Shown: positions 1-64,000 of the stretch, piece after piece
How positions within the stretch are numbered: the stretch's first letter is position 1
Layout: each line of letters opens with the position of its first letter
Assembly: GCA_036679645.1 (NCBI GenBank)
Contig: JAZDCY010000011.1
Span: 64,001-128,000 of the forward strand
From: Gemmatimonadota bacterium
Lineage (GTDB): Bacteria > Gemmatimonadota > Gemmatimonadetes > Gemmatimonadales > GWC2-71-9
Direction: 5' to 3'
Length of the DNA: 64,000 nt
The notes under the pieces: model-generated
Database searches by the model: none
What the model saw: only the letters and a program-made list of their open reading frames with translations
What the model was told of the DNA's origin: nothing
Translations under genes and position numbers: made by a program

Positions 1-2
1 TT

Positions 3-248
3 GCCCCGCGCTACCCGCGGAGCAGACAGTGCGACGGCGCGTTGCAACCGTTCCCCTCGCAGATCCCAGTGCCAAGCATCTACCCGCACGCCCGTGCGGG
101 GGTCCCTGATCGGGCGATACTGTAACCAACCTCGTGGCATGTCGAGGGTCCGGCCGGCTTCGATCAACACGTCGCGATCCGCGGAGATCAGATGCGCCCA
201 CGCCGCGCCGCGCAGCACGAACCGATGCAACCAGAGCCCGCCACGGCA
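3..248 (-). pseudogene. Start-less or frameshifted ORF, DUF4031-like (GGLWLHRF...WAHLISADRD...WHWDLRG), running off the window edge
   Basis: Protein-like open frame continues directly after the polA stop with no in-frame start; the ATG overlapping the polA stop (TAATG) is out of frame. Confidence 0.4.
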
Positions 249-2984
249 TTAGCCTTTCGCGTCCATCCAGTTATCTCCCACTGCCACATCGGCCACGAGC
301 GGGACGCGCAACTCAGCGGCCCCCTCCATCTCCCGCCGCACGACCTCCGCAATGCTCGTCGTTTCCGCTTCCGGAACTTCGAGCACCAGCTCGTCGTGTA
401 CCTGAAGTAACAGGACCGCCTCGAACGCGTCGCGCGCGAGCGCCGTGTGCAGGCTGATCATCGCCACCTTGATCAGATCCGCTGCCGAGCCCTGCATTGG
501 CGAGTTCATTGCCGTCCGCTCCCCAAACGCCCGGACATTGCGGTTCTTCTCCTGAAGCTCGGGGATGTAACGCCGCCGCCCCAGTATCGTCTCTACGTAT
601 CCCGAAGTCCGGGCGTTGTCGATGGTGCGATCGAGAAACCGCCGGACGCCAGCGAAGCGCTCGAAGTAGGTCGCGATGAATGCCTTAGCTTCGTCCAGTG
701 TGATGCCCAGCTGGCGGCTCAGGGCGAAGGGACCTTGTCCGTAGATCGTTGCGAAGTTGATCGTCTTGGCACGCCCCCGCATGTCCGATGTTACATCGTC
801 AGGCGTGACACCAAAAATGATCGCCGCTGTCTCGCGGTGAATGTCGCCGCCTCGCTCGAATGCATCGATGAACGCCTCGTCTTCCGACAGGTGGGCGAGA
901 ACACGGAGTTCGATCTGTGAGTAGTCCGCCACTACGAGTTTGTATCCCTCCCGCGCTATGAAACAGCGTCGGATCTCCTCACCCCTTTTCGTGCGCACGG
1001 GGATGTTCTGAAGGTTCGGGTCCTGCGAGGAGAGACGCCCGGTTGCGGCACCCGTCTGGTTGAACGTCGTGTGGATTCGACCGGTCGTTGCGTCGACGTA
1101 TCCCGGCAGCGCGTCCACATAGGTGGATCGGAGCTTCGTGAGCTCGCGGTACTCGAGCAGGAGCCGCGGCGCGCTGAACCCCATATCGGTGAGCTGCATG
1201 AGGACGTCCGCGTCGGTCGATGGGCCCGTCTTGGTCTTCTTAATGATGGGAAGCTGGAGCTTCTCGAACAGGACGTGTCGCAGCTGCGGCGTGGAGTTGA
1301 TGTTGAAGTCCGTCCCCGCGGCCTCGTGGATCTTCTGCTCCAACGTCTTGAGTTCAGCGCCGAAAGCGCGCGACAGCTCCTGCAGGCGAGCGACGTCCAC
1401 GCGCACGCCCTGCCACTCCATGTCGACGAGCACGCCCGTGAGTGGCATCTCGACATCGTCAAACAGCGCGCGCAGCCCCATCCTATCGAGGTCAGGGGCA
1501 ACCGACTCCCGCAACCGGCCAATTGCGTGCACGCGGGCACTCGCGAACGCCGCCGCCGCCGCCGGCTCGATTTCCGCAAAGGGGCGCGCCGATCTCCCCT
1601 TGCCGAGTAGATCGGCCAGTTGCGGAAGCCGGATCCCGAGTCTCTCCAGTGCCACGACAGCGAGCGCCGTCGCGCGTCGCCCTGGTTCGAGCAGAAACGT
1701 GGCGACCATCGTGTCGAAACCCGGGCCGGCCATGTCGACGCCCGCGCCACGCAGCAACAGCCAGTCGCGCTTGAGATCGTGCCCTACCATCGTCACCGCA
1801 GTGTCGCTGAGGAGTGCGGCGATGGGTGCAAGATCCGGCTGATCAAGTGGTGGTAGGTTGGTGGGTTCCGTTGCGCCCAGTTCGGCCGGAGCGCGATGGC
1901 CGAAGGGGAGATACCAAACCCGACTCCGGGCACCAATTGCCAGCCCGGCAAGTCGCGCGCGTTGTCCCGCACGATCGGCGGGGAAGGCAGCCACCGTGGC
2001 GCACCCCGCGTCCCGCACAGCTGCGACGATCTCACCGATGTCGCCTACGTGGGCCACCAGACAGTGGGATGCAGCCCGCGTCTCTGCCGCCGCCAGGCGC
2101 GGGATGAGCGTGTGAAACTCGAGTTCCGCGAAGAGCGCGGCGAGCGCCTCCCGATCCGGCTCCTGCACCCGCAGCGCATCGAGCGTCACGGCAACCGGTA
2201 CATCGCGGCGAATCGTCACCAGATCGCGTGACAGGCGTGCCTTGTCCGCTTCCGCCACCAGCGCCTCGCGCACGCGCTTCGCCTTGACCTCTGATGCGCG
2301 CGCCAGGATCTCATCCAGCGCACCGAACTCCTCGATGAGTTTGCGGGCGGTCTTGTCACCCACACCCCTAACCCCGGGGACGTTGTCGGACGAGTCCCCG
2401 ACGAGCGCGAGATAATCCACTACACGTTCCGGCGGCACGCCCAGACGGTCGGCAGCGTTCGACCGATCCACCCAGTGCGCCTCGACCGCGGCTGGGCCCC
2501 CGCGCCCGGGATTCAGCAAGCCCACCCGATCGGAGATGAGTTGGTAGAAATCCTTGTCTCCCGAGACGATCACCGCATCGAGCCCCGCGTCCTCCGCGTG
2601 TGTCGCCAACGTGCCGATTACGTCATCCGCCTCATACCCGTCGATAGCAACGAGCGGTACGCGGAACGCTTCGAGCAACTCCTCGACCCGCTCGACCGAT
2701 CGGTCGAACACTTCCTGCACGTCCGGATCGAGCTTCTCCCGCGTCGCCTTGTAGTCGGGGAAGACCTCATGGCGGAAGGAAGTACCGGCATCGTGTATCC
2801 ACGCGAGATACGCCGGTTGATACTCCGTGGAGAGTCGTAAGAGAAAGTTCGCGACCCCCCAGGTCGCCGACGTGTTCTCTCCCTTGGACGTCGTCAGTGG
2901 GCGCGCGATCATCGCAAAGAACGCCCTATAGATCAGCGCGTATCCGTCGACGAGAAAGATCCGCGGGGGATCGGCGCCAGACAT
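249..2984 (-). CDS. polA: DNA polymerase I
   Basis: 911 aa; 5'-3' exonuclease LVDGYALIYRAFFA and EADDVIGTLA; polymerase motifs ADYSQIELRVLAH, AKTINFATIYG, LQVHDELV. Confidence 0.99.
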   Translation of the reverse strand: MSGADPPRIFLVDGYALIYRAFFAMIARPLTTSKGENTSATWGVANFLLRLSTEYQPAYLAWIHDAGTSFRHEVFPDYKATREKLDPDVQEVFDRSVERVEELLEAFRVPLVAIDGYEADDVIGTLATHAEDAGLDAVIVSGDKDFYQLISDRVGLLNPGRGGPAAVEAHWVDRSNAADRLGVPPERVVDYLALVGDSSDNVPGVRGVGDKTARKLIEEFGALDEILARASEVKAKRVREALVAEADKARLSRDLVTIRRDVPVAVTLDALRVQEPDREALAALFAELEFHTLIPRLAAAETRAASHCLVAHVGDIGEIVAAVRDAGCATVAAFPADRAGQRARLAGLAIGARSRVWYLPFGHRAPAELGATEPTNLPPLDQPDLAPIAALLSDTAVTMVGHDLKRDWLLLRGAGVDMAGPGFDTMVATFLLEPGRRATALAVVALERLGIRLPQLADLLGKGRSARPFAEIEPAAAAAFASARVHAIGRLRESVAPDLDRMGLRALFDDVEMPLTGVLVDMEWQGVRVDVARLQELSRAFGAELKTLEQKIHEAAGTDFNINSTPQLRHVLFEKLQLPIIKKTKTGPSTDADVLMQLTDMGFSAPRLLLEYRELTKLRSTYVDALPGYVDATTGRIHTTFNQTGAATGRLSSQDPNLQNIPVRTKRGEEIRRCFIAREGYKLVVADYSQIELRVLAHLSEDEAFIDAFERGGDIHRETAAIIFGVTPDDVTSDMRGRAKTINFATIYGQGPFALSRQLGITLDEAKAFIATYFERFAGVRRFLDRTIDNARTSGYVETILGRRRYIPELQEKNRNVRAFGERTAMNSPMQGSAADLIKVAMISLHTALARDAFEAVLLLQVHDELVLEVPEAETTSIAEVVRREMEGAAELRVPLVADVAVGDNWMDAKG

Positions 2985-3006
2985 GACCGGAAGCTAACGG
3001 CAAATG

Positions 3007-3032
3007 AAACGCCCCGCCGATTGGCGGGGCGT
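3007..3032 (-). terminator. Intrinsic terminator downstream of the cold-shock gene
   Basis: Stem ACGCCCCGCC-GATT-GGCGGGGCGT followed on the minus strand by TTTCATTTG. Confidence 0.75.
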
Positions 3033-3058
3033 GTGACCCATGAGTGCCCGTCGGGACG

Positions 3059-3256
3059 TCACGGGCGTTGCACGTTTTTTGCGTGGAGGCCGCGATCGCG
3101 CGTCTCGATTTCGAACTCGACCTGCTCGCCTTCCGCTAGCGTCTTGAACCCTTCCATCTGTATGGCGGAGAAATGGACGAACACGTCGTCCCCGGTGTCT
3201 TGTTCAATGAACCCGTACCCCTTGGAGTCGTTGAACCACTTCACCTTGCCGAGCAT
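3059..3256 (-). CDS. csp: Cold-shock protein (CspA family)
   Basis: [15 protein letters not shown] and [12 protein letters not shown] motifs; GGAGG RBS. Confidence 0.97.
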
Positions 3257-3311
3257 CTGCTGAAGCCTCCTCTACTGGACACGCAATACTGTCCCGCGCG
3301 TCAAAACGCTG

Positions 3312-3872
3312 TCAAGCCAGTACCCATGTGGCGATCGCCACGCCCGGGGCCACGATCACATTATCGTCGAACGGTCCCGACCATCGCTCGAGCGCCGCCG
3401 CCGCCATGGCAGCGGCCGGCACGACGCGCCACGGAAGGTCACATCGCCCCAGAGTTACGACGAGGACCGTAACGCTCGCGGCCGCGAAGAGGGCGGCGAG
3501 GCTCCCTGGCCAGCTCTTGCGGGCCCCCTTTCGCCAGCGCGATCCTGCGAGCGACGCGGCCGGATCCGCGACTGAGGCACAGAGAATCGCGACGACTGGG
3601 GCGGGCATCGGCACCCACACCGCCGCGCCATAGCCGAGCGCAAGCCAGAACGCCCCGGTGGGGCGATTTCGTTCGGCGGGGCGAAAGACCGGAACGGCCG
3701 CGGCGAGCCGTCCCGCCATCGCCGGCGCGCGTAAGCGGATCATCTCGCTCACCGACGCCGCGATCACCACTCCGGTGACCAGCAGGCGAAAGGTCTGAAC
3801 CGGAAGGAGCGCACCCAGGAGCACACCGGCAGAGGCGACATGAAGGACGCGCCGAAGCGCGGGCCCGCTCAC
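3312..3872 (-). CDS. Dolichol/phytol kinase-like membrane protein
   Basis: RRVLH, ADPAASLAG, KSWPGS and DDN motifs; multiple TM segments. Confidence 0.7.
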   Translation of the reverse strand: MSGPALRRVLHVASAGVLLGALLPVQTFRLLVTGVVIAASVSEMIRLRAPAMAGRLAAAVPVFRPAERNRPTGAFWLALGYGAAVWVPMPAPVVAILCASVADPAASLAGSRWRKGARKSWPGSLAALFAAASVTVLVVTLGRCDLPWRVVPAAAMAAAALERWSGPFDDNVIVAPGVAIATWVLA

Positions 3873-6016
3873 TCCGATGGGCCGTACAGCGCGCGGTAGA
3901 GCGCGTGATTTCGCACGACCGTGCGGACGTACCCGCGCGTCTCAACGAAGGGGATGCCCTCGACAAAGAACGCCGGGTCAGACGCTCCCGGATAGCGCAG
4001 CCACCGTCGCGCGCGTGAGCCACCTGCGTTGTACGCTGCGAGTGCTGCGACGATGTTGCCATCGAACTGGCGGAGGAGTCCCGCGAAATGGGCGGCGCCA
4101 ATGTGGACGTTAGCGTCGGCGACGCCGAACATTGTCTCGTTCCACGGGACACGGAGCCGCCGCGCCACGCCGCGTGCCGTGGCAGGCATGAGTTGCATGA
4201 AACCGCGCGCTCCTGCGCGAGAGGTAGCGGTCGCCTGGAAACTCGACTCCTGGCGAATCAATCCGGCGAGCAGATATGGATCGATGTCGAATTTCCTCGC
4301 CTCGCGCTCGATCATCGTCCGGTTGGGCCATGGGAAGATGACCCGGATCACGCGCGCGTCGTTCAACGAGAGTTCACGCGTGGCCCGCCAGCCGAGCCGG
4401 ACGCCAAGGGGGCCGCGACCGCGGGCAATCAGTCCCTCGGCCAAATCGAGCATCTCGTTGACGTCGGCCCACTCGCGCTGCATGAGGGCGTCTATCTCGA
4501 GCACGGTCTCGTCCACGAGCCCCATTGCGACTAGCAGGTCGAGCACCCGCAACGATTGCTGTACGGCCGGTGTCGGCGTCCGCGATGGCGGCGCTGCGAA
4601 GACCGGCGCCGCCAATCCCACCGCCGCGCGGGCGATGGTGCCGTAGTAGCCCACCGAGTCGTCCCGGGCGAGCGCTTCAAAGGCGGCACGCGCGACATCG
4701 ATCTCACCGCGGCGAAGCCGGGTACGCGCGAGGAGATACCGCGCGAGCCGTGCATTCTCTCCCCCCGCATCGACCTCGCTCGCGTACAGTGTCACGGCGG
4801 CCGCAGTGTCCGCCCGACGAAGGAAGCGACGCGCGAGGCGGAAACGCGCGCGCGAGGCGTACGCATGCGCGGGCCAATGTGCGATCACTGCCCTATAAAG
4901 GCTGTCGCTCCCCCGAACCTCGGCAGCAAGGTAAAGCGCCAGCGGTGCCCACCTGTGCGTACCATGCTCCAAGGCGAAACTGACGAACCCGCGCGCCGCC
5001 TCCGATCGACGGCCAAGCCGGAGTTGCGCACGTGCACGCAGATAGGCGCCGTCAACCCCGCCGCGGGCGTAGACAGCAACCGCCGCGCGCCGCGCGCCGT
5101 TCCGTTCGAGCCATTCGCCCAAGGTGACGGCGGTTTCCACGGACGAATCCCCAGCCAAAACTGCGCGGCGCCCGTAGCGCACCGCCCGCCCGATCTCACG
5201 CACGCCTGCCCACGCGCGCGCCGCATCCATGAACTCGCTCGCATCGGACGGCGGCAGCACGGTCTCGACGAGATCGAGCGCGGCACGAAGCGTCGCCCCG
5301 TCGCGCTCGCGTAGACCCCTGTACGCGAGGGTCCGCGCATCGGCACTGTCACCTGTCGCCAGGGCCAGTGCCGCGGCGCGTACATACGCACCCGCAACGG
5401 TGTAGCCATTGATCGCCGCGGCGGTGTCCCCCACACCAAGCCAGACGCCTGCGCGGATCGATTGAGCGATCCCATTCCCCGCCGCCGGTACCGACGTGAG
5501 CAGACTCTCTGCCGTGGCAGGCGTTGCGGCAACGGCGGCCGCTCGCAGGCGCAGCCAGCCGGCGGCGGCGGGAAGAAGATCAGCGGCTCTGGTGTAGGCG
5601 CCAAAGGCGCGGTCAGCGCGACCCAAACGGCCAAAGGCCCGGCCCGCCCGCGCCGCGAGCAGACCCGCCGTGGTGCCGGTCGCGCCAAGAGCCGCCCGTG
5701 CGTAAAGGTCTGCCGCGGCTGAGTCATTACCGGTCGCCTCGCTCGCCGCCCCACGCAGCGCGCGAAGTTGCACGACCAGTGCCGGGTCGGACGGGCGCAC
5801 CTGCTCCAGTAACCGCAGCGCCTGCACCGGCCTGCCGATCCGAAGCTCAGCGGCCGCCGCACGAAGGATGTCCTCAACCGACGGGCTCGCTACCGTATCG
5901 GCCGCCCACGTAACGACGTCGTGCCACGACGGATCATCATCCCACGGCCAGATACCATCCGACTGCCCCATCGCCGTCGCTAGGGGGCAAAGCAGCATCA
6001 GCGCCCCACGCATCAC
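3869..6016 (-). CDS. slt: Soluble lytic transglycosylase (Slt70-like, TPR + SLT)
   Basis: C-terminal IRQESSF, GFMQLMP, AYNAG and ETRGYV motifs; signal peptide. Confidence 0.92.
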   Translation of the reverse strand: MMRGALMLLCPLATAMGQSDGIWPWDDDPSWHDVVTWAADTVASPSVEDILRAAAAELRIGRPVQALRLLEQVRPSDPALVVQLRALRGAASEATGNDSAAADLYARAALGATGTTAGLLAARAGRAFGRLGRADRAFGAYTRAADLLPAAAGWLRLRAAAVAATPATAESLLTSVPAAGNGIAQSIRAGVWLGVGDTAAAINGYTVAGAYVRAAALALATGDSADARTLAYRGLRERDGATLRAALDLVETVLPPSDASEFMDAARAWAGVREIGRAVRYGRRAVLAGDSSVETAVTLGEWLERNGARRAAVAVYARGGVDGAYLRARAQLRLGRRSEAARGFVSFALEHGTHRWAPLALYLAAEVRGSDSLYRAVIAHWPAHAYASRARFRLARRFLRRADTAAAVTLYASEVDAGGENARLARYLLARTRLRRGEIDVARAAFEALARDDSVGYYGTIARAAVGLAAPVFAAPPSRTPTPAVQQSLRVLDLLVAMGLVDETVLEIDALMQREWADVNEMLDLAEGLIARGRGPLGVRLGWRATRELSLNDARVIRVIFPWPNRTMIEREARKFDIDPYLLAGLIRQESSFQATATSRAGARGFMQLMPATARGVARRLRVPWNETMFGVADANVHIGAAHFAGLLRQFDGNIVAALAAYNAGGSRARRWLRYPGASDPAFFVEGIPFVETRGYVRTVVRNHALYRALYGPSE

Positions 6017-6020
6017 GGTG

Positions 6021-7388
6021 TCAGTTGGCCTCTCGTCGAATGCGGCTCAGAACGCGGTCGAATTCCGATCGAGAAATTGGCGTCAGCCGGAACCGGCCAA
6101 AACCCGTATCGTCGCCGAAATCCAACACCACCCGCTCGGTGACAAAGGTCCACCGGATGATGCGCCTTTCTCCCCGCAGATCGGTGCTCTGATCGAACAC
6201 CTCGTCCGGCTCTCCCAAGGCGATGTAGACCTCTCCCCGATCCGTCAGCCAGCCGGGACCTCCCGTCTCCTGAAAACGCAGGTTCGCGACCTGCACGCGG
6301 CGGAAGTACTGCTCGAGGGCTTCGTTTTCCGGCGTGATTGGGTTGGGATCGGTTTCCTCCCAGAACCGCCGCCACCGCGAGGGGCGTTCGGATGGGTCCG
6401 CGAGACGCATGCTGTCGACAGTCTCTTCGTGCCCGAAATATCGTAGCAGAGACAACACGTCGAGGAAGTTCGTGATGGCCCATTGGTCGGAGAAACTCAC
6501 AAGGGCGATGGCGCGCGCGGTGTCGTCTACACTCTCCGCCGTGGCGATGACATTGAGTTCGCCCACGGGCAGACGGTCCGGCGCGACCCGCACTGTCCCT
6601 GTGGCGAGATCCCTGGTGCCTAGCAAGGGGGCGCGCTCCGTCCAGATCGTGTCGCCGGCCATCGATATGCCGCGCACGACGACTTCGGTTCCGGGTGTCA
6701 GCCCGTACGCCTCGAAGTAGAACACCAGTGTGTCGAGTCCGTATGGGGTAGTGGCGCGCGGATTCATGAGTAGGGAAGGAAGCGCGTTTGCGGATGTGCG
6801 CCCGGCCCCCTCGTACGTGGCGATCAGGTCCGACAGATGCCGCTCGCGGAACGACGGGATCTCGACCGATTGCTCATCGCGGCTGAAGGCTCCCCCATAC
6901 TCGTCGCGCACGATGACGGCCAGTTCGTACCCGCCGGCCGGCACTGGGACGAACTCCTGGAAGACCACACTCTCATCCAATCTGAGCGTTTCCTGAAATG
7001 AGCCGACGCGCACAGTCTCGTCCGCAGTCACCCGCTTTACGACCCGATCGTCTTGGCGAAAGACCAACTCGACCAGATAAGTGGCCTCAAACCCCGAGTT
7101 GCTCCTCCTGAACGACAGCGAGTTGTTCGCAAGAGACAGGCCGAAGACCGCCAGCGTCGTGTCGGGATGTGGGCCTGCGAGGTAGCGCACGCCGGCGACA
7201 AAGGGTACCGGTGCGCCCTTGGCAAAGAACCCCATAGCCGCGTACATGCGGGTCGGGTCGAACAGACGTGGCACGATTACGGAGGGGTCGGGTCCCGCGT
7301 CGCGCTGTTGCAGTTGGCCGCACGCCGCAAGACCGGCCGCGAGAACGAGAAACCCGAGCCGGCCTCGGGATCCGAGGCACGGTATCAT
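6021..7388 (-). CDS. GWxTD domain lipoprotein
   Basis: GWLTDRGEVYIALGEPD and FWEETDPNP motifs; lipobox LAAC; start moved to ATG 7388 to avoid overlap with the divergent kinase. Confidence 0.85.
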   Translation of the reverse strand: MIPCLGSRGRLGFLVLAAGLAACGQLQQRDAGPDPSVIVPRLFDPTRMYAAMGFFAKGAPVPFVAGVRYLAGPHPDTTLAVFGLSLANNSLSFRRSNSGFEATYLVELVFRQDDRVVKRVTADETVRVGSFQETLRLDESVVFQEFVPVPAGGYELAVIVRDEYGGAFSRDEQSVEIPSFRERHLSDLIATYEGAGRTSANALPSLLMNPRATTPYGLDTLVFYFEAYGLTPGTEVVVRGISMAGDTIWTERAPLLGTRDLATGTVRVAPDRLPVGELNVIATAESVDDTARAIALVSFSDQWAITNFLDVLSLLRYFGHEETVDSMRLADPSERPSRWRRFWEETDPNPITPENEALEQYFRRVQVANLRFQETGGPGWLTDRGEVYIALGEPDEVFDQSTDLRGERRIIRWTFVTERVVLDFGDDTGFGRFRLTPISRSEFDRVLSRIRREAN

Positions 7389-7448
7389 GGCGCAACCTAC
7401 CCGTCCGACTTGCCGATGTTCAAGTACGGCACTTAGTTTGCCGCGCAT

Positions 7449-8396
7449 ATGCCTGCAGAGAACCTCGCCGGTCGGATGATCGCGTCCTACCGCCTGCTCG
7501 AGCGGATCGGGGAGGGGGGAACGGCGACCGTCTATCGGGCCGAACATGGCGAACGGGGCACCTGTGCCATGAAGGTGCTGCGCGAGCGGTCCCGCAAGGA
7601 CCCGATTGCGGTCAAGCGCTTCCTACGGGAGGCGGGCTTCGGGTCACGCGTGGTCCACGACAACATCGTCCGGACGTACGGTTTCGGCGAAGAGGAGGGT
7701 CTCCACTACCTGGCCCTCGAATGGGCCGAGGGGGAACCCCTCACCGACGTGGCGCGCAAGGATGGACCTCTGGACGCACTGACGACTGGGAAGATCATCG
7801 AACAGCTGGCCAACGGGCTGGCGGCCGCCCACGCCGCGGGAATCATCCACCGCGATCTAAAGCCCGAAAACATCGTCTATGACCAGAAGACGGGTACGGT
7901 CAAGCTGCTCGATTTCGGGATTGCGCGCGACGCCGCTGACGATCCGGCCCAACGACTTACCCGAACCGGGTTCTTCGTCGGGAGTCTCAACTACGTTGCT
8001 CCGGAGGCGCTGTCCGGCGAACTGGTAGGCGAGGCTGCGGACATCTACAGCCTCGCGACGATCGCCTATTTCCTGTTGAGCGGCGAGCACCCGCACAATG
8101 GGCGGTCGCCCCGCGAGGTGTTCCAGCAACTGCTAACCCAGGACGCGCGGCCACTGCGCGATACGCTCCGCGGGAAACGGGTCTCCCCTCCGGTTGCGGC
8201 GGCCATTATGAAGAGCCTGGCCCGCGATCCCGGCAAGCGGCACCCGGATGTCCAAGCCTTTGCTCGAGATCTGGTGCGGGCCGCTGGGGAGGACGGGGGG
8301 GGCGGGGGCGGTGGTGAGTCAGCGGCTAGCTCGACCGGCGGTAAGGGCGGGTTCCTTGGCTCAATCAAATCGGTATTTGGGAAGAAGAAAAAGTAA
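7449..8396 (+). CDS. Stand-alone Hanks-type Ser/Thr protein kinase
   Basis: GEGGTATVY, HRDLKPEN, DFG and APE motifs. Confidence 0.93.
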   Translation: MPAENLAGRMIASYRLLERIGEGGTATVYRAEHGERGTCAMKVLRERSRKDPIAVKRFLREAGFGSRVVHDNIVRTYGFGEEEGLHYLALEWAEGEPLTDVARKDGPLDALTTGKIIEQLANGLAAAHAAGIIHRDLKPENIVYDQKTGTVKLLDFGIARDAADDPAQRLTRTGFFVGSLNYVAPEALSGELVGEAADIYSLATIAYFLLSGEHPHNGRSPREVFQQLLTQDARPLRDTLRGKRVSPPVAAAIMKSLARDPGKRHPDVQAFARDLVRAAGEDGGGGGGGESAASSTGGKGGFLGSIKSVFGKKKK

Positions 8397-8452
8397 GATA
8401 GTAGTCTCTACTACTATTAAACACTTCGCTCGCTTCATCCCCACCAGTCCGC

Positions 8453-9313
8453 TCATCCGCCATGTCCGAGGTATCTCATCCCACGCTTGTTCAGTGGATG
8501 GAAGGTGCGGAAGGCGGACCGGTAAGGGATGATTAGTCGGCCGAGGTAGTACCGGAGCGTGGCATCGAAGCCGTAACGGCTGCGGAACTCTCCCGCTGTC
8601 ATGCCGAGCATTGCTCGCAGGTGCCGCCCGAAGCTCTGCGGCGAGGAGTATTCGAGCCGGTAGGCGACATCTGCGATGGAGAGTCCTCGCTCCTCGAGGA
8701 GCGCGGCGGCGTAGACGATGCGCGTCGATGAGAGGTATCTCTTGGGCGATGGCAGCCCTGCTCGAAAGAAGCGCGACATGAACGTGCTGGGCGTTACGCC
8801 AAACCGCTGCACAAGCCGCCGCACGGTCGACACGCCACACGCAAGCCGGATGAGCGCCCGAAAGAACAGACCACAATCTTCTGGGTGCGGACCCATGGCC
8901 GGGATCACAGCCGCGAGGATGCGCGCCGCGGTCGGCGAGCCCCCGTCCGACACGAGCGCACGAAGCCGACGCCAGCCCTCCGGATCGGAGAGATCCACGA
9001 TGCGCCTCACCCCAGACGCGCCGAGCGCCAACAGACACTCGCTCGACCGGGCGTCATGACGGCAGAGAACCGCTACGGTGGGCACTCCCGGGAATCGCTC
9101 GATCAGCGACGAGACGCCTTGGAGTTGATCACTCCGCAGGTATGCCGGTGAGAGGAGGACGGCGCGCACGGGCCGTTCTCGTACGGCTCTGATTGCCTGT
9201 GGAAGGGTCTCGGTATGTATGGCGGTGAAAGCTCCCTCGGCGGCAACGTCGAGGCGACGCCGCTCGCGCGGCTCCACAATCGTGGCGATGGTTGGGGTTT
9301 GAGATTTGTGCAT
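8453..9313 (-). CDS. AraC-family HTH regulator with degenerate receiver-like N-terminus
   Basis: SIADVAYRLEYSSPQSFGRHLR AraC HTH. Confidence 0.85.
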   Translation of the reverse strand: MHKSQTPTIATIVEPRERRRLDVAAEGAFTAIHTETLPQAIRAVRERPVRAVLLSPAYLRSDQLQGVSSLIERFPGVPTVAVLCRHDARSSECLLALGASGVRRIVDLSDPEGWRRLRALVSDGGSPTAARILAAVIPAMGPHPEDCGLFFRALIRLACGVSTVRRLVQRFGVTPSTFMSRFFRAGLPSPKRYLSSTRIVYAAALLEERGLSIADVAYRLEYSSPQSFGRHLRAMLGMTAGEFRSRYGFDATLRYYLGRLIIPYRSAFRTFHPLNKRGMRYLGHGG

Positions 9314-9434
9314 GGGTCACGTCCGCAAAACGACAACGCGAGTCTACCACCCGTGCTTCAACCCCCGATCAACCCCGGCGCGCGCGGGCTCAACCTATGC
9401 CGTTGGCACCAGACCTTACTATCTTCAGGGCGTT

Positions 9435-9824
9435 GGAGGTGGGCGGTGGGGCGAGACGGTCGCGGCTCGTCATTTGGCGAGTCGAGGAAAGTCCGAGCTC
9501 CTCAGGGCAGGCTGCCAGGTAACACCTGGGCGTCGCGAGGCGACGGAAAGGGCCACAGAAAACAAACCGCCCGCGGAAACGTGGGTAAGGGTGAAAAGGT
9601 GGGGTAAGAGCCCACCGCACGCCTGGCAACAGCGCGTGGCACGGTAACCCCCAGCCGGAGCAAGGCCAAATAGGCGGTGAGGTTCGGCCCGAACCACTTG
9701 AGCCGCGGGTAGGCCGCACGAGGTGGCGAGCGATCGTCATCCCAGAGAGATGACCGTCCCCCTAGGGGCCTTTGGCGTCTAGTGCAGGAACAGAACTCGG
9801 CTTACGGCTCCGCCGCTCGTCTCC
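9435..9824 (+). ncRNA. rnpB: RNase P RNA, bacterial class A
   Basis: GAGGAAAGTCCGAGCT, GCCACAGAAA, GGTAAGAGC and AGAACTCGGCTTAC conserved blocks; 5' GGAGGTGGGCGGTGGGGC pairs with 3' GCTCCGCCGCTCGTCTCC. Confidence 0.96.
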
Positions 9825-9859
9825 GACACCCCACCGGCGGCCCGCCCGAAAGGACATCC

Positions 9860-10702
9860 ATGCGCCGCACCGCTTCGCTCGTGCTGATTTCTGCCACGAT
9901 CCTGTTCGTGCTGCCGCATCACCAACTCGCCGCCCAGTTCCGCGCGCCGCGTTCGGCCGACTACCTCTTCGTGGCCCTGGACAACGACGCACGCATGCTC
10001 TGGGTCAACCCCGCCGCGCTGGGCATGGAGTTCCAGGCCTCCATCATGGGCGAAGCGCTTCTCGCACGTAACAGCAACGACGATTTTACGTTGGCACAAT
10101 ACACGATCGGATTCTCCTCGCGCGGTCTGGCCTTTGGGTACCGGCGAGACCGATTCGACGATTCGACGGGAGGGAACACATTCCGCCTTGGGTTCGGCAG
10201 ACGATACCCTCGCTACGCCGTCGGGGGCTCGTTGACCCTCTACAGCGACTCGGCGGATCAACGAGAAGGCGAGGTCGGTATCCGCTATTACTTGCTGCGG
10301 GCGCTCGACGTCGGCGCTGTGATTCAGCACATCGGTAAGCCGAGGGTTCGGGGAGTCCTGCTCCCGTTGACGGGGGTACTGGGCGTCAGCTGGAGCCCGC
10401 TTGGCGGTGCCGTGCAGTTAGTCGGGGAAGCGAAAGCCAGCGATCGCGAAACGGCTTCAGGATACGATCTTTCGTACCGCGCGGGCGTTCGAGTGGGCAT
10501 GTCCGGTACCCTCCCGTTCGGGATCGTCGCCGCGTTGGATCTCGATGAAGATTTTGCCGCGGGCCGCTTGGTGCTCGGTCTCCAGATAGGCCGGAAAGAC
10601 CGCGGCGTTTTGGTTGGTAATGGTGCGCGGCGGATGGGATCGACGTTCGTGGAGGATATCAGCCTGGTCGGTATTGCCAGTCGCCCGCTCAGGACCCGCT
10701 AG
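9860..10702 (+). CDS. Secreted putative outer-membrane beta-barrel protein
   Basis: Signal peptide, WVNPAALG motif, alternating beta-strand pattern; AGGA RBS. Confidence 0.65.
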   Translation: MRRTASLVLISATILFVLPHHQLAAQFRAPRSADYLFVALDNDARMLWVNPAALGMEFQASIMGEALLARNSNDDFTLAQYTIGFSSRGLAFGYRRDRFDDSTGGNTFRLGFGRRYPRYAVGGSLTLYSDSADQREGEVGIRYYLLRALDVGAVIQHIGKPRVRGVLLPLTGVLGVSWSPLGGAVQLVGEAKASDRETASGYDLSYRAGVRVGMSGTLPFGIVAALDLDEDFAAGRLVLGLQIGRKDRGVLVGNGARRMGSTFVEDISLVGIASRPLRTR

Positions 10703-11808
10703 TCGACCAAGCGCAACGGCATGACGAGACAGAGATAGGAGGCGGGATCATCCCACCCAGCCGGCTCGAGCGTGACCGCCCGTTCCGGTGCCTTCATCGT
10801 GATCCGCACTTCATCTGTGGGCATGAACTTCAGGATCTCGAGCAGGTACGTGGCATTGAACCCGATCTCCAGCGCTTCTCCCTCGAAAGCCACCGACATC
10901 TCATCCTGGGCTTCGCCCAGATCTGGTGTGCTCACCGTGAAACGCAGCATTCCCGCGTCGAAGGCCAGCCGGACGCGGTGCGTCTGGTCACTGGCTACGA
11001 CCCCAACCCGCCGGAGCGCCGCACCGAAGGCCTGTTTGTCGACCGTCGCCTCGCGGTCGTTTTCGCGCGGGATGACCTGCTCGTAGTTGGGATACGGTCC
11101 CTCGATCAACCGTGTAAAGACCACTGTATCCCCACTCCGGAAGCCCAGGTGGTTATCGCTCCGGGCCATCTGGATTTCGTCGGAGACGTCAAAGAGGCGA
11201 CGGATCTGCTCCAGGGCTTTCGGGGGAACGATGAGATCGGCCGAGGTCGTGCCCCCGGAAACCGGTACATCCATGCGCGCCAACCGGTGACCATTTGTCG
11301 CAACCATCCGCATCTTGTCTTCCCGCAGCTCCCAGAGAACGCCATTCAGGATCGGCCGGCTCTCTTCGCTCGATGCAGCGAATGCCACGTGGCTTATGAG
11401 CTTTTGGAGATCCGCAGACGGTATGGTCCAGGATTCGTCGAACGAGACGGGCGGGAAGCTCGGGAACTCGTCCCGTGGGATACCGAGCAACTTGAAGCGT
11501 GAGCGCCCACATTCGAGGCTAACGCGCTGTTCACCAGCTCCTGTCACCCTGATCGCCGCACTCGGAAGCTCACGCACAATCTCCACCAGCTTTTTGGCCG
11601 GTAGAGTGACGGCCCCTTCGCTATCCACCTCGGCGGGCACCTTCGTGGAAACGGCAATATCCAGATCCGTACCGGAAAGACGGATACCACCCTCCACCGC
11701 CTCAACGAGGATATTCGACAGCACGGGAAGGGTAGTCTTGGTCGGGACGCTAGCGGCGACCGCAACGAGACCTTCCTGGAGTTTTTCTCTCGTGATCGTG
11801 AACTTCAT
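10699..11808 (-). CDS. dnaN: DNA polymerase III beta sliding clamp
   Basis: 369 aa; LSGTDLD, VATNGHRLA, GPYPNYEQVIP, LVMPLR. Confidence 0.99.
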   Translation of the reverse strand: MKFTITREKLQEGLVAVAASVPTKTTLPVLSNILVEAVEGGIRLSGTDLDIAVSTKVPAEVDSEGAVTLPAKKLVEIVRELPSAAIRVTGAGEQRVSLECGRSRFKLLGIPRDEFPSFPPVSFDESWTIPSADLQKLISHVAFAASSEESRPILNGVLWELREDKMRMVATNGHRLARMDVPVSGGTTSADLIVPPKALEQIRRLFDVSDEIQMARSDNHLGFRSGDTVVFTRLIEGPYPNYEQVIPRENDREATVDKQAFGAALRRVGVVASDQTHRVRLAFDAGMLRFTVSTPDLGEAQDEMSVAFEGEALEIGFNATYLLEILKFMPTDEVRITMKAPERAVTLEPAGWDDPASYLCLVMPLRLVD

Positions 11809-12042
11809 AGCGCTTCCTGCGCGGAGAATGTTTGTAATACTACTCTAATTTATTTATCTAGACGTAGTAGTAGAGGGTCTGGAAACCTTAGTGCTTTTCA
11901 TAACCCTTTCAGGTGTCATGAGATCCTAGCACAACCGCGTGTTAGTTGTCGTTGCACCCGTGTGGATGAGTGTGCTCGCGCAGTGTAGGCTTGCACACTT
12001 ACCGACACGATGTGAACGCGTCGTGTATTACGGTGCGGATAA
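11809..12042. other. oriC: Probable oriC (dnaA-dnaN intergenic)
   Basis: AT-rich tract 11830-11860; TAGTAGTAG DnaA-trio-like run 11865-11873 next to a G-rich patch; DnaA-box-like TGTGGATGA 11961-11969 and TGCGGATAA 12034-12042. Confidence 0.8.
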
Positions 12043-13407
12043 CTCCTGTCGGGCCAGATAGACGCGCTCACGGAACTGCCGATCATGCGCCATTTCCCGC
12101 GTGACCTTGCCGACGCTGTGAATGACCGTGGAATGATCCCGTCCCCCAAAGGCATGCCCTATTTCCACGAGCTGCAGGCCCAGCAGATCGCGCGCGAGGA
12201 ACATCGCCACTTGACGGGGGACGGTCAGCGTCTTGGTGCGGGCCTTCGACCTGAGGCCCTCGGGTGTAACGCCCCAGCGCCGGGCCACCACCTCCTGGAC
12301 GCGATCGACGCTCGGTACCGACGATCCGACTGCGTCACGGTCTCTCTCAGCCCGCCGGATCTTGTCTGAGAGCGCCTCACGCGCCAGCTCGATCGAGATT
12401 TCCCGGTGCTTCAGTGAGGCGTAGAGTAAGAGCTTGATGATGCAACCCTCGAGTTCGCGCACCGAGCTGCGGACGTACTCGGCAATGAACAGGAGTACGT
12501 CGTCTGGGATCGTCAATTCCAGATGATCCTGCTCGGCCTTCTTTCGTAGAATCGCTATGCGGTGCTCGAGGTCCGGCTGACCCACATCGGCGACCATCCC
12601 CCACTCGAAGCGGCTCACCAGACGCGACTCCAGGCCGGGAATCCCCTTGGGGGCGCGATCCGACGTCAGTACGATCTGCTTGCCGGCCTCGTGCAGGACA
12701 TTGAAGGTGTGGAAGAACTCCTCCTGGGTCATTTCCTTCCCTTCGAGGAAATGCACGTCATCGACCAGGAAGATGTCGATCTCACTGCGAAAGCGCCGCC
12801 GGAACTCGGGCATCGTGCGGCCGTGGATGCCCTCGATCATTTCGTTGATGAACTGCTCAGCGCCCATGTACACCACCCGGGCGCCCGGTTCCCGCTCCAG
12901 GATGGCGTGGGCGATCGCCTGCATGAGGTGCGTTTTCCCCAGACCGGTCGCCCCGTAGATGAAGAGCGGGTTGTAGGTCTTGCCCGGGGCCTCGGCCACC
13001 GCGTGTGCCGCAGCCGCGGCCAATTCGTTGGATTTACCAATCACGAACGTCCGGAAGTGATACCGGTCGTTGAGCGGCGTGGCGTTGCTGCCGCGCACTG
13101 GCGTGGCGTCGGCAGGCGGACTCACGAAGAAGTCCATCTGGGGCCGTTGGGTGCGCTCCTCCTGCACTTCGAACACCACCTCAATGGCGGTCCCGAGCGC
13201 CTGCGGTGATAGGCGGGTCAGCAGCGCGGCGTGCTTGGAGGCGTTCCATTCGACGGCAAATTGATCGGGGGCCCCGACCACGAGCCGGTCATTCTCGAGC
13301 GCAATAGCCCGCGCCGGCTCCAACCACGTGCGGACGGCTGCGTCGGGGAGTTCATGCCGTGCTTCGGCAATGAGACGGGTCCACGCCTCGTTTGCGGAAA
13401 GCTCCAT
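12028..13407 (-). CDS. dnaA: Chromosomal replication initiator DnaA
   Basis: [35 protein letters not shown]; start taken at MELSANEAW. Confidence 0.99.
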
Positions 13408-13465
13408 CCGTTTTACATGACTGGGTTGGGTGTTCCGACAAGGGCGACCGATGTTACGCCCGCCG

Positions 13466-13474
13466 TGTGGAAAA
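13466..13474 (-). promoter_or_regulatory. DnaA box in the dnaA/rpmH divergent promoter
   Basis: TTTTCCACA on the minus strand matches TTWTNCACA. Confidence 0.7.
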
Positions 13475-13535
13475 GTCAACCTTGACCCACTCAGCGCGGC
13501 GCGGGTAGCTTCTTAAGCTCAACAGAGGACTTACG

Positions 13536-13697
13536 ATGAGGCCAACCTATAGGCCGCGGAACAAGCGGCGTATTCATAAGCACGGGTTCCGGGCGCGCAT
13601 GAAAGACCGCTGGGGACGTGCCGTGCTGAGCCGCCGCCGCAAGAAAGGGCGGAAACGGTTGACCGTGCGACTCCCCTCCAAGCACGGGGCGGCCTGA
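13536..13697 (+). CDS. rpmH: 50S ribosomal protein L34
   Basis: [42 protein letters not shown]; below the ORF-track cutoff; GAGG RBS. Confidence 0.97.
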
Positions 13698-14038
13698 CGT
13701 CCGAGGGCCTCCCTCGGAGTTGGCGAATCACGCGCGGAGATGATCTCAAGGCGGTGCTCAATGCCGATACGCGCCGCCGCACCCCCCGGATGGACATTGT
13801 CTGGCGATCCAACGCGCTCGATCACCCGCGTTTCGGCATCATCGTGCCGCGCTTCGGGCAGACCGCGGTCCGCCGCAACCGGCTCCGCAGACAGGTGCGT
13901 GAATTGACCAGACGGAAGGTGCTTCCACAGGTGCAGTCGATCGATATCGTTATCCGGACTCGACCGGCGGCGTATCGCGTGCCCGTAGCCGCCGTGGCGG
14001 GCGATCTCGAGCAATGGCTTGGTACCCTTCCGCGCTAG
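13694..14038 (+). CDS. rnpA: Ribonuclease P protein component
   Basis: RFGIIVPR and [13 protein letters not shown] (RNR motif); N-terminal [13 protein letters not shown] implies a CTG start at 13694 (first canonical start is GTG 13754). Confidence 0.9.
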
Positions 14039-14253
14039 CGGGACTTCCCCGTCAGGTCGTCGCCGTGATGATTCGTGCCTACCAGCTCGCGGCATCGCCC
14101 TTCCCGTCACCGTGCCGCTACACGCCAACCTGCTCCACCTTCGCGCTGCAGGCCGTCGAGAAACACGGAGCGATCAAGGGCTCGTGGCTGGCGCTGCGGC
14201 GCATTCTCCGCTGTCACCCGTTCGCGCGCAGTGGCTCCGACCCGGTGCCGTGA
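14014..14253 (+). CDS. yidD: Membrane protein insertion efficiency factor
   Basis: CRYTPTCS...RILRCHPF; synteny. Confidence 0.93.
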
Positions 14254-14261
14254 GGTGAGGC

Positions 14262-15965
14262 GTGGATAGGCGATTACTCGTTGCGATTGGGCTGATGCTC
14301 GTCGTTGCGGTGCTGCCCTCGATTCTGTTCCCCCCGGAGCCGCCCACAACGCCTCCCGGCACCGCTGCCGATTCGACACTCGCGACGTCGCCCGACAGCA
14401 GTGCGCCTGCAGCGGCCCAGCGAGAGCGCGACGACGGCCAGGTTGGTGCGGTGACCCCAGCTCCGTCCGCGGCTCGGCAACCCGCGCGCCCGGCGGCCGA
14501 CACCGCCGCGCGCCCTGCTGCGCCCGAGCGCCTCGTGGTCGTCGAGTCTGACCTGTATCGCTACGAGTTTTCGACACGTGGGGGCCGCCTCGTCTCGGCG
14601 GTGCTCTTCGAGTATAGCTCCCTGGCCCCGCGTGATTCGACAGCCGACGGGCGCCATGGAGCGGCGCAGCTGATTCCAGAAAATTCCGAATTCCTGAGCT
14701 ACACCTACGTGACGCGTCAGGACTCGCTTGCGCTGGCGGAATGGGAACTCGAGCCCAATCAGAGTGTGGTCAGCGTGGGTCGGCGCGGGGCCTCGCTGGA
14801 ATGGCGTGGACGCCACGGGACGCAAGAACTCCGGCTGACGTATCACTTCGTTCCGGACCGGTACCTCTATCGGGTAGAGGGCGAGATTTCCGGCGTGGAT
14901 GCCGGCGTCTTACGGGTTGGGTTGGGGCCGCGGCTCCGCTCGATCGATGGCGATACCAGCGCCGACATCCGCGCGTATGGCCTGGTCACCAAGGAAGCGC
15001 GACGGACCGAGCGGCTCAAGTTCAGTTCGCTCGACCCCATGGAGCAGCGAAGACTAGACGGCCCGTTCGAGTGGGTGGCGATCAAGTCCAAGTATTTTCT
15101 CCAGGCCGTGCTCGCGATCGAGGACGGACAAGCGCAGTTCGGGGGCGTGGTTGCCGTCGGCGGGCTGCGGACCGGAAAGCGGGCGACATCGCTGTCCGCA
15201 ACGACGTCACTCTCTTCGCCGAACGGCCAGTTCGCCCACGAGGTGTACGTCGGGCCGCAAGAATTCCGGCGCCTTCAGGCGATCGGCCACGGATTAGAGG
15301 ACGTGAATCCGTACGGTTGGATTCTGCGTCCGATCATCCGCCCGTTCGCCAACTTCATTGTTCGTATCCTGCTGTGGATGCACGAGACGCTGAATCTGGC
15401 CTATGGGTGGGTGCTGATCCTTTTTGGCATACTCGTGCGTCTGGTCTTGTGGCCCCTCAACCAGAAGGCCATGCGGTCGGGCACCGAGATGCAGGCCATC
15501 CAGCCCGAGATCAAAGCCTTGCAGGATCGCTTCAAGGGCATGAAGCTCTACAAGGAGCGCGGGGTGAACCCACTGGGTTCGTGTCTCCCCATGTTGATCC
15601 CGATGCCCGTGCTCTTCGCGCTCTTCTTCGTCTTCATGAACACGATCGAGTTTCGGGGCGTGTCGTTTCTCTGGCTGCCAGATCTTTCACTCGCCGATCC
15701 GCTCTACATCATTCCGCTCCTCATGGGCGTCTCGATGTACGGCGTGTCCAAGATCGGCCAGCGGGGCGTGCCGCCAAATCCGCAGGCCAAGATGATGACG
15801 TACATCATGCCCGTGATGTTCACGTTTCTTTTCCTCAGGTTTTCCTCCGGGCTCAACCTCTACTACGCGGTGAGCAACATCGCGAGCATCCCCCAGCAGT
15901 GGATGATCTCGAACGAGCGGATCCGGAGGTTGGGTAGGCAACCGGCCAAGCGATCTAAAGACTGA
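14262..15965 (+). CDS. yidC: Membrane protein insertase YidC
   Basis: YVGPQ, YGWVLILF, GVNPLGSCLP, SGLNLYY; synteny. Confidence 0.97.
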   Translation: MDRRLLVAIGLMLVVAVLPSILFPPEPPTTPPGTAADSTLATSPDSSAPAAAQRERDDGQVGAVTPAPSAARQPARPAADTAARPAAPERLVVVESDLYRYEFSTRGGRLVSAVLFEYSSLAPRDSTADGRHGAAQLIPENSEFLSYTYVTRQDSLALAEWELEPNQSVVSVGRRGASLEWRGRHGTQELRLTYHFVPDRYLYRVEGEISGVDAGVLRVGLGPRLRSIDGDTSADIRAYGLVTKEARRTERLKFSSLDPMEQRRLDGPFEWVAIKSKYFLQAVLAIEDGQAQFGGVVAVGGLRTGKRATSLSATTSLSSPNGQFAHEVYVGPQEFRRLQAIGHGLEDVNPYGWILRPIIRPFANFIVRILLWMHETLNLAYGWVLILFGILVRLVLWPLNQKAMRSGTEMQAIQPEIKALQDRFKGMKLYKERGVNPLGSCLPMLIPMPVLFALFFVFMNTIEFRGVSFLWLPDLSLADPLYIIPLLMGVSMYGVSKIGQRGVPPNPQAKMMTYIMPVMFTFLFLRFSSGLNLYYAVSNIASIPQQWMISNERIRRLGRQPAKRSKD

Positions 15966-15972
15966 CCGCGGC

Positions 15973-17322
15973 ATGCTCACCGATGTGATCGCGGCGGTCG
16001 CGACCCCGGGCGGACGCTCGGCGATCGCGCTCATTCGGATGTCCGGAGGCGGGGCGCACAGTGTCGCGGCCCGGGTGCTGGATGCCTTCACCCCGCAACC
16101 GGCCCGAGTCGTGCGACGCACGCTCGCGCGCCACCCATCCTCGGGCGAGCAGCTCGACGACGTGCTCTACACGGCCTTCGCCGGGCCGGCTTCGTATACC
16201 GGCGAGGACATGGTCGAGATCGGAACGCACGGAGGCGTATTGGCGCCCGGTGAGGTGCTCGGTGCGCTCTTGGCTGCGGGTGCCCGGGACGCGGCGCCGG
16301 GAGAGTTTACGCGCCGGGCATTGGCAAACGGGAAGATGGACCTGCTCCAGGCGGAAGCGACGGCGGACCTGGTCGATGCCACGGCCCCCGCCCAACGTCG
16401 CGTCGCGCTTGGCCAACTCGATCGCGGGTTGTCACGACGCATCGACGCGTTGCGGGAACGCGTGCTCGAGATCGAAGCGCTGGTGAGCTACGACATTGAT
16501 TTTCCGGAAGAGGACAGCGGGCCCGTTTCACCGGAGCGCGTGTCGGTCGCTGTGACCTCGCTGTTGCGCGACCTCTCCTCGCTCGTCGGTACCTCCACTG
16601 ACGGGGAGCGCCTACGCGAGGGAGCGCTCTGCGTGATCGCCGGTGCCCCGAACACGGGAAAATCGTCGCTCTTCAATGCCCTGCTGGGTCACGAGCGCGC
16701 GATTGTGACTGACGTCGCCGGGACCACACGGGACGCAATCGAAGCTCCTGCCACCTGTAACGGGTTTCCGTTCCGGTTGATCGATACGGCGGGGCTACGC
16801 GAGAGCGACGACGCGATCGAGCGTCTTGGCATCGAGGTCTCGCGCCGATACCTCGACGCGGCCGATATGGTGCTGTTCTGCGTCGCGGCAGGTAGGGCAC
16901 TGCAACAGGTCGAGCGCGCGTTTGTGTCGGGGCTTTCCGTGCCAGTGGTGGTGGTGGGAACTAAGTACGACCTGGATCCAACGACCGACGAGACGGACCC
17001 GCCGCCAGAGATTGCGGTTTCCGCGCTGACTGGCGACGGCATACCCGGGCTGCGGGAGCGCATGGCCGAGTTGGCTTTCGGTGCGGTGGCGGCGTCGGCG
17101 CAACTCGAACCGGTGCTGACTCGTGAGCGTCACCGCGTGGCGCTCGATAGGGCGCGTGCGGAGGTTGCGGCATTCCGTGAGGCCCGCGATGCCGGACTCG
17201 AAGTGGTCGTCGCCGCAACCCACCTCCGGGCGGCGATCGCAGCGCTCGAAGGGATCATTGGTGTCGTGACGACCGAAGATGTGCTGGATCGCCTCTTCGC
17301 GACGTTTTGTGTTGGGAAGTAG
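15973..17322 (+). CDS. mnmE: tRNA modification GTPase
   Basis: SYTGEDMVEI, GAPNTGKSS, GTTRD, DTAG, C-terminal FCVGK. Confidence 0.98.
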   Translation: MLTDVIAAVATPGGRSAIALIRMSGGGAHSVAARVLDAFTPQPARVVRRTLARHPSSGEQLDDVLYTAFAGPASYTGEDMVEIGTHGGVLAPGEVLGALLAAGARDAAPGEFTRRALANGKMDLLQAEATADLVDATAPAQRRVALGQLDRGLSRRIDALRERVLEIEALVSYDIDFPEEDSGPVSPERVSVAVTSLLRDLSSLVGTSTDGERLREGALCVIAGAPNTGKSSLFNALLGHERAIVTDVAGTTRDAIEAPATCNGFPFRLIDTAGLRESDDAIERLGIEVSRRYLDAADMVLFCVAAGRALQQVERAFVSGLSVPVVVVGTKYDLDPTTDETDPPPEIAVSALTGDGIPGLRERMAELAFGAVAASAQLEPVLTRERHRVALDRARAEVAAFREARDAGLEVVVAATHLRAAIAALEGIIGVVTTEDVLDRLFATFCVGK

Positions 17323-17337
17323 GCAGGCCCTTCCGCC

Positions 17338-17562
17338 TTAGATATCCGTGTCGCCTACTTCGACCGCGATGCGCCAGATTTCGTCCGCCAGCCACTCCAG
17401 TCGCTGCTGTGCGTACTCGAGGTCCGCGGGTGGCATGTTGGGCAGGTCCTTCACGATCCCGCGTACGTGGGTCACGAGTTCGTCGAGCGCCTCACGGAGC
17501 GTGTACTTCTCGCGGCGCTCTTCGGGAATGCGAGGCTTCGTCCTGCGGCCGCGTGGGGTCAC
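17338..17562 (-). CDS. Small conserved hypothetical helical protein (74 aa)
   Basis: GTG start overlaps the upstream TGA (GTGA); YTLREALDELVTHVR...QQRLEWLADEIWR. Confidence 0.65.
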   Translation of the reverse strand: MTPRGRRTKPRIPEERREKYTLREALDELVTHVRGIVKDLPNMPPADLEYAQQRLEWLADEIWRIAVEVGDTDI

Positions 17563-18503
17563 GCGGTCTGGGCTCCGAGCATGCCGGTATCTATCTGCCC
17601 CATCTCCTTTGCGTCCAGTCGTAGCGCTTCCGCTATCCCGCGTGCGTCCACGGCATTCTCCACCATCCGTCGGCCGAGGTAGTATCCGCCCCGTTCGGGG
17701 ATGACCTTGCCACGGACTAGACGCTGCGCGGGGCTCATACCACCGGAGAGGTAGCGCAGCCGCAGCCCCAGTCCGGCTTGGTCCAGTTCCTCCGCGATGG
17801 CACGGTGCAGAAAGGCGTCCAGCTCGCGCAGCCGCCGATACTGGTGGCGGCTGTATCCGAGGTAGTCCCACCGATCGAACCCGGGTGCAACAGTCTCTGA
17901 GCCCGCGACGGCGAGCCCCTCGTTCACCAACAACTCCCGGAGCGATACGCGGGATCCAGTTTCCCAGTAATCGTAGTATCCACCAGCGTCGGCCACGGCC
18001 CGTGCCAGCTCGGCGCGGCTGGTAGGAGACGTATACCGGACCGTGTGTGCGACCTCGTGGGCGACCCAGACGGGAATGAGTTTCGGCGATAGGCCCAGGC
18101 CGAAGGTGTCCGGATTGGGTTTGCCGGTGAAGTGCTCTAGACAGATAAACGCCACACCGCGGTGGCCGACGACGAGTTCTCCGGCATTCGCCGCGCCGAC
18201 CCCGACCATCAAGTAGAGATCGACGGGCCGGTCGATGCGAAAGACGTGCTCGCACGTAGCGAGCGCATCTTCTGCGACGGTCGCGACATCAACCTCATCG
18301 AGCAGACGCAGGAGATCGCGCCGTTGCGCGGTGACGGTACGGTGGATGACTTCGTCGGCGTGCGGGCTGTCGAGATCGAGGACGTAGTTACGCCAGTAAG
18401 CTGACAGCACCTGGCGATGATCGTCGAGATACCTCCGGTAGGCCTCGATAGGGTCGTGCGCGGTGAGCGCGGTGAGAAACTCCGGAACGAGGTTGATGAG
18501 CAT
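17559..18503 (-). CDS. DUF2268-like putative Zn-dependent protease
   Basis: HEVAH zincin motif, NEGLA, GYYLG. Confidence 0.75.
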   Translation of the reverse strand: MLINLVPEFLTALTAHDPIEAYRRYLDDHRQVLSAYWRNYVLDLDSPHADEVIHRTVTAQRRDLLRLLDEVDVATVAEDALATCEHVFRIDRPVDLYLMVGVGAANAGELVVGHRGVAFICLEHFTGKPNPDTFGLGLSPKLIPVWVAHEVAHTVRYTSPTSRAELARAVADAGGYYDYWETGSRVSLRELLVNEGLAVAGSETVAPGFDRWDYLGYSRHQYRRLRELDAFLHRAIAEELDQAGLGLRLRYLSGGMSPAQRLVRGKVIPERGGYYLGRRMVENAVDARGIAEALRLDAKEMGQIDTGMLGAQTA

Positions 18504-18581
18504 GGAGGCGCGCCCCGAATTTGGGACGCGTTACGCGTGCTGACAACCCCTCAATTAGTGATCAGGTGAGCGGCGCGGTGT

Positions 18582-19079
18582 TTAGGGGGCGATCAACTGT
18601 TCCAATCGCTCTGCGTTGCTCGATGTATGCCCAAACAAGACGACGACTTCGAGCGAGTCTGCGTCGGGCGAGGTGCGAATGACGTCGAGGACGATCTGCA
18701 CGGCCTCGTCAAAAGTGAGTCTCCCGAGGCCGGCACCGAGCGCGGGAACGGCGAGACTCGCGACGTCGTGTTCAGCCGCGAGCCTGAGCGCCGACTTCAT
18801 GGCGGCACGCACAGCGTCTCCCGAGGTGCCTTCGTCACCCATGGCCACGGCGTGGATGATGTACCGGACCGAGAGCCGTCCCGCGCCCGTGATCACCGCA
18901 TCGCCGACCGCGGCGATCCCGTGGGCATCGCACGCTTCTTGGATGCTGGGTCCGCCGGCGCGACGAATCGCACCGGCGACGCCGAGGCCCAGTTGCAGCT
19001 GCGTGTTGGCGGAGTTGAGGATGGCGTCGCCTTCGAACGTCGTGATGTCGCCCTGGCGTACGCGAATCCGCGGTGGCAC
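18582..19079 (-). CDS. Macro domain (ADP-ribose-binding) protein
   Basis: QGDIT, NSAN..GVAGAI, IIHAV. Confidence 0.9.
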   Translation of the reverse strand: MPPRIRVRQGDITTFEGDAILNSANTQLQLGLGVAGAIRRAGGPSIQEACDAHGIAAVGDAVITGAGRLSVRYIIHAVAMGDEGTSGDAVRAAMKSALRLAAEHDVASLAVPALGAGLGRLTFDEAVQIVLDVIRTSPDADSLEVVVLFGHTSSNAERLEQLIAP

Positions 19080-19089
19080 GGTGCTCCTA

Positions 19090-19929
19090 CTAGGGCCGGC
19101 GCATGTGCCGGCTCATGTCGTGCAGAAGGCGTCGTTCCGCGATGGTGAGGCTCGACATCCCCTGCTCGGAGATTTTGTCGAGCAGGCGGTCCATCTCCCT
19201 TGCAATCTCGTCGGCGCTCGGCTCTGCCGGCCGCGGTGCGGTGCCCGCCTCCTCGGCCTCGCTCTCGCTCACCTGGTGCGGAACGAGCACAGGTGTCTCT
19301 GTTTCGGCCTCGACGGCAGCACGTACGCGACGATCGACATAGACCTCACCCTTGAGATACAGCAATGCGAAGAGGAACCCACCGAGGTGCGCCACCTGTG
19401 CCACCCCACCGCTCACGCCGGTCACGAGGGGAATCATCTCGAGCGCCACGAGGAGCGTCACGAGGTATTTCACCGGGACGGGTAAGGGAAGGGGAAAGAT
19501 GAAGATGCGCGCATGGGGCCAGTAGAGCGCGAACGCGAGTGCCACTCCGAATGCCGCCCCCGACGCACCGACGAATGCCGTGACGGGCACGAACGGCGAC
19601 AGCGCGAAGGCCATCACCGGTCCGCCCAGGCCGCAGAGCAGGTAGAACCGCGCAAAGGCCGCCCCGCCCATCCGGCGCTCGACTCGCGGCCCAAAGAAGA
19701 ACAACATCAGCATGTCGAACACCAAATGTAGGAATGCCACGTGGACGAACATGTACGTCACGAACGTCCAGGGCTTCCGGGCGGCCTCCAGCGGGCTGAA
19801 CGCGAATAGGTCGGTGAACCAGGTTCCCGTGAACAGCGTGATCGACAGCAGATAAACCACGCCGTTGGCTACGAGGAGCCGGCGCACCCAAGGGGTCAGG
19901 TGGAAGGGCGAGGCTGGCTGCGTTTCCAT
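19090..19929 (-). CDS. Rhomboid intramembrane serine protease with C-terminal DUF6576-like tail
   Basis: GASG and AHLGG catalytic motifs; DRLLDKISEQGMSSLT tail. Confidence 0.92.
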   Translation of the reverse strand: METQPASPFHLTPWVRRLLVANGVVYLLSITLFTGTWFTDLFAFSPLEAARKPWTFVTYMFVHVAFLHLVFDMLMLFFFGPRVERRMGGAAFARFYLLCGLGGPVMAFALSPFVPVTAFVGASGAAFGVALAFALYWPHARIFIFPLPLPVPVKYLVTLLVALEMIPLVTGVSGGVAQVAHLGGFLFALLYLKGEVYVDRRVRAAVEAETETPVLVPHQVSESEAEEAGTAPRPAEPSADEIAREMDRLLDKISEQGMSSLTIAERRLLHDMSRHMRRP

Positions 19930-19945
19930 ATGTGTCTGTACTCCG

Positions 19946-20974
19946 TCAGGGCCGAACTTTGTTCCCCAGGCCCGATCGCGCCAAGGCCAGGCGACAGATG
20001 GTGTCGCACAGGTCCACGAACGTCACGTCGGCCGCCGCGGCCGATTGCGGGAGCAGGCTCGTAGCCGTGAGGCCAGGCAGAGTGTTGGCCTCGAGGCAGT
20101 AGGGCGTCCCGTCGTCGCCGATCCGGAAGTCGATCCGCGAGAAATCCCGCAGCTTCAGGCACCGGTGCACGGCGAGTGCCAGCTGCCGGAGGCGTAGCGA
20201 CAACTTCTCGGGAATCTCGGCGGGGAAGATCTCCTGCGTCATGCCGGGCGTGTACTTGCACTCGTAGTCGAAGATCTCGTGCCGCGGCATGATCTCACCC
20301 ACGCTGAGGGCCCGTTCGCCGAGCACCCCGACGGTAAATTCCCGGTCCGTCAGATACGCCTCGAACATCACCTCATCATCGTACTCACTGGCCAGGTTGA
20401 CGGCCCCCTCGACCTCGTCGAGCGACCGCACGAGCGAGAGCCCGACAGTGGAACCGACCTTCACGGGCTTCACGATAAGAGGCAATCCCAGTCCCGCGAT
20501 TTCCGTCGGCCCCGCCGGCCAGGTGGCCCAGTGTGCGGTAGGGACGCCGGCCTGTCGGAACAGTCGTTTCGCGATGTCCTTGTCCATCGCCAGCGCGGAT
20601 CCCAGAGGACCCGACCCGGCATACGGGATGTCCTCGGCCTCGAGCAGCGCCTGCAACTCGCCACCCTCACCCTGCCGGCCGTGCAACACGGGAAAGACGA
20701 GATCGGCCTCGCGCACCTCGCGCAGCTGTACGAGCCCGGATCTGAGTTCGGACGCCGCGAGCGCCCGGAGGGCCTCGAGACTGGGAGGGTTTGCGCCCAC
20801 GTCCGCTACCAAGTACCGCGACTCCGCCGTCGGCGACATGACCCCAGACGCGGTGTCGATCACGGTGACGCTGTATCCGCGGTCGCGCAAAGCCCCCACC
20901 ACCTGCGCGGCGCCCGCAAACGCGACGTCGCGCTCGGGCGTGGAGCCACCAGTGAGCACAGCGATGCGCGTCAT
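19946..20974 (-). CDS. ddl: D-alanine--D-alanine ligase
   Basis: LTGGSTPER, LHGRQGEGG, AMDKD, EANTLPG. Confidence 0.95.
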   Translation of the reverse strand: MTRIAVLTGGSTPERDVAFAGAAQVVGALRDRGYSVTVIDTASGVMSPTAESRYLVADVGANPPSLEALRALAASELRSGLVQLREVREADLVFPVLHGRQGEGGELQALLEAEDIPYAGSGPLGSALAMDKDIAKRLFRQAGVPTAHWATWPAGPTEIAGLGLPLIVKPVKVGSTVGLSLVRSLDEVEGAVNLASEYDDEVMFEAYLTDREFTVGVLGERALSVGEIMPRHEIFDYECKYTPGMTQEIFPAEIPEKLSLRLRQLALAVHRCLKLRDFSRIDFRIGDDGTPYCLEANTLPGLTATSLLPQSAAAADVTFVDLCDTICRLALARSGLGNKVRP

Positions 20975-21357
20975 GTGGGCCGGTATACGACGCGATACTG
21001 GGGCATCTCCCACACTTCGATCTCGACCACCTCGGCCGCCGGCGCTTTGTCTCCGAGCCGGCTGTCCATTCGGTCACAGACGATGCGCGCGAGGCGTTCC
21101 GCCGTCGGTAGAGAGCCCGCAAATGGAGGCAGGTCGTTCAGGTATTGGTGCTCGAAGTCGCTCACCGCGTCGCGGGCCCATTGTTCGAGCAGTCTGAAGT
21201 CGATGCCCATGCCGTTAGAGTCGAGCGCGTCCGGCGCAACGCGCACCGTGACCCGGAGCCGCCAGTTATGGCCGTGCATGCGCTCGCAGGCCTCCACACC
21301 CGGGAGCGTGTGAGCGGCCGAGAACGTCGTCTCGGCCGAGAGTAGATAATGGCCCAC
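20971..21357 (-). CDS. queD: 6-carboxytetrahydropterin synthase
   Basis: FSAAH, CERMHGHNW, PTAE. Confidence 0.9.
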   Translation of the reverse strand: MGHYLLSAETTFSAAHTLPGVEACERMHGHNWRLRVTVRVAPDALDSNGMGIDFRLLEQWARDAVSDFEHQYLNDLPPFAGSLPTAERLARIVCDRMDSRLGDKAPAAEVVEIEVWEMPQYRVVYRPT

Positions 21358-22742
21358 TACCGAATGCCCTGAATGTGGTGCAACACGTCGTAGCGCGTGA
21401 CGATTCCGGCGATCTCGCCGTCGCTGCGGACCAGAACCGCGGGGGTTTCCCGGGACAGGAGCGCGCTGAACCGTTCGAGTGGCAGCTTTGAATCGATCAC
21501 TGGATAAGGGGACTCCATGATCTCCCGGACGGGCTGCTCGAGCAGTGTCGGCTCCGCAATAGCCCGCGCCATGAGTGCCGACTCCGTGACGGCCCCAACG
21601 CAGTCACCGGATTCGACCACGGGAAGTTGCGATACGTTGTAGGTGCCCATCAGGTTGAGGGCCTGACGAATGGTGTTCGTCTCACCCACCGTCACGAGCG
21701 GAGGCGCGCCGTTGGTCTTCGATTCGAGCAGCGTGGTTGCCGTGACCCGCTCCTCCTCGAGCAGTTGATGTTCCCGCATCCAGTCTTCATTGAAGAGCTT
21801 CGAGAGATACCGCTCGCCCGTATCGCACAGGAGCGCCACGACACACGCGTCGGGATCGTCGGCTTCCCGGGCGATGTCCAGTGCGACGACCACGTTGAGA
21901 CCCGTCGATCCCCCGACGAACAGCCCTTCTTCACGGACGAGACGACGTGCCATCTGAAAGGCCGCGGCGTCACTCACCGTCCGGAACTCGTCCACGAAGT
22001 CGAAATGCAGGGTGTCGGGCAGCTTGTCGCCACCGATACCCTCGACCTTGTAGGGGTGACCCTCGATTTTGGTGCGACTGCGTCCATACTCCCCGTAGAT
22101 CGAGCCGTCGGGGTCGCCGGCGATGATCCGTACGTTCGCGTTCTTTTCCTTGAGATAGCGCCCGGCCCCACTCACGGTGCCTCCGGTGCCGGCAGACGCG
22201 ATGAAATGGGTGATGCGCCCTTCGGTCTGTTCCCACAACTCCGGTCCGGTGGTGCGGTAGTGCGCGTCGGGGTTGACCTGATTGTAGAACTGGTTGGCGA
22301 GGATCGCGTTGGGGGTGTCCTTCACGATTGCCTTCGCCTTCATCACGTAGTTGTCCGGATGGTCGGGTGGGACGGCCGTGGGTGTGATGATCACTTCGGC
22401 GCCGAACGCGCGCAGCAGTAGCACCTTCTCGTTCGACATCTTGTCCGGCATCGTGAAGATGCAGCGATAGCCCTTGAGGGCCGCCGCCAGGGCCAGGCCC
22501 ACGCCGGTGTTGCCCGACGTCCCCTCGACGACCACGCCTCCCGGCACCAACTCGCCGCTATGTTCCGCGGCCTCGATGATCGCGATACCGATCCGGTCCT
22601 TCACCGAGCCGCCGGGGTTGAAGAACTCCGCCTTGCCGTACACCGGTGTGCGAATCCCATCGGTGACGCTGTTCAGCCGGATCAGGGGTGTCCACCCGAT
22701 CGTTTCGAGAACGTTGTTGTAGGGTCGTGTATGGGGAGCCAT
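21357..22742 (-). CDS. cbs: Cystathionine beta-synthase (PLP domain + CBS pair)
   Basis: NPGGSVKDR, TSGNTG, GTGGT; C-terminal CBS domains. Confidence 0.93.
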   Translation of the reverse strand: MAPHTRPYNNVLETIGWTPLIRLNSVTDGIRTPVYGKAEFFNPGGSVKDRIGIAIIEAAEHSGELVPGGVVVEGTSGNTGVGLALAAALKGYRCIFTMPDKMSNEKVLLLRAFGAEVIITPTAVPPDHPDNYVMKAKAIVKDTPNAILANQFYNQVNPDAHYRTTGPELWEQTEGRITHFIASAGTGGTVSGAGRYLKEKNANVRIIAGDPDGSIYGEYGRSRTKIEGHPYKVEGIGGDKLPDTLHFDFVDEFRTVSDAAAFQMARRLVREEGLFVGGSTGLNVVVALDIAREADDPDACVVALLCDTGERYLSKLFNEDWMREHQLLEEERVTATTLLESKTNGAPPLVTVGETNTIRQALNLMGTYNVSQLPVVESGDCVGAVTESALMARAIAEPTLLEQPVREIMESPYPVIDSKLPLERFSALLSRETPAVLVRSDGEIAGIVTRYDVLHHIQGIR

Positions 22743-23155
22743 CAGGCCCCACCTCCGAGGTCGGTGCTTTCAGGGTGTTGGAAGTGCACTGGCTGGAGAA
22801 ACGCCGTAGCGACCGGAATCCCGTTCCGGCGCGCCGGCGCGAAGTGCATCTCAGCTACCGCCGCGAGCGCCGCCGAGTCGAACTCTCGGTGCCCGCTTCC
22901 CTCGGCTATTCGTGTTGAGTCTGGGACGATGGCGCCGGTCTCATCGACGAAGAGCCGCAGCACCACGGTGCCCTCGATCTGCTGCTCGTAGAGCGTCGGC
23001 GGGTAGCGCACGGGCGGCTCGGGGTTAGTGGCCACGGGCGGCTCGAATTCCGGCGTCCCTCCTCCGTCGTCGACGCCGTTGTCCGAAAGCGCGGGTTGAC
23101 TCGCACAGGCGACAAGCCACATGCAGAACACGAGGAATCGTCTACCCGAGCTCAT
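22742..23155 (-). CDS. TonB C-terminal domain lipoprotein
   Basis: YPP..QQIEGTVVLRLFVDETG, FDSAALAAV..F.PA. Confidence 0.85.
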   Translation of the reverse strand: MSSGRRFLVFCMWLVACASQPALSDNGVDDGGGTPEFEPPVATNPEPPVRYPPTLYEQQIEGTVVLRLFVDETGAIVPDSTRIAEGSGHREFDSAALAAVAEMHFAPARRNGIPVATAFLQPVHFQHPESTDLGGGA

Positions 23156-25743
23156 GGCTCAGCGCGCTTCTTGAGGTCCGCCAGGCGCGCCAGCGCTTCG
23201 AGCGGAGTCATCGTGTCCGGGTCCAAGGTGCGGAGCTCGGAGAGCACCGGGTGGTCTCGAGAGAAGAGCGGGAGTTGGCTCGCGTCGGGCGGGGGCGGCG
23301 GTACGACGCCCGTAACATGATGACCTGCTTCGAGCGCGGTGAGGATCTCCCCCGCTCGACGGACGACCGCTGTGGGAAGTCCGGCGAGGCGGCCGACGTG
23401 AATGCCGTAGGAACGATCTGCACCGCCCGGCTCGAGACGGTAGCGGAAGACGATCGTGTCGCCCGTTTCCTGGACGGCCACATTGAAGTTCCGCGCGTGC
23501 TGCAGCTCTTCGGTCAGCTGCGTCAGTTCGTGGTAATGCGTCGCAAACAGCGTCTTGCACCCGACCACATCGTGCAGGTGCTCAGTTACCGCCCACGCAA
23601 TTGCCACTCCGTCGTACGTAGACGTGCCGCGCCCGATCTCGTCGAGCAGCACGAGACTCGCCGCCGTTGCAGCGTGGAGGATGGCGCTGGTCTCGCTCAT
23701 CTCCACCATGAACGTCGATTGTCCGCGACCCAGGTTGTCACTGGCACCGACGCGGGTGAAGACGCGGTCCACCACGCCCATGGTGGCCCGCGCACACGGC
23801 ACGAACGACCCAGCTTGCGCCAGCACCACATTGAGACCGATCTGTCGGAGTACCGTCGACTTCCCGGCCATGTTCGGGCCGGTGAGCACCACCACCCGGC
23901 CCGCGGCGTCGAGACGGATGTCGTTGGGAATGAACTTGCCCTGGGGCAGCACGTGCTCGACGACCGGGTGACGTGATTCCACCAGGTCCAACGCAAAAGC
24001 ATCCGTCATCTCGGGGCGGACATATCCGTTGGCAACCGCCGTTTCGGCCAGCGCGGCGAACACGTCGGCCTGTGAGATCTGGTGCGCGGTGGTCTGGAGC
24101 CGCCCGATGCGCTCGCCCACCGCGGTGCACAGGGCGGCGATCAGTTCTCGCTCACGGTGCAGTATCTGCTCTTCGGCCCCCAGCACCCTGGCTTCGTACT
24201 CCTTGAGTTCCGGCGTCACGTACCGCTCGGCGCCGGTCAGCGTCTGGCGCCGCTCGTAGTGCGCCGGCACAGCATCCTTGTGCGTCTTTGTCACCTCGAG
24301 GTAGTACCCGAAGACGCGGTTGTATCCGACTTTGAGGTTCGCAATGCCCGTTGCTTCGCGCTCCCGGCCCTGCAGGGCGGCGATGAACTGCTTCCCTCCG
24401 TCTCGCAGGTCGCGCTGCGCGTCGAGCGCCTCGTCGGTACCGGGGCGAATCGTGTTGCCGTCGCCCAGCGTCGCGGGCGGACGATCGACGAGCGCTCCAA
24501 CGAGCTTGCCTGTCAGGTCAGTGAGCAGATCGAGTTGCTCTGCGACGCGCTCGAGTGCGGCGCTCCGCTCCCGCGCGGCGAGACCGTCCAGCGCGCCGCG
24601 GATGTCGGGCAAACGCTCCAGTGAATGCCGCAGGGCGCCGAGGTCCCGTGGCGTGGCGCGTCCGGTGGCCGCGCGCCCGGCAAGGCGTTCCAGATCGCGG
24701 ACCTCGTCGAGCGCATCGCGCAGCCGCTCACGGCCCCGCGCATCGGTGTGAAGCACCTCGACGGCATCGAGGCGCGCCCGGATCGCCTGCGTGGTTCGGA
24801 GCGGTGCCAGCAGCCACTGACGTAGCAAGCGGGCACCCATCGGCGTCACCGTCCGGTCGATGACCGAGAGGAGCGTTGGCGCGCTCCCGCCGGGCCGTAG
24901 TGGCTCTGCCAGTTCGAGATTGCGCCGCGTCATCTCGTCGAGCGGCATCGTGCTGCCGAGACGACGAATGTACGGTCGCGCCAAGTGCGGAAGGCCCTGG
25001 GGCTGCAGAGTGCGAACGTAGGTCAGTAATGCAGCGGCCGCGGCGAGTGCCGGCCGGTCGTCGTCGGTCACCCCAAGACCGTCGAGCGACGCGAGATCGA
25101 ACCGACGCTGAATCTCTTCCCCTCCCGCCACGGGATCGAATTCCCATGACTCGCGCCGGGTTATCAGGACGCTTTCGGGAATGCCGACCGGCTCGTCGTC
25201 CGTCGTGAGCACGATCTCGCGAGGCTCGAGCCGCGCGAGGGCCGCCTCGAGGTCGCGTGGCTCGACACATTCCAGCACGAACTCGCCGGTCGAGACGTCA
25301 ATTGCTGCGAGACCACGTGGCTCGCCGGGTGCCACGGCGGCGAGGAAGTTGTTGCGTACGCCCTCCAGCAGATCATCAGTGAGGACGGCGCCAGGTGTTA
25401 CCGTCTCGATCACCTGCCGCTTGACGACTCCCTTGGCCAGTTTTGGATCCTCGATCTGCTCGCAGATCGCCACGCGAAAACCCTTTTGCACGAGTCGGCG
25501 CACGTATTCCGACGCCGCCTTTACCGGCACGCCCGCGAGCGGGATGTTTGCCGCGCCGCCATTGTTCCGCGAGGTCAGGGTGAGTCCCAACTCGCGGGCC
25601 GCGACCTGGGCGTCGTCGAGGAACATCTCGTAGAAATCGCCCATGCGAAAAAAAAGAATCGCATCTGTGTGCTGCGCCTTGATGTCCCGGTACTGCTGCA
25701 TGAGCGGCGTGTCCTGGCCGCGTGTCGGGGTGCGGCGGCTCAC
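23152..25743 (-). CDS. mutS: DNA mismatch repair protein MutS
   Basis: TPLMQQY, FRMGDFYEMF, TGPNMAGKS, DEIGRGTST, ATHYHEL. Confidence 0.99.
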   Translation of the reverse strand: MSRRTPTRGQDTPLMQQYRDIKAQHTDAILFFRMGDFYEMFLDDAQVAARELGLTLTSRNNGGAANIPLAGVPVKAASEYVRRLVQKGFRVAICEQIEDPKLAKGVVKRQVIETVTPGAVLTDDLLEGVRNNFLAAVAPGEPRGLAAIDVSTGEFVLECVEPRDLEAALARLEPREIVLTTDDEPVGIPESVLITRRESWEFDPVAGGEEIQRRFDLASLDGLGVTDDDRPALAAAAALLTYVRTLQPQGLPHLARPYIRRLGSTMPLDEMTRRNLELAEPLRPGGSAPTLLSVIDRTVTPMGARLLRQWLLAPLRTTQAIRARLDAVEVLHTDARGRERLRDALDEVRDLERLAGRAATGRATPRDLGALRHSLERLPDIRGALDGLAARERSAALERVAEQLDLLTDLTGKLVGALVDRPPATLGDGNTIRPGTDEALDAQRDLRDGGKQFIAALQGREREATGIANLKVGYNRVFGYYLEVTKTHKDAVPAHYERRQTLTGAERYVTPELKEYEARVLGAEEQILHRERELIAALCTAVGERIGRLQTTAHQISQADVFAALAETAVANGYVRPEMTDAFALDLVESRHPVVEHVLPQGKFIPNDIRLDAAGRVVVLTGPNMAGKSTVLRQIGLNVVLAQAGSFVPCARATMGVVDRVFTRVGASDNLGRGQSTFMVEMSETSAILHAATAASLVLLDEIGRGTSTYDGVAIAWAVTEHLHDVVGCKTLFATHYHELTQLTEELQHARNFNVAVQETGDTIVFRYRLEPGGADRSYGIHVGRLAGLPTAVVRRAGEILTALEAGHHVTGVVPPPPPDASQLPLFSRDHPVLSELRTLDPDTMTPLEALARLADLKKRAEP

Positions 25744-26561
25744 CGCTCCTCCACGACGAACGGCGATCCACCGATCGCCCGGCGGATTCCGGCGAGCACC
25801 TGTTGGGCGCGCGCGCGTTCGGCGTAGCGGCCGACACGTACCTTGAACAACCCGTCCGCCTCGCGCACCACGTGCGGGGTGAAACCCGCCCGGCGCAGGG
25901 CCTGCATTACTTCGTCTGCCGCCGCCGCGGTCGCCACCGCCGCCACCTGTACCGCGTACGCGATCGCACCCGCAGGCGCCGCCGAGTCAGCGGCGGTAGT
26001 GGAGTCTCCGGCTTCAACCGACGTGCATCGCTGGAGGTAGAAGCGCGCCCGGTTCGCGAGTTCTACATCCTCGCCGGCCTCGTCCACGGCGAGGCGGAGG
26101 TAGCCGCATGCGCTCGGGAGGTCGCCCAACTCTATGCGCACGCGCGCCGTCCAGAATGCCGCTGCCGCCCGCACCGGACTGAACGGGTAATCGAGCAACA
26201 CACGCTCGGCGGAGCGACCCGCCGTTGCGTAGTCGCCGGCGGCAAACCGAAGCTGTGCGACGCGTAGTAGCGCCTGATCAGCCCAGGCCGACTGCGAGTA
26301 CTCGATAGCCACTCGTCTGAACGTCGCGACGGCTTCGTCGGCGTCCGCCGCGACGAGCCCGGCGACGAAGAGGGCCTGCGGGTAGAGGGAATCGAGCGGG
26401 CTCAGTTCACCGAGCCGGAAACGCGCCAGCACGCGCGCGGAATCGCCCTGGCCCTCGGTCGCCAACCGCAGCGCCTGGACCAAAGCCGAATCGGTCGGCC
26501 CCTGGGCACGAGCAGGCTGCGCCACCACGCCGAGCAGGACGGCGATGAGCACAGCTCTCAT
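25740..26561 (-). CDS. TPR + SPOR domain protein
   Basis: Signal peptide, TPR-like helices, C-terminal YAVQVAA...FKVRVGRY. Confidence 0.85.
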   Translation of the reverse strand: MRAVLIAVLLGVVAQPARAQGPTDSALVQALRLATEGQGDSARVLARFRLGELSPLDSLYPQALFVAGLVAADADEAVATFRRVAIEYSQSAWADQALLRVAQLRFAAGDYATAGRSAERVLLDYPFSPVRAAAAFWTARVRIELGDLPSACGYLRLAVDEAGEDVELANRARFYLQRCTSVEAGDSTTAADSAAPAGAIAYAVQVAAVATAAAADEVMQALRRAGFTPHVVREADGLFKVRVGRYAERARAQQVLAGIRRAIGGSPFVVEER

Positions 26562-27604
26562 GCCGCGATGCTCGGTGCGACACGGAGCATCAGCGCCTTG
26601 AGCACGCCGGCCGCGTTCGTAATGGATGTGGTCTTCAACTGCCGATCTGCCTCATACGTCTCGGCAATGAAGTGATCGAGTTCCGCGCCCGACCAGCACT
26701 GCGCCGCCGCCGCCCAGCATGCCGCCTCGACACCCCACTTCCGCAGCTTCGCGGGACGTGCCGCCTTGATACTCTGGAACACAGCGCCCTCGACACGGGC
26801 GGGACTGGTTCCCTCATCCAGCAGTGCACGGGCCAGACGCGTGCCGATCAGGGACGTTCCCAGCAGCATGACCAACTGCACGGGTGTGTCTGCCGAGTGC
26901 ACCAACACGACATCCACGAGTTGGGATGCACGAGCGACGTCGCGTTGCAGGACGGCATCCACCCAATCGTGCGCGGTCTCACCGCGCCGAATTCCAACTA
27001 GTGCCGCTACGTCCGCGACCGTTACCGATCCGTCGGTCGTGGCGGCGGCCAACTTGTCGAGCTCCCGGGCGAGTAGTGCCAGCTTGCCACCCACCGCTGT
27101 CGCGAGGTGATCGACCGCCTCGGGCTCGATAGAGAGTCCGCGGTCAGCGGCACGGGTCGCCACCCAGCGGCGTACCAGCTCCGGTTTCAGCTCGTTGAGC
27201 GCGACGTGCGTGGTGTGGGCAACCAGATCGCGATCCGGCGGCTGCTCGCCGCCGTGGGTCAGTACCAGCACCGTTGATGGCGACGGGTGCTCGAGGTACG
27301 GGCGCAGCACCTTCCAGGCTTTCGCGTTCTTGCGCCACTGCTCCAGTCCGCGAATGACCACGACGCGGCGATCGGCGAGCATCGGAGGTGTCTCGATGAG
27401 CGTGTGCACCGCTTCGCCGTCGAGGTCGCCCGCCGCGCGCACGTCGACATTGAAGTCGCGGCTGGCGGGATCGACCGTCCCGTCGATCAGCGCCTTGATC
27501 AACTCGTCCTTGAGGATGTCTTCCGGGCCGGTGAGGTAGTACGCCGGCTCGATGCGGCCGCGCTTGAGCGCGCCGTAAACCCGCTCCAAAGTGATTCCCG
27601 CCAT
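26558..27604 (-). CDS. holA: DNA polymerase III delta subunit
   Basis: YYLTGPED, DFN, TPPMLADRRVVVI, ELDKL. Confidence 0.92.
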   Translation of the reverse strand: MAGITLERVYGALKRGRIEPAYYLTGPEDILKDELIKALIDGTVDPASRDFNVDVRAAGDLDGEAVHTLIETPPMLADRRVVVIRGLEQWRKNAKAWKVLRPYLEHPSPSTVLVLTHGGEQPPDRDLVAHTTHVALNELKPELVRRWVATRAADRGLSIEPEAVDHLATAVGGKLALLARELDKLAAATTDGSVTVADVAALVGIRRGETAHDWVDAVLQRDVARASQLVDVVLVHSADTPVQLVMLLGTSLIGTRLARALLDEGTSPARVEGAVFQSIKAARPAKLRKWGVEAACWAAAAQCWSGAELDHFIAETYEADRQLKTTSITNAAGVLKALMLRVAPSIAA

Positions 27605-27654
27605 GCTAGGCGGAAGTTACCGATGGCTGTGGAGCTATGAAAGGAGAGGAGGGC

Positions 27655-28149
27655 TCAGGGCGACAGGACGACGCGCACGTCGAGCGGTTCCTGCGAGCTG
27701 AGGAACTGGAGCGTCGATTGGGTAAAGGGCGATAGCGTGACGTCGATCTCCTCGAGGGGAGGCGGAAGTGTGTCGAATGCGATGGGCGCGAGCCGGACTG
27801 CCGGGGGAGCCTCTTCGGCCGCCGGAGTGTTGGCCTGGTATAGGAACAGTCCCAGCCCGGTCGCCAGCAGGAGCGCCGCCGCCAGACCGGCGCTCGTGGG
27901 AACAATGGGGTCGCCAATTGCCACCTCGGCCCGGAGACGCCGGCTCAGCCGGGAGCGGAACGTGGGTGACGGGGACACGTCACCGGACCTGAGGACGTCC
28001 AGTCCCAGCTCCAACGATTCGACGTGGTGGGCACATCGGTCGCACTTGTCCAAATGTTCGTGTACGTGCGCAACCGCCCACGGGTCGGTGAGCCGACCGT
28101 CGGCGTACTCAGAGTAGAGTTGGAGAAAGTCCTGGCAGTTTATCCGCAC
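27655..28149 (-). CDS. zf-HC2 anti-sigma factor
   Basis: HLDKCDRC (HxxxCxxC) plus one TM helix, downstream of the ECF sigma. Confidence 0.85.
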   Translation of the reverse strand: MRINCQDFLQLYSEYADGRLTDPWAVAHVHEHLDKCDRCAHHVESLELGLDVLRSGDVSPSPTFRSRLSRRLRAEVAIGDPIVPTSAGLAAALLLATGLGLFLYQANTPAAEEAPPAVRLAPIAFDTLPPPLEEIDVTLSPFTQSTLQFLSSQEPLDVRVVLSP

Positions 28150-28223
28150 GTTTTTTTCCGAAGCCGGCGAATGGTACCCCCGGTGGCGGGAAGGTTCCCA
28201 GCGTCTGAGCCCCTGTGCGTCTC

Positions 28224-28850
28224 TCAGTCCACGTGCGGCTCGATGATCTGGGCGAACCGGTGACGTGCGCGGTTCAACCGGCTCTTCACTGTGCCCAGGT
28301 TGCAGTCGGTGATCTCGGCGATCTCTTCGTAGGTCTTGCCCTCCAGCTCACGGAGCACGAAGACCATGCGGTGGTGCTCGGGAAGCTGCGAGACAGCCCA
28401 CTCGACCAACTCACGGAGATGCCGCTTCCGGAACAGGTCGTCCGGACGGTAGTGATGGTCCTCGAACTGGAGGGGGCGGTGGTCTGCCTCCCAGTTCTTC
28501 TTGATTGTCTGGAAGAGGACCAGCGGGTTCCGGCTCCGGTTTCGCAGTTCGTTCTTGGCCAGGTTGGAGGCGATCGTGTAGATCCAGGTGGAGAACTTCT
28601 TGGTCTGATCGAACCGGTGCAGATGCCGATGCACCCGGATGAACACCTCCTGGACCAGATCCTCGCCCCGCTCCCGGTCTCCGATGGTGCGGAAGACGAA
28701 GTTGAGCAGGCGCCTCTGATACCGCTCGACCAGTTGGTCGAACGAGCGCCGATCTCCCGCGAGATACGCGGCGACGACTTCCGAGTCCGTTGGCGTACGG
28801 ACCGGCGTTGCCTCGACGGTCCGTGACGTCGTGGTCGTAACAGTGCTCAT
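28224..28850 (-). CDS. ECF sigma-70 factor (RpoE-like)
   Basis: EDLVQEVF, FSTWIYTIA, YEEIAE..GTVKSRLNRAR. Confidence 0.95.
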   Translation of the reverse strand: MSTVTTTTSRTVEATPVRTPTDSEVVAAYLAGDRRSFDQLVERYQRRLLNFVFRTIGDRERGEDLVQEVFIRVHRHLHRFDQTKKFSTWIYTIASNLAKNELRNRSRNPLVLFQTIKKNWEADHRPLQFEDHHYRPDDLFRKRHLRELVEWAVSQLPEHHRMVFVLRELEGKTYEEIAEITDCNLGTVKSRLNRARHRFAQIIEPHVD

Positions 28851-28938
28851 TTTTGGCTCCCTGGACCCCCGAAGGGGTCGCGATGCGAACGAACAGGCTC
28901 CGTAATACCCACTCCCTGTTGGTCAGAGATCACATTGC

Positions 28939-28953
28939 GCAACATCTGTACCC
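28939..28953 (-). promoter_or_regulatory. Putative sigma54 -24/-12 promoter of the ECF sigma gene
   Basis: Minus strand GGTAC-AGATG-TTGC (GG-N10-GC); IHF-like AGTCAGTCTGTTA at 28993-29005. Confidence 0.55.
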
Positions 28954-29076
28954 TGCCAGGCCCCGGGTCGTTTTGGACCATAAATCGTTTCAAGTCAGTC
29001 TGTTAGCGACCTTTTCACGATAACACGGGTGAAACCCTAATTGTTCCCTCCCGTCCCCTTCTGGGGACACGACCTG

Positions 29077-29631
29077 TCACCATCCGAGTCGAAATCCTGC
29101 CGCGTAGAGCAGGCCGACCATCGACTTGGCATCCACGATCTCGCCGTCCCGAATCATCTTCATGATCTGGGACATCGGGAACGGCCGGACGTCGATCAGC
29201 TCATCGTGCTCCGGCCGGGCCTCTCCCATAGAGATGCCCCAGGCGAGGAAAAGGTGTATTCGCTCATCTGTGAACCCCGGGGTCGTGTAGATCGTCGTCA
29301 TATGCTCTACGTGTGATGCCACCCCTCCGGTTTCTTCCGCGAGCTCCCGCCGGGCGCAATCGACCGGATCCTCACCGGGCTCGAGCACGCCGGCGGGGAT
29401 CTCCCAGATCCTGCCGTCCGCGGCGTAGCGGAACTGATGGATCAGGAGCACCTGCGGGTCATCTCCCTTTGGGTCGGACAGGAGCGGGACCACCGCCGCC
29501 GCTCCGGCGTGCCGGATCATCTCCAGCTCCACCTCGATTCCATGCGGGAGCCGGACGGTATCCACGTCGAGCTTCACGATTTGTCCGTCATACGCGCGGC
29601 GGGTTGCCAGAACGGTCGCGTTGTCGGCCAA
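29077..29631 (-). CDS. NUDIX hydrolase (ADP-ribose pyrophosphatase-like)
   Basis: EIPAGVLEPGEDPVDCARRELAEETG Nudix box; TTG start after GGAGG. Confidence 0.92.
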   Translation of the reverse strand: MADNATVLATRRAYDGQIVKLDVDTVRLPHGIEVELEMIRHAGAAAVVPLLSDPKGDDPQVLLIHQFRYAADGRIWEIPAGVLEPGEDPVDCARRELAEETGGVASHVEHMTTIYTTPGFTDERIHLFLAWGISMGEARPEHDELIDVRPFPMSQIMKMIRDGEIVDAKSMVGLLYAAGFRLGW

Positions 29632-29651
29632 GGGGTCCTCCGAGAGGTGTG

Positions 29652-29819
29652 CTATGTCTGTCGCGAGAAGACCAGCAATACCTTGGTGGGTTCCAGCGCC
29701 ACCGACGAATGGAGATGCCACCCGGTGCGCTCGCGCTCGTTGAGCAGATCGGTCAGCGCATCTTCGTCCTCCCGGCTCGCCCCGGTCAGCTTGGTGATGA
29801 CGACCTGGTATTGATGCAT
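29652..29819 (-). CDS. Small hypothetical protein (55 aa, DUF4177-like)
   Basis: MHQYQVVITK...LTDLLNERERTGWHL...LLVFSRQT; GGAG RBS; fills the gap between upp and the NUDIX gene; absent from the ORF track. Confidence 0.65.
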   Translation of the reverse strand: MHQYQVVITKLTGASREDEDALTDLLNERERTGWHLHSSVALEPTKVLLVFSRQT

Positions 29820-29828
29820 GGTCTCCGC

Positions 29829-30476
29829 TCAGAGTGTTCCGAACAACCGGTCGCCGGCGTCGCCCAATCCCGGGAGGATGTATCCCTTGTCGTTGAGTTC
29901 CCGGTCGAGGGCCGCGGCAAAGATGTGCACGTCGGGGTGCGCTTGCGCCATCCGCTCGACGCCTTCCGGTGCGGCGACGAGACAGAGAAAACGAACCCGG
30001 TTGGCACCCGCCGCCTTGAGGGCGGTTGCCGCCTGCACGGCGGAGCCTCCGGTCGCGAGCATCGGGTCGAGCACGAAGAACACGCGGTCTTCTTCGCTCC
30101 CCGGAATCTTGAAGTAGTAGTCGACCGGCTCGAGCGTGTCGTGGTCCCGGTAGAGGCCGATGTGTCCGACACGTGAGTTCGGGATGAGTTGCGTGATCCC
30201 ATCGACCATCCCGAGTCCCGCGCGCAGGATCGGCACCAGGGCGAGTTTCTTCCCGGCGACCTGTTTGCCGACCGTCATCTCGAGCGGGGTCTCGACCGAG
30301 ACATCCTCCAGGACGAGGTCCTTTGTGGCCTCGTAGGCCATGAGCATCGCGATCTCGTTGACGAGCGCCTTGAAGTCCCGCGTGGCGGTCGTCTTGTCCC
30401 GCAGCAGCGTCACCTTGTGCTGCACCAGCGGGTGATCGACGACGGTGAGGTTCCAGTGCGGCCCTTCGGATGTCAC
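29829..30476 (-). CDS. upp: Uracil phosphoribosyltransferase
   Basis: [38 protein letters not shown] start overlaps the upstream stop. Confidence 0.98.
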
Positions 30477-31153
30477 CGACCCATTCCCGGCATCTCCTGC
30501 GGTGTCTCGGTTATCGAGGACGTGGCGTCGGTCCCGTGCCCGGCCAGCACGATCTCGCTGCCCTCGGCGCCGGTCATGACGACCTTGACCATGCCGAACG
30601 GGACATCGGGGCTCACCCACACGTCGGTCTGCGTACCGCCCTCGGCGGCGGGCCGGACGTGCAGGGCCCGGAACGTCCCGGCGGGTACCGTGACCTCTTC
30701 CCACCCGACGACCTCACCTTCGCCGCATCGCATTGCGGCATTCATCGAAGGATTCTCGGGCATCTGGCTACGCATCATCTGCATCATCTGTTCGGACATC
30801 CGCATGGCCGGTTGGCCGGCCATCTTCATCACCATCGCCTGGACGTCGCCGGTCGTGAACGGCCATGTGGGCACCAGCATCTGGACGACGGCCTCCCCCA
30901 TTGGCGTTTCCATCTTGGTTTCCATCCACCAGTGCTCGGCGCCGTTCACCGCTTCGGCGTTGACGATTGCCTGGCGAATGGATGTGGTGCCGCCCTGCAT
31001 CTGTCCCTGCACTCCGGCGCCGGAGATCTGGTATTCCGCCCAATAGCCGATGGCGACATCGGCCATCGCATTGCACACCTCCTGTGCACTCTGCGCTGGC
31101 AGGGCGCGCGCGACGGAAACGAGCAGCAACGTGGCCACGGTGGTGCGCAGCAT
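30473..31153 (-). CDS. Secreted Met-rich hypothetical protein
   Basis: Signal peptide; [12 protein letters not shown] and [12 protein letters not shown] motifs. Confidence 0.75.
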
Positions 31154-31244
31154 GAGTCCAGCTCCTGTGGAAGTCATGGGGTGAGTGAGCGAAAGGTGGC
31201 ATGCCGGCGTAACCGGCAAAAGGGGGTGGCCTCTGGCCGCGCGA

Positions 31245-32285
31245 TCAGCCGGCCGGTGTGGTAGACAGCAAGCTCGCCGCGGCCCGCCTGCCCGATACGA
31301 TGGCGCCGTCGATTCCTGGTTCATGGAAGGCCGCTCCGGCAAACTCGACGGGGCCCAGCGAGCTGAGCGCGTTGCGCGCGGCAGCGATGTGGTCTTGCGA
31401 TCCGTGCGGGGAATCGGGGAAGATCTCGGGCCAACGGGTCACCCAGGCCAGGATGGGTGCGGCCCGGATTCCCAGGGTCGGTTCCAGCAGGGCCGCTGCC
31501 TTCGCTTCCCACTCGGCGTCGGTGGTACTCGCAAGCTCGCCGCGCGCCGGGCGGATCACGGAGCGGAGCAGTACCGTCCCGAGCGGTGCGCGTGCGGGAA
31601 AATGTGAACTGGTGAAGGTGCACGACTGCAAGCCGGCGCCGGAGCGTCCCAGTGGGACGGTGAACCCCGACGCGTCCAAGGGATGTGCTACGTCGTCGCG
31701 GCGGAATGCGAGCGACACGACGACCACGGACCGCGCCGAGAGTCGGGTGAGATGACGCGCCGCCTCCGGGTGGACCGGGTGCACGAGCCAGGCGGCGGCC
31801 TTGGGAGGGAATACCCGCCAGCCCGAATCGTGCGCCAGCGCCACCGCGCCGTTCCCACTGCGCAGATCGACACGGTCGCCCAGGGCGTCGGCCGCGGCGT
31901 GGACGAGTGCCTCCATGCCACACGCCAGCGTGTTTGGCACAGTATCGTGCGACGCGTCCGGGTGCGGGACGCCGAGGAGCGCAGCGGAGCCGCCCGCGGT
32001 GAGCCGGTCGAGCGAACCGTTCTGCAGGACGAGGGTTGGGTGATCGGGCGGGGTGTAGATCTCCTGGGCTATGCCGAGTGCTTTGGCCCAGTCCGCCCCC
32101 AGCTGACCGGTCACGCCGAACGTGTCCGCCCCTTCCTCGACCACGAACCCTTCTTCTTTTGTGGTCCGAACCTGGCCGCCCAACCGGTCGGCGGTCTCGA
32201 GCACCGTGGTCTCGGCGCCGCCCGCGAGCAACTCGGAGGCTGCGGACAGTCCCGCAAGGCCGCCGCCGATCACCGTCACACGCAA
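31245..32285 (-). CDS. FAD-dependent oxidoreductase, HemY/protoporphyrinogen-oxidase-like, short form
   Basis: VIGGGLAGLSAA, RLGGQVRT, EEGADTF, FTSSHFPARAP; only 346 aa. Confidence 0.7.
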   Translation of the reverse strand: MRVTVIGGGLAGLSAASELLAGGAETTVLETADRLGGQVRTTKEEGFVVEEGADTFGVTGQLGADWAKALGIAQEIYTPPDHPTLVLQNGSLDRLTAGGSAALLGVPHPDASHDTVPNTLACGMEALVHAAADALGDRVDLRSGNGAVALAHDSGWRVFPPKAAAWLVHPVHPEAARHLTRLSARSVVVVSLAFRRDDVAHPLDASGFTVPLGRSGAGLQSCTFTSSHFPARAPLGTVLLRSVIRPARGELASTTDAEWEAKAAALLEPTLGIRAAPILAWVTRWPEIFPDSPHGSQDHIAAARNALSSLGPVEFAGAAFHEPGIDGAIVSGRRAAASLLSTTPAG

Positions 32286-32454
32286 GGTTTGCTGCTCCGC
32301 CGTTGCGCCGATCTGGGTCGTCTCATAAGTAGGAATAGAACCAACGCTCCCGCCCGCCGCGAGTCACAACAGGAGACCCATGACCCGCACGTATACCAAC
32401 CCGGGCCGCATAGTGCGATTCGCGTTGGTTCCAGGGGGTGAGCGGGGGTTGAGA

Positions 32455-32531
32455 CGTGCAGCGTGCAGGGCGCAGCGTGCAGCGTAGCTTCGGCTTGTTG
32501 GGGACCCCCGCTGCACGCTAGACGCTGCACG
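32455..32531. repeat. Heptamer (CGTGCAG) tandem repeats with an inverted partner array
   Basis: About 4 CGTGCAG units at 32455-32482 and CGCTGCACGCTAGACGCTGCACG at 32509-32531. Confidence 0.6.
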
Positions 32532-32598
32532 ATGGGCGGGGTAGCGGCGGGAGGGCCCTCCCTCTCCGCCCCCTGTCTCGCTAATTTACGCCGCCTTG

Positions 32599-32671
<73 letters not shown>

Positions 32672-32936
32672 CTCTCTGAGCGCCGTTGTGACGGGGTTTT
32701 CGCGTTCCCTGCCCGCTGGACCAGATGTCGCGTGCGCCAATGCAGCCGGGTCCGCGACTCACGTCGCATGCCCGTTTCTTCCCACCTTCGCGGAGTGGGT
32801 CATGGCCTGTCCTTCCGCGTCAACCCCGGGTATGCTTCATAGCAGCACCAAACTTAGCGGGGACCTCTTTGCCCTCCGGCCAGCTCTGGCCGGAACGACG
32901 CCGGCGCCTCCTCTGAGCCACACTCTGAGGAGGGCC

Positions 32937-34136
32937 GTGTCCAGCATCCCGCTCTCGCGGCCGTATTACGCGTCTTTCGCCCATCGCCACCCAACCGCCA
33001 CCCAGGAATCAGCGCTCTCGGTACTGCCGCGAAGCGACAGTGAACGGGGACCGATCGCGACCGCCATCGTCTATTGCGAAGCGAACTTCGGCGCCCTCGA
33101 CGGGAAGACCGCCAACGGGCTCGTACGACATTCCGAGCTGTACGAGATCCTGTCGGTGATCGACAGCGAGAAAGCCGGGCTCGATGCGGGCACCGTGCTG
33201 GACGACGAGCCAAATGCCATCCCCATCCATCGCGACCTCGCCGAAGCCCTGGCCCACGTCGACGGGACACCCGACTACTTCATCTTCGGAATGGCACCGG
33301 CGAGTGGCATGTTATCGACCCACGAGCGCGGACTCGTACTCGAGGCCATGGCGCTCGGAATGAACATCGTGAACGGTCTGCATGAGTTCCTGAACGACGA
33401 CCCGGAGTTCGCGGCGGCAAGCGTCGCGTGCAACGTGCAGGTCTTCGACATCCGGAGGCCTCGCGCCAAGAAGGACCTGCGGATGTTCAGCGACCGCATC
33501 ACCGAGGTGACCTGCCCCCGCATCGCCGTGCTCGGTACCGACTGCGCTATCGGCAAGCGGACGACCGCGAACATCCTCACCCTCGCCCTCAACGAAAGCG
33601 GCGTGAAAGCGGTCCTGGTCGGAACCGGACAAACCGGGCTGATCCAGGGCGCGCGTTACGGCGTGGCACTCGATGCGGTCCCGTCGCAGTTCTGCTCGGG
33701 TGAGATGGAAGCCACCATCGTCGAAGCGTTCGAGGGCGAGAACCCCGACGTGATCGTCATCGAAGGGCAAGGCGCGTTGAGTCACCCGGCCTTCTCGACC
33801 TCGAGCCTCATCATCCGGGGTAGTCGCCCGCACGGCGTCATTCTGCAGCACGCGCCGGGGCGTGCCCATCGCTGCGACTTCCCGCAGATGGGGATGCCGA
33901 CGCCGGACACTGAGATCCATCTCATCGAGACCTTCGCCGAAACGAAGGTCATCGGTCTCACGCTCAACCACGAGAACATGACCGAGGCCGAGGTGACCGC
34001 GGCCATCGTTCGGTACGAGTACGAACTCGGCATCCCCACAACGGACGCGCTGACCCGGTCACCCGACCGCCTCGTGGATATGGTCGTGTCGATGTTCCCC
34101 GAGCTCGAGGAGAAACTGACCGCCGGCGCACGATGA
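32937..34136 (+). CDS. DUF1611 domain protein (DgcN-like N-acetyltransferase family); start uncertain
   Basis: GKTANGL, NGLHEFL, GTDCAIGKRTT, GTGQTG, IEGQGALSHP. Confidence 0.85.
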   Translation: MSSIPLSRPYYASFAHRHPTATQESALSVLPRSDSERGPIATAIVYCEANFGALDGKTANGLVRHSELYEILSVIDSEKAGLDAGTVLDDEPNAIPIHRDLAEALAHVDGTPDYFIFGMAPASGMLSTHERGLVLEAMALGMNIVNGLHEFLNDDPEFAAASVACNVQVFDIRRPRAKKDLRMFSDRITEVTCPRIAVLGTDCAIGKRTTANILTLALNESGVKAVLVGTGQTGLIQGARYGVALDAVPSQFCSGEMEATIVEAFEGENPDVIVIEGQGALSHPAFSTSSLIIRGSRPHGVILQHAPGRAHRCDFPQMGMPTPDTEIHLIETFAETKVIGLTLNHENMTEAEVTAAIVRYEYELGIPTTDALTRSPDRLVDMVVSMFPELEEKLTAGAR

Positions 34137-35218
34137 CCGCACCGCGACTCGAGATTTTCCTCGATAGGATCCACCACAACGCCTGCACGCTGATCGAACG
34201 GCTTGGGGCACGCGGCATCTCGGTCACGGGCGTCACGAAGGCGACCCTGGGCTCACCCGAGATCGCCAGCGTCTTGCTCCGGGCGGGGGTCAACGCGCTC
34301 GGCGACTCGCGCATCGAGAACATCGAGGCCATGCGCGGCGCGGGCGTCCCGGGACCAATGATCCTGATTCGCTCACCAATGCTCAGTCAAGCCGACAAGG
34401 TCGTCACCCACGCCGACGTGAGCTTCAACACGGAACCCGCCGTCATCCGCGCGCTCTCGTCCGCCGCGCAGGCGGCGGGGCGCACGCACGGCATCGTGCT
34501 CATGGTCGAGTTGGGAGACCTCCGCGAAGGGATCATGTCCGGTGACCTCGAGCACGTCGTGCGCGAGACGCTTCACCTCCCGAACATTGCGCTCGAGGGG
34601 ATCGGGACCAACCTCGCGTGCCACAGCGGCGTGGTGCCCGACAGCAGGAACATGGCGGAGCTGTCGGGGGTCGTCGATGCGATGGAGACGATCTTCGGTA
34701 TCACGATCGGCATCGTCTCCGGGGGGGGCTCCGCCAACCTCTCGTGGGCGCTCAGCGGCGCCGACACGGGGCGGATCAACGATCTCCGCCTGGGCGAATC
34801 GATTCTGCTCGGTTGCGACCCGCTCGACCGCGAACCGATCGAGGGACTGCACACCGATGCCATCATGCTCGTCGCCGAAGTGATCGAGTCGAAGGTCAAG
34901 CCGTCACGGCCGTGGGGCGACATCGCGCAAACCGCGTTTGGCGAACAGCCACGCGCCGCGGATCGCGGGTCCATCTCGCGGTCGATCCTCGCTGTTGGGC
35001 GCCAAGACACCGACGCTTCGGGCCTCAGGGCCCCTCCCGGCATCGAGATCCTCGGGACCAGCAGCGACCACCTCATCGTGGATACCGGCCGCCATCGCCT
35101 ATCGGTCGGCGCCGAGATGACGTTTCAGCTCAACTACAGCGCGCTGGTCCGCGCGATGACCTCGCCCTTCGTCGCGAAGATGGTTCTGAAGGCCGAGACC
35201 AGCCAGGTGCTGGTGTAG
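34133..35218 (+). CDS. Alanine/ornithine racemase-family PLP-dependent enzyme
   Basis: GVTK (PLP lysine), DSRIENI, MVELGDLREG, SGGGS, LRLGESILLG, SSDH; ATGA-coupled to DUF1611. Confidence 0.9.
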   Translation: MTAPRLEIFLDRIHHNACTLIERLGARGISVTGVTKATLGSPEIASVLLRAGVNALGDSRIENIEAMRGAGVPGPMILIRSPMLSQADKVVTHADVSFNTEPAVIRALSSAAQAAGRTHGIVLMVELGDLREGIMSGDLEHVVRETLHLPNIALEGIGTNLACHSGVVPDSRNMAELSGVVDAMETIFGITIGIVSGGGSANLSWALSGADTGRINDLRLGESILLGCDPLDREPIEGLHTDAIMLVAEVIESKVKPSRPWGDIAQTAFGEQPRAADRGSISRSILAVGRQDTDASGLRAPPGIEILGTSSDHLIVDTGRHRLSVGAEMTFQLNYSALVRAMTSPFVAKMVLKAETSQVLV

Positions 35219-35247
35219 GGCGCCCAACCCCGCGAATCCGTCATCCA

Positions 35248-35376
35248 TGGCCGCTACCTCAGGCACTACCAACATCTTTCAGCGCCCACCAGGTCCGCGG
35301 CCTCGTTATCTGGGGAAGCAACTTCGACGAACTGGATGTCCCTCACATCGTGAGGTTCAGAGCCAGTGAGCGATGA
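35248..35376 (+). pseudogene. C-terminal remnant of a 6-bladed beta-propeller-type protein
   Basis: ...VRGLVIWGSNFDELDVPHIVRFR* resembles the typical C-terminus of such proteins; no start or N-terminus. Confidence 0.4.
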
Positions 35377-35390
35377 GCCCATGAGCTGCG

Positions 35391-35428
35391 GACTGTCCCG
35401 CAATTGTCCCGGTACGGAGCGTCACTGA
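35391..35428 (+). repeat. 38-bp direct repeat, copy 1 (copy 2 at 42231-42268)
   Basis: GACTGTCCCGCAATTGTCCCGGTACGGAGCGTCACTGA; 36/38 identical to copy 2. Confidence 0.9.
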
Positions 35429-35673
35429 ACGCCTGTCCAGGTGGGACCCTTGGCAAGTTGCTGGCATCCGTCGCTCATGTGTGTGAAATGTGTGTGAATG
35501 GGGATCACCCAGGGGTACTCTAGACGCGACGAGGCACTAGAACGGGCCTGTTTCTAGGTCGAGAGTGACCTAGCGTGTACTGGAGTTCAAGGCTTTACGT
35601 GGCCTACTGCCTCAATGATCCGCTGGGGATGGTCAACTCGCCCGGTGGCCTTTCGGCGTGGCTGGCGGAGGTA

Positions 35674-35829
35674 CTACAGGACTCCACGGATCTTCTTGAG
35701 ATGTGACCGGACGAAGGGCTCGCTCACCTCGAACTGCTCGCCAAGGGCGTAAGTGTCGGAGAGCGAGGACTTCCGGAGGATGGGGCGCGGCAAGAGCAGC
35801 CCACCCGCAAAGACGAACGCTTGCCACTC
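35674..35829 (-). pseudogene. ImmA/IrrE (DUF955) metallopeptidase C-terminal remnant
   Basis: EWQAFVFAGGLLLP...ALGEQFEVS motif; HExxH N-terminal half absent. Confidence 0.55.
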
Positions 35830-36017
35830 TACGCTGACCGCTCCACCGCCAGGGGGTCAATAGGCCGGTCGCACATCCGGCACTGGGCAACGCCCGCATA
35901 GACACGATCGCGAACGGGTTTCAGGCACTTGCACGTCCGACGCGGGTCAGGCCGCCGCGCTTCACGCATTAGCCGATCGACCTGGTTGAGTATCTTCTCG
36001 CTGGTGATTGGTTTCAT
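35829..36017 (-). CDS. Small Cys-rich hypothetical protein (CxC...CxxC)
   Basis: 62 aa MKPITSEKILNQVDRLMREARR...CKC...CRMC; AGGTG RBS-like. Confidence 0.45.
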   Translation of the reverse strand: MKPITSEKILNQVDRLMREARRPDPRRTCKCLKPVRDRVYAGVAQCRMCDRPIDPLAVERSA

Positions 36018-36105
36018 CCCCAACACCTAATCTAGGGGCTGTGCGGCGGAGGCACGGCACATCAACTGACCGACGGGACACCGTCGTGTCAGCGCGAGGG
36101 TGGGG

Positions 36106-36270
36106 GAGCACCGCCGCGAGTTCGGGGCGCAGCACCTTGACTGCCACCTTGCGCTTGTGCTTCAGGTCTTCGGCGAGATAGACGATCGCCATCCCGCCCG
36201 AACCGAGTTCACGCTCGATGGTGTAGCGGTCGGCGAGGGCGGTGGTGAGGCGATCAATGTCGTTGCTCAT
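36106..36270 (-). pseudogene. Ser/Thr kinase 5' stub (55 codons, MSNDIDRL type)
   Basis: MSNDIDRLTTALADRYTIERELGSGGMAIVYLAEDLKHKRKVAVKVLRPELAAVL, then similarity ends abruptly. Confidence 0.85.
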
Positions 36271-36312
36271 ACAATCGACGATTTGCGATTTGCGATCGAA
36301 CGGCTCATTACC

Positions 36313-36367
36313 TCCCACACGTCGCTTTAGCGACATCAGCCGCGCCGCGACTTTAGTCGCGACGACC
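36313..36367. repeat. Tandem-hairpin element, copy 1
   Basis: CCACAC-GTCGCTTTAGCGAC-ATCAGCCGCGC-CGCGACTTTAGTCGCG-ACGACC. Confidence 0.92.
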
Positions 36368-36425
36368 CCGTGGCAGTATCTCCATACTGGTTCCCCACCT
36401 TAACTACTAGCACTCCGGCGCCGGC

Positions 36426-39152
36426 TCAGGGCGCCGCCATCCGCCGCTTCAGTTCCTCGACAAAATTGAAGACCACGACGACGTGTACAGCGGCGTCACT
36501 CTCCCCGCGGATCATCACGAACTCTTGGCCGTCCGGGGTGATGTCGTATTCACGGGAAAACGGGTTCGAGGCGTATTGTGCGGCCGGGAAGAGCACACGT
36601 GGTGCGCCGGTCTGAAACGTCGTTCCGGCAGTGACCGGCACGGAGATCAGGTTGCTGGCGGCATCGAGGTAGAACAGCTCGCGCCCGTTGTGGCTCCAAG
36701 CCGGATTGATCCCCCCCGTAGTGGAGATTTGGTACTGCGCGCTGCCGGCGTCGGGGAATGGGCGAACGTACACTTCCCGCCGCCCCGACTCATTCGAACT
36801 GTATGCAATCCACCGCCCATCGAAAGACACCGCCGGCGAGAGCTCTTCGGCGGGCGTGGCGACGACTGCACGTGGCACGGTGTCCACTCCGGGCCTGATC
36901 GCCAGGATGTCCGCGTTGCCGGCCTCCTGATCGTCGGTCCGGAACACCATCCACGTCCCGTCCGGCGACCACGTGAGGCCACCGAGGCCGCGGTCATCGT
37001 AGAACTCGGTTTTGCTGAGGCTGCCCGACCCATCGGCCCTCACTTCGAACAGGTTCGAGCCCAGCGCGGCAGGGGTTTCTTCCCGATTGGAAAGGAACGT
37101 GATGGTGCCTGTACCGGGCCGCCAACTGGGGCGGTAGTTGGTACTCCCGTCGAACGTCAACCGCGACTTGGGGCTGCCGTCGAGCGATTCCACCCACAAA
37201 TGACTCCGGCCATCGACGCCGGCCATGCTGACCACGAGGTGCAGCCCGTCCGGCGAGAGCGTTGGCTGCTGCACCGTGAAGTCGCGGAGATCCGCCGCGA
37301 CGCGACGCGACTCCCCGTTCCGGTCCACCCACACGGCCTGAAATGACTGCACCACGCCCTTGGCGTAGGCGAGCGTGCCGTCAGGCGAGAGCGAAAAGTC
37401 CGCCGTTCCCCCCGCCGTCACCGCCACGGTGTCCGACAACTCCACCTCCCGACCGGACAGGCGCAGGGAACCTGCGTCGAATGGCGCCGCCCATAGCACC
37501 CCGTTCGCCTTCGCGAAGACGAGGTACCCGGCCGACGAATACTGGGCGCGTATTCCCTGTAACAGGATCTCGATCTTTCCGGTGCTCAAATCCACGACGC
37601 CGATCGATGCGCGCTCGGGATCGGTCGCGTTGCGGGCAGGAATCACCGTGAGAACCGCCGCACGCGCGCCGGGAAGCACCTCGGGCCACAGGTACCGGAG
37701 ATCGTCTCGCTCCGCGTCGAGCGTGGCGACCGTCTCCAGCGCCCCTCCACGTGGCGAGACACGGACGAGACCGGCGATCCCACTGACGTAAATCCAGCCA
37801 TCCGTTCCCCAATCCAGTCCGCCTCCGTCGTCCGTCACGGACGTGAGGCCGGAGTCGGCGACAATGGCGGACAGCCCGCCGCCGAGCGGCACTACGTGCA
37901 GCGTATGGGGCCCGGTGAGGTACGCGACCGAATCGCCACTGGGCGAAAACGCCGCGCAACAGCCTTCATCGAGCGACTGCGGTAGCCTGGTGGCCTGCAG
38001 TTGGTCCCATTGCCGAAGCCAGTATTGGGTCCTGGTGCCGACCCCCGGTCCGGAGTACAGCAGGCCGGCTCCGTCCGGCGCGAGGGTTAGGATAGGGCCG
38101 GGACCCGCCGTGTACCGCGGCCGCTGGTTGGCGAGCATATCCAGCATGAGTCGCATCGTTGGAGGCGGTGTGGTGTGTTCTCGCCAGGCCAGTTTCGTCG
38201 TCACGACGCCCAGGATGAGTGCCGCAACTGCGACAATGGCCACGGCGCGCAGCCCGAGTGCACGTAATGGCTGAATCGCGCCTCTTGCCTGGCTGACGGC
38301 GCGGGTGTCCGATGCGTATGACGGATTCGCAAGCGCGTCCGCAAAGGCTTTGGCACTCGCGAACCGATCCGCCGGTAGTTTCTCCAGCGCTTTCGCCACT
38401 GCTGCCGCCACGTGCGGCGACACCGATTTCCGCACCTTCGTGACGGGCTGTGCCTCCTCGGTTACGATCTTCATGATGATCTGCTGGGCCGACGAGCCCA
38501 CGTGCGGCGGGCTTCCCGCCAGCATCTCGTAGAGCACGCTACCCAGCGAATAGATGTCGGAGCGATTCGTGAGGTCCTTCTCCGCGGTCGCCTGCTCGGG
38601 ACTCATGTAGTGCGGCGTGCCGAGCGAGAGGCCCGTCTCGGTCATGCGTCCACCCGCTGCCGCGCTCACCGCCAACGCAATGCCGAAGTCCGCCACCATC
38701 GGACGGCCATCGTGGAGCAGGATATTCTCGGGCTTGATGTCCCGATGGATAACGTTGTTGCGATGTGCGTAGTCGAGCGCGTCAGCGATGTCGGTTGTGA
38801 TCTTCACCGCCTCATCGATGGAGAGTTGCGTTTCGCGGTTCAGCTTGTCGCGCAGGGTCTCGCCCTCGATGTACGGCATGACGTAGTACAGGAAGCCGTC
38901 CGTCTCTCCGGAATCGAACAGCGGCAGGATGTGCGGATGTTGGAGATTGGCGGTGGTCGTGATCTCCTGCAGGAAGCGTTCGGCACCGAGCACGGCTGCG
39001 AGTTCAGGGCGCAGTACTTTGACCGCGACCATGCGCTTGTGTTTGAGGTCTTCGGCGAGATAGACGGTCGCCATGCCACCCGCACCGAGTTCGCGTTCGA
39101 TCCGGTAACGGTCGGCGAGAGCAGTGGAGAGGCGATCTACGTCGTTGCTCAT
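36426..39152 (-). CDS. Ser/Thr kinase - TM - TolB/PD40 beta-propeller receptor
   Basis: HRDIKPEN, DFG, GTPHYMSPEQ; one TM; repeated (F/W)SPDG blades. Confidence 0.95.
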   Translation of the reverse strand: MSNDVDRLSTALADRYRIERELGAGGMATVYLAEDLKHKRMVAVKVLRPELAAVLGAERFLQEITTTANLQHPHILPLFDSGETDGFLYYVMPYIEGETLRDKLNRETQLSIDEAVKITTDIADALDYAHRNNVIHRDIKPENILLHDGRPMVADFGIALAVSAAAGGRMTETGLSLGTPHYMSPEQATAEKDLTNRSDIYSLGSVLYEMLAGSPPHVGSSAQQIIMKIVTEEAQPVTKVRKSVSPHVAAAVAKALEKLPADRFASAKAFADALANPSYASDTRAVSQARGAIQPLRALGLRAVAIVAVAALILGVVTTKLAWREHTTPPPTMRLMLDMLANQRPRYTAGPGPILTLAPDGAGLLYSGPGVGTRTQYWLRQWDQLQATRLPQSLDEGCCAAFSPSGDSVAYLTGPHTLHVVPLGGGLSAIVADSGLTSVTDDGGGLDWGTDGWIYVSGIAGLVRVSPRGGALETVATLDAERDDLRYLWPEVLPGARAAVLTVIPARNATDPERASIGVVDLSTGKIEILLQGIRAQYSSAGYLVFAKANGVLWAAPFDAGSLRLSGREVELSDTVAVTAGGTADFSLSPDGTLAYAKGVVQSFQAVWVDRNGESRRVAADLRDFTVQQPTLSPDGLHLVVSMAGVDGRSHLWVESLDGSPKSRLTFDGSTNYRPSWRPGTGTITFLSNREETPAALGSNLFEVRADGSGSLSKTEFYDDRGLGGLTWSPDGTWMVFRTDDQEAGNADILAIRPGVDTVPRAVVATPAEELSPAVSFDGRWIAYSSNESGRREVYVRPFPDAGSAQYQISTTGGINPAWSHNGRELFYLDAASNLISVPVTAGTTFQTGAPRVLFPAAQYASNPFSREYDITPDGQEFVMIRGESDAAVHVVVVFNFVEELKRRMAAP

Positions 39153-39187
39153 ACGATCGACGGTTGGCGATCGAACGACTCGTTACA

Positions 39188-39242
39188 TCCCACACGTCGC
39201 TTTAGCGACATCAGCCGAGCCGCGACTTTAGTCGCGACGACC
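39188..39242. repeat. Tandem-hairpin element, copy 2
   Basis: One mismatch versus copy 1 over 55 bp. Confidence 0.92.
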
Positions 39243-39328
39243 GTAGCCATACCACCCGCACCGAGTTCACCTTCGATTCGGTAGCTGTCGGCCAGTGCTA
39301 CGGTAAGGCGGTTGAGGTCGTCGGCCAT
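39239..39328 (-). pseudogene. Ser/Thr kinase 5' stub (30 codons, MADDLNRL type) interrupted by the hairpin element
   Basis: MADDLNRLTVALADSYRIEGELGAGGMATV|. Confidence 0.85.
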
Positions 39329-39507
39329 CGCGTTGGTATTCCCTGCAGAGAGAGGGCCAAAGATGGGCCTCAGTGGACGGGGTGGCTAGCTGGTGATTGT
39401 CGCGGAGTTGCTCCGGTGGGGCGACACTGAGCGGCGATGCTCGGCGGCATGAAGCCGTCTGCCGACGATAAATCGGCCGCCGGATGACAACGTTGCCCGC
39501 GAGACTC

Positions 39508-39566
39508 TTGACACCGCCTCCGCACCGGTATATTACCATACTAGCACACCAGTACACTAATACACT
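39508..39566 (+). promoter_or_regulatory. sigma70 promoter and probable GntR/YtrA operator
   Basis: TTGACA-17 bp-TATTAC, followed by repeated TAGCACAC/CAGTACAC/TAATACAC. Confidence 0.6.
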
Positions 39567-39580
39567 CTGCGAGGAGGCGT

Positions 39581-39991
39581 GTGCTGATCACTATCGATGA
39601 AACAGATCCGCGGCCGATCTACCAGCAGATCGCGGATGAGGTTCGGCGCGGGCTGGTGGTCGGGACCCTGCGTGCCGAGGATGCGTTGCCGTCGGTGCGG
39701 CAGTTGGCGGCAGAGCTGCGGGTGAATCCGAACACAGTGCAGCAGGCATATCGCGAACTGGAGCGGGAGGGACTGGTGCACGTTCGGCGCGGGAAGGGGA
39801 CATACGTGGCGGAGATGCGTGATGGTGGTAGGGCGCGGGAGCGGAGCACGCTGGCGCGGTCGGTGGCGCAGCGGGCGTTGCGGGAGGCCCACCGGAACGG
39901 GCTGAGTGCGGAGGAGTTGGTCGAGGCGATTCGGCGCGCTGCGAGTGGCGGCGCGCCGGCGGCAACGAGCGCGGAAGGAGCAAACGCATGA
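39581..39991 (+). CDS. GntR-family regulator (YtrA subfamily)
   Basis: PIYQQI, LPSVRQLA..VNPNTVQQAYRELE..RGKGTYV. Confidence 0.93.
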   Translation: MLITIDETDPRPIYQQIADEVRRGLVVGTLRAEDALPSVRQLAAELRVNPNTVQQAYRELEREGLVHVRRGKGTYVAEMRDGGRARERSTLARSVAQRALREAHRNGLSAEELVEAIRRAASGGAPAATSAEGANA

Positions 39992-40989
39992 TGGACAAGC
40001 TGCCGACGGAACTGACCACAACCGGTCCGCTGGCCGTGACGACGCGGTCGCTGGTGAAGCGGTTCGGCCGCACGACAGCGCTGGCGGGCTTGGACCTGGC
40101 GGTGCCGGAGGGTTCCGTCTACGTGCTGGTCGGGCGGAACGGGGTGGGGAAGACGACCACGATCAATGTGCTCCTGGACCTGGTGGTCGCGGATTCGGGC
40201 ACGGCGGAGGTGTTCGGATTGGACACGCGCGCCGAGGGGGCCCGCGTGCGTGCGCAGGTGGGGTATGTCCCGGAGCGGCACGAAGTGGCGTACGGCTGGA
40301 TGCGGGTGGGCGCGCTGATGCGCTACCATGCCGGCTACTATCCGGCGTGGGACGCGGCGTATGCCGACGAGTTGTCGCGACTGTTCGACATCCGCGCGGA
40401 CATCAAGTTCGGCAGGCTCTCGAAAGGCCAGAAGCGCCGAGTGCAACTGCTGCTCGCCCTCGCGCATCGGCCACCGCTGCTCGTGATGGACGAGCCAACC
40501 GACGGGCTCGACCCCGTGATGCGGGAGGAGGCGCTCTCGGCCCTCGCGGCTCATCTGGCGCGCTTCCCGACGACGATTCTGGTCTCGACCCATCAGGTGC
40601 ACGAGATAGAGCGACTGGGGGACCATCTCGGGCTCGTGCGCGCCGGTCGGATCGAGGCGCAATTCAGCCGCGACACGTTGCGCCGCTACCTGCACAGCTA
40701 CCGCCTCGAGGTACCGGACGGGTGGGCGGGCGTGTCGGCGATGGAGGATGTGGTGATCCGCCGGAACGGGTCGGGTCGAGAGATTGCGTGGACGATCTGG
40801 GGCAATGAGGCGGAGGTGACGGAGCGACTTGGGGGCGCGGGGGCAACGGTCCGGCAGGTCGAGCCGCTGACGTTGGAGGACGCGGCGTTGTCGCTCCTGA
40901 CACAGCGCGCGACGTCGAACGGGGCCGATGGGAGTGAGATACTTCAAACGATACCGGCCGGCGTCGGACCGGCGCATGGAGGAGAGTGA
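39988..40989 (+). CDS. ABC transporter ATP-binding protein (YtrB-like)
   Basis: GRNGVGKTT, LSKGQ, MDEPTDGLD. Confidence 0.93.
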   Translation: MMDKLPTELTTTGPLAVTTRSLVKRFGRTTALAGLDLAVPEGSVYVLVGRNGVGKTTTINVLLDLVVADSGTAEVFGLDTRAEGARVRAQVGYVPERHEVAYGWMRVGALMRYHAGYYPAWDAAYADELSRLFDIRADIKFGRLSKGQKRRVQLLLALAHRPPLLVMDEPTDGLDPVMREEALSALAAHLARFPTTILVSTHQVHEIERLGDHLGLVRAGRIEAQFSRDTLRRYLHSYRLEVPDGWAGVSAMEDVVIRRNGSGREIAWTIWGNEAEVTERLGGAGATVRQVEPLTLEDAALSLLTQRATSNGADGSEILQTIPAGVGPAHGGE

Positions 40990-41795
40990 GCATGCGTGCG
41001 AATGTTGCGGTGCGCGAGCTGCGGCCGACCCCCGGGATCGGGGTCTCGTTCCGCCAACAGGCGTGGCTCCTCGGTATGAGTGGCCGCTGGATCCTTCAGA
41101 TCCTGGGTCTTCTGGCGTTACTGATGCTGATCGGCTTGAGCGACGTCCCCCGCGAGGCGCCGCGGATCCTCATCACTTCGATGCTCGCAATACTGGGCGG
41201 CACGACCTGGGCCGTGATGGTGTGGCACGGAGAGGGGCCGGACCGCCGGTCGTATCACTGGTCGCTCCCGGTCCCGAGACCGGCCCATGACCTGGCCCGG
41301 GTGGCCCTGGGTGCGGCGTACCTGCTCGCCATCTGCGCGGTGCTGGCCGGCGCCGGCGCGATTGCGGCATCCGCGAACGGCACGTTCGATCGTTTCGCGG
41401 CGACCGCGCCGGAGGCGTGGGCGAACTTCTTCGTGGCGCCGCTGATCGTCTACCTGTTGGTGACACCCGTGGTGCTCTGGAGCGACTACCCTATCACCCG
41501 CTGGGTGTTCGCGATCTACTTAGGTGGGGGGCTGCTTGCCGCGATCCTCAGCTGGCAGGGGTTCGACCTGCTGGTAGAGGGCCTCGAAAAGATCTTCGAT
41601 GCAGAGAACTGGGGGCTCGCGGCCGCGCTGTTCGCCGGGATCCAGCATGAGGTGAGCGCGTCCATGGGGCTGCCCCCCCTCGTCGACCTGTGGTGGACCG
41701 GCGCGGTGCTGTGGTTCGGGCTGGGCCTCGCGCTCACGGTATTCACCGCGCTTTACCGACCGGACGATCTGCGACGATTGGTGCGCCGCGCGTAG
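40986..41795 (+). CDS. ABC-2-type permease-like membrane protein
   Basis: About 6-7 TM segments, YHWSLPV motif, operonic with the ATPase. Confidence 0.75.
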   Translation: MSMRANVAVRELRPTPGIGVSFRQQAWLLGMSGRWILQILGLLALLMLIGLSDVPREAPRILITSMLAILGGTTWAVMVWHGEGPDRRSYHWSLPVPRPAHDLARVALGAAYLLAICAVLAGAGAIAASANGTFDRFAATAPEAWANFFVAPLIVYLLVTPVVLWSDYPITRWVFAIYLGGGLLAAILSWQGFDLLVEGLEKIFDAENWGLAAALFAGIQHEVSASMGLPPLVDLWWTGAVLWFGLGLALTVFTALYRPDDLRRLVRRA

Positions 41796-41852
41796 GCAAG
41801 TTCTCCACCAGACCAGGTGCCACGAGTCGTTGAGGGCTCAGCCCCGCTCTGT

Positions 41853-42166
41853 CGGCGTAGCGACTCGCCCTCCACGAACGGCATCACGTAGTAGAGGAAT
41901 CCGTCGGCTTCGCCCGAGTCGTACAGGGGTAGGATGTGCGGATGGCTGAGCTGGGCCGCGATCTCGATCTCGCGAACGAACCGCTCCGAGCCGAGGGCCA
42001 CAGCCAACTCCTGCCGCAGCACCTTGACGGCCACCTTGCGGCGGTGCTTTACGTCCTCCGCCAGGTAGACGGTGGCCATCCCGCCGCGCCCGCTGCCGAC
42101 CTCACGCTCAATGGCGTAGCGGTCCGCGAGGGCTGTAGTGAGGCGATTCAGAGGGTCGTCGGCCAC
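41853..42166 (-). pseudogene. Ser/Thr kinase 5' stub (about 105 codons, MADDPLNRL type)
   Basis: Subdomains I-V only (to YVMPFVEGESLR); no HRD or DFG; 2-aa insertion in the Gly loop. Confidence 0.88.
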
Positions 42167-42230
42167 CGCTTGATACTCCTGCAGCGAGTGGGCCCAAGAT
42201 GGGTGACCCGGCGCCGCGTCGCTGGCGGGT

Positions 42231-42268
42231 GACTGCCCCGGAATTGTCCCGGTACGGAGCGTCACTGA
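42231..42268 (+). repeat. 38-bp direct repeat, copy 2
   Basis: GACTGCCCCGGAATTGTCCCGGTACGGAGCGTCACTGA. Confidence 0.9.
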
Positions 42269-42328
42269 GCGGTACGCAGCGTCACATCCTCCCGCCACCT
42301 GCACTTGGAAGTGTGGCGGCGTCTGTAA

Positions 42329-42721
42329 CTACTTGAGTCGCACGAGATGATCCCGAATCCACCGGGCGACGTCTCCCTCTGACGCCTCGCCCGCAGCAAC
42401 CGCGCTGACGATGGCGACTACCTCTGGCTCCTCGACGGCGAGGCCGTGGCCGTTCAAGCCGAGGAAGATCACGGTTGCGAGAAAGGCAATCCGCTTGTTG
42501 CCATCCCGAAAGGGATGGTTCTTCGCGAGCCCGTAGAGATAAGCCGATGCAAGAGAGGCAATGTCTGGTCGCCGCTTGTACGTCCATTTGTGCTGCGGCC
42601 GCGCGAGCGCGGACTCGAGGAGACCTTCATCGCGCAGGCCGGCCAGACCGCCGTGCTCGCGGATCTGGTCGAGATGCACGGCCTCGAGGACAAGGCGCGG
42701 CACCCAGCGCGGCTCTCTCAT
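42329..42721 (-). CDS. doc: Death-on-curing (Doc/Fic) toxin
   Basis: GLRDEGLLESALARP; HPFRDGNKR Doc-type motif. Confidence 0.93.
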   Translation of the reverse strand: MREPRWVPRLVLEAVHLDQIREHGGLAGLRDEGLLESALARPQHKWTYKRRPDIASLASAYLYGLAKNHPFRDGNKRIAFLATVIFLGLNGHGLAVEEPEVVAIVSAVAAGEASEGDVARWIRDHLVRLK

Positions 42722-42727
42722 GCGGCA

Positions 42728-42955
42728 CTATTGCGCCAGTTCGCGCAGCGCGTTCCGATAGCGCTTGGCGGCGTCCGCCGCGACCGCCAGGGCCTCCTGG
42801 GTGAGCGGATCGTAGGGCGTCAACAGGATGCCCTCCGCCGTCTCGACGGCGAGGAGGCTATCACCGGGCTCGAGGCGGAGCCGATCGGCCATGTCTTTGG
42901 GGAGGGTGGTACCGACCGAGCCGCCGACCCGTCGCACTTTGACTCGTTTGACCAT
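42728..42955 (-). CDS. AbrB/MazE-family antitoxin
   Basis: KVRRVGGSVGTTLPK; YRNALRELA; upstream AAGTA...TACTT imperfect palindrome at 42961-42982. Confidence 0.9.
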   Translation of the reverse strand: MVKRVKVRRVGGSVGTTLPKDMADRLRLEPGDSLLAVETAEGILLTPYDPLTQEALAVAADAAKRYRNALRELAQ

Positions 42956-43092
42956 GTCAAAAGTATAATATAAGTGCTACTTACAGACAACGACGTCTAG
43001 CCACAGCAAACGGCGGGAGCGGATCGAGTCCCTCGGCTGTTCGCGAAAGCATAGGCGGGAGTGCCGTTGCTGGTAGCCGGCGCACTGTCGCT

Positions 43093-46000
43093 TCAGCGCC
43101 CCCGCGCCAGCTCTTCTAGTGCCAGCCGCGCCGACGTGACCTGATCGCGCAGTTCCGGGTCGGGATTCGACCAGAGATCGAGGAATTGCCGGTAATACTC
43201 GATGGCCGCTTCCGTGTCACCGCGAGCCTCCGCCAGCTCGGCCAAGCGGCGCAACGCGAACGGCAACTGCACTCGCGCGAAGCCCCATGAACCCGACTCG
43301 GAGGTGAGGCTGGCGTGAACAGCCAACTCGAAGTGAGCAACAGCCGAGTCCGGCTCCGCGAGCTCATCGAACGCCAGCCCGTACATGAGATGAGCGTGCG
43401 TTAGCCATCCGTCTAGCACGTAGCCCAGGCCATCTATTTCGCGTAACGCCGCAACCGCACCGTCCGAATCACGTTGGGCCAACGACCGGGCGGCACGGGC
43501 CATTGCCTCAGCATATTGAACCGTCCACGGAGCTGCACCTGACGGCTCCGGATACGTCTCCCCGAACCGCTCCAGGAGGTCGGCATGTCCGAGCAGCCCA
43601 GCACCGACACCCAGGGTCGTCCGGTAGACCACCCGCTCGAATCCAGTGACGGAATCAGCCGCAAAGCGGTCGAGCGCGGCCTCGAGTCGCGCGCGCGCCG
43701 CCGTCGGCCGCCCCCTCATCTCCTCGGCCAGAGCGACGCCGAGCACCACGTTCGAATAGTCGAGGTACCGGCGCTGCTCGCCGTAGTACCGTCCCGCAGC
43801 CTCCATGCGACCGATGGCTTGGCTCACGCGGCCATGGGTAGCGGAAAGCGACCCGCAAAAGCTGCGGGCGTCGGCGAGGCCCGCGGGACTGCCGGCCTCC
43901 CCCAGCACCGAGTCACACAGCGCATCCGCTCGATCGTAGTCTCCCGACCCGACGGCGTAAGCGCGGGACCAACGTGCGGCTGGATCCGCGAATCCCCGTG
44001 CCCTGGCGGCGGCGATGAGGCTGTCGGCTGCAGCCCACCGTCCCAGGTCAATGGCCGTGTAGATCGCGTTGCTGTACCTCAATAGGCTATTGGGATCGAG
44101 GGTGAGAGCCTTTAGGTAGGTCACATACGCTCGCTCCGTCTCGCCCAGATAAATGATCGCAACGGCCAAGTTGTTTACCGCACGGGAATCGTCCGGGTAC
44201 TGGGCAAGGAGGGCATCGTACACGTCGACGGCACGGTGAATCTCGTACCGTTGATAGTGATAGGTGCCCTCGACATGCATCCGCTCCCGATCCGTCAAGC
44301 GATCGCGCCGCTCGTAGGCCCGCTGCGCGTACTCCCTACCCTGGGCGCGGCGTTCCGAATTGCCAAACGCCACGCCGGCAAGCCGATAAGCCATGGCGAA
44401 GCTGGTATCGAGGCGCGTCGCGGCCACGGCGAGTTCTGCCGCCCGGGGGTAGTCAGCGTCGATCTCCAGAGCTGCCTTCGCCAAGGCGTACCTGCGAAGC
44501 GCTTCCATTGATGTTGTGGTCACTTCAGGAAGCGGACGACTCTGCCGAATCGCAGCGGATGCCTCCCCCAACCGACTTCTCAGCTCGCGCGAAAGCGCCT
44601 CCACACCCTCCAGCAAGCGCTCGGCCCGGGCAGCCGTCCGCACCGCGATCAGCTCCCGGCCGGTACCCGGCTGGATGACGCGAGCGCTGAACACATAGTC
44701 ATCGCCCAGGCGCGCGACCGCCGGCACGAGCACCGCCGCCATCCCTTCCCGCTGCGCGATCTCCAACGCGACAGTCTCATCCAGCTTCGTGGTGTCGGGA
44801 AGCCCCATTCGCCGCAAGACGGGGACGATCTGGTTGCGGCCCCGGACATTGACGTACCGCGATTGCTGGAGATCAACGCTCAAGGCGGTTTGCGCGGCGA
44901 GAGCGATCTCTTTTTCGCTCTCCGGGGCAACGAACTCCGCCAAGACGATCCAAGCTCGCTCCCCGAATGCCTCGCCCGCCGACCCATGGGCCTCCGTCAC
45001 CCGCGCAGAGCCGCGCACCACGATGAGCGTGCTCATCATGCCCAGGACGGCGAACGCCAGCGCGCCGCCCATGATCGCCCGCGGCCAGGTCAGCTGCCGG
45101 ACGATCGGTTTCCCGGTTCGCTCCGGAGCGGGCCGCGGCTGGCGCGCCTCTTCGCGCACGAACGCGGTGGCCAGTACGACGGGAAAACCGAGCAGCAGCA
45201 ATATGAGCGCCGCCGCGTAGACCCACTCGGGCAGCAGGTAGCGCGCGACGATCTGGTCGGCAACCGCCAGCACAGCCCAGGAGGCGACCACGTAGATGGT
45301 GAGAGCGATCATCACGGCGCGTGCGCGGCTGCCGCGGAGCTTCACTGTTGTTGGGGTCGCTGTAGCCACAACCGCCGCCGACTCGCGCCTCGCCAACGCC
45401 TCAGCAAACTGTCCAACCGGGCTGAAGCGGTCCGCCGGCGTCTTCGCGAGCGCACGCGCCACTGCCGCAACTACGTCGGCGGGCACTGCAGGTCTCAGAT
45501 TCGTGATCGCGGGGGCCTCAACCGCCACGTGCTGCTGGATGACGCTCTCCACCGTCGGGCCCGTGAACGGCGGCTGCCCCGCGAGCATCTCGAAGAACAC
45601 GCAGCCCAGCGCGTAGAGATCGCTTCTGCCATCGAGGTCACCACTCCCCACCGCCTGCTCGGGACTCATGTAGCTCGGCGTCCCGATCGCGAGCCCGGTC
45701 TCTGTCAACCGGTCACCACCCGCGGCGCTGATCGCTCGCGCAATGCCAAAGTCCGCTACGACCGCGTGCCCGCTCTCCAGCAGGATATTCTCCGGCTTGA
45801 TGTCGCGATGCAGCACGTCGTGGCTGTGTGCGTAGGAAAGCGCGTCCGCGACTTCGCGTGCGATCTGCACCGCGTCGTCGATGGGGAGTTGCTTTTCACG
45901 ATCGAGCCGGTCTCGCAGTGTCTCGCCTTCCACGAACGGCATGACGTAGAACAGGAAACCGTCGGCCTCGCCCGAATCGAGCAACGGCAGGATGTGCGGG

Positions 46001-46215
46001 TGGGTGAGACGGGCGGTGATCTTGATCTCGCGCAGGAATCGTTCGGGGCCGAGCGCGTGGGCGAGATCGGGCTTCAGCACCTTGAGCGCGACGTGACGCT
46101 CGTGCTTCACGTCTTCGGCCAGGTAGACGGTGGCCATGCCGCCCGCACCGAGTTCGCGTTCGATCCGGTAACGGTCGGCGAGAGCAGTGGTGAGGCGATC
46201 GACGTCGTTGCTCAT
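43093..46215 (-). CDS. Ser/Thr kinase - 3TM - TolB-N-like - TPR receptor
   Basis: HRDIKPEN, DFG, GTPSYMSPEQ; TM bundle; TTTSMEALRRY; TPR helices. Confidence 0.95.
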   Translation of the reverse strand: MSNDVDRLTTALADRYRIERELGAGGMATVYLAEDVKHERHVALKVLKPDLAHALGPERFLREIKITARLTHPHILPLLDSGEADGFLFYVMPFVEGETLRDRLDREKQLPIDDAVQIAREVADALSYAHSHDVLHRDIKPENILLESGHAVVADFGIARAISAAGGDRLTETGLAIGTPSYMSPEQAVGSGDLDGRSDLYALGCVFFEMLAGQPPFTGPTVESVIQQHVAVEAPAITNLRPAVPADVVAAVARALAKTPADRFSPVGQFAEALARRESAAVVATATPTTVKLRGSRARAVMIALTIYVVASWAVLAVADQIVARYLLPEWVYAAALILLLLGFPVVLATAFVREEARQPRPAPERTGKPIVRQLTWPRAIMGGALAFAVLGMMSTLIVVRGSARVTEAHGSAGEAFGERAWIVLAEFVAPESEKEIALAAQTALSVDLQQSRYVNVRGRNQIVPVLRRMGLPDTTKLDETVALEIAQREGMAAVLVPAVARLGDDYVFSARVIQPGTGRELIAVRTAARAERLLEGVEALSRELRSRLGEASAAIRQSRPLPEVTTTSMEALRRYALAKAALEIDADYPRAAELAVAATRLDTSFAMAYRLAGVAFGNSERRAQGREYAQRAYERRDRLTDRERMHVEGTYHYQRYEIHRAVDVYDALLAQYPDDSRAVNNLAVAIIYLGETERAYVTYLKALTLDPNSLLRYSNAIYTAIDLGRWAAADSLIAAARARGFADPAARWSRAYAVGSGDYDRADALCDSVLGEAGSPAGLADARSFCGSLSATHGRVSQAIGRMEAAGRYYGEQRRYLDYSNVVLGVALAEEMRGRPTAARARLEAALDRFAADSVTGFERVVYRTTLGVGAGLLGHADLLERFGETYPEPSGAAPWTVQYAEAMARAARSLAQRDSDGAVAALREIDGLGYVLDGWLTHAHLMYGLAFDELAEPDSAVAHFELAVHASLTSESGSWGFARVQLPFALRRLAELAEARGDTEAAIEYYRQFLDLWSNPDPELRDQVTSARLALEELARGR

Positions 46216-46216
46216 A

Positions 46217-46256
46217 CCACACGTCGCTTTAGCGACATCAGCCGAGCCGCGACTTT
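46217..46256. repeat. Tandem-hairpin element, copy 3 (second hairpin cut at its loop)
   Basis: CCACACGTCGCTTTAGCGACATCAGCCGAGCCGCGACTTT, then kinase-stub sequence. Confidence 0.9.
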
Positions 46257-46306
46257 CGGTAGCGGTCGGCCAGTGCTGCGGTCAGGCGATTGAGGTCGTC
46301 GGCCAT
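46256..46306 (-). pseudogene. Ser/Thr kinase 5' stub (17 codons, MADDLNRL type)
   Basis: MADDLNRLTAALADRYR|. Confidence 0.8.
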
Positions 46307-46476
46307 CGCTGCGTATTCCCTGCTGCGAGTGGGCCTAACATGGGCGCCCCGGCTCCGCGTGGCTAGGCGGGCGACTGTCCCAACGAGCCGCAGCCTTCAG
46401 CGTCGGAGCCGCTTCTGGCACACCGGCTGCGCGGATTTGATCACGTCGCCAGGCCGAGCGTACGTTACGTTGGGAC

Positions 46477-46764
46477 ATGCCCGTGACCGCGAAGCTGTCC
46501 CGCGAATTCTACGACCGCTTTGGCGACAAGGTCGTCGACGAGCTGGTGGGGTTGCTCAACGACATGGACGCAACGTTCCGGGCCGAGTCGCGGGAATTGA
46601 ACGATCAGAACGTCCGGCGTTTCGAGGCCCGGCTCGAGCAGCACGCGGCAGAGTTGCGTGTGGAGCTGGCGGCGCTCAAGGCTGAGCTGATCAAGTGGAT
46701 GTTCCTGTTCTGGCTGGGCACGGTCGCCACCATGCTTGGGATCGGGCAGTTGCTGATCGGCTAA
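46477..46764 (+). CDS. DUF1640-like coiled-coil protein with C-terminal TM
   Basis: LKAELIKWMFLFWLG C-terminal signature. Confidence 0.75.
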   Translation: MPVTAKLSREFYDRFGDKVVDELVGLLNDMDATFRAESRELNDQNVRRFEARLEQHAAELRVELAALKAELIKWMFLFWLGTVATMLGIGQLLIG

Positions 46765-46827
46765 CGGATACGGTCAGCAATGAGCGGTGTCGTCTCGTCA
46801 GGCATCCTCAACATCGCGAGCAATGGT

Positions 46828-47220
46828 CTACCACCTAGAGACCGCTACGTCGGTCTGTGAGAAATCGTCACCTACGAAGAGTAGGGGCTCATCGCGGGCC
46901 ACCGACAGCGCATAGCTGAAGCAGTCTCCGAAATTCAACCCCGCCGGGTGTCGTCCGCGACCGAACCGCAAAGCTGCGTCGCGGGCGAGGTACGCCTGCT
47001 CCTCGCCGACGGGGACCACTTCGGCGCCGATTCCGCGCAGTAGGCGGTCGAGTTGCGGTTCGCCGGCCTCGCCAAAGCGTCCCAGGAGAACGAGTGCGGC
47101 CTCGACCACGGTCGCCGCCGACACGAGTCTGGTCGCGTCGGCTTCAACGGCCGCCACGAGCCGACCCGCAGTGGGCTCGCGAGTGAGGATCCCTATGAGG
47201 GCCGACGTGTCGATGACCAT
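46828..47220 (-). CDS. vapC: VapC PIN-domain toxin
   Basis: MVIDTSALI, LNFGDCFSYA, LLFVGDDF. Confidence 0.93.
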   Translation of the reverse strand: MVIDTSALIGILTREPTAGRLVAAVEADATRLVSAATVVEAALVLLGRFGEAGEPQLDRLLRGIGAEVVPVGEEQAYLARDAALRFGRGRHPAGLNFGDCFSYALSVARDEPLLFVGDDFSQTDVAVSRW

Positions 47221-47223
47221 GAG

Positions 47224-47475
47224 TCAGCGCGGGAGACCGTGGTCGTCGTAGTCGAGGATCTGCTCGGCGGATCGTGCATCCAGCACGGGAAGCCGAGCGA
47301 GTCGCTCCTGGACCCGCCGGATTTCGGCTCCGACGCGCCCGCGGGACAGCCGGGTTTCACGTTCGAGACGCTCGCGTAGTGCCATGCGAATCGCCTCAGT
47401 CAGCGATTCGCCGGTGGCTGCGGCGAGCGCTCGGGCGAGGCGGTCCGTCTCGGGGTCTTTGATGCTTAGTGCCAT
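47224..47475 (-). CDS. vapB: VapB antitoxin (Rv0623-like)
   Basis: [27 protein letters not shown]...YDDHGLP; AT-rich TCTAG/TCTAT repeat operator at 47477-47510. Confidence 0.9.
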
Positions 47476-47606
47476 TTCTAGTCTTCTATATGAATATCTA
47501 TAAATCTAGACTACTTGAGTACGGCGCGCAAGGAGGAGGGAACCAAGGAGGCAAGAGGGAACGTGTTCTCTCATGAGCGGTCACCCGCAGTGAACGGGTC
47601 TACCAA

Positions 47607-47874
47607 CCCATCGCGATCTGGTCACCCGACGGCAGCCGGCTGGCGGTCGTGGACTACGACTACCCGACGGACAGTTACGACTTGCAGCTGGTCACGTGGC
47701 CGGGGGGGGGGGGGGGAATGGCGTCAGCTCACGGAGACGCCAGACGCCATCGAGTTAGGCCCGGTCTGGACGCCGGACGGTACGCAGATTGTCTACACAT
47801 ACCAAACGACAACCGCCCGGATCATCTCCGTTTCGCTGGCGGAGCTGTTGGCGGAGACTGGAGACGAGGAATAG
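47607..47874 (+). pseudogene. TolB/PD40 beta-propeller C-terminal remnant, frameshifted at a G15 tract
   Basis: WSPDGSRLAVV...WPGG / EWRQLTETP...PVWTPDGTQIVY in two frames joined at G15 (47702-47716). Confidence 0.7.
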
Positions 47875-47886
47875 GCCGGCCGGCGG

Positions 47887-48051
47887 TTACGTCTTGCGGC
47901 GATCCTTCTCCTCCCGCCGCTCCTCCTCCCGCCGATCGGCGCCCGACCGCCGGTCGACGTGCACGTCGTCCGTAGATGTTCTGCGCTCGCCCTCTCGGAT
48001 GGGTTCCTGACGACGCTCCTTCCCGCCGCGCCGCTCTGGTGTATCGGTCAT
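47887..48051 (-). CDS. 54-aa (D/E)RR-repeat microprotein
   Basis: MTDTPERRGGKERRQEPIREGERR...DRRSGADRREEERREEKDRRKT; AAAGGA RBS. Confidence 0.6.
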   Translation of the reverse strand: MTDTPERRGGKERRQEPIREGERRTSTDDVHVDRRSGADRREEERREEKDRRKT

Positions 48052-48071
48052 GCCAGCCCTTTCCTTTCTAT

Positions 48072-49751
48072 CTATTCGCGATTCCAGCCCGTCCAGCCGG
48101 GGCCGCGCACCACACGGCCCGGCAACGCTCCCGTGTGCTCCTCGTCGCGCAGGACGATCTCGCCGTTCACTACGACGTGCTGGACGCCCGTCGCCAACTG
48201 GTGCGGTTCCGCGAACGTCGCGTGATCCGCGATCGTCGCGGGGTCGAACACCACTACGTCCGCAAAGTATCCCGGTTCCAATCGTCCGCGCTGCCGAATC
48301 CGTAGGTTCTCGGCGGGCAGCGAAGTGAGACGTCGGATCGCTTCGCCGAGGGGAGTCACCCCCTCCTCGCGCACGTACCTGCCGAGCAGCCGCGCGAAAT
48401 TGCCATAGGCCCGGGGATGTGGGTTCGAGCGCAAGAAGACGCCCTCCGGCGCCGGGGAGCCCGCGTCCGAACCGAAACTCACCCACGGCAACGCTATCTG
48501 GCGCCGGATATTCTCCTCAGACATCAGGAAATACACCGTCCCGACTCGACTGTCATCCTGCACCACGAGATCCATCGCCGTCTCTTCAACGGACGTGCCG
48601 CGCATCTCGGACACTTCGGCGAGTGTCTTACCCGTCAGGTACTTGAGTGAATCCTGCCTGAAGGCGACGAGCAATACGTTTTCCGGCGTGCCCGCCGCGA
48701 GCAGGAGGTTTTCCCACTCGTCGGTAGGTGTCCGCATCTCTCGCGCGATGCGCGCACGGATGTCCGGGTCGCGTAGCCGCTCCTCCCATGCGTCCTGTCC
48801 GCCCTCTTGCACCCACGGTGGCATGGCCGCGTCGAGACCCGTGGCGCCCGCGGGGTAGTTGTACATGTCCGCTGTAATACGGAGACCGTTGGCGCGCGCC
48901 GTTTCTACGCGCTCAATCACCTGCTCCATCTTGGGCCAGTTCTCCCGGCCTCCGGCCTTGAGGTGGTAGATCTCCGCCGGGACGTTCCCGTCGCGCGCGA
49001 TGGTAATGAGCTCCTCGACCGCCTCCAGTAGCCGGTTTCCTTCGCTCCGCATGTGCGAGATGTACATACCGCCATACTCGGCGGCGACCTTGTTGAGTTC
49101 GATCAATTCATCGGTCTCGGCGTAAAAGGCCGGCGCGTAGATGAGCGACGATCCGATGCCGAGGGCTCCTTCTTCCATACCCTGGCGCACGAGCGCGCGC
49201 ATCCCGTCCAACTCGTCGGCTGTCGGGGGCCGATCGTCGTAGCCGATCTCGTGAATGCGCAGCGTGGTCGCGCCCAGGAACGACGCGATGTTGGGCGAGA
49301 TGCCCCGCTCCACGAGATGGTCCAGGTACTCGCCCAACGTGGTCCAGGGAATGTCGAACGTGATGTCGCCCTGTTGTTCGATTTCCTCGGCCCGCATCGC
49401 GTCCGTGAGCGGTCCCATCGACCAGCCCTCTCCAAAGACCTCCAGCGTCACGCCCTGGCGAATATCGCTGAGCGAGCGCCCGTCCTCGATCAGGCTCACG
49501 GTAGCCCAACTGAGCATGTTGATGAAACCGGGCGAGACGGCGAGCCCCGCCGCGTCCATCACCACGGCCGCCGACGCGTCGGCAAAATCGCCGATACCCG
49601 CAATCGTGTCGCCGCTGATGGCCACGTCGGCCGGATACGGGTCCCCACCGGACCCGTCGTACACGGTCCCTCCGCGGATGATGATGTCGTAATCAGGGGT
49701 GCATGCCGTGGCTGCGAGAGCCAGGCACAGCGCCCTAGCGCATCGGTGCAT
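48072..49751 (-). CDS. N-acyl-D-amino-acid deacylase (D-aminoacylase) family lipoprotein
   Basis: PGFINMLSW, SHMRSEG, FGSD, PHPRAYG, ADVVVFDP. Confidence 0.9.
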   Translation of the reverse strand: MHRCARALCLALAATACTPDYDIIIRGGTVYDGSGGDPYPADVAISGDTIAGIGDFADASAAVVMDAAGLAVSPGFINMLSWATVSLIEDGRSLSDIRQGVTLEVFGEGWSMGPLTDAMRAEEIEQQGDITFDIPWTTLGEYLDHLVERGISPNIASFLGATTLRIHEIGYDDRPPTADELDGMRALVRQGMEEGALGIGSSLIYAPAFYAETDELIELNKVAAEYGGMYISHMRSEGNRLLEAVEELITIARDGNVPAEIYHLKAGGRENWPKMEQVIERVETARANGLRITADMYNYPAGATGLDAAMPPWVQEGGQDAWEERLRDPDIRARIAREMRTPTDEWENLLLAAGTPENVLLVAFRQDSLKYLTGKTLAEVSEMRGTSVEETAMDLVVQDDSRVGTVYFLMSEENIRRQIALPWVSFGSDAGSPAPEGVFLRSNPHPRAYGNFARLLGRYVREEGVTPLGEAIRRLTSLPAENLRIRQRGRLEPGYFADVVVFDPATIADHATFAEPHQLATGVQHVVVNGEIVLRDEEHTGALPGRVVRGPGWTGWNRE

Positions 49752-49808
49752 GTGTTCGGCCTTTGGTGCGGTTGGGTGAGAGACTTACTACTTGCGGAGT
49801 AGCATCGC

Positions 49809-49842
49809 AACACGCCCCGGCGGTTAGTTGCCGGGGGTGTTT
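49809..49842 (-). terminator. Hairpin/terminator downstream of the cupredoxin gene
   Basis: AACACGCCCCGGC...GCCGGGGGTGTT imperfect stem. Confidence 0.55.
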
Positions 49843-49906
49843 CCCATCTCGTCGCACCAGGGGCAGACGCGGATCTGGCGCAGAGTCGCCACCTGCCCCG
49901 TCATCG

Positions 49907-50311
49907 TCATTGGACGGTGATTGTCCCGGTCATGCCCATCGTCTGATGGGGAGTGCACACGAAGTCGTACGTCCCCTCGACGAAACGGGTATCGACCACG
50001 AGGTCATAGGTCTGACCGAGCGTCGTGAGGAACGGACCCATGGCCGCGGTACCGAGGTCCGATCCCTCGGGGACGTCCTTGAACTCGACGTTGTGAGGCA
50101 TCTGCCCGGTCTGCTCGAAGCGAATGGTATCGCCGGGACTCACCATGATTTCGGCGGGCTCGAACCGGTACTCGGTCGCCGAGACGTCGACCATCTTCAC
50201 GACGATGGTCTGCGGAGTGGTGGCGCGCTCTGACTGCGCGCTCCCGAGAAGTGACATTGCCGCCAACGCAATCACTGCTACCGTTGCCGCTATGGCTGCT
50301 TTGCGAAGCAT
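49907..50311 (-). CDS. Plastocyanin/azurin-family blue copper protein
   Basis: Signal peptide; PHNV and CTPHQTMGM type-1 Cu ligands. Confidence 0.93.
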   Translation of the reverse strand: MLRKAAIAATVAVIALAAMSLLGSAQSERATTPQTIVVKMVDVSATEYRFEPAEIMVSPGDTIRFEQTGQMPHNVEFKDVPEGSDLGTAAMGPFLTTLGQTYDLVVDTRFVEGTYDFVCTPHQTMGMTGTITVQ

Positions 50312-50445
50312 CTGTGAGACTTCCTCCGTGATGGTGTTGGATCCGTGCGGGTCGGGGCGTGCGAGCAGGAGGCTCGATCGCCAATTATGAAGTTTTTCCT
50401 TCCCCTAGATATTGCGCACTGCTCTTGTGTGCATTCGCACAAATG

Positions 50446-50607
50446 GCAGGAAGCGTGCCGATCTGTTTGTTGCAACAAGGTTGTTTCAGGACACTATGTT
50501 ATGCCGATCGAACCCGGGCGGGCGGCACGGGAGTGGGACCTGCAGCGTCACATTAAAGGCGGGAGATGTCGCAGTCGGGACTGACGGGGAATGTCTCAGT
50601 CGGGACT
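50446..50607 (-). promoter_or_regulatory. sigma54 promoter plus tandem enhancer sites
   Basis: Minus strand CGGCAC-GCTTC-CTGC (50446-50461); 17-bp direct repeat ATGTC(G/T)CAGTCGGGACT at 50566-50582 and 50591-50607. Confidence 0.7.
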
Positions 50608-51951
50608 CTAGAATGCGATGTCCGATCGAAGCCAGACAGTTGTGCCCTGAGATCGTTCCCCAATGACTGCCTCGATCGCGACCCTGATATTCTGTCTCAG
50701 GAGGGCGATGACGCCGGGGAGCAGGCGCGTGTCCCGGCCGGCGCCGATCGCATCGAACCCGACGGCTGAGGGGTCGATCCTCGTGTCGAAACGGTCCAGC
50801 TTCATCGACCCGATGAGCCACGGAAAGAGCATGAACTCGCCCTTGGCAAACACCGACGTATGGCGGAGCCCGACGCCGGCGCCCCACGGGTCGTCGTGGT
50901 CTCCGCGCACCCAACCGAGGCCGACATCCAGCGGTCCGTACAGGACCCGGGCGCTCACCCCGAAAGCACGGTGGGGGTCTTCACCCGCGATCCCGTTTGG
51001 TTCTCGTCCGATGTATCCGAAGTGCTCGATCGTGAGCGAACGGTCGAGGAGCTGGCCCCCGCTTCCCAGGACAGGCCGCCCGCCCTCGTCATACGTCCCG
51101 TCGAGGCCGAGCCCCCAAAGCTTGTAGCGGACCTTGTAGAAGAAATCCATGAAGTTGTTGTTGTCTTCCGTGGCGCGACCCGCGCCCTGCGCCAGACCCA
51201 CGCCGTAGTACAACCGTCCTCCCACGAGGCCATTCAGTTCGATGGCCGGTGTGGTTCGGCGGAGTTGAAATGCGTTGCTCGACGGCAGGATCTGTCCCGT
51301 TACGTTATCGCGGAGTTCCACGTCGGTGGCGGCGAAACGCTGCCACGCGAACACCTCTCGCGCCGCACGGTCGATCTGCCGGTCGGCGAAGGTGAAGAGG
51401 TACAGGTTCTGCAAGCCAAACCAGAGGTTCGCGGCCCGGGAGGGCAGCCAGGGAATCAGGTTCTGTATCTTGATCTTCGCCTGAACCACCTCGAGGCCGT
51501 TCTCCCGGGTCCATTCCGTCTCGAGGAAGGCCGAGAACGTCTCACCCAGCGTGCCCCCTGCCAGCAGGTACACCTCGTGCGGAAACCGGTAGCTGTAGCT
51601 GTAGTCTCCGTTGGCGTCCCGAGAGACGCGCACGTCGTTCTGGAGGCGGATCGACACCGGAGAGGCCCCGGGTATTTCCCCGGGCCAGATGGCGCGCGGC
51701 CAGAGATCGCGCCAAGGGTCTTCGCCGAGCGGAACGGGTTCCTCGCGGCGCAACAGAACGTCATTCTCGGGGAACCGGTATCCGTTCAGCCGGAATGCCT
51801 CGCCCATCACGTTCAACTTCGGGGCGGCGATGTGGCAGGTGGAACAGCTCGTTCGGTACTTGCGCGCGAATGCGGGGATGCCTCCATGTGTCGCGTGCAG
51901 TGGAGGCGTTGACGCCGTTGTCGCCAGCAGGGCGAGGAGCGTGAGTTGCAC
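50608..51951 (-). CDS. Outer-membrane beta-barrel with an N-terminal CxxCH heme motif
   Basis: IPAFARKYRTSCSTCH...GEAFRLNGY; C-terminal Phe. Confidence 0.8.
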   Translation of the reverse strand: MQLTLLALLATTASTPPLHATHGGIPAFARKYRTSCSTCHIAAPKLNVMGEAFRLNGYRFPENDVLLRREEPVPLGEDPWRDLWPRAIWPGEIPGASPVSIRLQNDVRVSRDANGDYSYSYRFPHEVYLLAGGTLGETFSAFLETEWTRENGLEVVQAKIKIQNLIPWLPSRAANLWFGLQNLYLFTFADRQIDRAAREVFAWQRFAATDVELRDNVTGQILPSSNAFQLRRTTPAIELNGLVGGRLYYGVGLAQGAGRATEDNNNFMDFFYKVRYKLWGLGLDGTYDEGGRPVLGSGGQLLDRSLTIEHFGYIGREPNGIAGEDPHRAFGVSARVLYGPLDVGLGWVRGDHDDPWGAGVGLRHTSVFAKGEFMLFPWLIGSMKLDRFDTRIDPSAVGFDAIGAGRDTRLLPGVIALLRQNIRVAIEAVIGERSQGTTVWLRSDIAF

Positions 51952-51957
51952 GGTGCG

Positions 51958-52548
51958 TTACCTCCGCGTGAGCCGCAGTTCGAGGCGCGTGGGTTCGCCG
52001 GGGCTCACGACAAGGGCTCGACGGAACGGGCGGGTCCGGCGGTGCCAGATGTGGAGCTGGTAAGAGCCGGGAGGAACGTCGGGAATCACAAAGCGTCCGG
52101 TCCGATCGGCAACGGCGTGGAAGGGTGTCGGCACCGTGACGACGTACGCGACCATCTCCGGGTGAACGTGGCAGAGTATGACGTGGCTTCCCATCTCCGT
52201 GAACGTGTGCGGCCGCTCCTCCCCACGCGGGTACGTCCCGAGGTCGAACGCCGGCTCGGCGCCTGCGGGGTGGAAGACGTTATGGAAGACGGGGTCGCTG
52301 TTCCGGAATCGGATCGTCAGGCCCGGTTGACCGACCAACACCCGGGGCATGAATCGGAGATTGGTCTGATCGATCATGAGTGTCTCGGGGAGAGCTGCGA
52401 ACGACCCGCCCGGGTTCGGTACGAGATAGGCCACCGCGCCGCGCGTTCGCACGTTCGCTGCCGTGAGGACGCCCTCGACCTGCGTCGTTTGCGCCGTGGA
52501 CGTTGCGGCCCACGAGGCCAGGAGCGCGATGGCACCGGCGGCCTTCAA
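51958..52548 (-). CDS. Cupredoxin-like / carboxypeptidase-regulatory-like secreted protein
   Basis: FRNSDPVFHNVF, CHVHPEM, DVPPGSY. Confidence 0.8.
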   Translation of the reverse strand: MKAAGAIALLASWAATSTAQTTQVEGVLTAANVRTRGAVAYLVPNPGGSFAALPETLMIDQTNLRFMPRVLVGQPGLTIRFRNSDPVFHNVFHPAGAEPAFDLGTYPRGEERPHTFTEMGSHVILCHVHPEMVAYVVTVPTPFHAVADRTGRFVIPDVPPGSYQLHIWHRRTRPFRRALVVSPGEPTRLELRLTRR

Positions 52549-53933
52549 TCGCGCTCCGGTGGGGTGGTCGTCTCGGCCGTGTCACCGGCTAACCAGCGGT
52601 GCAACGTGCGCCGGCTCACGCCAGCCGTGACGGCGGCACGGGAGATGTTGCCATCGTGATGGGCCAGCAGGCGTTGGATGTATGCGCGCCGGAACGCGAT
52701 GATCGCCTTCTCGCGGGCGGTCGCATACGGTGGCGGGACTTCCTCGGCCGGGCCGTCTGCCCAACCGCGCACGACGTCGGGCAGATCGGATACCGTGATC
52801 CGGCCGTCGTCATCCATCACCACGAGCCGCTGCGCCAGGTTGCGCAACTCACGCACGTTGCCCGGCCACCTATACGCTTCGAGCGCCGTCCACGCCTCGG
52901 GGGACACGCGAGGGGGATCCCGTCCCGCCTCGTCCGCGAACCGTTTGAGGAACGCGTGCACGAGCAGCGGCAGGTCGCCGGTTCGGACGCGGAGGGGGGG
53001 GACGTCGAGCTGGACGACGTTGAGCCGGTAGAACAGATCCTGGCGAAACAGGCCTCGGTTCACAGCCTTGGTCAGGTCGATATTCGTGGCCGCCACCAGG
53101 CGGATGTCGATTGCCGCGAGCGACGTGCTCCCTACTGGTCGTACCTGCCGCTCCTCGAGCGCCCGTAGCAACTTCGCTTGGAGGCTTCCGGGCAATTCCC
53201 CGACCTCGTCCAGAAAAACCGTCCCACCGCTCGCGGCGACGAACAGTCCCACTTTTCGCGTGACAGCTCCGGTAAACGCGCCCCGCTCGTGGCCAAACAA
53301 TTCACTCTCGAGCAATGCCTCGGGTAATGCGGCACAGTCGAGGGGTACGAAGGGGCCGGAGCGCCGCTTGCTATGTTGGTGGATAGATCGTGCGACGAGT
53401 TCCTTCCCGGTTCCGCTCTCGCCGGCGATGAGCACGTTTGCCTCCGATGGAGCGACGCGTTCCACTTGCTCCAGCAAACGGGTGATGGCAGGTGATGCCC
53501 CGATGATCGGGTCAAAGCCTCGGCCTTCCACCCGTTCGCGCAGTTCGCGGTTCTCGATCGTCAATCCTCTGTACCGCACGGCGCGTTCGACCGTGACCAC
53601 GAGTTGCTCCCGCGAGAACGGCTTGCCGATGTAGTCGAATGCTCCCTCGCGAATGGCCTGAACCGCCGACGTGACCGTCGCGTATGCCGTCATGATGATC
53701 ACGGGAAGCATTGGGTCTACCGCCAGCGCGGCGGCGAGTACTGTCATCCCGTCCACCTCAGGCATCCGGAGGTCGAGGAGCAGCACATCCGGGGAGGACG
53801 CCGCGAGCGCGTCGTGGAGTTGCGTGGGGTCGTTGAGCGTATGCGGCACAAACCCCGCGTGCGAGAGGAGGCGACGGCAGTTCTCCAGCATGTCCGGCTC
53901 GTCGTCGATCACCAGGACGCTGGCTCGACTCAC
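52545..53933 (-). CDS. sigma54-dependent response regulator (NtrC family)
   Basis: REC domain, GESGTGKE, GAFTGA, WPGNVREL, Fis HTH. Confidence 0.96.
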   Translation of the reverse strand: MSRASVLVIDDEPDMLENCRRLLSHAGFVPHTLNDPTQLHDALAASSPDVLLLDLRMPEVDGMTVLAAALAVDPMLPVIIMTAYATVTSAVQAIREGAFDYIGKPFSREQLVVTVERAVRYRGLTIENRELRERVEGRGFDPIIGASPAITRLLEQVERVAPSEANVLIAGESGTGKELVARSIHQHSKRRSGPFVPLDCAALPEALLESELFGHERGAFTGAVTRKVGLFVAASGGTVFLDEVGELPGSLQAKLLRALEERQVRPVGSTSLAAIDIRLVAATNIDLTKAVNRGLFRQDLFYRLNVVQLDVPPLRVRTGDLPLLVHAFLKRFADEAGRDPPRVSPEAWTALEAYRWPGNVRELRNLAQRLVVMDDDGRITVSDLPDVVRGWADGPAEEVPPPYATAREKAIIAFRRAYIQRLLAHHDGNISRAAVTAGVSRRTLHRWLAGDTAETTTPPERD

Positions 53934-56215
53934 GCGTCACCTCCGGCAGCGGGCTTGAGCGCCGCCACGAACACGCTCCCGGACCCGTGAGGGGAACCCT
54001 CGACCCAGATGTGCCCACCATGTCGCTCCACGATGCTGCGGCAGAGCGAGAGTCCCAATCCCGTGCCGCGCACCCCCTTCGTCGTGAAGAATGGCTCGAA
54101 AATCCGCTCACGCAGCTCATCTGGAACGCCCACCCCATCATCGGCGACTCGCAGTTCGACCAAGTCCCGCGAAGGATCGTGGCGGGTTGTGATCGTAATC
54201 GTGCCTCCCGACGGCATCGCATCGGCCGCGTTCAGCAGTAGGTTCATGCACACGGTCTCCAGGGCGCTGGCACTTCCTATGACAGGTGGGGGCTCCGTTT
54301 CCCGGACCACATCGATCCGGATGTGGCGGCCAATCAGCGTGCGCTCGAGCAGGTGCGCGAGGCGTCCCGCTACGTCGCCCAGGTTGACCTGACCGGGTTG
54401 CTCATCGCCATCGCGAGCGAACCGCAACAGGTCGCGAGTGGTGTCGCTGAGGCGCGTAGTATGGTCGCGCAACACGGCTAGATCGCCGCGGAGACTGGCG
54501 TGCTCCGGGAGCGACTCGATCTCGGCTTCCATGCACTCGAGACGGTTCGTGATAATGGCCAGCGGGTTATTGATCTCGTGGGCAATGCCGGCGGCCATGA
54601 CACTGATGGCGGCGAGTCGCTCGGACCGCCGCATGTGATCCTCGACCTTAGCCTGCAGGCTCGTGTCACGGAAGATCAGCGACATCCCGTGCGGGGTGCC
54701 GGCGTCGTCAGTGATGACCGTCTCGGTCACGCTCACCGGAATCAGCTTCCCGCCTTTGACCGTGCGCTGCGCCTGGAGATTGACCACGGCGCCCGTACGC
54801 GCGAGTTCGCGGTCGAGGTACTCCCGTTCGGCCTGCGCCTCGGAGCTGGTCGGCGTGAGGAGCTCGTCGACGTTCCGGCCGATCGCTTCCTGGGCAGCGT
54901 ACCCGAACAAGCGTTCGGCGCCGCGGTTCCAGACGCGAACCCGCCGCTCGTCATCCGTCCCGACGATGGCGTCCGCCGAGTGGGCGAGGATGTCAGTGAG
55001 TTCGGCATGCGCTGTTTGCAGTTCGCGGGTACGCCGGGCGACCACCTCTTCTAGTTCCCGACGATGTGCGGTCAGCGTCTCGGCCATGAGCGCAAAGTCC
55101 GTCGCGAACTCCTCGAGTTCGTCATTGGTCTGGATGGTGAGCGGGGGCGGGATCTCTCCTCTCGCGAGACGGGCGGCTCCCTCGCGCAGTTGATATATCG
55201 GTTCCGTCATTTGCCGCGCGGCGAGCATCGCCAGCGCCGAGACGACGATCACGATCAGTGATCCCGCGATGACGGTCCAGCTCAAGAACTGCCGGACCGG
55301 GGCCTTGATCGTGGACAGCGGAACGGCACGGGCGAGCGTGAGCGGCGCCCCGTACTGTCCGAGGTCGACGCTGGCCAAGCTCACGAGCTGACTGCGCCAG
55401 GCCTGCGTCGTGGGTGTCCGCCCGCCGTTGCGGCGTTGGGACGTGTCAGTCATTGCCAGCCAGCCCGTGTCCAGGTCTTCGGCCAACAGGCTCCGCCAGT
55501 CCCGCTTGCGCTCGGAGTGGTAGAGGATCAATCCGCTCGAGTCGAGGAGAACGGTCGTGCCAGGCAGTTCCGGCGAGTGGTTGTCGAGATCGCCGAATAC
55601 GACGCTCGCAAACGCCTCACCGACGACTGCACCGTGGAACACGCCGCTCGAATCCCGCACGGCAACGACGACGGCAATGGCAGGCACCGGAGTCGAGACG
55701 CCCGCCGCATCGCGTGCCGCCCGGAGCTCAACGGGCATCGTCAGATGGTCGCCCTCTCCGAGTTCCCGCGCGCGGTGGATGTAATAGAACCCGCTGACGT
55801 CATCGTCCGGAGCGCCGTCTGCCTGTATGGATGATGTCCCTGCGCGAAAGACGATCGTTCCGTCGTCAGAGATAACGCGGACCTGAAAGAGCGCCGGGTG
55901 CCGCTCGACGAACTCGGTGACGGTTTGTGTCAGGTGCGCCCCGGTGTCACGAGGTATGAGGACCGTCGCCTCGAGCAGAGCCTCAGAGAGAAACTCCACA
56001 TCGTACTGAACGCGCGTCAGCAGCTGCTCGGCCTGTGTACGCGCCGTGGTCACGTCGTGCTCGAGAGTTGCCTGGGCCCGGGCTCGCAGCCGGGGAACCG
56101 CGACGCCCGCGGCGACGACGGCCAGCAACGCAACGGGAAGCGTCGCAAGCGAGGCAAAGGCGATGCTCAGCTTCGCGCGGATCGACAAGCGGGGGAAGAG
56201 CTTGTTGAGGTTCAC
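53930..56215 (-). CDS. Sensor histidine kinase (Cache-like/HAMP/PAS)
   Basis: AHEINNPL, NLLLNA, FEPFFTTK, GTGLGL. Confidence 0.95.
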   Translation of the reverse strand: MNLNKLFPRLSIRAKLSIAFASLATLPVALLAVVAAGVAVPRLRARAQATLEHDVTTARTQAEQLLTRVQYDVEFLSEALLEATVLIPRDTGAHLTQTVTEFVERHPALFQVRVISDDGTIVFRAGTSSIQADGAPDDDVSGFYYIHRARELGEGDHLTMPVELRAARDAAGVSTPVPAIAVVVAVRDSSGVFHGAVVGEAFASVVFGDLDNHSPELPGTTVLLDSSGLILYHSERKRDWRSLLAEDLDTGWLAMTDTSQRRNGGRTPTTQAWRSQLVSLASVDLGQYGAPLTLARAVPLSTIKAPVRQFLSWTVIAGSLIVIVVSALAMLAARQMTEPIYQLREGAARLARGEIPPPLTIQTNDELEEFATDFALMAETLTAHRRELEEVVARRTRELQTAHAELTDILAHSADAIVGTDDERRVRVWNRGAERLFGYAAQEAIGRNVDELLTPTSSEAQAEREYLDRELARTGAVVNLQAQRTVKGGKLIPVSVTETVITDDAGTPHGMSLIFRDTSLQAKVEDHMRRSERLAAISVMAAGIAHEINNPLAIITNRLECMEAEIESLPEHASLRGDLAVLRDHTTRLSDTTRDLLRFARDGDEQPGQVNLGDVAGRLAHLLERTLIGRHIRIDVVRETEPPPVIGSASALETVCMNLLLNAADAMPSGGTITITTRHDPSRDLVELRVADDGVGVPDELRERIFEPFFTTKGVRGTGLGLSLCRSIVERHGGHIWVEGSPHGSGSVFVAALKPAAGGDA

Positions 56216-56347
56216 GCGAGATGCCTCCGATACCCGAGCAGTAGAGTTGTTTATACTCCTTTGCCCTTAATTCGCGTGCAGCCGCTCGTGAAGAATCCTT
56301 CAGGAGCGCCATTGCCGCGACGAGACTCATCGGGGCATTCTTCCCGC

Positions 56348-58102
56348 GTGCCGCAGACCTTTGCCGTTCCCGCGACCACCGCCGCCGAGTTGGCTGCGGT
56401 GTTCCTCCAGGCCGCCGTGACCCTTGGCCTGGCGGCGCTCTTCACGGTCCTCTGGCGCCGCTACGGCAAACCCTACTTTGGCTGGTTCTCCCTCGCCTGG
56501 TTCCTCTACCTGTTGCGCTTGGGCGCGATCACCAGCTTTCTGCTCAGCGAGAACTGGATCTGGCTGTACTGGCATCAGGTGGTCACGGGCTGGACCGCGC
56601 TGGTGCTGCTCTGGGCGGCGCTGGTTTTTTCGCGCCAGTTCCGCTGGCACCCGCAGTACCTCGCGGCCGTACTGTTCCCGCCGCTCTGGTCGTACGTGGC
56701 GATCTACCGCATGGACAACTTCCTCCTCGCAGCGGGACCGGCCGTCGGGTTCCTGAGCCTTGCCACCATGTGGACCGGATGGTCGTTCTTCCGTCACTAT
56801 CGGCGCGTCGGGGCCCGTGCGGCGGCCTTCCTTGCCGGCGCGCTGTTTCTGTGGGGATTGCACCACCTCGATTACCCGTTCCTGCGGGCGCGCGGCGCTT
56901 GGAACCCGTGGGGCTACTACATCGACCTGCTCTTCGTCCTGTCGATGGGAGCGGGAATCTTGCTTCTCGTCGTGGAAGATCTCCAGCGTGGTCTCGGCGC
57001 GCTGGTTGCCCTATCGAACGACCTGCAGCGGCGCGAGCCCGAAGACGACCTGCCCGGCGCATTGCTGACCCGCATCCTGTCGCTTGCCGGCGTGCGCGGC
57101 AGCGCGATGTACGTATGCAAGGACGGCACGATCCAGCACGTGCGCAGTGTCGGCGCGTGCGCCGCCTGGGAAGCAGCCGGACCGCCGGCCGCGGTCCGTG
57201 CGGTCATCAAACACATGCTCGAGACGGGGCAGCCGGAAACGGTCGGTGATAAGGTGTATCCCTTCGTCGCCTCGCTCCCCGTGCTCCGGGGCGATGTCGT
57301 GACCGGCTCGCTCGTTGTGGTGGGCGACGCGCGGGACCCCTTTGCGGCACTCGACAACCGGTTCCTTCTGGCCTTGGGACGCCAGGTGGGCGCGGCACTT
57401 GCGAACGTAGATCTCACGCACCGTCTCGAGACGCGTACGGCCGAACTCGAACGGCTCACGGCGCGGATGGTCCAGCAACACGAAAGCGAACGTCGCCGGT
57501 TGTCCCGCGAGTTGCACGACGAGACCGCGCAGGTTTTCTCTGCCGTCAAACTGCAACTGGGGATCCTACGCGAGTCGGCGACGCCGGATCTCGCGCCCCG
57601 GCTCGATCGCGCGCTCGAGTTGATCGATACCGGGATCACGGGAATCCGCAACGTGACACATTCACTACGGCCGCCACTGCTCGACGAGCTCGGTGCGCTG
57701 CCGGCCCTGCGGGCGCTCGTGGAAGAATGCCGGCAGGGGAGTGACCTGGCGATCGAATTCGAGGCACCCGATTGCCTGCCGCAACTCTCCGAACCCGCGG
57801 AGCTTGCGCTCTACCGTGCGCTGCAAGAAGGATTGGCCAACGTCCTGCGCCACGCCGACGCAACAAGCGTGCGGGTAGCGGTGGCGGCCACGAACGGCAC
57901 GCTGGAACTAGCGGTCACGGATGACGGAAGAGGTGTTTCGGCCGAGGGATCACTCGATGACCTCGAGCGACAGGGCCACATGGGGCTCGCGGGAATGCGG
58001 GAACGCATCGCGGCACTTGGCGGATCGGTTGTGATCTCGCGGGCGCCGACCGGAGGTACGTCGCTGGTGGTTCGCATACCCGCTCCCACATCGACGCCAT
58101 GA
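56348..58102 (+). CDS. Sensor histidine kinase (7TM-GAF-HisKA_3)
   Basis: ERRRLSRELHDE, QEGLANVLRHA, DDGRG, GLAGMRER. Confidence 0.92.
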   Translation: MPQTFAVPATTAAELAAVFLQAAVTLGLAALFTVLWRRYGKPYFGWFSLAWFLYLLRLGAITSFLLSENWIWLYWHQVVTGWTALVLLWAALVFSRQFRWHPQYLAAVLFPPLWSYVAIYRMDNFLLAAGPAVGFLSLATMWTGWSFFRHYRRVGARAAAFLAGALFLWGLHHLDYPFLRARGAWNPWGYYIDLLFVLSMGAGILLLVVEDLQRGLGALVALSNDLQRREPEDDLPGALLTRILSLAGVRGSAMYVCKDGTIQHVRSVGACAAWEAAGPPAAVRAVIKHMLETGQPETVGDKVYPFVASLPVLRGDVVTGSLVVVGDARDPFAALDNRFLLALGRQVGAALANVDLTHRLETRTAELERLTARMVQQHESERRRLSRELHDETAQVFSAVKLQLGILRESATPDLAPRLDRALELIDTGITGIRNVTHSLRPPLLDELGALPALRALVEECRQGSDLAIEFEAPDCLPQLSEPAELALYRALQEGLANVLRHADATSVRVAVAATNGTLELAVTDDGRGVSAEGSLDDLERQGHMGLAGMRERIAALGGSVVISRAPTGGTSLVVRIPAPTSTP

Positions 58103-58758
58103 GCGACGACACGATCCGCATAGTGATCGCCGATGACCACACTATCGTGCGGGAGGGCATCCGCTCGGTGCTCGAGACGGCCGGGGATCTCGACGTCGTG
58201 GGCGAGGCGGCGACGGGTGCCGAGGCACTTCGGCTGGTGGAAGACCTGTCGCCCGACGTACTCGTGCTCGATATCTCGATGCCCGAGGGGTCGGGCCTGG
58301 ATGTCACGCGCCAGCTGCGCACTGCCGGTTCCGCGGTCCCACGTGTCCTGATCCTGAGCGTCTACGACGACACCGAGTTCGTGGTCGAGGCCGTGCGTGC
58401 GGGCGCCGCCGGCTATCTGCGGAAGGACTCATCTCCCTCGGAGCTACGCGATGCGGTGCGCACCGTGCATCGGGGAGAGGAGTATTTCTCTCCCGCGGTG
58501 GCCAGCCGCCTCAGCTCCGCCATCCGAGATGGCTCGCCGCGCCGCGCAGCGACGCCGCTTGACGTGCTCACGAGCCGGGAACGAGAGGTCCTTGCACTAG
58601 TCGCCACCGGGCTCACGAACAAGGAGGTCGCCGCGCGTCTCGGGATAAGTCACAGGACTGTCGAAAGTCATCGTGAACATCTCGTGAAGAAGCTGGGTGT
58701 GCAGTCGGTTGCCGAATTGACCAAACTGGCACTGAAATCGGGACTTATCGCCGATTGA
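58099..58758 (+). CDS. NarL/LuxR-family response regulator
   Basis: ADDH, LDISMP, LTSREREVL, TVESHR. Confidence 0.95.
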   Translation: MSDDTIRIVIADDHTIVREGIRSVLETAGDLDVVGEAATGAEALRLVEDLSPDVLVLDISMPEGSGLDVTRQLRTAGSAVPRVLILSVYDDTEFVVEAVRAGAAGYLRKDSSPSELRDAVRTVHRGEEYFSPAVASRLSSAIRDGSPRRAATPLDVLTSREREVLALVATGLTNKEVAARLGISHRTVESHREHLVKKLGVQSVAELTKLALKSGLIAD

Positions 58759-58854
58759 TTCCGTAGAAACCCGGATCTCCCATCCGTAGCTCGCCGAATA
58801 GCATCCTTTCAAACGCTGTCTATCGTGAAGCGAATCATGTACGGAGGCTTCACG

Positions 58855-61026
58855 ATGAGACGATTTCTTTTTGCGGCCGCCGCGGTCGCTATCACGGCCA
58901 CGACGGCCCACGCGCAGCGACGCACCGATTCCATCCCGCGCGACACCGTCCGGCTGACACCCATTGTGGTGACGGCTACCCGGCGTGCGGTGGATGTCTT
59001 CAATGTCCCGGTCCCGGTGAGCGTGCTGGACCGCGCCACGATCCGGGAGCGGGTCCCGAATTCCGTGTCCGATCTCTTCCGGGGGCTACCTGGCCTCGAC
59101 GTGAGCGGCATTGGGGCCAACCAGGTCCGCCCGGTCATTCGGGGCCAGCGCGGCGCGCGCATCCTGCTCCTGACGGACGGGATCCGCCTGAGCAACTCCC
59201 GGCGTCAGCAGGACTTTGGTGAGATACCGGCGCTGGTCGACATCTCGGCCGTCGAGCGGGTGGAAGTGGTACGCGGTCCGGCGTCCGTGCTCTATGGGAG
59301 TGATGCCATCGGCGGCGTCATCAACATCATCACGAATCGTTCGGCGCTTCCCGGCCTGCACGGGTCGGCCGGATACCGCTACAGCGGCCACGACGACCAG
59401 CAGCGCGTCGTGGGAAGCGTCGCCGGGAAGTTTGGTGACCTGACCGTCCGGGCTCGCGGCTCGTACCGCGACACCGATCCCTACAGCGCGCCGGCGGGCT
59501 CCTTCGGCAATATCACGCTGGCCAACGACGTTCGCGTCGAGGACTCGGGCGTCCAGGACGAGAGTTTCGACGGGTACCTGGGCTATGACCTCTCCTCAGG
59601 TCAAGACGTCTTCGTCAAGTACGAGCGGTACAGCGCCGACTCGGCCGGTTTCGGTTTTGTAGATCCGGCGGCGTTCTCGCCGGGTGATCCGCTCGTCCAG
59701 ATCCGGTATCCAAGACAGCGGTTCGACAAGGTGACCGCCGGATACCGCGGGATCGGCGTGACGCTGCCTTTTGCGGATCGCGTCGACGCGGTCGCGTATT
59801 GGCAGGACAACGACCGGCTTCTCAACTTCGATCTCCAGATCCCGACTGGCGGTGCGCCGGGGCCGGATAGCGTCGTCGTCAATCAACGGAACGTGACCAG
59901 CATCGAGACCGTGGGCGGACGACTCGAGTTCGCTAAGCTCATCGGCTCCGCCGTCACGCTGACCTACGGTGTGGATTTCTTTCGGGACGCCACGACGAAT
60001 ACCGACACCAGCATGTCGGCCACCTACTTCGCGGCGCCCCCGTTTCCCGGTGGTCCCACCGTGTTCGAGGATCCCACGGTCACGACTCCAAACGTTCCCA
60101 ATGCGCGCTTCCGCTCAATCGGCGCTTTCGTTCAGAGTGAGATTGCGATTGCCCCCCGGGCCACTGTGATTCTCGGCGCCCGCTATCAGGACGTGAATGC
60201 GTCCACGCGCGAGACGCCCGGACTCACCGGACCGACGGTCAGTGCGACGGACCGGACGGTTGTCGGCGCGGCGAACGTGATTGTTGGGCTGACCAATCGG
60301 GTGAGCGTGCTCGGATCGGTGGGTCGAGCCTTCCGCTCGCCGAACCTCATCGAGCGCTTCTTCAACGGGCCCATAGAAGGCCTGTTCCAGGTGCCGAACA
60401 CCGACCTCGAGGCCGAGACGAGCTTCAACGTCGACTTGGGGCTGCGGTACCGCGATAGCCGATTCTATTTCGAAGGCTTCGTGTTCCAGAATCAGATCTT
60501 CGACGGCATTCGGAGCCAGGCAACGGGCGACACGGTCGCGACGCTCCCGGCCTTCACCAACGTGAACGTAGAAGAGCTGCGTGCCCGCGGCGTCGAGCTG
60601 AACGGCGATGTGCAGCTACCGCTTGGATTCGGTGTGGGTGCCCACTTCACGCACTTGGATACGCAGAACGTGACGGAAGACCAGAACAGCCCGATTGGCG
60701 ATGGTTTCTCGACGCAGATCGGCGGATTCCTCCGGTATCGCGCCCCGTCGGGGCGGTTCTTTGGCGAGTACACGGTACGTCACAATGGGGAGCGGGACGA
60801 TTCCGAGATCCTCTCTGGGAATCCCATTGGCACGACGCTTCCCGCGTTCACCGTGCACTCGCTCCGGGCGGGTGTCACCGTGTTCCGTCGTGGAACCCAC
60901 GCACATCGGGTCACCGTTGCCGTCCGCAACCTCACGAACGAGTTGTACGCTGAGTTCGCAAACGCGAGTTTCTTCCGGCCGGAGCCGGGACGGCATCTCG
61001 TTGTTGCCTACGACCTGACGTTCTAA
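58855..61026 (+). CDS. TonB-dependent receptor (heme/siderophore-like)
   Basis: TonB box IVVTATR, VERVEVVRGPASVLYGSDAIGGVINIIT plug, C-terminal Phe; GGAGG RBS. Confidence 0.95.
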   Translation: MRRFLFAAAAVAITATTAHAQRRTDSIPRDTVRLTPIVVTATRRAVDVFNVPVPVSVLDRATIRERVPNSVSDLFRGLPGLDVSGIGANQVRPVIRGQRGARILLLTDGIRLSNSRRQQDFGEIPALVDISAVERVEVVRGPASVLYGSDAIGGVINIITNRSALPGLHGSAGYRYSGHDDQQRVVGSVAGKFGDLTVRARGSYRDTDPYSAPAGSFGNITLANDVRVEDSGVQDESFDGYLGYDLSSGQDVFVKYERYSADSAGFGFVDPAAFSPGDPLVQIRYPRQRFDKVTAGYRGIGVTLPFADRVDAVAYWQDNDRLLNFDLQIPTGGAPGPDSVVVNQRNVTSIETVGGRLEFAKLIGSAVTLTYGVDFFRDATTNTDTSMSATYFAAPPFPGGPTVFEDPTVTTPNVPNARFRSIGAFVQSEIAIAPRATVILGARYQDVNASTRETPGLTGPTVSATDRTVVGAANVIVGLTNRVSVLGSVGRAFRSPNLIERFFNGPIEGLFQVPNTDLEAETSFNVDLGLRYRDSRFYFEGFVFQNQIFDGIRSQATGDTVATLPAFTNVNVEELRARGVELNGDVQLPLGFGVGAHFTHLDTQNVTEDQNSPIGDGFSTQIGGFLRYRAPSGRFFGEYTVRHNGERDDSEILSGNPIGTTLPAFTVHSLRAGVTVFRRGTHAHRVTVAVRNLTNELYAEFANASFFRPEPGRHLVVAYDLTF

Positions 61027-61027
61027 C

Positions 61028-61741
61028 ATGCGCGAGCCCGTTCTCTTCATACCAATTGCGACCACGTTCATAGCCCTCGTGTTCGCAGGCGTCATCTTCG
61101 CGCGCTACCGCGAGCGGCGTACCGGGGCTCACCTCCTGTGGTGGACATTTGGCATTCTCGCGTACGGGACGGGTACGTTCGTCGAGGCGGCGGTCACCCT
61201 CACCGGGTGGAACCTGGTGCTGTTCAAGGCCTGGTACGTCAGCGGGGCGCTGCTGGGCGGCGCGCCGCTGGCGCAGGGGACGGTCTACCTGCTGTTCTCG
61301 CGCCGCACCGCCAACCGTCTCACGGCGGTGCTCGTGCCGTTCTTCCTTGTCGCCGCGACCGCGGTGATCCTCTCGCCCGTGAACTACGCCCTCGTCGAGC
61401 CGTACCGGCTCACGGGATCCGTGATGGAATGGCACTGGGCACGCCTGTTCAGTCCGTTCATTAACACGTACGCCGCCACGTTCCTGATTGGCGGCGCGGT
61501 TGTGTCGGCCATGCGGTATCGTAGGTCAGCCGATACACATCACCGGTTCATCGGGAACGTGCTTATCGCGATCGGGGCGCTGTTACCGGGTATCGGTGGG
61601 ACGGCGACGCGGTTTGGCCATACGGAGGTTCTCTACGTCACGGAGTTCGTGGGGCTGCTGCTGATCTGGGCTGGGTATTGGTGGAACGTGAAGGTCCCGG
61701 TGCCCGCTCCGCCGCGAGAGCAGCTTGTGCCCGCCACTTGA
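61028..61741 (+). CDS. Integral membrane hypothetical protein (about 7 TM)
   Basis: Hydrophobic helices; operonic with the TonB receptor. Confidence 0.75.
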   Translation: MREPVLFIPIATTFIALVFAGVIFARYRERRTGAHLLWWTFGILAYGTGTFVEAAVTLTGWNLVLFKAWYVSGALLGGAPLAQGTVYLLFSRRTANRLTAVLVPFFLVAATAVILSPVNYALVEPYRLTGSVMEWHWARLFSPFINTYAATFLIGGAVVSAMRYRRSADTHHRFIGNVLIAIGALLPGIGGTATRFGHTEVLYVTEFVGLLLIWAGYWWNVKVPVPAPPREQLVPAT

Positions 61742-62007
61742 CCACGGTCGGCCTCGGCGCGCGCCGGGGCCGACGACCACCTTTCCGAGCGTCTGGCTTC
61801 GACTGATTCCTCCCCGGCGAACGTAGACTGGCCGCCCAGTCAGTTAATTGACGACGGCCGAAGGCGGCAAGTGCTCGTTCAGAGGCTCAGCGGTGGTGAA
61901 GCAGGGAGGGAACCTTCTCGCCACTCGGGCTGATAATCAGATCATGCACGTGGCTCGACCCGGTTCGGGCCGTTGCCCCCAGACACCCGCTGTCCGAGGG
62001 AGGGTCG

Positions 62008-63087
62008 ATGCGCGCGCTGTCCGTCCTGTCCGTTCTGTCGTTGCTGTACGCCCCGTCAGTCTCCTCTGCCACACCGACCCCGACCGACACCGAGGAACCC
62101 TATTTGGCTATCCGGACGGGTCTCAAGTGTTCGGCCTGCCATACAAACATCACCGGCGGCGGGAACCGATCCCAGTTCGGGTCGCTCTACGCCCAGACAC
62201 AACTTCCCGCGCGTCCGGGGACGTTCGTTAGCAAAGCGGTAGCAGATTTCCTCAACGTTGGGTTCGATTTTCGGGTGGAGGGATCGGGCACCGTCGAGAC
62301 ATCCGACCCCCGCACGCGGCTCGGGCTGATTGAGGCCCAGGTCTATTTCGAGGCCCGGTTCCTCAACGGGCAGCTGACCCTGTACATCGATGAGACGGTT
62401 GGGCCCAACGCCGCGGTTTCCCGCGAAGCGTTCGCCCTGGTCCGTTCGGGTAGCGGCTACGCCAAGGCCGGTAAGTTCCTGCTGCCCTACGGTCTGCGCC
62501 TACCGGACGACGACGAGTTCATTCGCAGCATCACGGGGTTCTCGTACTTCACGCCGGACCAGGGGATCGAGGTGGGGTTCGAGCCTGGCCCGCTCCAGTT
62601 CGCCGTCGCGCTGACGAACGGCGAGGTCGGGATGCAGGAGAGCAACAGCGGGAAACAGATCACGTCCAGCGCCGCACTCGTATTCCGCAATCTGCGGCTC
62701 GGCGGGTCCGCGTCACGCGACCACGACCCCGACGGGGTGCGGGATGTCGCGGGTGGGTTCGGTGGCCTGTCGTTGGGGCCCATCGTCCTCCTCGGCGAAG
62801 TCGATTACATCCGGGAAGATCCCGATGCCGGCGCCCAGGTCGAGCAGCTGGCCGCATATGTGGAAGCCAATATTCTGGCAGCCCGTGGCATAAATCTGAA
62901 GGCCACGTTTGGGTACTTCGATCCGGATCTCGAGTTCGACAGCGGCACCCAGAGACGCTCGCGGTTTGGGCTGGAGGTTTTCCCTGTCCCGTTCGTTCGT
63001 CTCGCCGGTTTCTATACGCTGCTGGACTTCGACCAGGGCGGTAACGACCGAGATCGCCTCAGCGTCGAAGCACATGTACATTTCTAG
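62008..63087 (+). CDS. Second CxxCH-containing outer-membrane beta-barrel
   Basis: EPYLAIRTGLKCSACHTNITGGG; AGKFLLPYGLR; C-terminal Phe. Confidence 0.8.
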   Translation: MRALSVLSVLSLLYAPSVSSATPTPTDTEEPYLAIRTGLKCSACHTNITGGGNRSQFGSLYAQTQLPARPGTFVSKAVADFLNVGFDFRVEGSGTVETSDPRTRLGLIEAQVYFEARFLNGQLTLYIDETVGPNAAVSREAFALVRSGSGYAKAGKFLLPYGLRLPDDDEFIRSITGFSYFTPDQGIEVGFEPGPLQFAVALTNGEVGMQESNSGKQITSSAALVFRNLRLGGSASRDHDPDGVRDVAGGFGGLSLGPIVLLGEVDYIREDPDAGAQVEQLAAYVEANILAARGINLKATFGYFDPDLEFDSGTQRRSRFGLEVFPVPFVRLAGFYTLLDFDQGGNDRDRLSVEAHVHF

Positions 63088-63105
63088 GGTCCTTGCAGAG
63101 AAGTT

Positions 63106-64000
63106 GTGCCAGAGTTCTCACGTCGTGATCCCGTCATCTTCGATCGACTGGTTGAGCATTCCCTGGACATGGTCCTCGTGCTCGATGCAGCCGAGACGAT
63201 CCTATACGCCACCCCGGCGTTGGAGCGGGTCCTCGGGTATGCCCCGGAAGAACTAATCGGCGCGAACACGCTCGAGTTCGTCCATGCGGATGACGTCGAG
63301 CGCGTCGCGCGGTTCCTGGCCGTACAGATGGCAACGCCGGGTATCGCGCCGCCGATTGAGATGCGGTTCCGGGAAGCCCAGGGTGGGTACAGACTCCTAG
63401 AGGTCGTAGGTAACAACCTCATGGGTGACCCCCGCGTGGGGGCCCTCGTACTGAATGCTCGGGACATCACGGAATGGGACGCGACACGGCGCGCGCTGCG
63501 AGAGAGCGAGCAGCGCTATCGCGCGTTCGTCGAGCGAAGCAGCGAGGGCATTTTCCGCTTCGAGCTGGAACCGCCTGTGCCTACCTCGCTTCCGATTGAC
63601 GATCAGATCACGCAGTGGTATGAGTGCGCCCGGCTCGCCGAGGGGAATACGGCGCTCGCGCGGATGCTGGGGCGTGAGGCAGCGACAGACGTGATCGGCA
63701 TGCGGCTCGCCGATATGCTGCCTCCGGACGATCCGGCCAGTTGGCAGTTCTTGCGGACGTTTGCGAGTGCGGGCTTCCACGTCACCGACGCGCAGACCCG
63801 TGAGCGCAACGGCGACGGGTCGGAACGGTGGTACCGCAACAACCTGCTCGGCGTCACCGATCACGGCCTGATGGTCCGCATGTGGGGCCTCAAGCGGGAT
63901 GTCACGCACCACGAGGTCGCGGACGAGCTCGTGCAGCAGTCGGAATCGCGTCTCCGTCGCATGCTGCAGCAGGCCCCCGCCATACTCTGGACCACGGACG
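63106..64000 (+). CDS. Multi-PAS sensor protein (partial, runs off window)
   Basis: LGYAPEELIG..EFVHADD, NARDITE, LRESEQRYRAFVE PAS motifs; open to the window end. Confidence 0.85.
   Translation, partial: MPEFSRRDPVIFDRLVEHSLDMVLVLDAAETILYATPALERVLGYAPEELIGANTLEFVHADDVERVARFLAVQMATPGIAPPIEMRFREAQGGYRLLEVVGNNLMGDPRVGALVLNARDITEWDATRRALRESEQRYRAFVERSSEGIFRFELEPPVPTSLPIDDQITQWYECARLAEGNTALARMLGREAATDVIGMRLADMLPPDDPASWQFLRTFASAGFHVTDAQTRERNGDGSERWYRNNLLGVTDHGLMVRMWGLKRDVTHHEVADELVQQSESRLRRMLQQAPAILWTTD

Follow-up and report, generated by a model that had tools for sequence, protein, structure and literature searches.

The window analysed here (the whole stretch of 64,000 nucleotides) carries a 15-kb island at a tRNA-Phe gene. 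Six starts of Hanks-type kinase genes lie within it, all on the minus strand (36270, 39152, 39328, 42166 with a GTG codon, 46215 and 46306). Two of them open full genes and four are stubs, whose similarity to kinases extends for 55, 30, about 101-104 and 17 codons. These starts and stubs are as described in the original prediction; the ORFs of the stubs continue past the homology to 102, 59, 137 and 22 codons, respectively. The features are, in order:

32599..32672, plus strand: tRNA-Phe(GAA) gene, anchor of the island; the orthologous site is empty in the related genome G002 and bounded by a 42-bp copy of the tRNA half in G001
32688..35218, plus strand: DUF1611 P-loop gene and alanine-racemase-like gene, cargo adjoining the tRNA gene, missing at the same site in G001 and G002
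35391..35431, minus strand: element end E4, a 41-bp repeat with homology to the G001 island end, without a kinase start behind it
35432..36105, minus strand: foreign DNA 3' of the stub of 55 codons; remnants of small ORFs, none matching Pfam
36106..36270, minus strand: stub of the PD40-subfamily type, kinase homology over 55 codons, with leader A; junction bridged by a contig of run X1
36271..36367, minus strand: leader A with REP-like hairpin pair (36367-36315) and heptamer-repeat remnant
36426..39152, minus strand: full Hanks kinase, 908 aa, one TM segment, PD40 propeller
39153..39242, minus strand: leader A with REP-like hairpin pair (39242-39190), joined to the stub by a 4-nt overlap common to the 36367 copy; bridged by a run X1 contig
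39239..39328, minus strand: stub, 30 codons, in a 59-aa ORF whose stop overlaps the start codon of the 908-aa kinase
39329..39434, minus strand: element end E3 and leader B (degenerate)
39581..41795, plus strand: GntR regulator, ABC ATPase and permease-like gene (Pfam), cargo on the opposite strand
41850..42166, minus strand: stub, about 101-104 codons, non-PD40 subfamily, closest match in the window to the island end plus kinase start of G001; junction bridged by a run X1 contig
42167..42287, minus strand: element end E2 and leader B (best preserved copy)
42329..42955, minus strand: AbrB/MazE antitoxin and Doc/Fic toxin pair (Pfam)
43093..46215, minus strand: full Hanks kinase, 1040 aa, 3-4 TM segments, TPR; chimeric, codons 1-35 almost identical to those of the 908-aa gene and the body belonging to another subfamily
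46216..46256, minus strand: leader A, shortened, its hairpin pair (46256-46217) cut in the outer loop; the 46256 junction is not confirmed by independent contigs
46257..46306, minus strand: stub, 17 codons
46307..46381, minus strand: remnant of element end E1 and leader B
46477..46764, plus strand: CCDC90-like small gene (Pfam 27.7 bits, below the 33.5 cut-off)
46828..47475, minus strand: Rv0623-like antitoxin and PIN toxin, VapBC type (Pfam)
47515..47874, plus strand: orphan PD40 fragment close to the distal border of the island (Pfam)

Pfam agrees with the cargo modules named earlier (GntR with ABC, Fic/Doc with MazE/AbrB, PIN with the Rv0623-like partner), the CCDC90-like gene staying below the cut-off; DUF1640 was its label in the original prediction. 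Toxin-antitoxin pairs are a common cargo, and in G013 and G021 homologues of the Rv0623-like/PIN pair have kinases on either side. The original prediction did not include the tRNA-Phe island around the locus.

Both full genes have the Gly-loop, VAxK, HRD, DFG and later kinase motifs and, judged by domains, motifs, TM segments and C-terminal repeat sensor, are Hanks-type Ser/Thr receptor kinases. Their C-termini are unlike, as had been proposed: the 908-aa protein combines Pkinase, one predicted TM segment and PD40, the 1040-aa protein Pkinase, 3-4 hydrophobic segments and TPR. The two kinase domains, on the other hand, are not closely similar throughout, as had been thought. They share 34/35 amino acids over codons 1-35 and 148/240 (62%) over codons 36-275, and at the nucleotide level 99/105 identical positions are followed by 501/720. 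The two bodies cluster with different subfamilies, and bodies follow the sensor type. Since the likeness is confined to codons 1-35 (97% of amino acids, then 62%), the swap point would be this head and not the border between kinase and sensor.

No recombinase had been seen in the window, and for two classes profile searches bear this out on its contig, which gave no match to PF00589 (tyrosine integrase) nor to Y1 transposases. An integron or integron-like array was also considered, but for its IntI integrase nothing exceeded the TIGR02249 cut-off, the best match being a split gene on contig C86. Islands that tyrosine integrases place at tRNA genes carry a duplicated tRNA half. Similarly, small islands in G001 (42 bp), at locus L159 (42 bp) and at 10/10 other loci examined in the family end at a tRNA-Phe half of 37-46 bp, and some units are in tandem. 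Unlike such islands, no integrase was recognised here, and the window keeps four copies of one element end (E1-E4) without a detectable copy of the tRNA half.

The locus was expected to be polymorphic, and it is. In G002 the site is empty, with about 380 bp from a D-aminoacylase-like gene to tRNA-Phe; G001 has one intact TPR kinase; L159 has a PD40 kinase with further stubs and cargo; the window has the whole array. A comparison of C-termini at the syntenic site, proposed earlier, gave a clear case of exchange. L150 (the G001 locus) and L159 are identical at 256/260 positions upstream and at 112/113 over the first coding bases, then at 496/712, switching at about codon 37-39, and end in unrelated C-termini (TPR, 804 aa, and PD40, 884 aa). 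In sequence terms, L159 differs from G001 by exchange of the entire receptor while the head stays the same. The idea that incoming kinases displace the sensor of a resident gene is therefore right in that a new body stands behind a fixed upstream region and head, and wrong in that the sensor alone is exchanged between near-identical kinase domains, as the whole body changes from about codon 35. This is the only clean swap found across genomes; as the two genomes share the upstream DNA and the first 37 codons and then continue into complete kinases that are unrelated, the conserved start is a likely swap point.

Could the stubs be mis-joins of a short-read metagenome assembly confronted with about 100 similar paralogues? 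We regard this as extremely improbable. Contigs assembled separately from run X1, which maybe represents the source sample, bridge the junctions at ~36105, 36367, 39242 and 41850. Of the two junctions singled out earlier for checking, 39242 is thus spanned and 46256 is not confirmed, as the contig that reaches 46255 stops there with 14 unaligned letters; these letters are at main depth, so that a mis-join or a strain variant is possible at this point. Nevertheless, the head at 46215 is not a copied repeat, because it differs from the 39152 copy at 6/105 bases and part of leader A is gone. Mis-joining would fit with both full proteins being singletons in the protein collection and with the few stubs (0-2) in near-complete genomes of other families (G019, G020 and G021). 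Against it, unique DNA is joined to the stubs, G000 (the genome of the window) and G001 have one junction in common, and stubs were seen in five genomes of two genera.

The system had been presented as a feature of one locus, but stubs occur throughout G000 (n=34) and also in its relatives (17 in G001, 2-4 in G002). In G000 the breakpoints lie between codons 17 and 147 (median 27), 28/34 of them at or before codon 60. With the genes masked, profiles of similar power detected 28 orphan heads (iE < 0.01) and 0 PD40 tails, and there was no true internal kinase piece among 7 internal matches; tblastn gave 31 heads and 1 true internal fragment. Pooled, the 76 breakpoints (codons 16-147) are consistent with an exponential distribution (KS p 0.74), which indicates that there is no fixed site; those from G001, G002, G184 and G218 were chosen by means of a 60-residue query, which biases them toward short values. 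A site-specific insertion system, with a fixed crossover position, was tried as a candidate and rejected on this distribution.

It is possible, but in our opinion unlikely, that the stubs are only hollowed-out pseudogenes, i.e., that tandem island kinases decay by deletion while promoter and start are selected because they serve the genes downstream, head homology playing no part and the body swaps being unrelated ectopic recombination between paralogues. Erosion from two ends would predict tails as well as heads, in conflict with the counts above, and deletion ends spread uniformly over codons 16-275 would place 17% at or before codon 60, far from the proportion in G000. Decay has its traces: there are head-plus-tail remnants at G001 C23 (with a 4-nt overlap), G000 C63, L114 and L208, and in-frame internal deletions at C6 and C9. 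A later piece of kinase gene lies 3' of at least 5/53 stubs, with one further case, an arrangement that plain deletion explains. Besides, 19/34 stubs have a tRNA gene or a partial tRNA copy no more than 10 kb away, compared with 17% of the genome and 8/56 full genes, which would place stubs in decaying islands. Among the next genes called (by a crude caller), 51/69 are co-oriented with the stub, as decay would have it, and 18/69 are in the opposite orientation, which it would not. Nor does decay account for the same junction register recurring with different heads: three times on C8, twice on C75, and once in common between G000 C53 and G001 C35.

The explanation that we consider fairly probable is that the conserved first 35-150 codons act as a shared homology arm, homologous recombination swapping the bodies and short-homology joins or deletions leaving the stubs, probably with no dedicated recombinase in the process. 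From what is observed, i.e., the island with its four ends, the chimeric 1040-aa gene, the bodies of G001 and L159, the excess of heads and the spread of breakpoints, we infer the following steps. DNA from other cells, or from one of the about 100 paralogues, would pair with a resident head. A crossover on both sides would give a clean body swap with no scar. A one-sided homologous join, or a deletion between microhomologies of 2-5 nt, would instead remove the old body, and the head would come to lie beside the leader of the following gene, a toxin-antitoxin pair or an island end. Such a head-plus-cargo junction would retain the homology arm and could be copied into other heads. Clean swaps would thus leave no stub, and the stubs likely come from a separate illegitimate join, some of them being plain internal deletions.

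Microhomologies of 2-5 nt are present at five junctions with a known partner flank, and one more (C24) has none; they measure 4-5 nt in three cases and at most 2 nt in the others, the partner flank being known for a minority of junctions. At L159, a 13-codon head, a TauD gene, a 27-codon head and an amidohydrolase follow one another. Among 88 genes, 35 pairs have heads at least 86% alike, and 18 of these drop sharply at codons 18-145, in a set whose selection favours early change points; mosaicism is also found further along the kinase domain. Counting against the role of head homology, codons 136-220 are equally conserved and yet breakpoints crowd the first 60 codons. Moreover, only about 2 of 16 stub-kinase pairs lean toward the stub being the lost head of the next body; long stubs usually are not, so that, in general, new heads are not simply inserted in front of a retained body. 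A ComEC gene is present, weak evidence for competence, and is also found in 10/14 control genomes.

Homology exchange of variable 3' parts is already known for surface proteins and polymorphic toxins, and Rhs/CDI orphan modules offer a further comparison for C-terminal exchange. There is also a likeness to minimal mobile elements, small recombinase-free cassettes that place alternative gene sets at a syntenic site and exchange by flanking homology. Their flanks are two different core genes, whereas here the arm is the head of a multicopy paralogue and the resident gene is either destroyed or given a new body. Those of Neisseria are mentioned in the accessible part of PMC1797815, which also covers the mafB/fhaB loci of this genus, where a conserved stretch within an expressed gene is the proposed homology for replacing a variable downstream part and the C-terminus varies between genomes at one locus, as here. 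However, the spare cassettes described in that part are C-termini without a start, and here the leftovers are starts without the rest, most of the catalytic domain is swapped, the genes encode signalling receptors and no immunity gene accompanies them. Downstream silent cassettes with alternative C-termini, of mafB/fhaB/Rhs type, were not found, the orphans being heads and not tails. One-sided homologous events with illegitimate joins at 3-10 bp of microhomology are described in the part of PMC3240628 accessible to us. Such homology-facilitated illegitimate recombination likewise has one homologous end and one end with a few bases of microhomology, and couples insertion to deletion; there, insertions and deletions average 1 kb in competent species, and competence here is a ComEC gene only. 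Alone, it does not predict breakpoints crowded at the gene start.

Recombination on shared heads would account for how a lineage builds and renews about 100 receptor kinases, whole receptors being exchanged behind fixed upstream regions, and the same head handles may draw unrelated genes into expressed positions. In the open-access literature we found no report of such exchange in a bacterial signalling family, nor of mirror-image scars made of 5' stubs. Short kinase-start ORFs in these genomes should accordingly be annotated with care, as they are mostly real scars. It is possible, if somewhat doubtful, that the about 100 heads form a dispersed, integrase-free cassette-capture system, in which any head-led DNA, be it a complete receptor or a head with cargo, could occupy any expression site and stubs are kept as recombination handles. 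If so, a signalling family would have given rise to an integron-like platform moving receptors, toxin-antitoxin pairs and secreted enzymes between genera. At L159, a 13-codon head, a TauD gene, a 27-codon head and an amidohydrolase follow one another.

The hairpin pair, found three times in the window, is by its pattern a genome-wide REP-like repeat. It had been thought to join stub to kinase, but it is found at 7/34 stub junctions in G000, 0/17 in G001 and 0/22 in G184/G218. It is very unlikely, we believe, that a site-specific enzyme makes the stubs, either a Y1/HUH transposase cutting the REP foot and joining it to heads or tyrosine integrases using the head as a secondary attachment site. 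A Y1 transposase gene, of the kind suspected earlier, does exist at C53, directly upstream of a kinase, and on both sides it has this hairpin subtype in inverted orientation. Of 27 REP loci, 13 are no more than 400 nt from a kinase start (2% background), 6/7 joins of stub and REP are placed about 10 nt or less from the outer foot, the 6-base tag of the repeat is present on the antisense strand of the ELG codons, and one stub is joined exactly at a tRNA-Lys island end (C24). Nevertheless, REP is absent from 27/34 junctions in G000 and from all 39 examined in G001, G184 and G218; the 7 joins amount to about 3 registers, one cutting the hairpin loop; and breakpoints have no fixed position and, by eye, no common dinucleotide. 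REP and stub numbers are also uncoupled, with 4 pattern matches (control 2) and 17 stubs in G001, and 58 matches and 2-4 stubs in G002. As few junctions have the hairpin and stub-rich G001 is nearly without it, hairpin and Y1 transposase are probably passengers in the leaders.

At the prochlorosin genes procA (10.1101/2020.03.09.984088), similarly, an expanded family with a conserved 5' and a variable 3' part lies beside Y1 transposases and hairpins, and TnpA-REP was proposed in a similar role. Variation in procA, however, consists of small indels, and strong evidence for causation was not obtained in the authors' later work; here, too, the REP link is uncoupled from the stubs.

Y1/HUH genes with inverted flanking copies of the dispersed tagged hairpin occur at C53 and C50, and tagged hairpins are near 8/26 Y1 loci of G000 and its relatives. 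The arrangement resembles REPtrons, which consist of TnpA-REP with REP/REPIN repeats and in which, in the accessible parts of PMC6006769 and PMC8266576, low-copy divergent Y1 genes accompany inverted tagged hairpins also dispersed singly or as doublets. REPtrons are marked by a GTAG/GTGG tag, a class-2 Y-x-x-x-NP motif and NF047646 above its cut-off; here the tag is GCCGAG, the motif the class-1 Y-x-x-x-Q, and the Y1 protein L003 scores 58.5 with NF033573 (cut-off 55) and 28.2 with NF047646 (cut-off 80). This pairing is missing from the table of PMC6006769, in the part accessible to us, and the GCCGAG-tagged repeat with its class-1-type Y1 protein may represent an undescribed type of REPtron.

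All six kinase starts lie on the minus strand where the original prediction had placed them, and the truncated stubs (conserved gene starts, or heads, cut short) are borne out, family homology ceasing after the following numbers of codons:

36270, minus strand: stub, 55 codons
39152, minus strand: start of the complete 908-aa gene (kinase-TM-PD40)
39328, minus strand: stub, 30 codons
42166, minus strand: stub, ca. 101-104 codons
46215, minus strand: start of the complete 1040-aa gene (kinase-multi-TM-TPR)
46306, minus strand: stub, 17 codons

The cargo modules between the units also agree with that description. Both complete genes carry the usual kinase motifs, and both are singletons in a protein cluster look-up. 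They had been said to share a closely similar kinase domain, which fails beyond the head: 34 of 35 amino acids are identical at codons 1-35 and then 148 of 240 (at the DNA level, 99/105 and then 501/720). From codon 31 on, nearly all the closest paralogues of each gene share its sensor type, and this, together with the drop in identity, shows the 1040-aa gene to be a chimera that crosses over near codon 35. With the identity break at that point, a swap of the sensor alone at the kinase/sensor border was rejected for this pair. In contigs assembled separately from run X1, which may be the source sample, four junctions are spanned (near 36105, 36367, 39242 and 41850); runs X2-X4 had only small shares and were set aside. 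Another contig reaches 46255 but stops there with 14 unaligned letters, so that the 46256 junction is unconfirmed. We regard assembly error as a highly improbable source of the stubs overall, and a clearly more probable one at 46256.

A 59-codon stub ORF has a stop that overlaps the first codon of the 908-aa kinase gene (39149-39152), and at the 46306 stub a stop and an 8-codon mini-ORF overlap likewise (46215-46241); there may be translational coupling to the start codon behind leader B (one of two types of upstream DNA, A and B). A putative promoter role of the leaders is based on a recurring CATCTT/TATCTT motif spotted by eye, and a sigma-70 scan gave a single site, at chance level. This site is overlapped by the left arm of an 8-bp inverted repeat, possibly fortuitous, that flanks the AbrB-Doc pair (42988-42981 and 42328-42321). 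Heptamer tandem repeats of several families fill kinase leaders in arrays (window 36271-36300; loci L020, L110, L159, L204 and L212), and at three loci stubs that break off at codons 26-27 are joined to one leader of this kind.

Exchange behind a fixed head is seen between relatives. Locus L159 and its syntenic counterpart in the related genome G001 agree at 256 of 260 bases upstream and, within the coding sequence, at 112 of the first 113 bases and thereafter at 496 of 712, with a scar-free switch at codons 37-39; the L159 gene (884 aa) ends in a PD40 propeller, the G001 gene in TPRs. Behind the PD40 kinase, L159 carries a junction of a 13-codon head with a TauD gene and then one of a 27-codon head with an amidohydrolase leader. 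Among 88 genes from the source genome (G000), G001, G002 and L159, 35 pairs have heads at least 86% alike and 18 of these fall sharply at codons 18-145, in a sample whose selection favours early change points. The core of the original prediction, that receptor genes are swapped in at kinase heads, is supported by the L159/G001 swap and these drops; what has to be revised is the unit exchanged, which is almost the entire gene. As for a head-specific loss of linkage, rank correlations of 0.36-0.55 are low across the entire N-lobe, not in the head alone. A search of 300 family genomes found the full 261-nt element end (the repeat-bearing end of the island) in just two, G001 and, from another genus, G184 (98%), and part of it in G000; this suggests that it has passed between genera recently.

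Beyond this locus, stubs occur throughout G000 (n = 34) and in relatives. In the source genome there are 121 kinase matches and 56 full-length genes of the expanded family, many of which stand in tandem arrays. The breakpoints of its stubs range from codon 17 to codon 147 (median 27), 28 of them at or before codon 60 and none within 148-275. A 60-residue query, which biases towards short cases, found a further 17 in G001, two in G002, 22 in G184/G218 and one in L159; genomes of other families (G019, G020, G021) have 0-2. The pooled breakpoints (n = 76) are fitted by an exponential decay, and the heads have no fixed crossover site. A scan for micro-stubs returned the known cases and one new one; a pair of very short candidates, spotted by eye on C8 and C68, was left uncounted. 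Matches that run up to the end of a contig or locus (L121, L127, L061, L068 and the second of L214) were dropped from the stub counts, as was a doubtful one (L206), and L160 and L162/L202 repeat DNA already counted. Twenty array regions of relatives, picked by best kinase matches, held only two true stubs and two inner fragments.

With whole genes masked, a profile search of G000 gave 28 orphan heads (iE < 0.01) versus no PD40 tails, and seven internal matches, all inside longer, unmasked, distant kinases; the head, internal and PD40-tail profiles have similar power, the TPR-tail profile being weaker and an unfair control. By tblastn there were 31 heads versus one true internal fragment. Symmetric erosion finds no support in the profile controls, although a few junctions do carry small tails, and internal deletions with a tail remnant are found on G001 C23, on G000 C63, and in L114 and L208. 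That the stubs are the pure decay of kinase genes, a reading that these remnants favour and this polarity opposes, we consider rather unlikely.

Behind the stubs come further kinase leaders, toxin-antitoxin pairs (Phd-PIN, Phd-PemK, AbiEii-like), Uma2 genes, hydrolases, island ends or integrase-like tails. A crude caller found the next gene co-oriented with the stub in 51 of 69 cases (seven uncalled), near the expectation from operon structure. One 41-codon stub continues in frame into a 676-aa open frame with a signal-peptide-like stretch (L126:2873-4900, G002), and the same small gene lies behind stubs with different junctions in L117 (G001) and L219 (G184). In both G000 (L030:2235-2470) and G001 (L115:3710-3882), a 56-codon stub is joined to what is presumably the very end of a tyrosine integrase gene, direct repeats and tRNA-Leu.

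Where the partner flank is known, the joints mostly share 2-5 bases (none at the C24 joint). On the same contig (L029), a 141-nt leader occurs in two 98.5% identical copies before two different kinases (27357-27497 and 33001-33141), one right behind tRNA-Lys and the other right behind a 67-codon stub. The proposal that every stub was once the head of the body now behind it was mostly unsupported when tested for long stubs; these are usually foreign to the kinase body that follows, so that the old body is mostly lost and not displaced downstream. Identical junctions with different heads are found within C8, within C75 and again between C53 of G000 and C35 of G001, as would be expected from copying via head homology. 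Taken together, the joints, tail remnants, mostly lost bodies and recurring junctions lead us to favour, as somewhat probable, two processes: homologous recombination at heads, which would give clean swaps and spread the junctions, and one-sided joins or microhomology deletions, which would create the stubs. One-sided joins of such a kind are described in PMC3240628. The genome has ComEC, and competence is at most a possibility. The proposed mechanism gives no explanation for the crowding of breakpoints at the gene start. The idea that a G-quadruplex makes the Gly-loop codons a hot spot was rejected (the local peak of the mean G4Hunter-type score is only 0.67, and the window of codons 21-30 ranks 25 of 68).

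The hairpin of leader A, said to join stub and kinase, is one subtype of a genome-wide REP-like repeat (GCCGAG tag, 7-bp stem, TTCA/TTTA loop), with 47 matches versus 1-5 in shuffles and a predicted fold of two short stems. It is present at only 7 of 34 stub junctions in G000, in ca. three registers, and at none of 39 in G001, G184 and G218. Pattern matches and stubs are uncoupled (4 versus 17 in G001, 58 versus 2-4 in G002) and, with 27 of 34 G000 junctions and all 39 others lacking it, a role as site-specific joint was rejected. Both hairpin junctions in the window may go back to a single origin, with the form at 46256 as a version that has lost more sequence. The repeat is indeed enriched at kinase leaders, 13 of 27 repeat loci lying within 400 nt of a kinase start versus a 2% background, and we read it as a passenger. 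A Y1/HUH gene on C53 lies directly upstream of a kinase, between inverted copies of the hairpin subtype; its protein passes the IS200/IS605 model, fails the REP-associated one and has a class-1 Y-x-x-x-Q motif. Of 26 Y1 loci in G000 and related genomes, 8 have tagged hairpins nearby. The tagged repeat is scattered in tens of copies in several family genomes, and it flanks short Y1 genes with Y-x-x-x-Q:

L003:1399-1920: hairpin-flanked Y1 gene of C53
L001:430-1270: hairpin-flanked Y1 locus
L041, L043, L052, L054: hairpin-flanked Y1 loci

The pairing of a GCCGAG tag with class-1 Y-x-x-x-Q is absent from the REPtron types in Table 1 of PMC6006769, and the two may form an undescribed type.

The region is framed by a tRNA island, with tRNA-Phe at 32599-32672 (the window is C4:64001-128000 of the G000 assembly, which has 4.05 Mb and is 92.7% complete). 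At the orthologous site of G002, a D-aminoacylase-like flanking gene lies ca. 380 bp from the tRNA. The G001 site holds an M28 peptidase, a 42-bp half-tRNA copy, a short direct-repeat region, leader B, a single intact 804-aa TPR kinase and the tRNA. Its element end has four homologues in the window (46381, 42287, 39434 and 35431), three with a kinase start behind them, and the repeats of these ends are putative integrase arm-type sites. The 41-bp element repeat of the window recurs on an unrelated metagenome contig (L158:1-1016), with an HTH and IrrE/ImmA-like gene pair on one side and, where the contig ends, a kinase-type leader on the other; this pair fits an integrative origin of the element. 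Each of ten further family loci, picked for having two tRNA-Phe matches, shows a small island delimited by a tRNA-Phe half of 37-46 bp; one of the ten contains a kinase. At the far island edge there is an orphan PD40 fragment with a long G run (47515-47874, plus strand). In G000, 19 of 34 stubs lie less than 10 kb from a tRNA gene or partial copy, a zone that covers 17% of the genome and takes in 8 of the 56 full genes; as the stubs are clustered, these counts are not independent. Stub formation directed by a transposase or integrase, to which the Y1 genes might be taken to point, has to be set against the many hairpin-free joints and the varied breakpoints, and we hold it to be quite improbable. 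ARAGORN predicts tRNA-like genes of 86-96 nt with Ala or Val anticodons in G000, several of them 200-320 bp or less from kinase stubs, which presumably resemble the long-arm allo-tRNAs of mobile DNA:

C7:211519-211607: tRNA-like gene
C11:12621-12709: tRNA-like gene
C32:56781-56866: tRNA-like gene
C59:8760-8848: tRNA-like gene
C21:18149-18244: tRNA-like gene
C47:754-841: tRNA-like gene

The exchange works like that proposed for the C-termini of Neisseria mafB/fhaB and is also similar to minimal mobile elements (PMC1797815); unlike in mafB/fhaB, the leftovers here are heads and stored C-termini are absent. Titles and abstract openings on Gemmatimonadota kinase expansion or kinase cassette recombination contained nothing on kinase-head exchange. 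It is conceivable, if doubtful, that the ca. 100 kinase heads serve as dispersed, integrase-free sites of cassette capture, the stubs being the recombination handles of the cassettes. An integron was rejected, no intact IntI having been found. Near a contig end (C86:51824-52734, L008), G000 carries a split, two-frame gene resembling an integron integrase (TIGR02249, 227.6 and 174.6 bits against a cut-off of 265).

Follow-up and report, generated by a model that had tools for sequence, protein, structure and literature searches.

A dispersed GCCGAG-tagged double-hairpin repeat between kinase stubs and kinase starts in a Gemmatimonadota genome

In the window analysed here, a stretch of 64,000 nucleotides from a Gemmatimonadota bacterium, a tandem hairpin element lies three times just upstream of a kinase start, which raises the question of what it does there. 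The first-pass annotation had likened it to REP sequences and to ends processed by HUH nucleases, and had proposed either a recombination signal of kinase cassettes or a cis-regulatory RNA of the kinase family. We confirmed the three copies (the ranges first given included a few flanking bases) within the following array:

36106..36270, − strand: MSND kinase stub K1; the kinase part covers about 55 codons and gives way to unrelated sequence, with a stop at 35962
36321..36361, + strand: REP half-unit, copy 1; 5-bp hairpin 1 (36321-36334), linker with one-mismatch GCCGAG tag (36339-36344), 6-bp hairpin 2 (36346-36361); outer flank intact
36426..39152, − strand: full Ser/Thr kinase K2, 908 aa, Pkinase and PD40 propeller repeat
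39153..39195, − strand: spacer from copy 2 to the K2 start; spacer and element together match the copy 1 region with 90% identity across 90 nt
39196..39236, + strand: REP half-unit, copy 2; hairpin 1 (39196-39209), tag (39214-39219), hairpin 2 (39221-39236); outer foot joined to a kinase stub by a 4-nt microhomology (39239-39242)
39239..39328, − strand: MADD kinase stub 2, which breaks off in the glycine-rich loop after 30 codons; the reading frame crosses the element and its stop overlaps the K2 start codon
39329..39400, − strand: conserved upstream region, common to the MADD and VADD stubs and an intact kinase of genome G001; presumed promoter and ribosome site
39431..39459, no strand assigned: degenerate remnant of the same hairpin superfamily, with 27-28-nt matches beside REP copies on contigs C7 and C66
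41850..42166, − strand: VADD kinase stub, about 107 codons, without attached REP
42329..42955, − strand: toxin-antitoxin pair within the array, MazE-like antitoxin and Fic/Doc toxin
43093..46215, − strand: full Ser/Thr kinase K3, 1040 aa, Pkinase and TPR; chimeric by sequence comparison, its first 90 nt near-identical to K2
46223..46256, + strand: REP half-unit, copy 3; hairpin 1 (46223-46236), tag (46241-46246), hairpin 2 cut in its loop after 46256 with a 2-nt microhomology to the stub; spacer to the start codon deleted
46255..46306, − strand: MADD kinase stub 3, 17 codons, fused into the copy 3 hairpin 2 loop
46307..46380, − strand: upstream region of stub 3, nearer the VADD stub's region than stub 2's until about 15 nt before the start

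The motif as first quoted reads on the + strand and the kinases, with starts at 36270, 39152 and 46215, on the − strand, so that the mRNA would carry its reverse complement. Hairpin 1 did not occur in any of 200 shuffles of the window and is thus not a chance sequence. With a covariance model that had copies 1 and 2 themselves among its 24 training sequences, copies 1, 2 and 3 scored 69, 65 and 49 bits, the next match reaching 13 bits, and their fold z-scores ranged from -2.8 to -4.0. Also present as first described were the microhomology at copy 2 and, in copy 3, both the broken loop and the loss of the spacer (~36 nt), and the joint between copy 2 and its stub is also bridged by a low-depth contig from another study (X4 record 17). 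Promoter and terminator scans gave one promoter-like and two terminator-like sites, not above shuffles, and a sigma-70 scan found no site in the upstream region 39329..39400. It is true that the element precedes every MSND start, but this carries little weight, because these are the genome's only three such starts and are copies of one duplicated 5′ module; moreover, the first opens a stub and not a full kinase.

We found that the window copies are half-units of a dispersed double-hairpin REP family with a GCCGAG tag. The covariance model gave 32 matches at E<=0.001 in this genome, a sister family included, and 11 to 98 in each of five relatives selected for having copies; the repeat pattern was present in 19 of 41 genomes. 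A kinase start lay near 4 of the 15 strongest copies and 10 of all 32 matches in the genome, and near 2 of 150 among the matches listed in the five relatives. The idea that the element is restricted to kinase 5′ regions fails on these counts, most copies lying away from kinases. Covariation, on the other hand, is there: 7 of the 11 stem pairs change on both sides, which happened in 0 of 500 shuffles, both the model and the pair counts being built on sequences selected by the hairpin 2 pattern. A first, loose definition of the unit had returned 63 matches against 22 in shuffles and was replaced by the covariance model. The tag conserved 5′ of the stem is GCCGAG, not GTAG or CGTC. In some copies a CGTC run overlaps the first stem, and it is not invariant. 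Among 124 outer ends we found no conserved cleavage tetranucleotide outside the stem, with at most 0.41 bits at any position.

The REP/HUH reading was borne out on contig C53, outside the window, where an IS200-like Y1 gene with HUH and catalytic Tyr motifs is bracketed by inverted copies of the element. As judged from profile scores, the protein is an IS200-type TnpA (NF033573, 59.1 bits against a cut-off of 55) and does not belong to the class 2 TnpAREP proteins (NF047646, 28.7 against 80). Among 30 homologous Y1 loci, 24 carry the repeat, 18 of them on both sides. Only three of the 30 have a kinase start within ~1.5 kb, one of them in this genome. A Y1 gene with its repeats lies between two kinase starts in genomes G243, G368 and, at two loci, G491, in every case in the orientation opposite to the kinase's; the three that were compared are 69-81% identical. 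The C53 gene shares 47% and 31% identity with the two others in its own genome. Y1 copies are mostly 1-3 per genome and appear divergent, with five in one genome. Taken from sequence, the repeat is likely the single-strand DNA recognition end of the C53 Y1 enzyme.

The window's order of kinase 5′ stub, REP and second kinase start is repeated in 12 genomes from seven genera. A family-level scan gave 13 matches in 10 of 401 genomes, 11 of them stubs fused to a REP, and none in the control; an order-level scan gave five matches in 4 of 301 genomes, one by chance. From a GTDB-wide pattern scan with seven matches, four were inspected, of which one was real (L084) and three were chance coding matches. 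Metagenomes yielded 24 matches (two with stub, REP and kinase, four REPs without kinase and with an unrelated upstream match, 18 by chance), and the reverse-orientation scan yielded nine (one stub fusion, one REP without stub, seven by chance). All 21 junctions that our script measured cleanly lie at a distance of 1-8 nt from the foot of the outer stem; there are about 12 distinct junction types in all, with no target motif common to the junctions compared. One type occurs at seven loci in five genomes and two genera, behind different stubs. On the kinase side the junctions lie at codons 17-33, positions biased by our search patterns, which took the glycine-rich loop as their anchor. Every genome used is a draft assembly in which repeats may be misassembled, L084 above all. 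For this locus, a look for sequencing runs that contain it turned up no RNA data set; run X1, which may be the source sample, confirms the assembly in pieces only, and the run contigs contain no informative joints; no empty allele was found in two congeners or in the run contigs compared.

Within this genome, 11 of 86 full kinases carry the element and 75 do not, and a stub is present at 4 of the 11 with an upstream REP vs 1 of the 75 without (hand-corrected from 3/10 and 2/76), and at none of the 9 that have heptamer-repeat spacers. Of 33 stubs here, about 26 end without a REP and, in G327, one stub is fused to a different repeat type with a kinase start next, which indicates that this hairpin is not required for the layout. 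Stubs mostly end at profile nt 50-90 whether or not a REP is attached. The stub's stop overlapped the next start in 6 of 10 cases of a first set; in a fresh set, all of one junction lineage, the overlap was exact in 1 of 5 and within 8 nt in 3 of 5, a hint of translational coupling to the downstream kinase. An integron-like cassette system was discarded as a description, given the 11 of 86 kinases with the element and the varying junction codons.

By sequence comparison K3 is a chimera, with crossovers in kinase homology, away from the hairpin. It matches K2 at 86 of its first 90 nt and at ~75% thereafter, where other paralogs match best, while stub 3 matches stub 2 at 47/51 and its upstream region is closer to the VADD region (49/58 vs 40/58); a double crossover would have transplanted the module carrying copy 3. 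L084 shows a tandem amplification of the unit, with a hybrid of start and stub as its middle copy. Across 11 loci, the stub resembles the downstream start of its own locus slightly more (mean 33.9/45) than those of other loci (31.4/45). A target-duplication model was rejected, near-identical stub and start being found in just 2 of 11 loci.

On balance, we think it probable that the element is a dispersed-repeat half-unit, likely a Y1 recognition end, and that the window copies are passengers of a kinase 5′ module. A Y1 system, which we see associated with the repeats and presume to be active, would seed them in intergenic DNA, including the spacers of tandem kinase arrays. A rearrangement would then join the outer foot of the hairpin to codons of the kinase glycine-rich loop, with a product consisting of promoter and stub, REP, and spacer with second kinase start; these junctions are present in the genomes, and they could have arisen either by slippage that the hairpin provokes, with microhomology, or from an HUH nick. 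Since the module has kinase 5′ sequence on both sides, homologous recombination could copy it into other paralogs (~60), the observed products being new stubs and chimeric kinases with a full kinase kept downstream. The REP-edge junction would form once and the module spread afterwards, and copy 3 would later have lost two short segments. Several observations count against this: no empty allele of the locus was found in the two congeners or the run contigs, the clustering of junctions at the stem foot is tighter than a pure passenger model needs, and the within-locus likeness is also predicted by simple deletion between tandem paralogs.

One could argue that the Y1 enzyme itself drives the shuffling of kinase cassettes, nicking at the hairpin's outer foot, transferring strands into kinase 5′ ends and producing circles or deletions, with the hairpin as recombination signal. 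We consider this unlikely, although the junctions at the stem foot, the Y1 genes lodged between kinase starts, the excess of stubs at kinases with an upstream REP and the orientation bias (11 stub fusions at the outer end vs one in the reverse scan) all fit it, and E. coli TnpAREP is reported to cleave and recombine BIMEs in vitro (PMC3333891). The orientation bias is expected anyway, because inverted pairs point outer ends both ways. Neither a cleavage tetranucleotide nor a common target motif emerged, few Y1 loci lie close to a kinase start, none of the modules in the window is followed by the headless rest of a kinase, and copy 3 moved by crossovers in kinase homology. Of the recombination-signal proposal, what stands is that kinase stubs from several genera repeatedly join at the outer foot of hairpin 2; a signal dedicated to kinase cassettes is not supported, given those crossovers, the copies away from kinases and the full kinases that lack it. 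In a bolder version, which we hold to be doubtful, the expanded Ser/Thr kinase family would offer a domesticated IS200-like REP system a place to land without harm: nicks made by the HUH enzyme at the foot of the hairpin would create the junctions between kinase loop and REP, and modules, with or without the transposase gene, would home by recombination into any of dozens of paralogs. Each entry would restore a full kinase, in many cases with its translation still coupled to that of the stub, and receptor kinases would in this way exchange promoters and starts.

A purely passive history, in which REPs fell by chance into kinase spacers and tandem duplication and independent deletions at hairpin edges made each stub without any module spread, seems to us quite unlikely. 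Copies 1 and 2 do fit unequal crossing-over in a tandem array, the window junctions show microhomologies, stubs end in the same region irrespective of a REP, and the metagenomes contained 2 true layouts in 24 matches vs 4 REPs with an unrelated upstream match. But several paralogs, from two genera, have the same junction although their stubs differ, and the K3 double crossover transplanted a module. Finally, a cis-regulatory RNA of the kinase family is highly improbable, and we rejected it on distribution: the stable, covarying hairpins near start codons would suit it, as would stub frames that often end at the downstream start (so that the region may be translated), but covariation is equally expected of a DNA hairpin and cannot tell RNA from single-stranded DNA, most kinases lack the element and most copies lie elsewhere, the orientation to the kinase flips at C53, the distance to the start varies from 7 to 50 nt, and Rfam gave no match at E<=1 in 35000-47500.

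Compared with known systems, the family resembles REP/REPIN-RAYT (REPtrons; TnpAREP, class 2 of Quentin et al. 2018) in its short hairpins, whose 5′ tag is conserved, its inverted copies on either side of a low-copy Y1 HUH gene, dispersed inverted pairs and tandem arrays, and patchiness across genomes (0 to ~98 matches), but differs in its tag, its two hairpins per unit and an enzyme that fails the NCBIfam RAYT model. With IS200/IS605 (TnpA class 1) it shares subterminal hairpins and a short Y1 protein (~130 aa) with the HUH and catalytic Tyr motifs; unlike there, gene copies within a genome appear divergent, the same repeat stands at both ends, no conserved cleavage tetranucleotide was seen and repeats are dispersed without the gene. 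In marine picocyanobacteria, TnpAREP is associated with prochlorosins and diversifying recombination was proposed, the authors later stating that there was no strong evidence for or against causation (bioRxiv 2020.03.09.984088). There too a Y1 transposase is co-located with an expanded, diversifying paralog family, but that enzyme is of subclass 2.1, and here defined junctions between stub and REP, and chimeras, are readable in the sequence. REP sequences reportedly lie at the join-points of Salmonella tandem duplications, in REP-by-REP events (Shyamala et al., in 1990); the likeness is the REP at a rearrangement junction, whereas here a REP edge meets kinase coding sequence and would later spread via kinase homology. 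Some integrative elements, e.g. tRNA-targeting islands, restore their target gene. The kinase module likewise carries a copy of its target's end, so that a full gene remains after entry, but the target would be ~60 protein-coding paralogs with variable crossover points, and no integrase or att core is apparent.

Searches of the openly accessible literature turned up neither this repeat family nor modules of the kinase-stub kind, and the recurrence across genera of stub, REP and second kinase start is a new observation. How REPs spread in living cells is described as still poorly understood (PMC8266576), and these kinase loci offer readable junctions at about 12 distinct positions for asking whether an IS200-type HUH enzyme makes them. 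They also point to a plausible way for a repeat and its transposase to persist within a large family of paralogs: the gene is not killed, and the starts and upstream regions of the kinases are reshuffled. If the enzyme takes no part, what is found is a new REP family with a GCCGAG tag alongside ordinary paralog recombination.

We confirmed in the window sequence the three hairpin copies that the first-pass annotation had described upstream of kinase starts. Copies 1, 2 and 3 (36321-36361, 39196-39236 and 46223-46256) all carry two CTTTAG-core hairpins on the + strand with an 11-nt spacing, and minus-strand kinase starts lie downstream of them at 36270, 39152 and 46215. These are the only strong covariance-model matches in the window, with 69, 65 and 49 bits (next best, 13), copies 1 and 2 having been part of the training set. 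MSND kinase starts number three genome-wide, all in the window: those of K1, a stub, and of two full Ser/Thr kinases, K2 (908 aa) and K3 (1040 aa). Two toxin-antitoxin pairs are located within or flanking the kinase array, which is bordered by:

46477-46764, + strand, small CCDC90-like gene (weak Pfam match)
46828-47475, - strand, PIN toxin and Rv0623-like antitoxin

A homolog of the CCDC90-like gene adjoins the REP element in genome G001 (C47). Besides, a 41-nt repeat (93% identical; window 35391-35431 and 42231-42271, also G001 C27, L079) is found upstream of the common kinase upstream region and at the array edge. It may resemble integrase arm-type ends; on contigs C7 and C24, comparable motifs come after tRNA-like ends, upstream of kinases.

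The same element was found on further contigs of the 4.05-Mb draft genome, in which the window corresponds to C4:64001-128000. On C53, inverted copies bracket a Y1_Tnp gene whose protein has the HUH and Tyr motifs, and among 30 homologous Y1 loci examined, out of 90 matches, the repeat is near 24 and on both sides of 18, in agreement with the REP/HUH reading initially proposed. The expected co-occurrence with RAYT/TnpA genes held for an IS200-type Y1 gene (59.1 bits, cut-off 55) but not for RAYT, whose model the protein failed (28.7, cut-off 80). Of 41 genomes, 19 contain matches to the hairpin-2 pattern, inverted pairs and tandem arrays among them. In 24 aligned copies, chosen by this same pattern, the stems covary as anticipated, with both-sided changes in 7 of 11 base pairs (a value reached in 0 of 500 shuffles), and the GCCGAG tag is almost invariant; this tag also occurs in a sister family, which flanks another Y1 gene, at C50. 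Judging from sequence, the family has REP/REPIN anatomy built on an IS200-type enzyme. It would work like a REP/REPtron system, from which it differs in two defining features, tag and enzyme class (enzyme classes following bioRxiv 279083 and PMC5581495). The main text of PMC3733652 makes no mention of Gemmatimonas, CGAG or TGAAG. A third Y1 subfamily (C92:24840-25600, L002, with homologs L043, L044, L047, L053 and L057) lies between palindromes of another family, of the CCCCGGGCG..GCCCGGGG type, kept in several relatives.

In this genome 7 of 33 kinase stubs are fused to a REP, including one added beyond the script count. The layout was also detected in G014, G126, G243, G259, G327, G347, G368, G395, G401, G420 and G491, giving 12 genomes from 7 genera (related genomes being non-independent), most with a second kinase start following, and additionally in one more MAG and two metagenome contigs. 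It is rare: a family scan of 401 genomes gave 13 matches in 10 of them, 11 being real, against 0 for a control with the reversed pattern. G491 (at two loci) and G368 have the complete REP-Y1-REP unit placed between stub and kinase start, and G243 has a Y1 gene with its repeats in the same position; three such Y1 proteins compared are 69-81% identical. The 21 script-measured junctions fall at codons 20-33 and are 1-8 nt away from the stem's outer foot; these positions are biased because the glycine-rich loop served as anchor in the layout searches. Two further junctions, misread by the script, fit by eye, and one more is in reverse orientation. They sort into about 12 types, one of them present at 7 loci in 5 genomes and 2 genera, behind differing stubs. 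L084 shows a tandem amplification of the unit, with a start/stub hybrid as middle copy, a pattern that draft assembly could mimic.

Several other arrangements were observed. In G401 (C467, L129) a reverse-orientation stub-REP joint runs through the GCCGAG tag, which matches Ala-Glu codons of the kinase itself. Kinase spacers of the genome under study contain 7-mers repeated in tandem, along with another type of short repeat (for example C8:46.9k, 52.5k, 76.9k and 79.7k, C53:125.7k, C7:160.3k and window 36271-36300); they presumably resemble those that surround four-helix-bundle and GxxExxY genes. G327 (L122) has a stub that runs directly into a repeat of the latter type, with a kinase start after it. 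Between kinase stubs and REP pairs, at C11:12620-12710, a tRNA-like sequence was recognised by eye, whose variable arm is long and whose anticodon is apparently GAC.

Regarding the origin of the copies, a 90-nt stretch comprising the element and its spacer shows 90% identity between copies 1 and 2. K3 matches K2 in 86 of its first 90 nt and then drops to about 75%, other paralogs taking over as best match. Stub 3 is identical to stub 2 (the MADD stubs at copies 3 and 2) at 47 of 51 positions, while its upstream region matches that of the VADD stub (41850..42166) at 49/58, that of an intact G001 kinase at 49/59 and that of stub 2 at 40/58. From this identity drop and these mixed affinities, stub, element and start appear to have been transferred as one block; the two crossovers fall within kinase-associated homology, and none is at the hairpin, which had been proposed as recombination signal. 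Two short segments were then lost from copy 3. The stub-element junction of copy 2 is spanned by a low-depth contig of another study. Elsewhere, two tandem kinase paralogs in G019 (C2:38-214 and 2686-2859, L082) share a stop and a frameshift near codon 80, either because the lesion spread by gene conversion or as an assembly artefact.

Family membership, Y1-gene association, junction positions and chimeras are directly supported. As for the mechanism, IS200/IS605 and TnpAREP (PMC8266576 and PMC3333891) offer an analogy by which the Y1 protein would bind the hairpin in single-stranded DNA; the junction would form at the hairpin foot, and the module would spread via homologous recombination. Independent deletions are a possible source of the stubs, because just 2 of 11 loci have a stub and a downstream start that are near-identical. 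For 6 of the 10 cases in the first set, copy 2 included, the stub's reading frame terminates on the start codon that follows; a fresh set showed this in only 1 of 5 (within 8 nt in 3), so we retain stub-to-kinase coupling as a hint, no more. One could argue that the HUH enzyme actively drives cassette shuffling, given the tight clustering of junctions and the presence of a stub beside 4 of 11 REP-bearing kinases versus 1 of 75 others (corrected from script values of 3/10 and 2/76) and 0 of 9 whose spacers contain heptamer repeats. We consider this unlikely: no conserved cleavage motif was found in 124 outer ends and no shared target among the kinase junctions, about 26 of 33 stubs lack a REP, the G327 stub is fused to another repeat type, and a kinase start is near only 3 of 30 Y1 loci.

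A protein search counts 95 family starts in the genome, 64 of them belonging to full kinases; a wider DNA profile gives 86 full kinases and 33 stubs instead. The element is not restricted to kinase 5' regions: a family start is found no more than 300 nt away from 4 of the 15 best model matches and from 10 of the 32 with E<=0.001, and in five relatives 2 of the 150 matches listed (of 190) are near one of the 150 kinase starts listed (of 240). A cis-regulatory RNA of the kinases, the alternative first offered, is unlikely because the copies are not kinase-specific, the C53 element is oriented opposite to the kinase behind it, and no Rfam match was found. Overall, the genome carries tandem arrays with about 60-90 Ser/Thr kinase paralogs, as well as about 33 5' stubs. 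Many of these stubs end close to the glycine-rich loop, with toxin-antitoxin pairs or further small genes behind them, which suggests that kinase starts serve as general landing pads. In many of the family kinases, the start codon is preceded at ~6-12 nt by an ATCTT motif and a ribosome site is missing, suggestive of leaderless transcripts.

Shyamala reportedly described REPs at duplication join-points in 1990. Our literature searches found no report of a kinase-flanked REP layout. The nearest precedent for a Y1 linked to an expanding gene family is the prochlorosin system, whose authors see strong evidence neither for nor against causation (bioRxiv 2020.03.09.984088). We conclude that the three copies are real and mostly accounted for as a new REP variant transported by paralog recombination, one feature of the finding being both unusual and testable.
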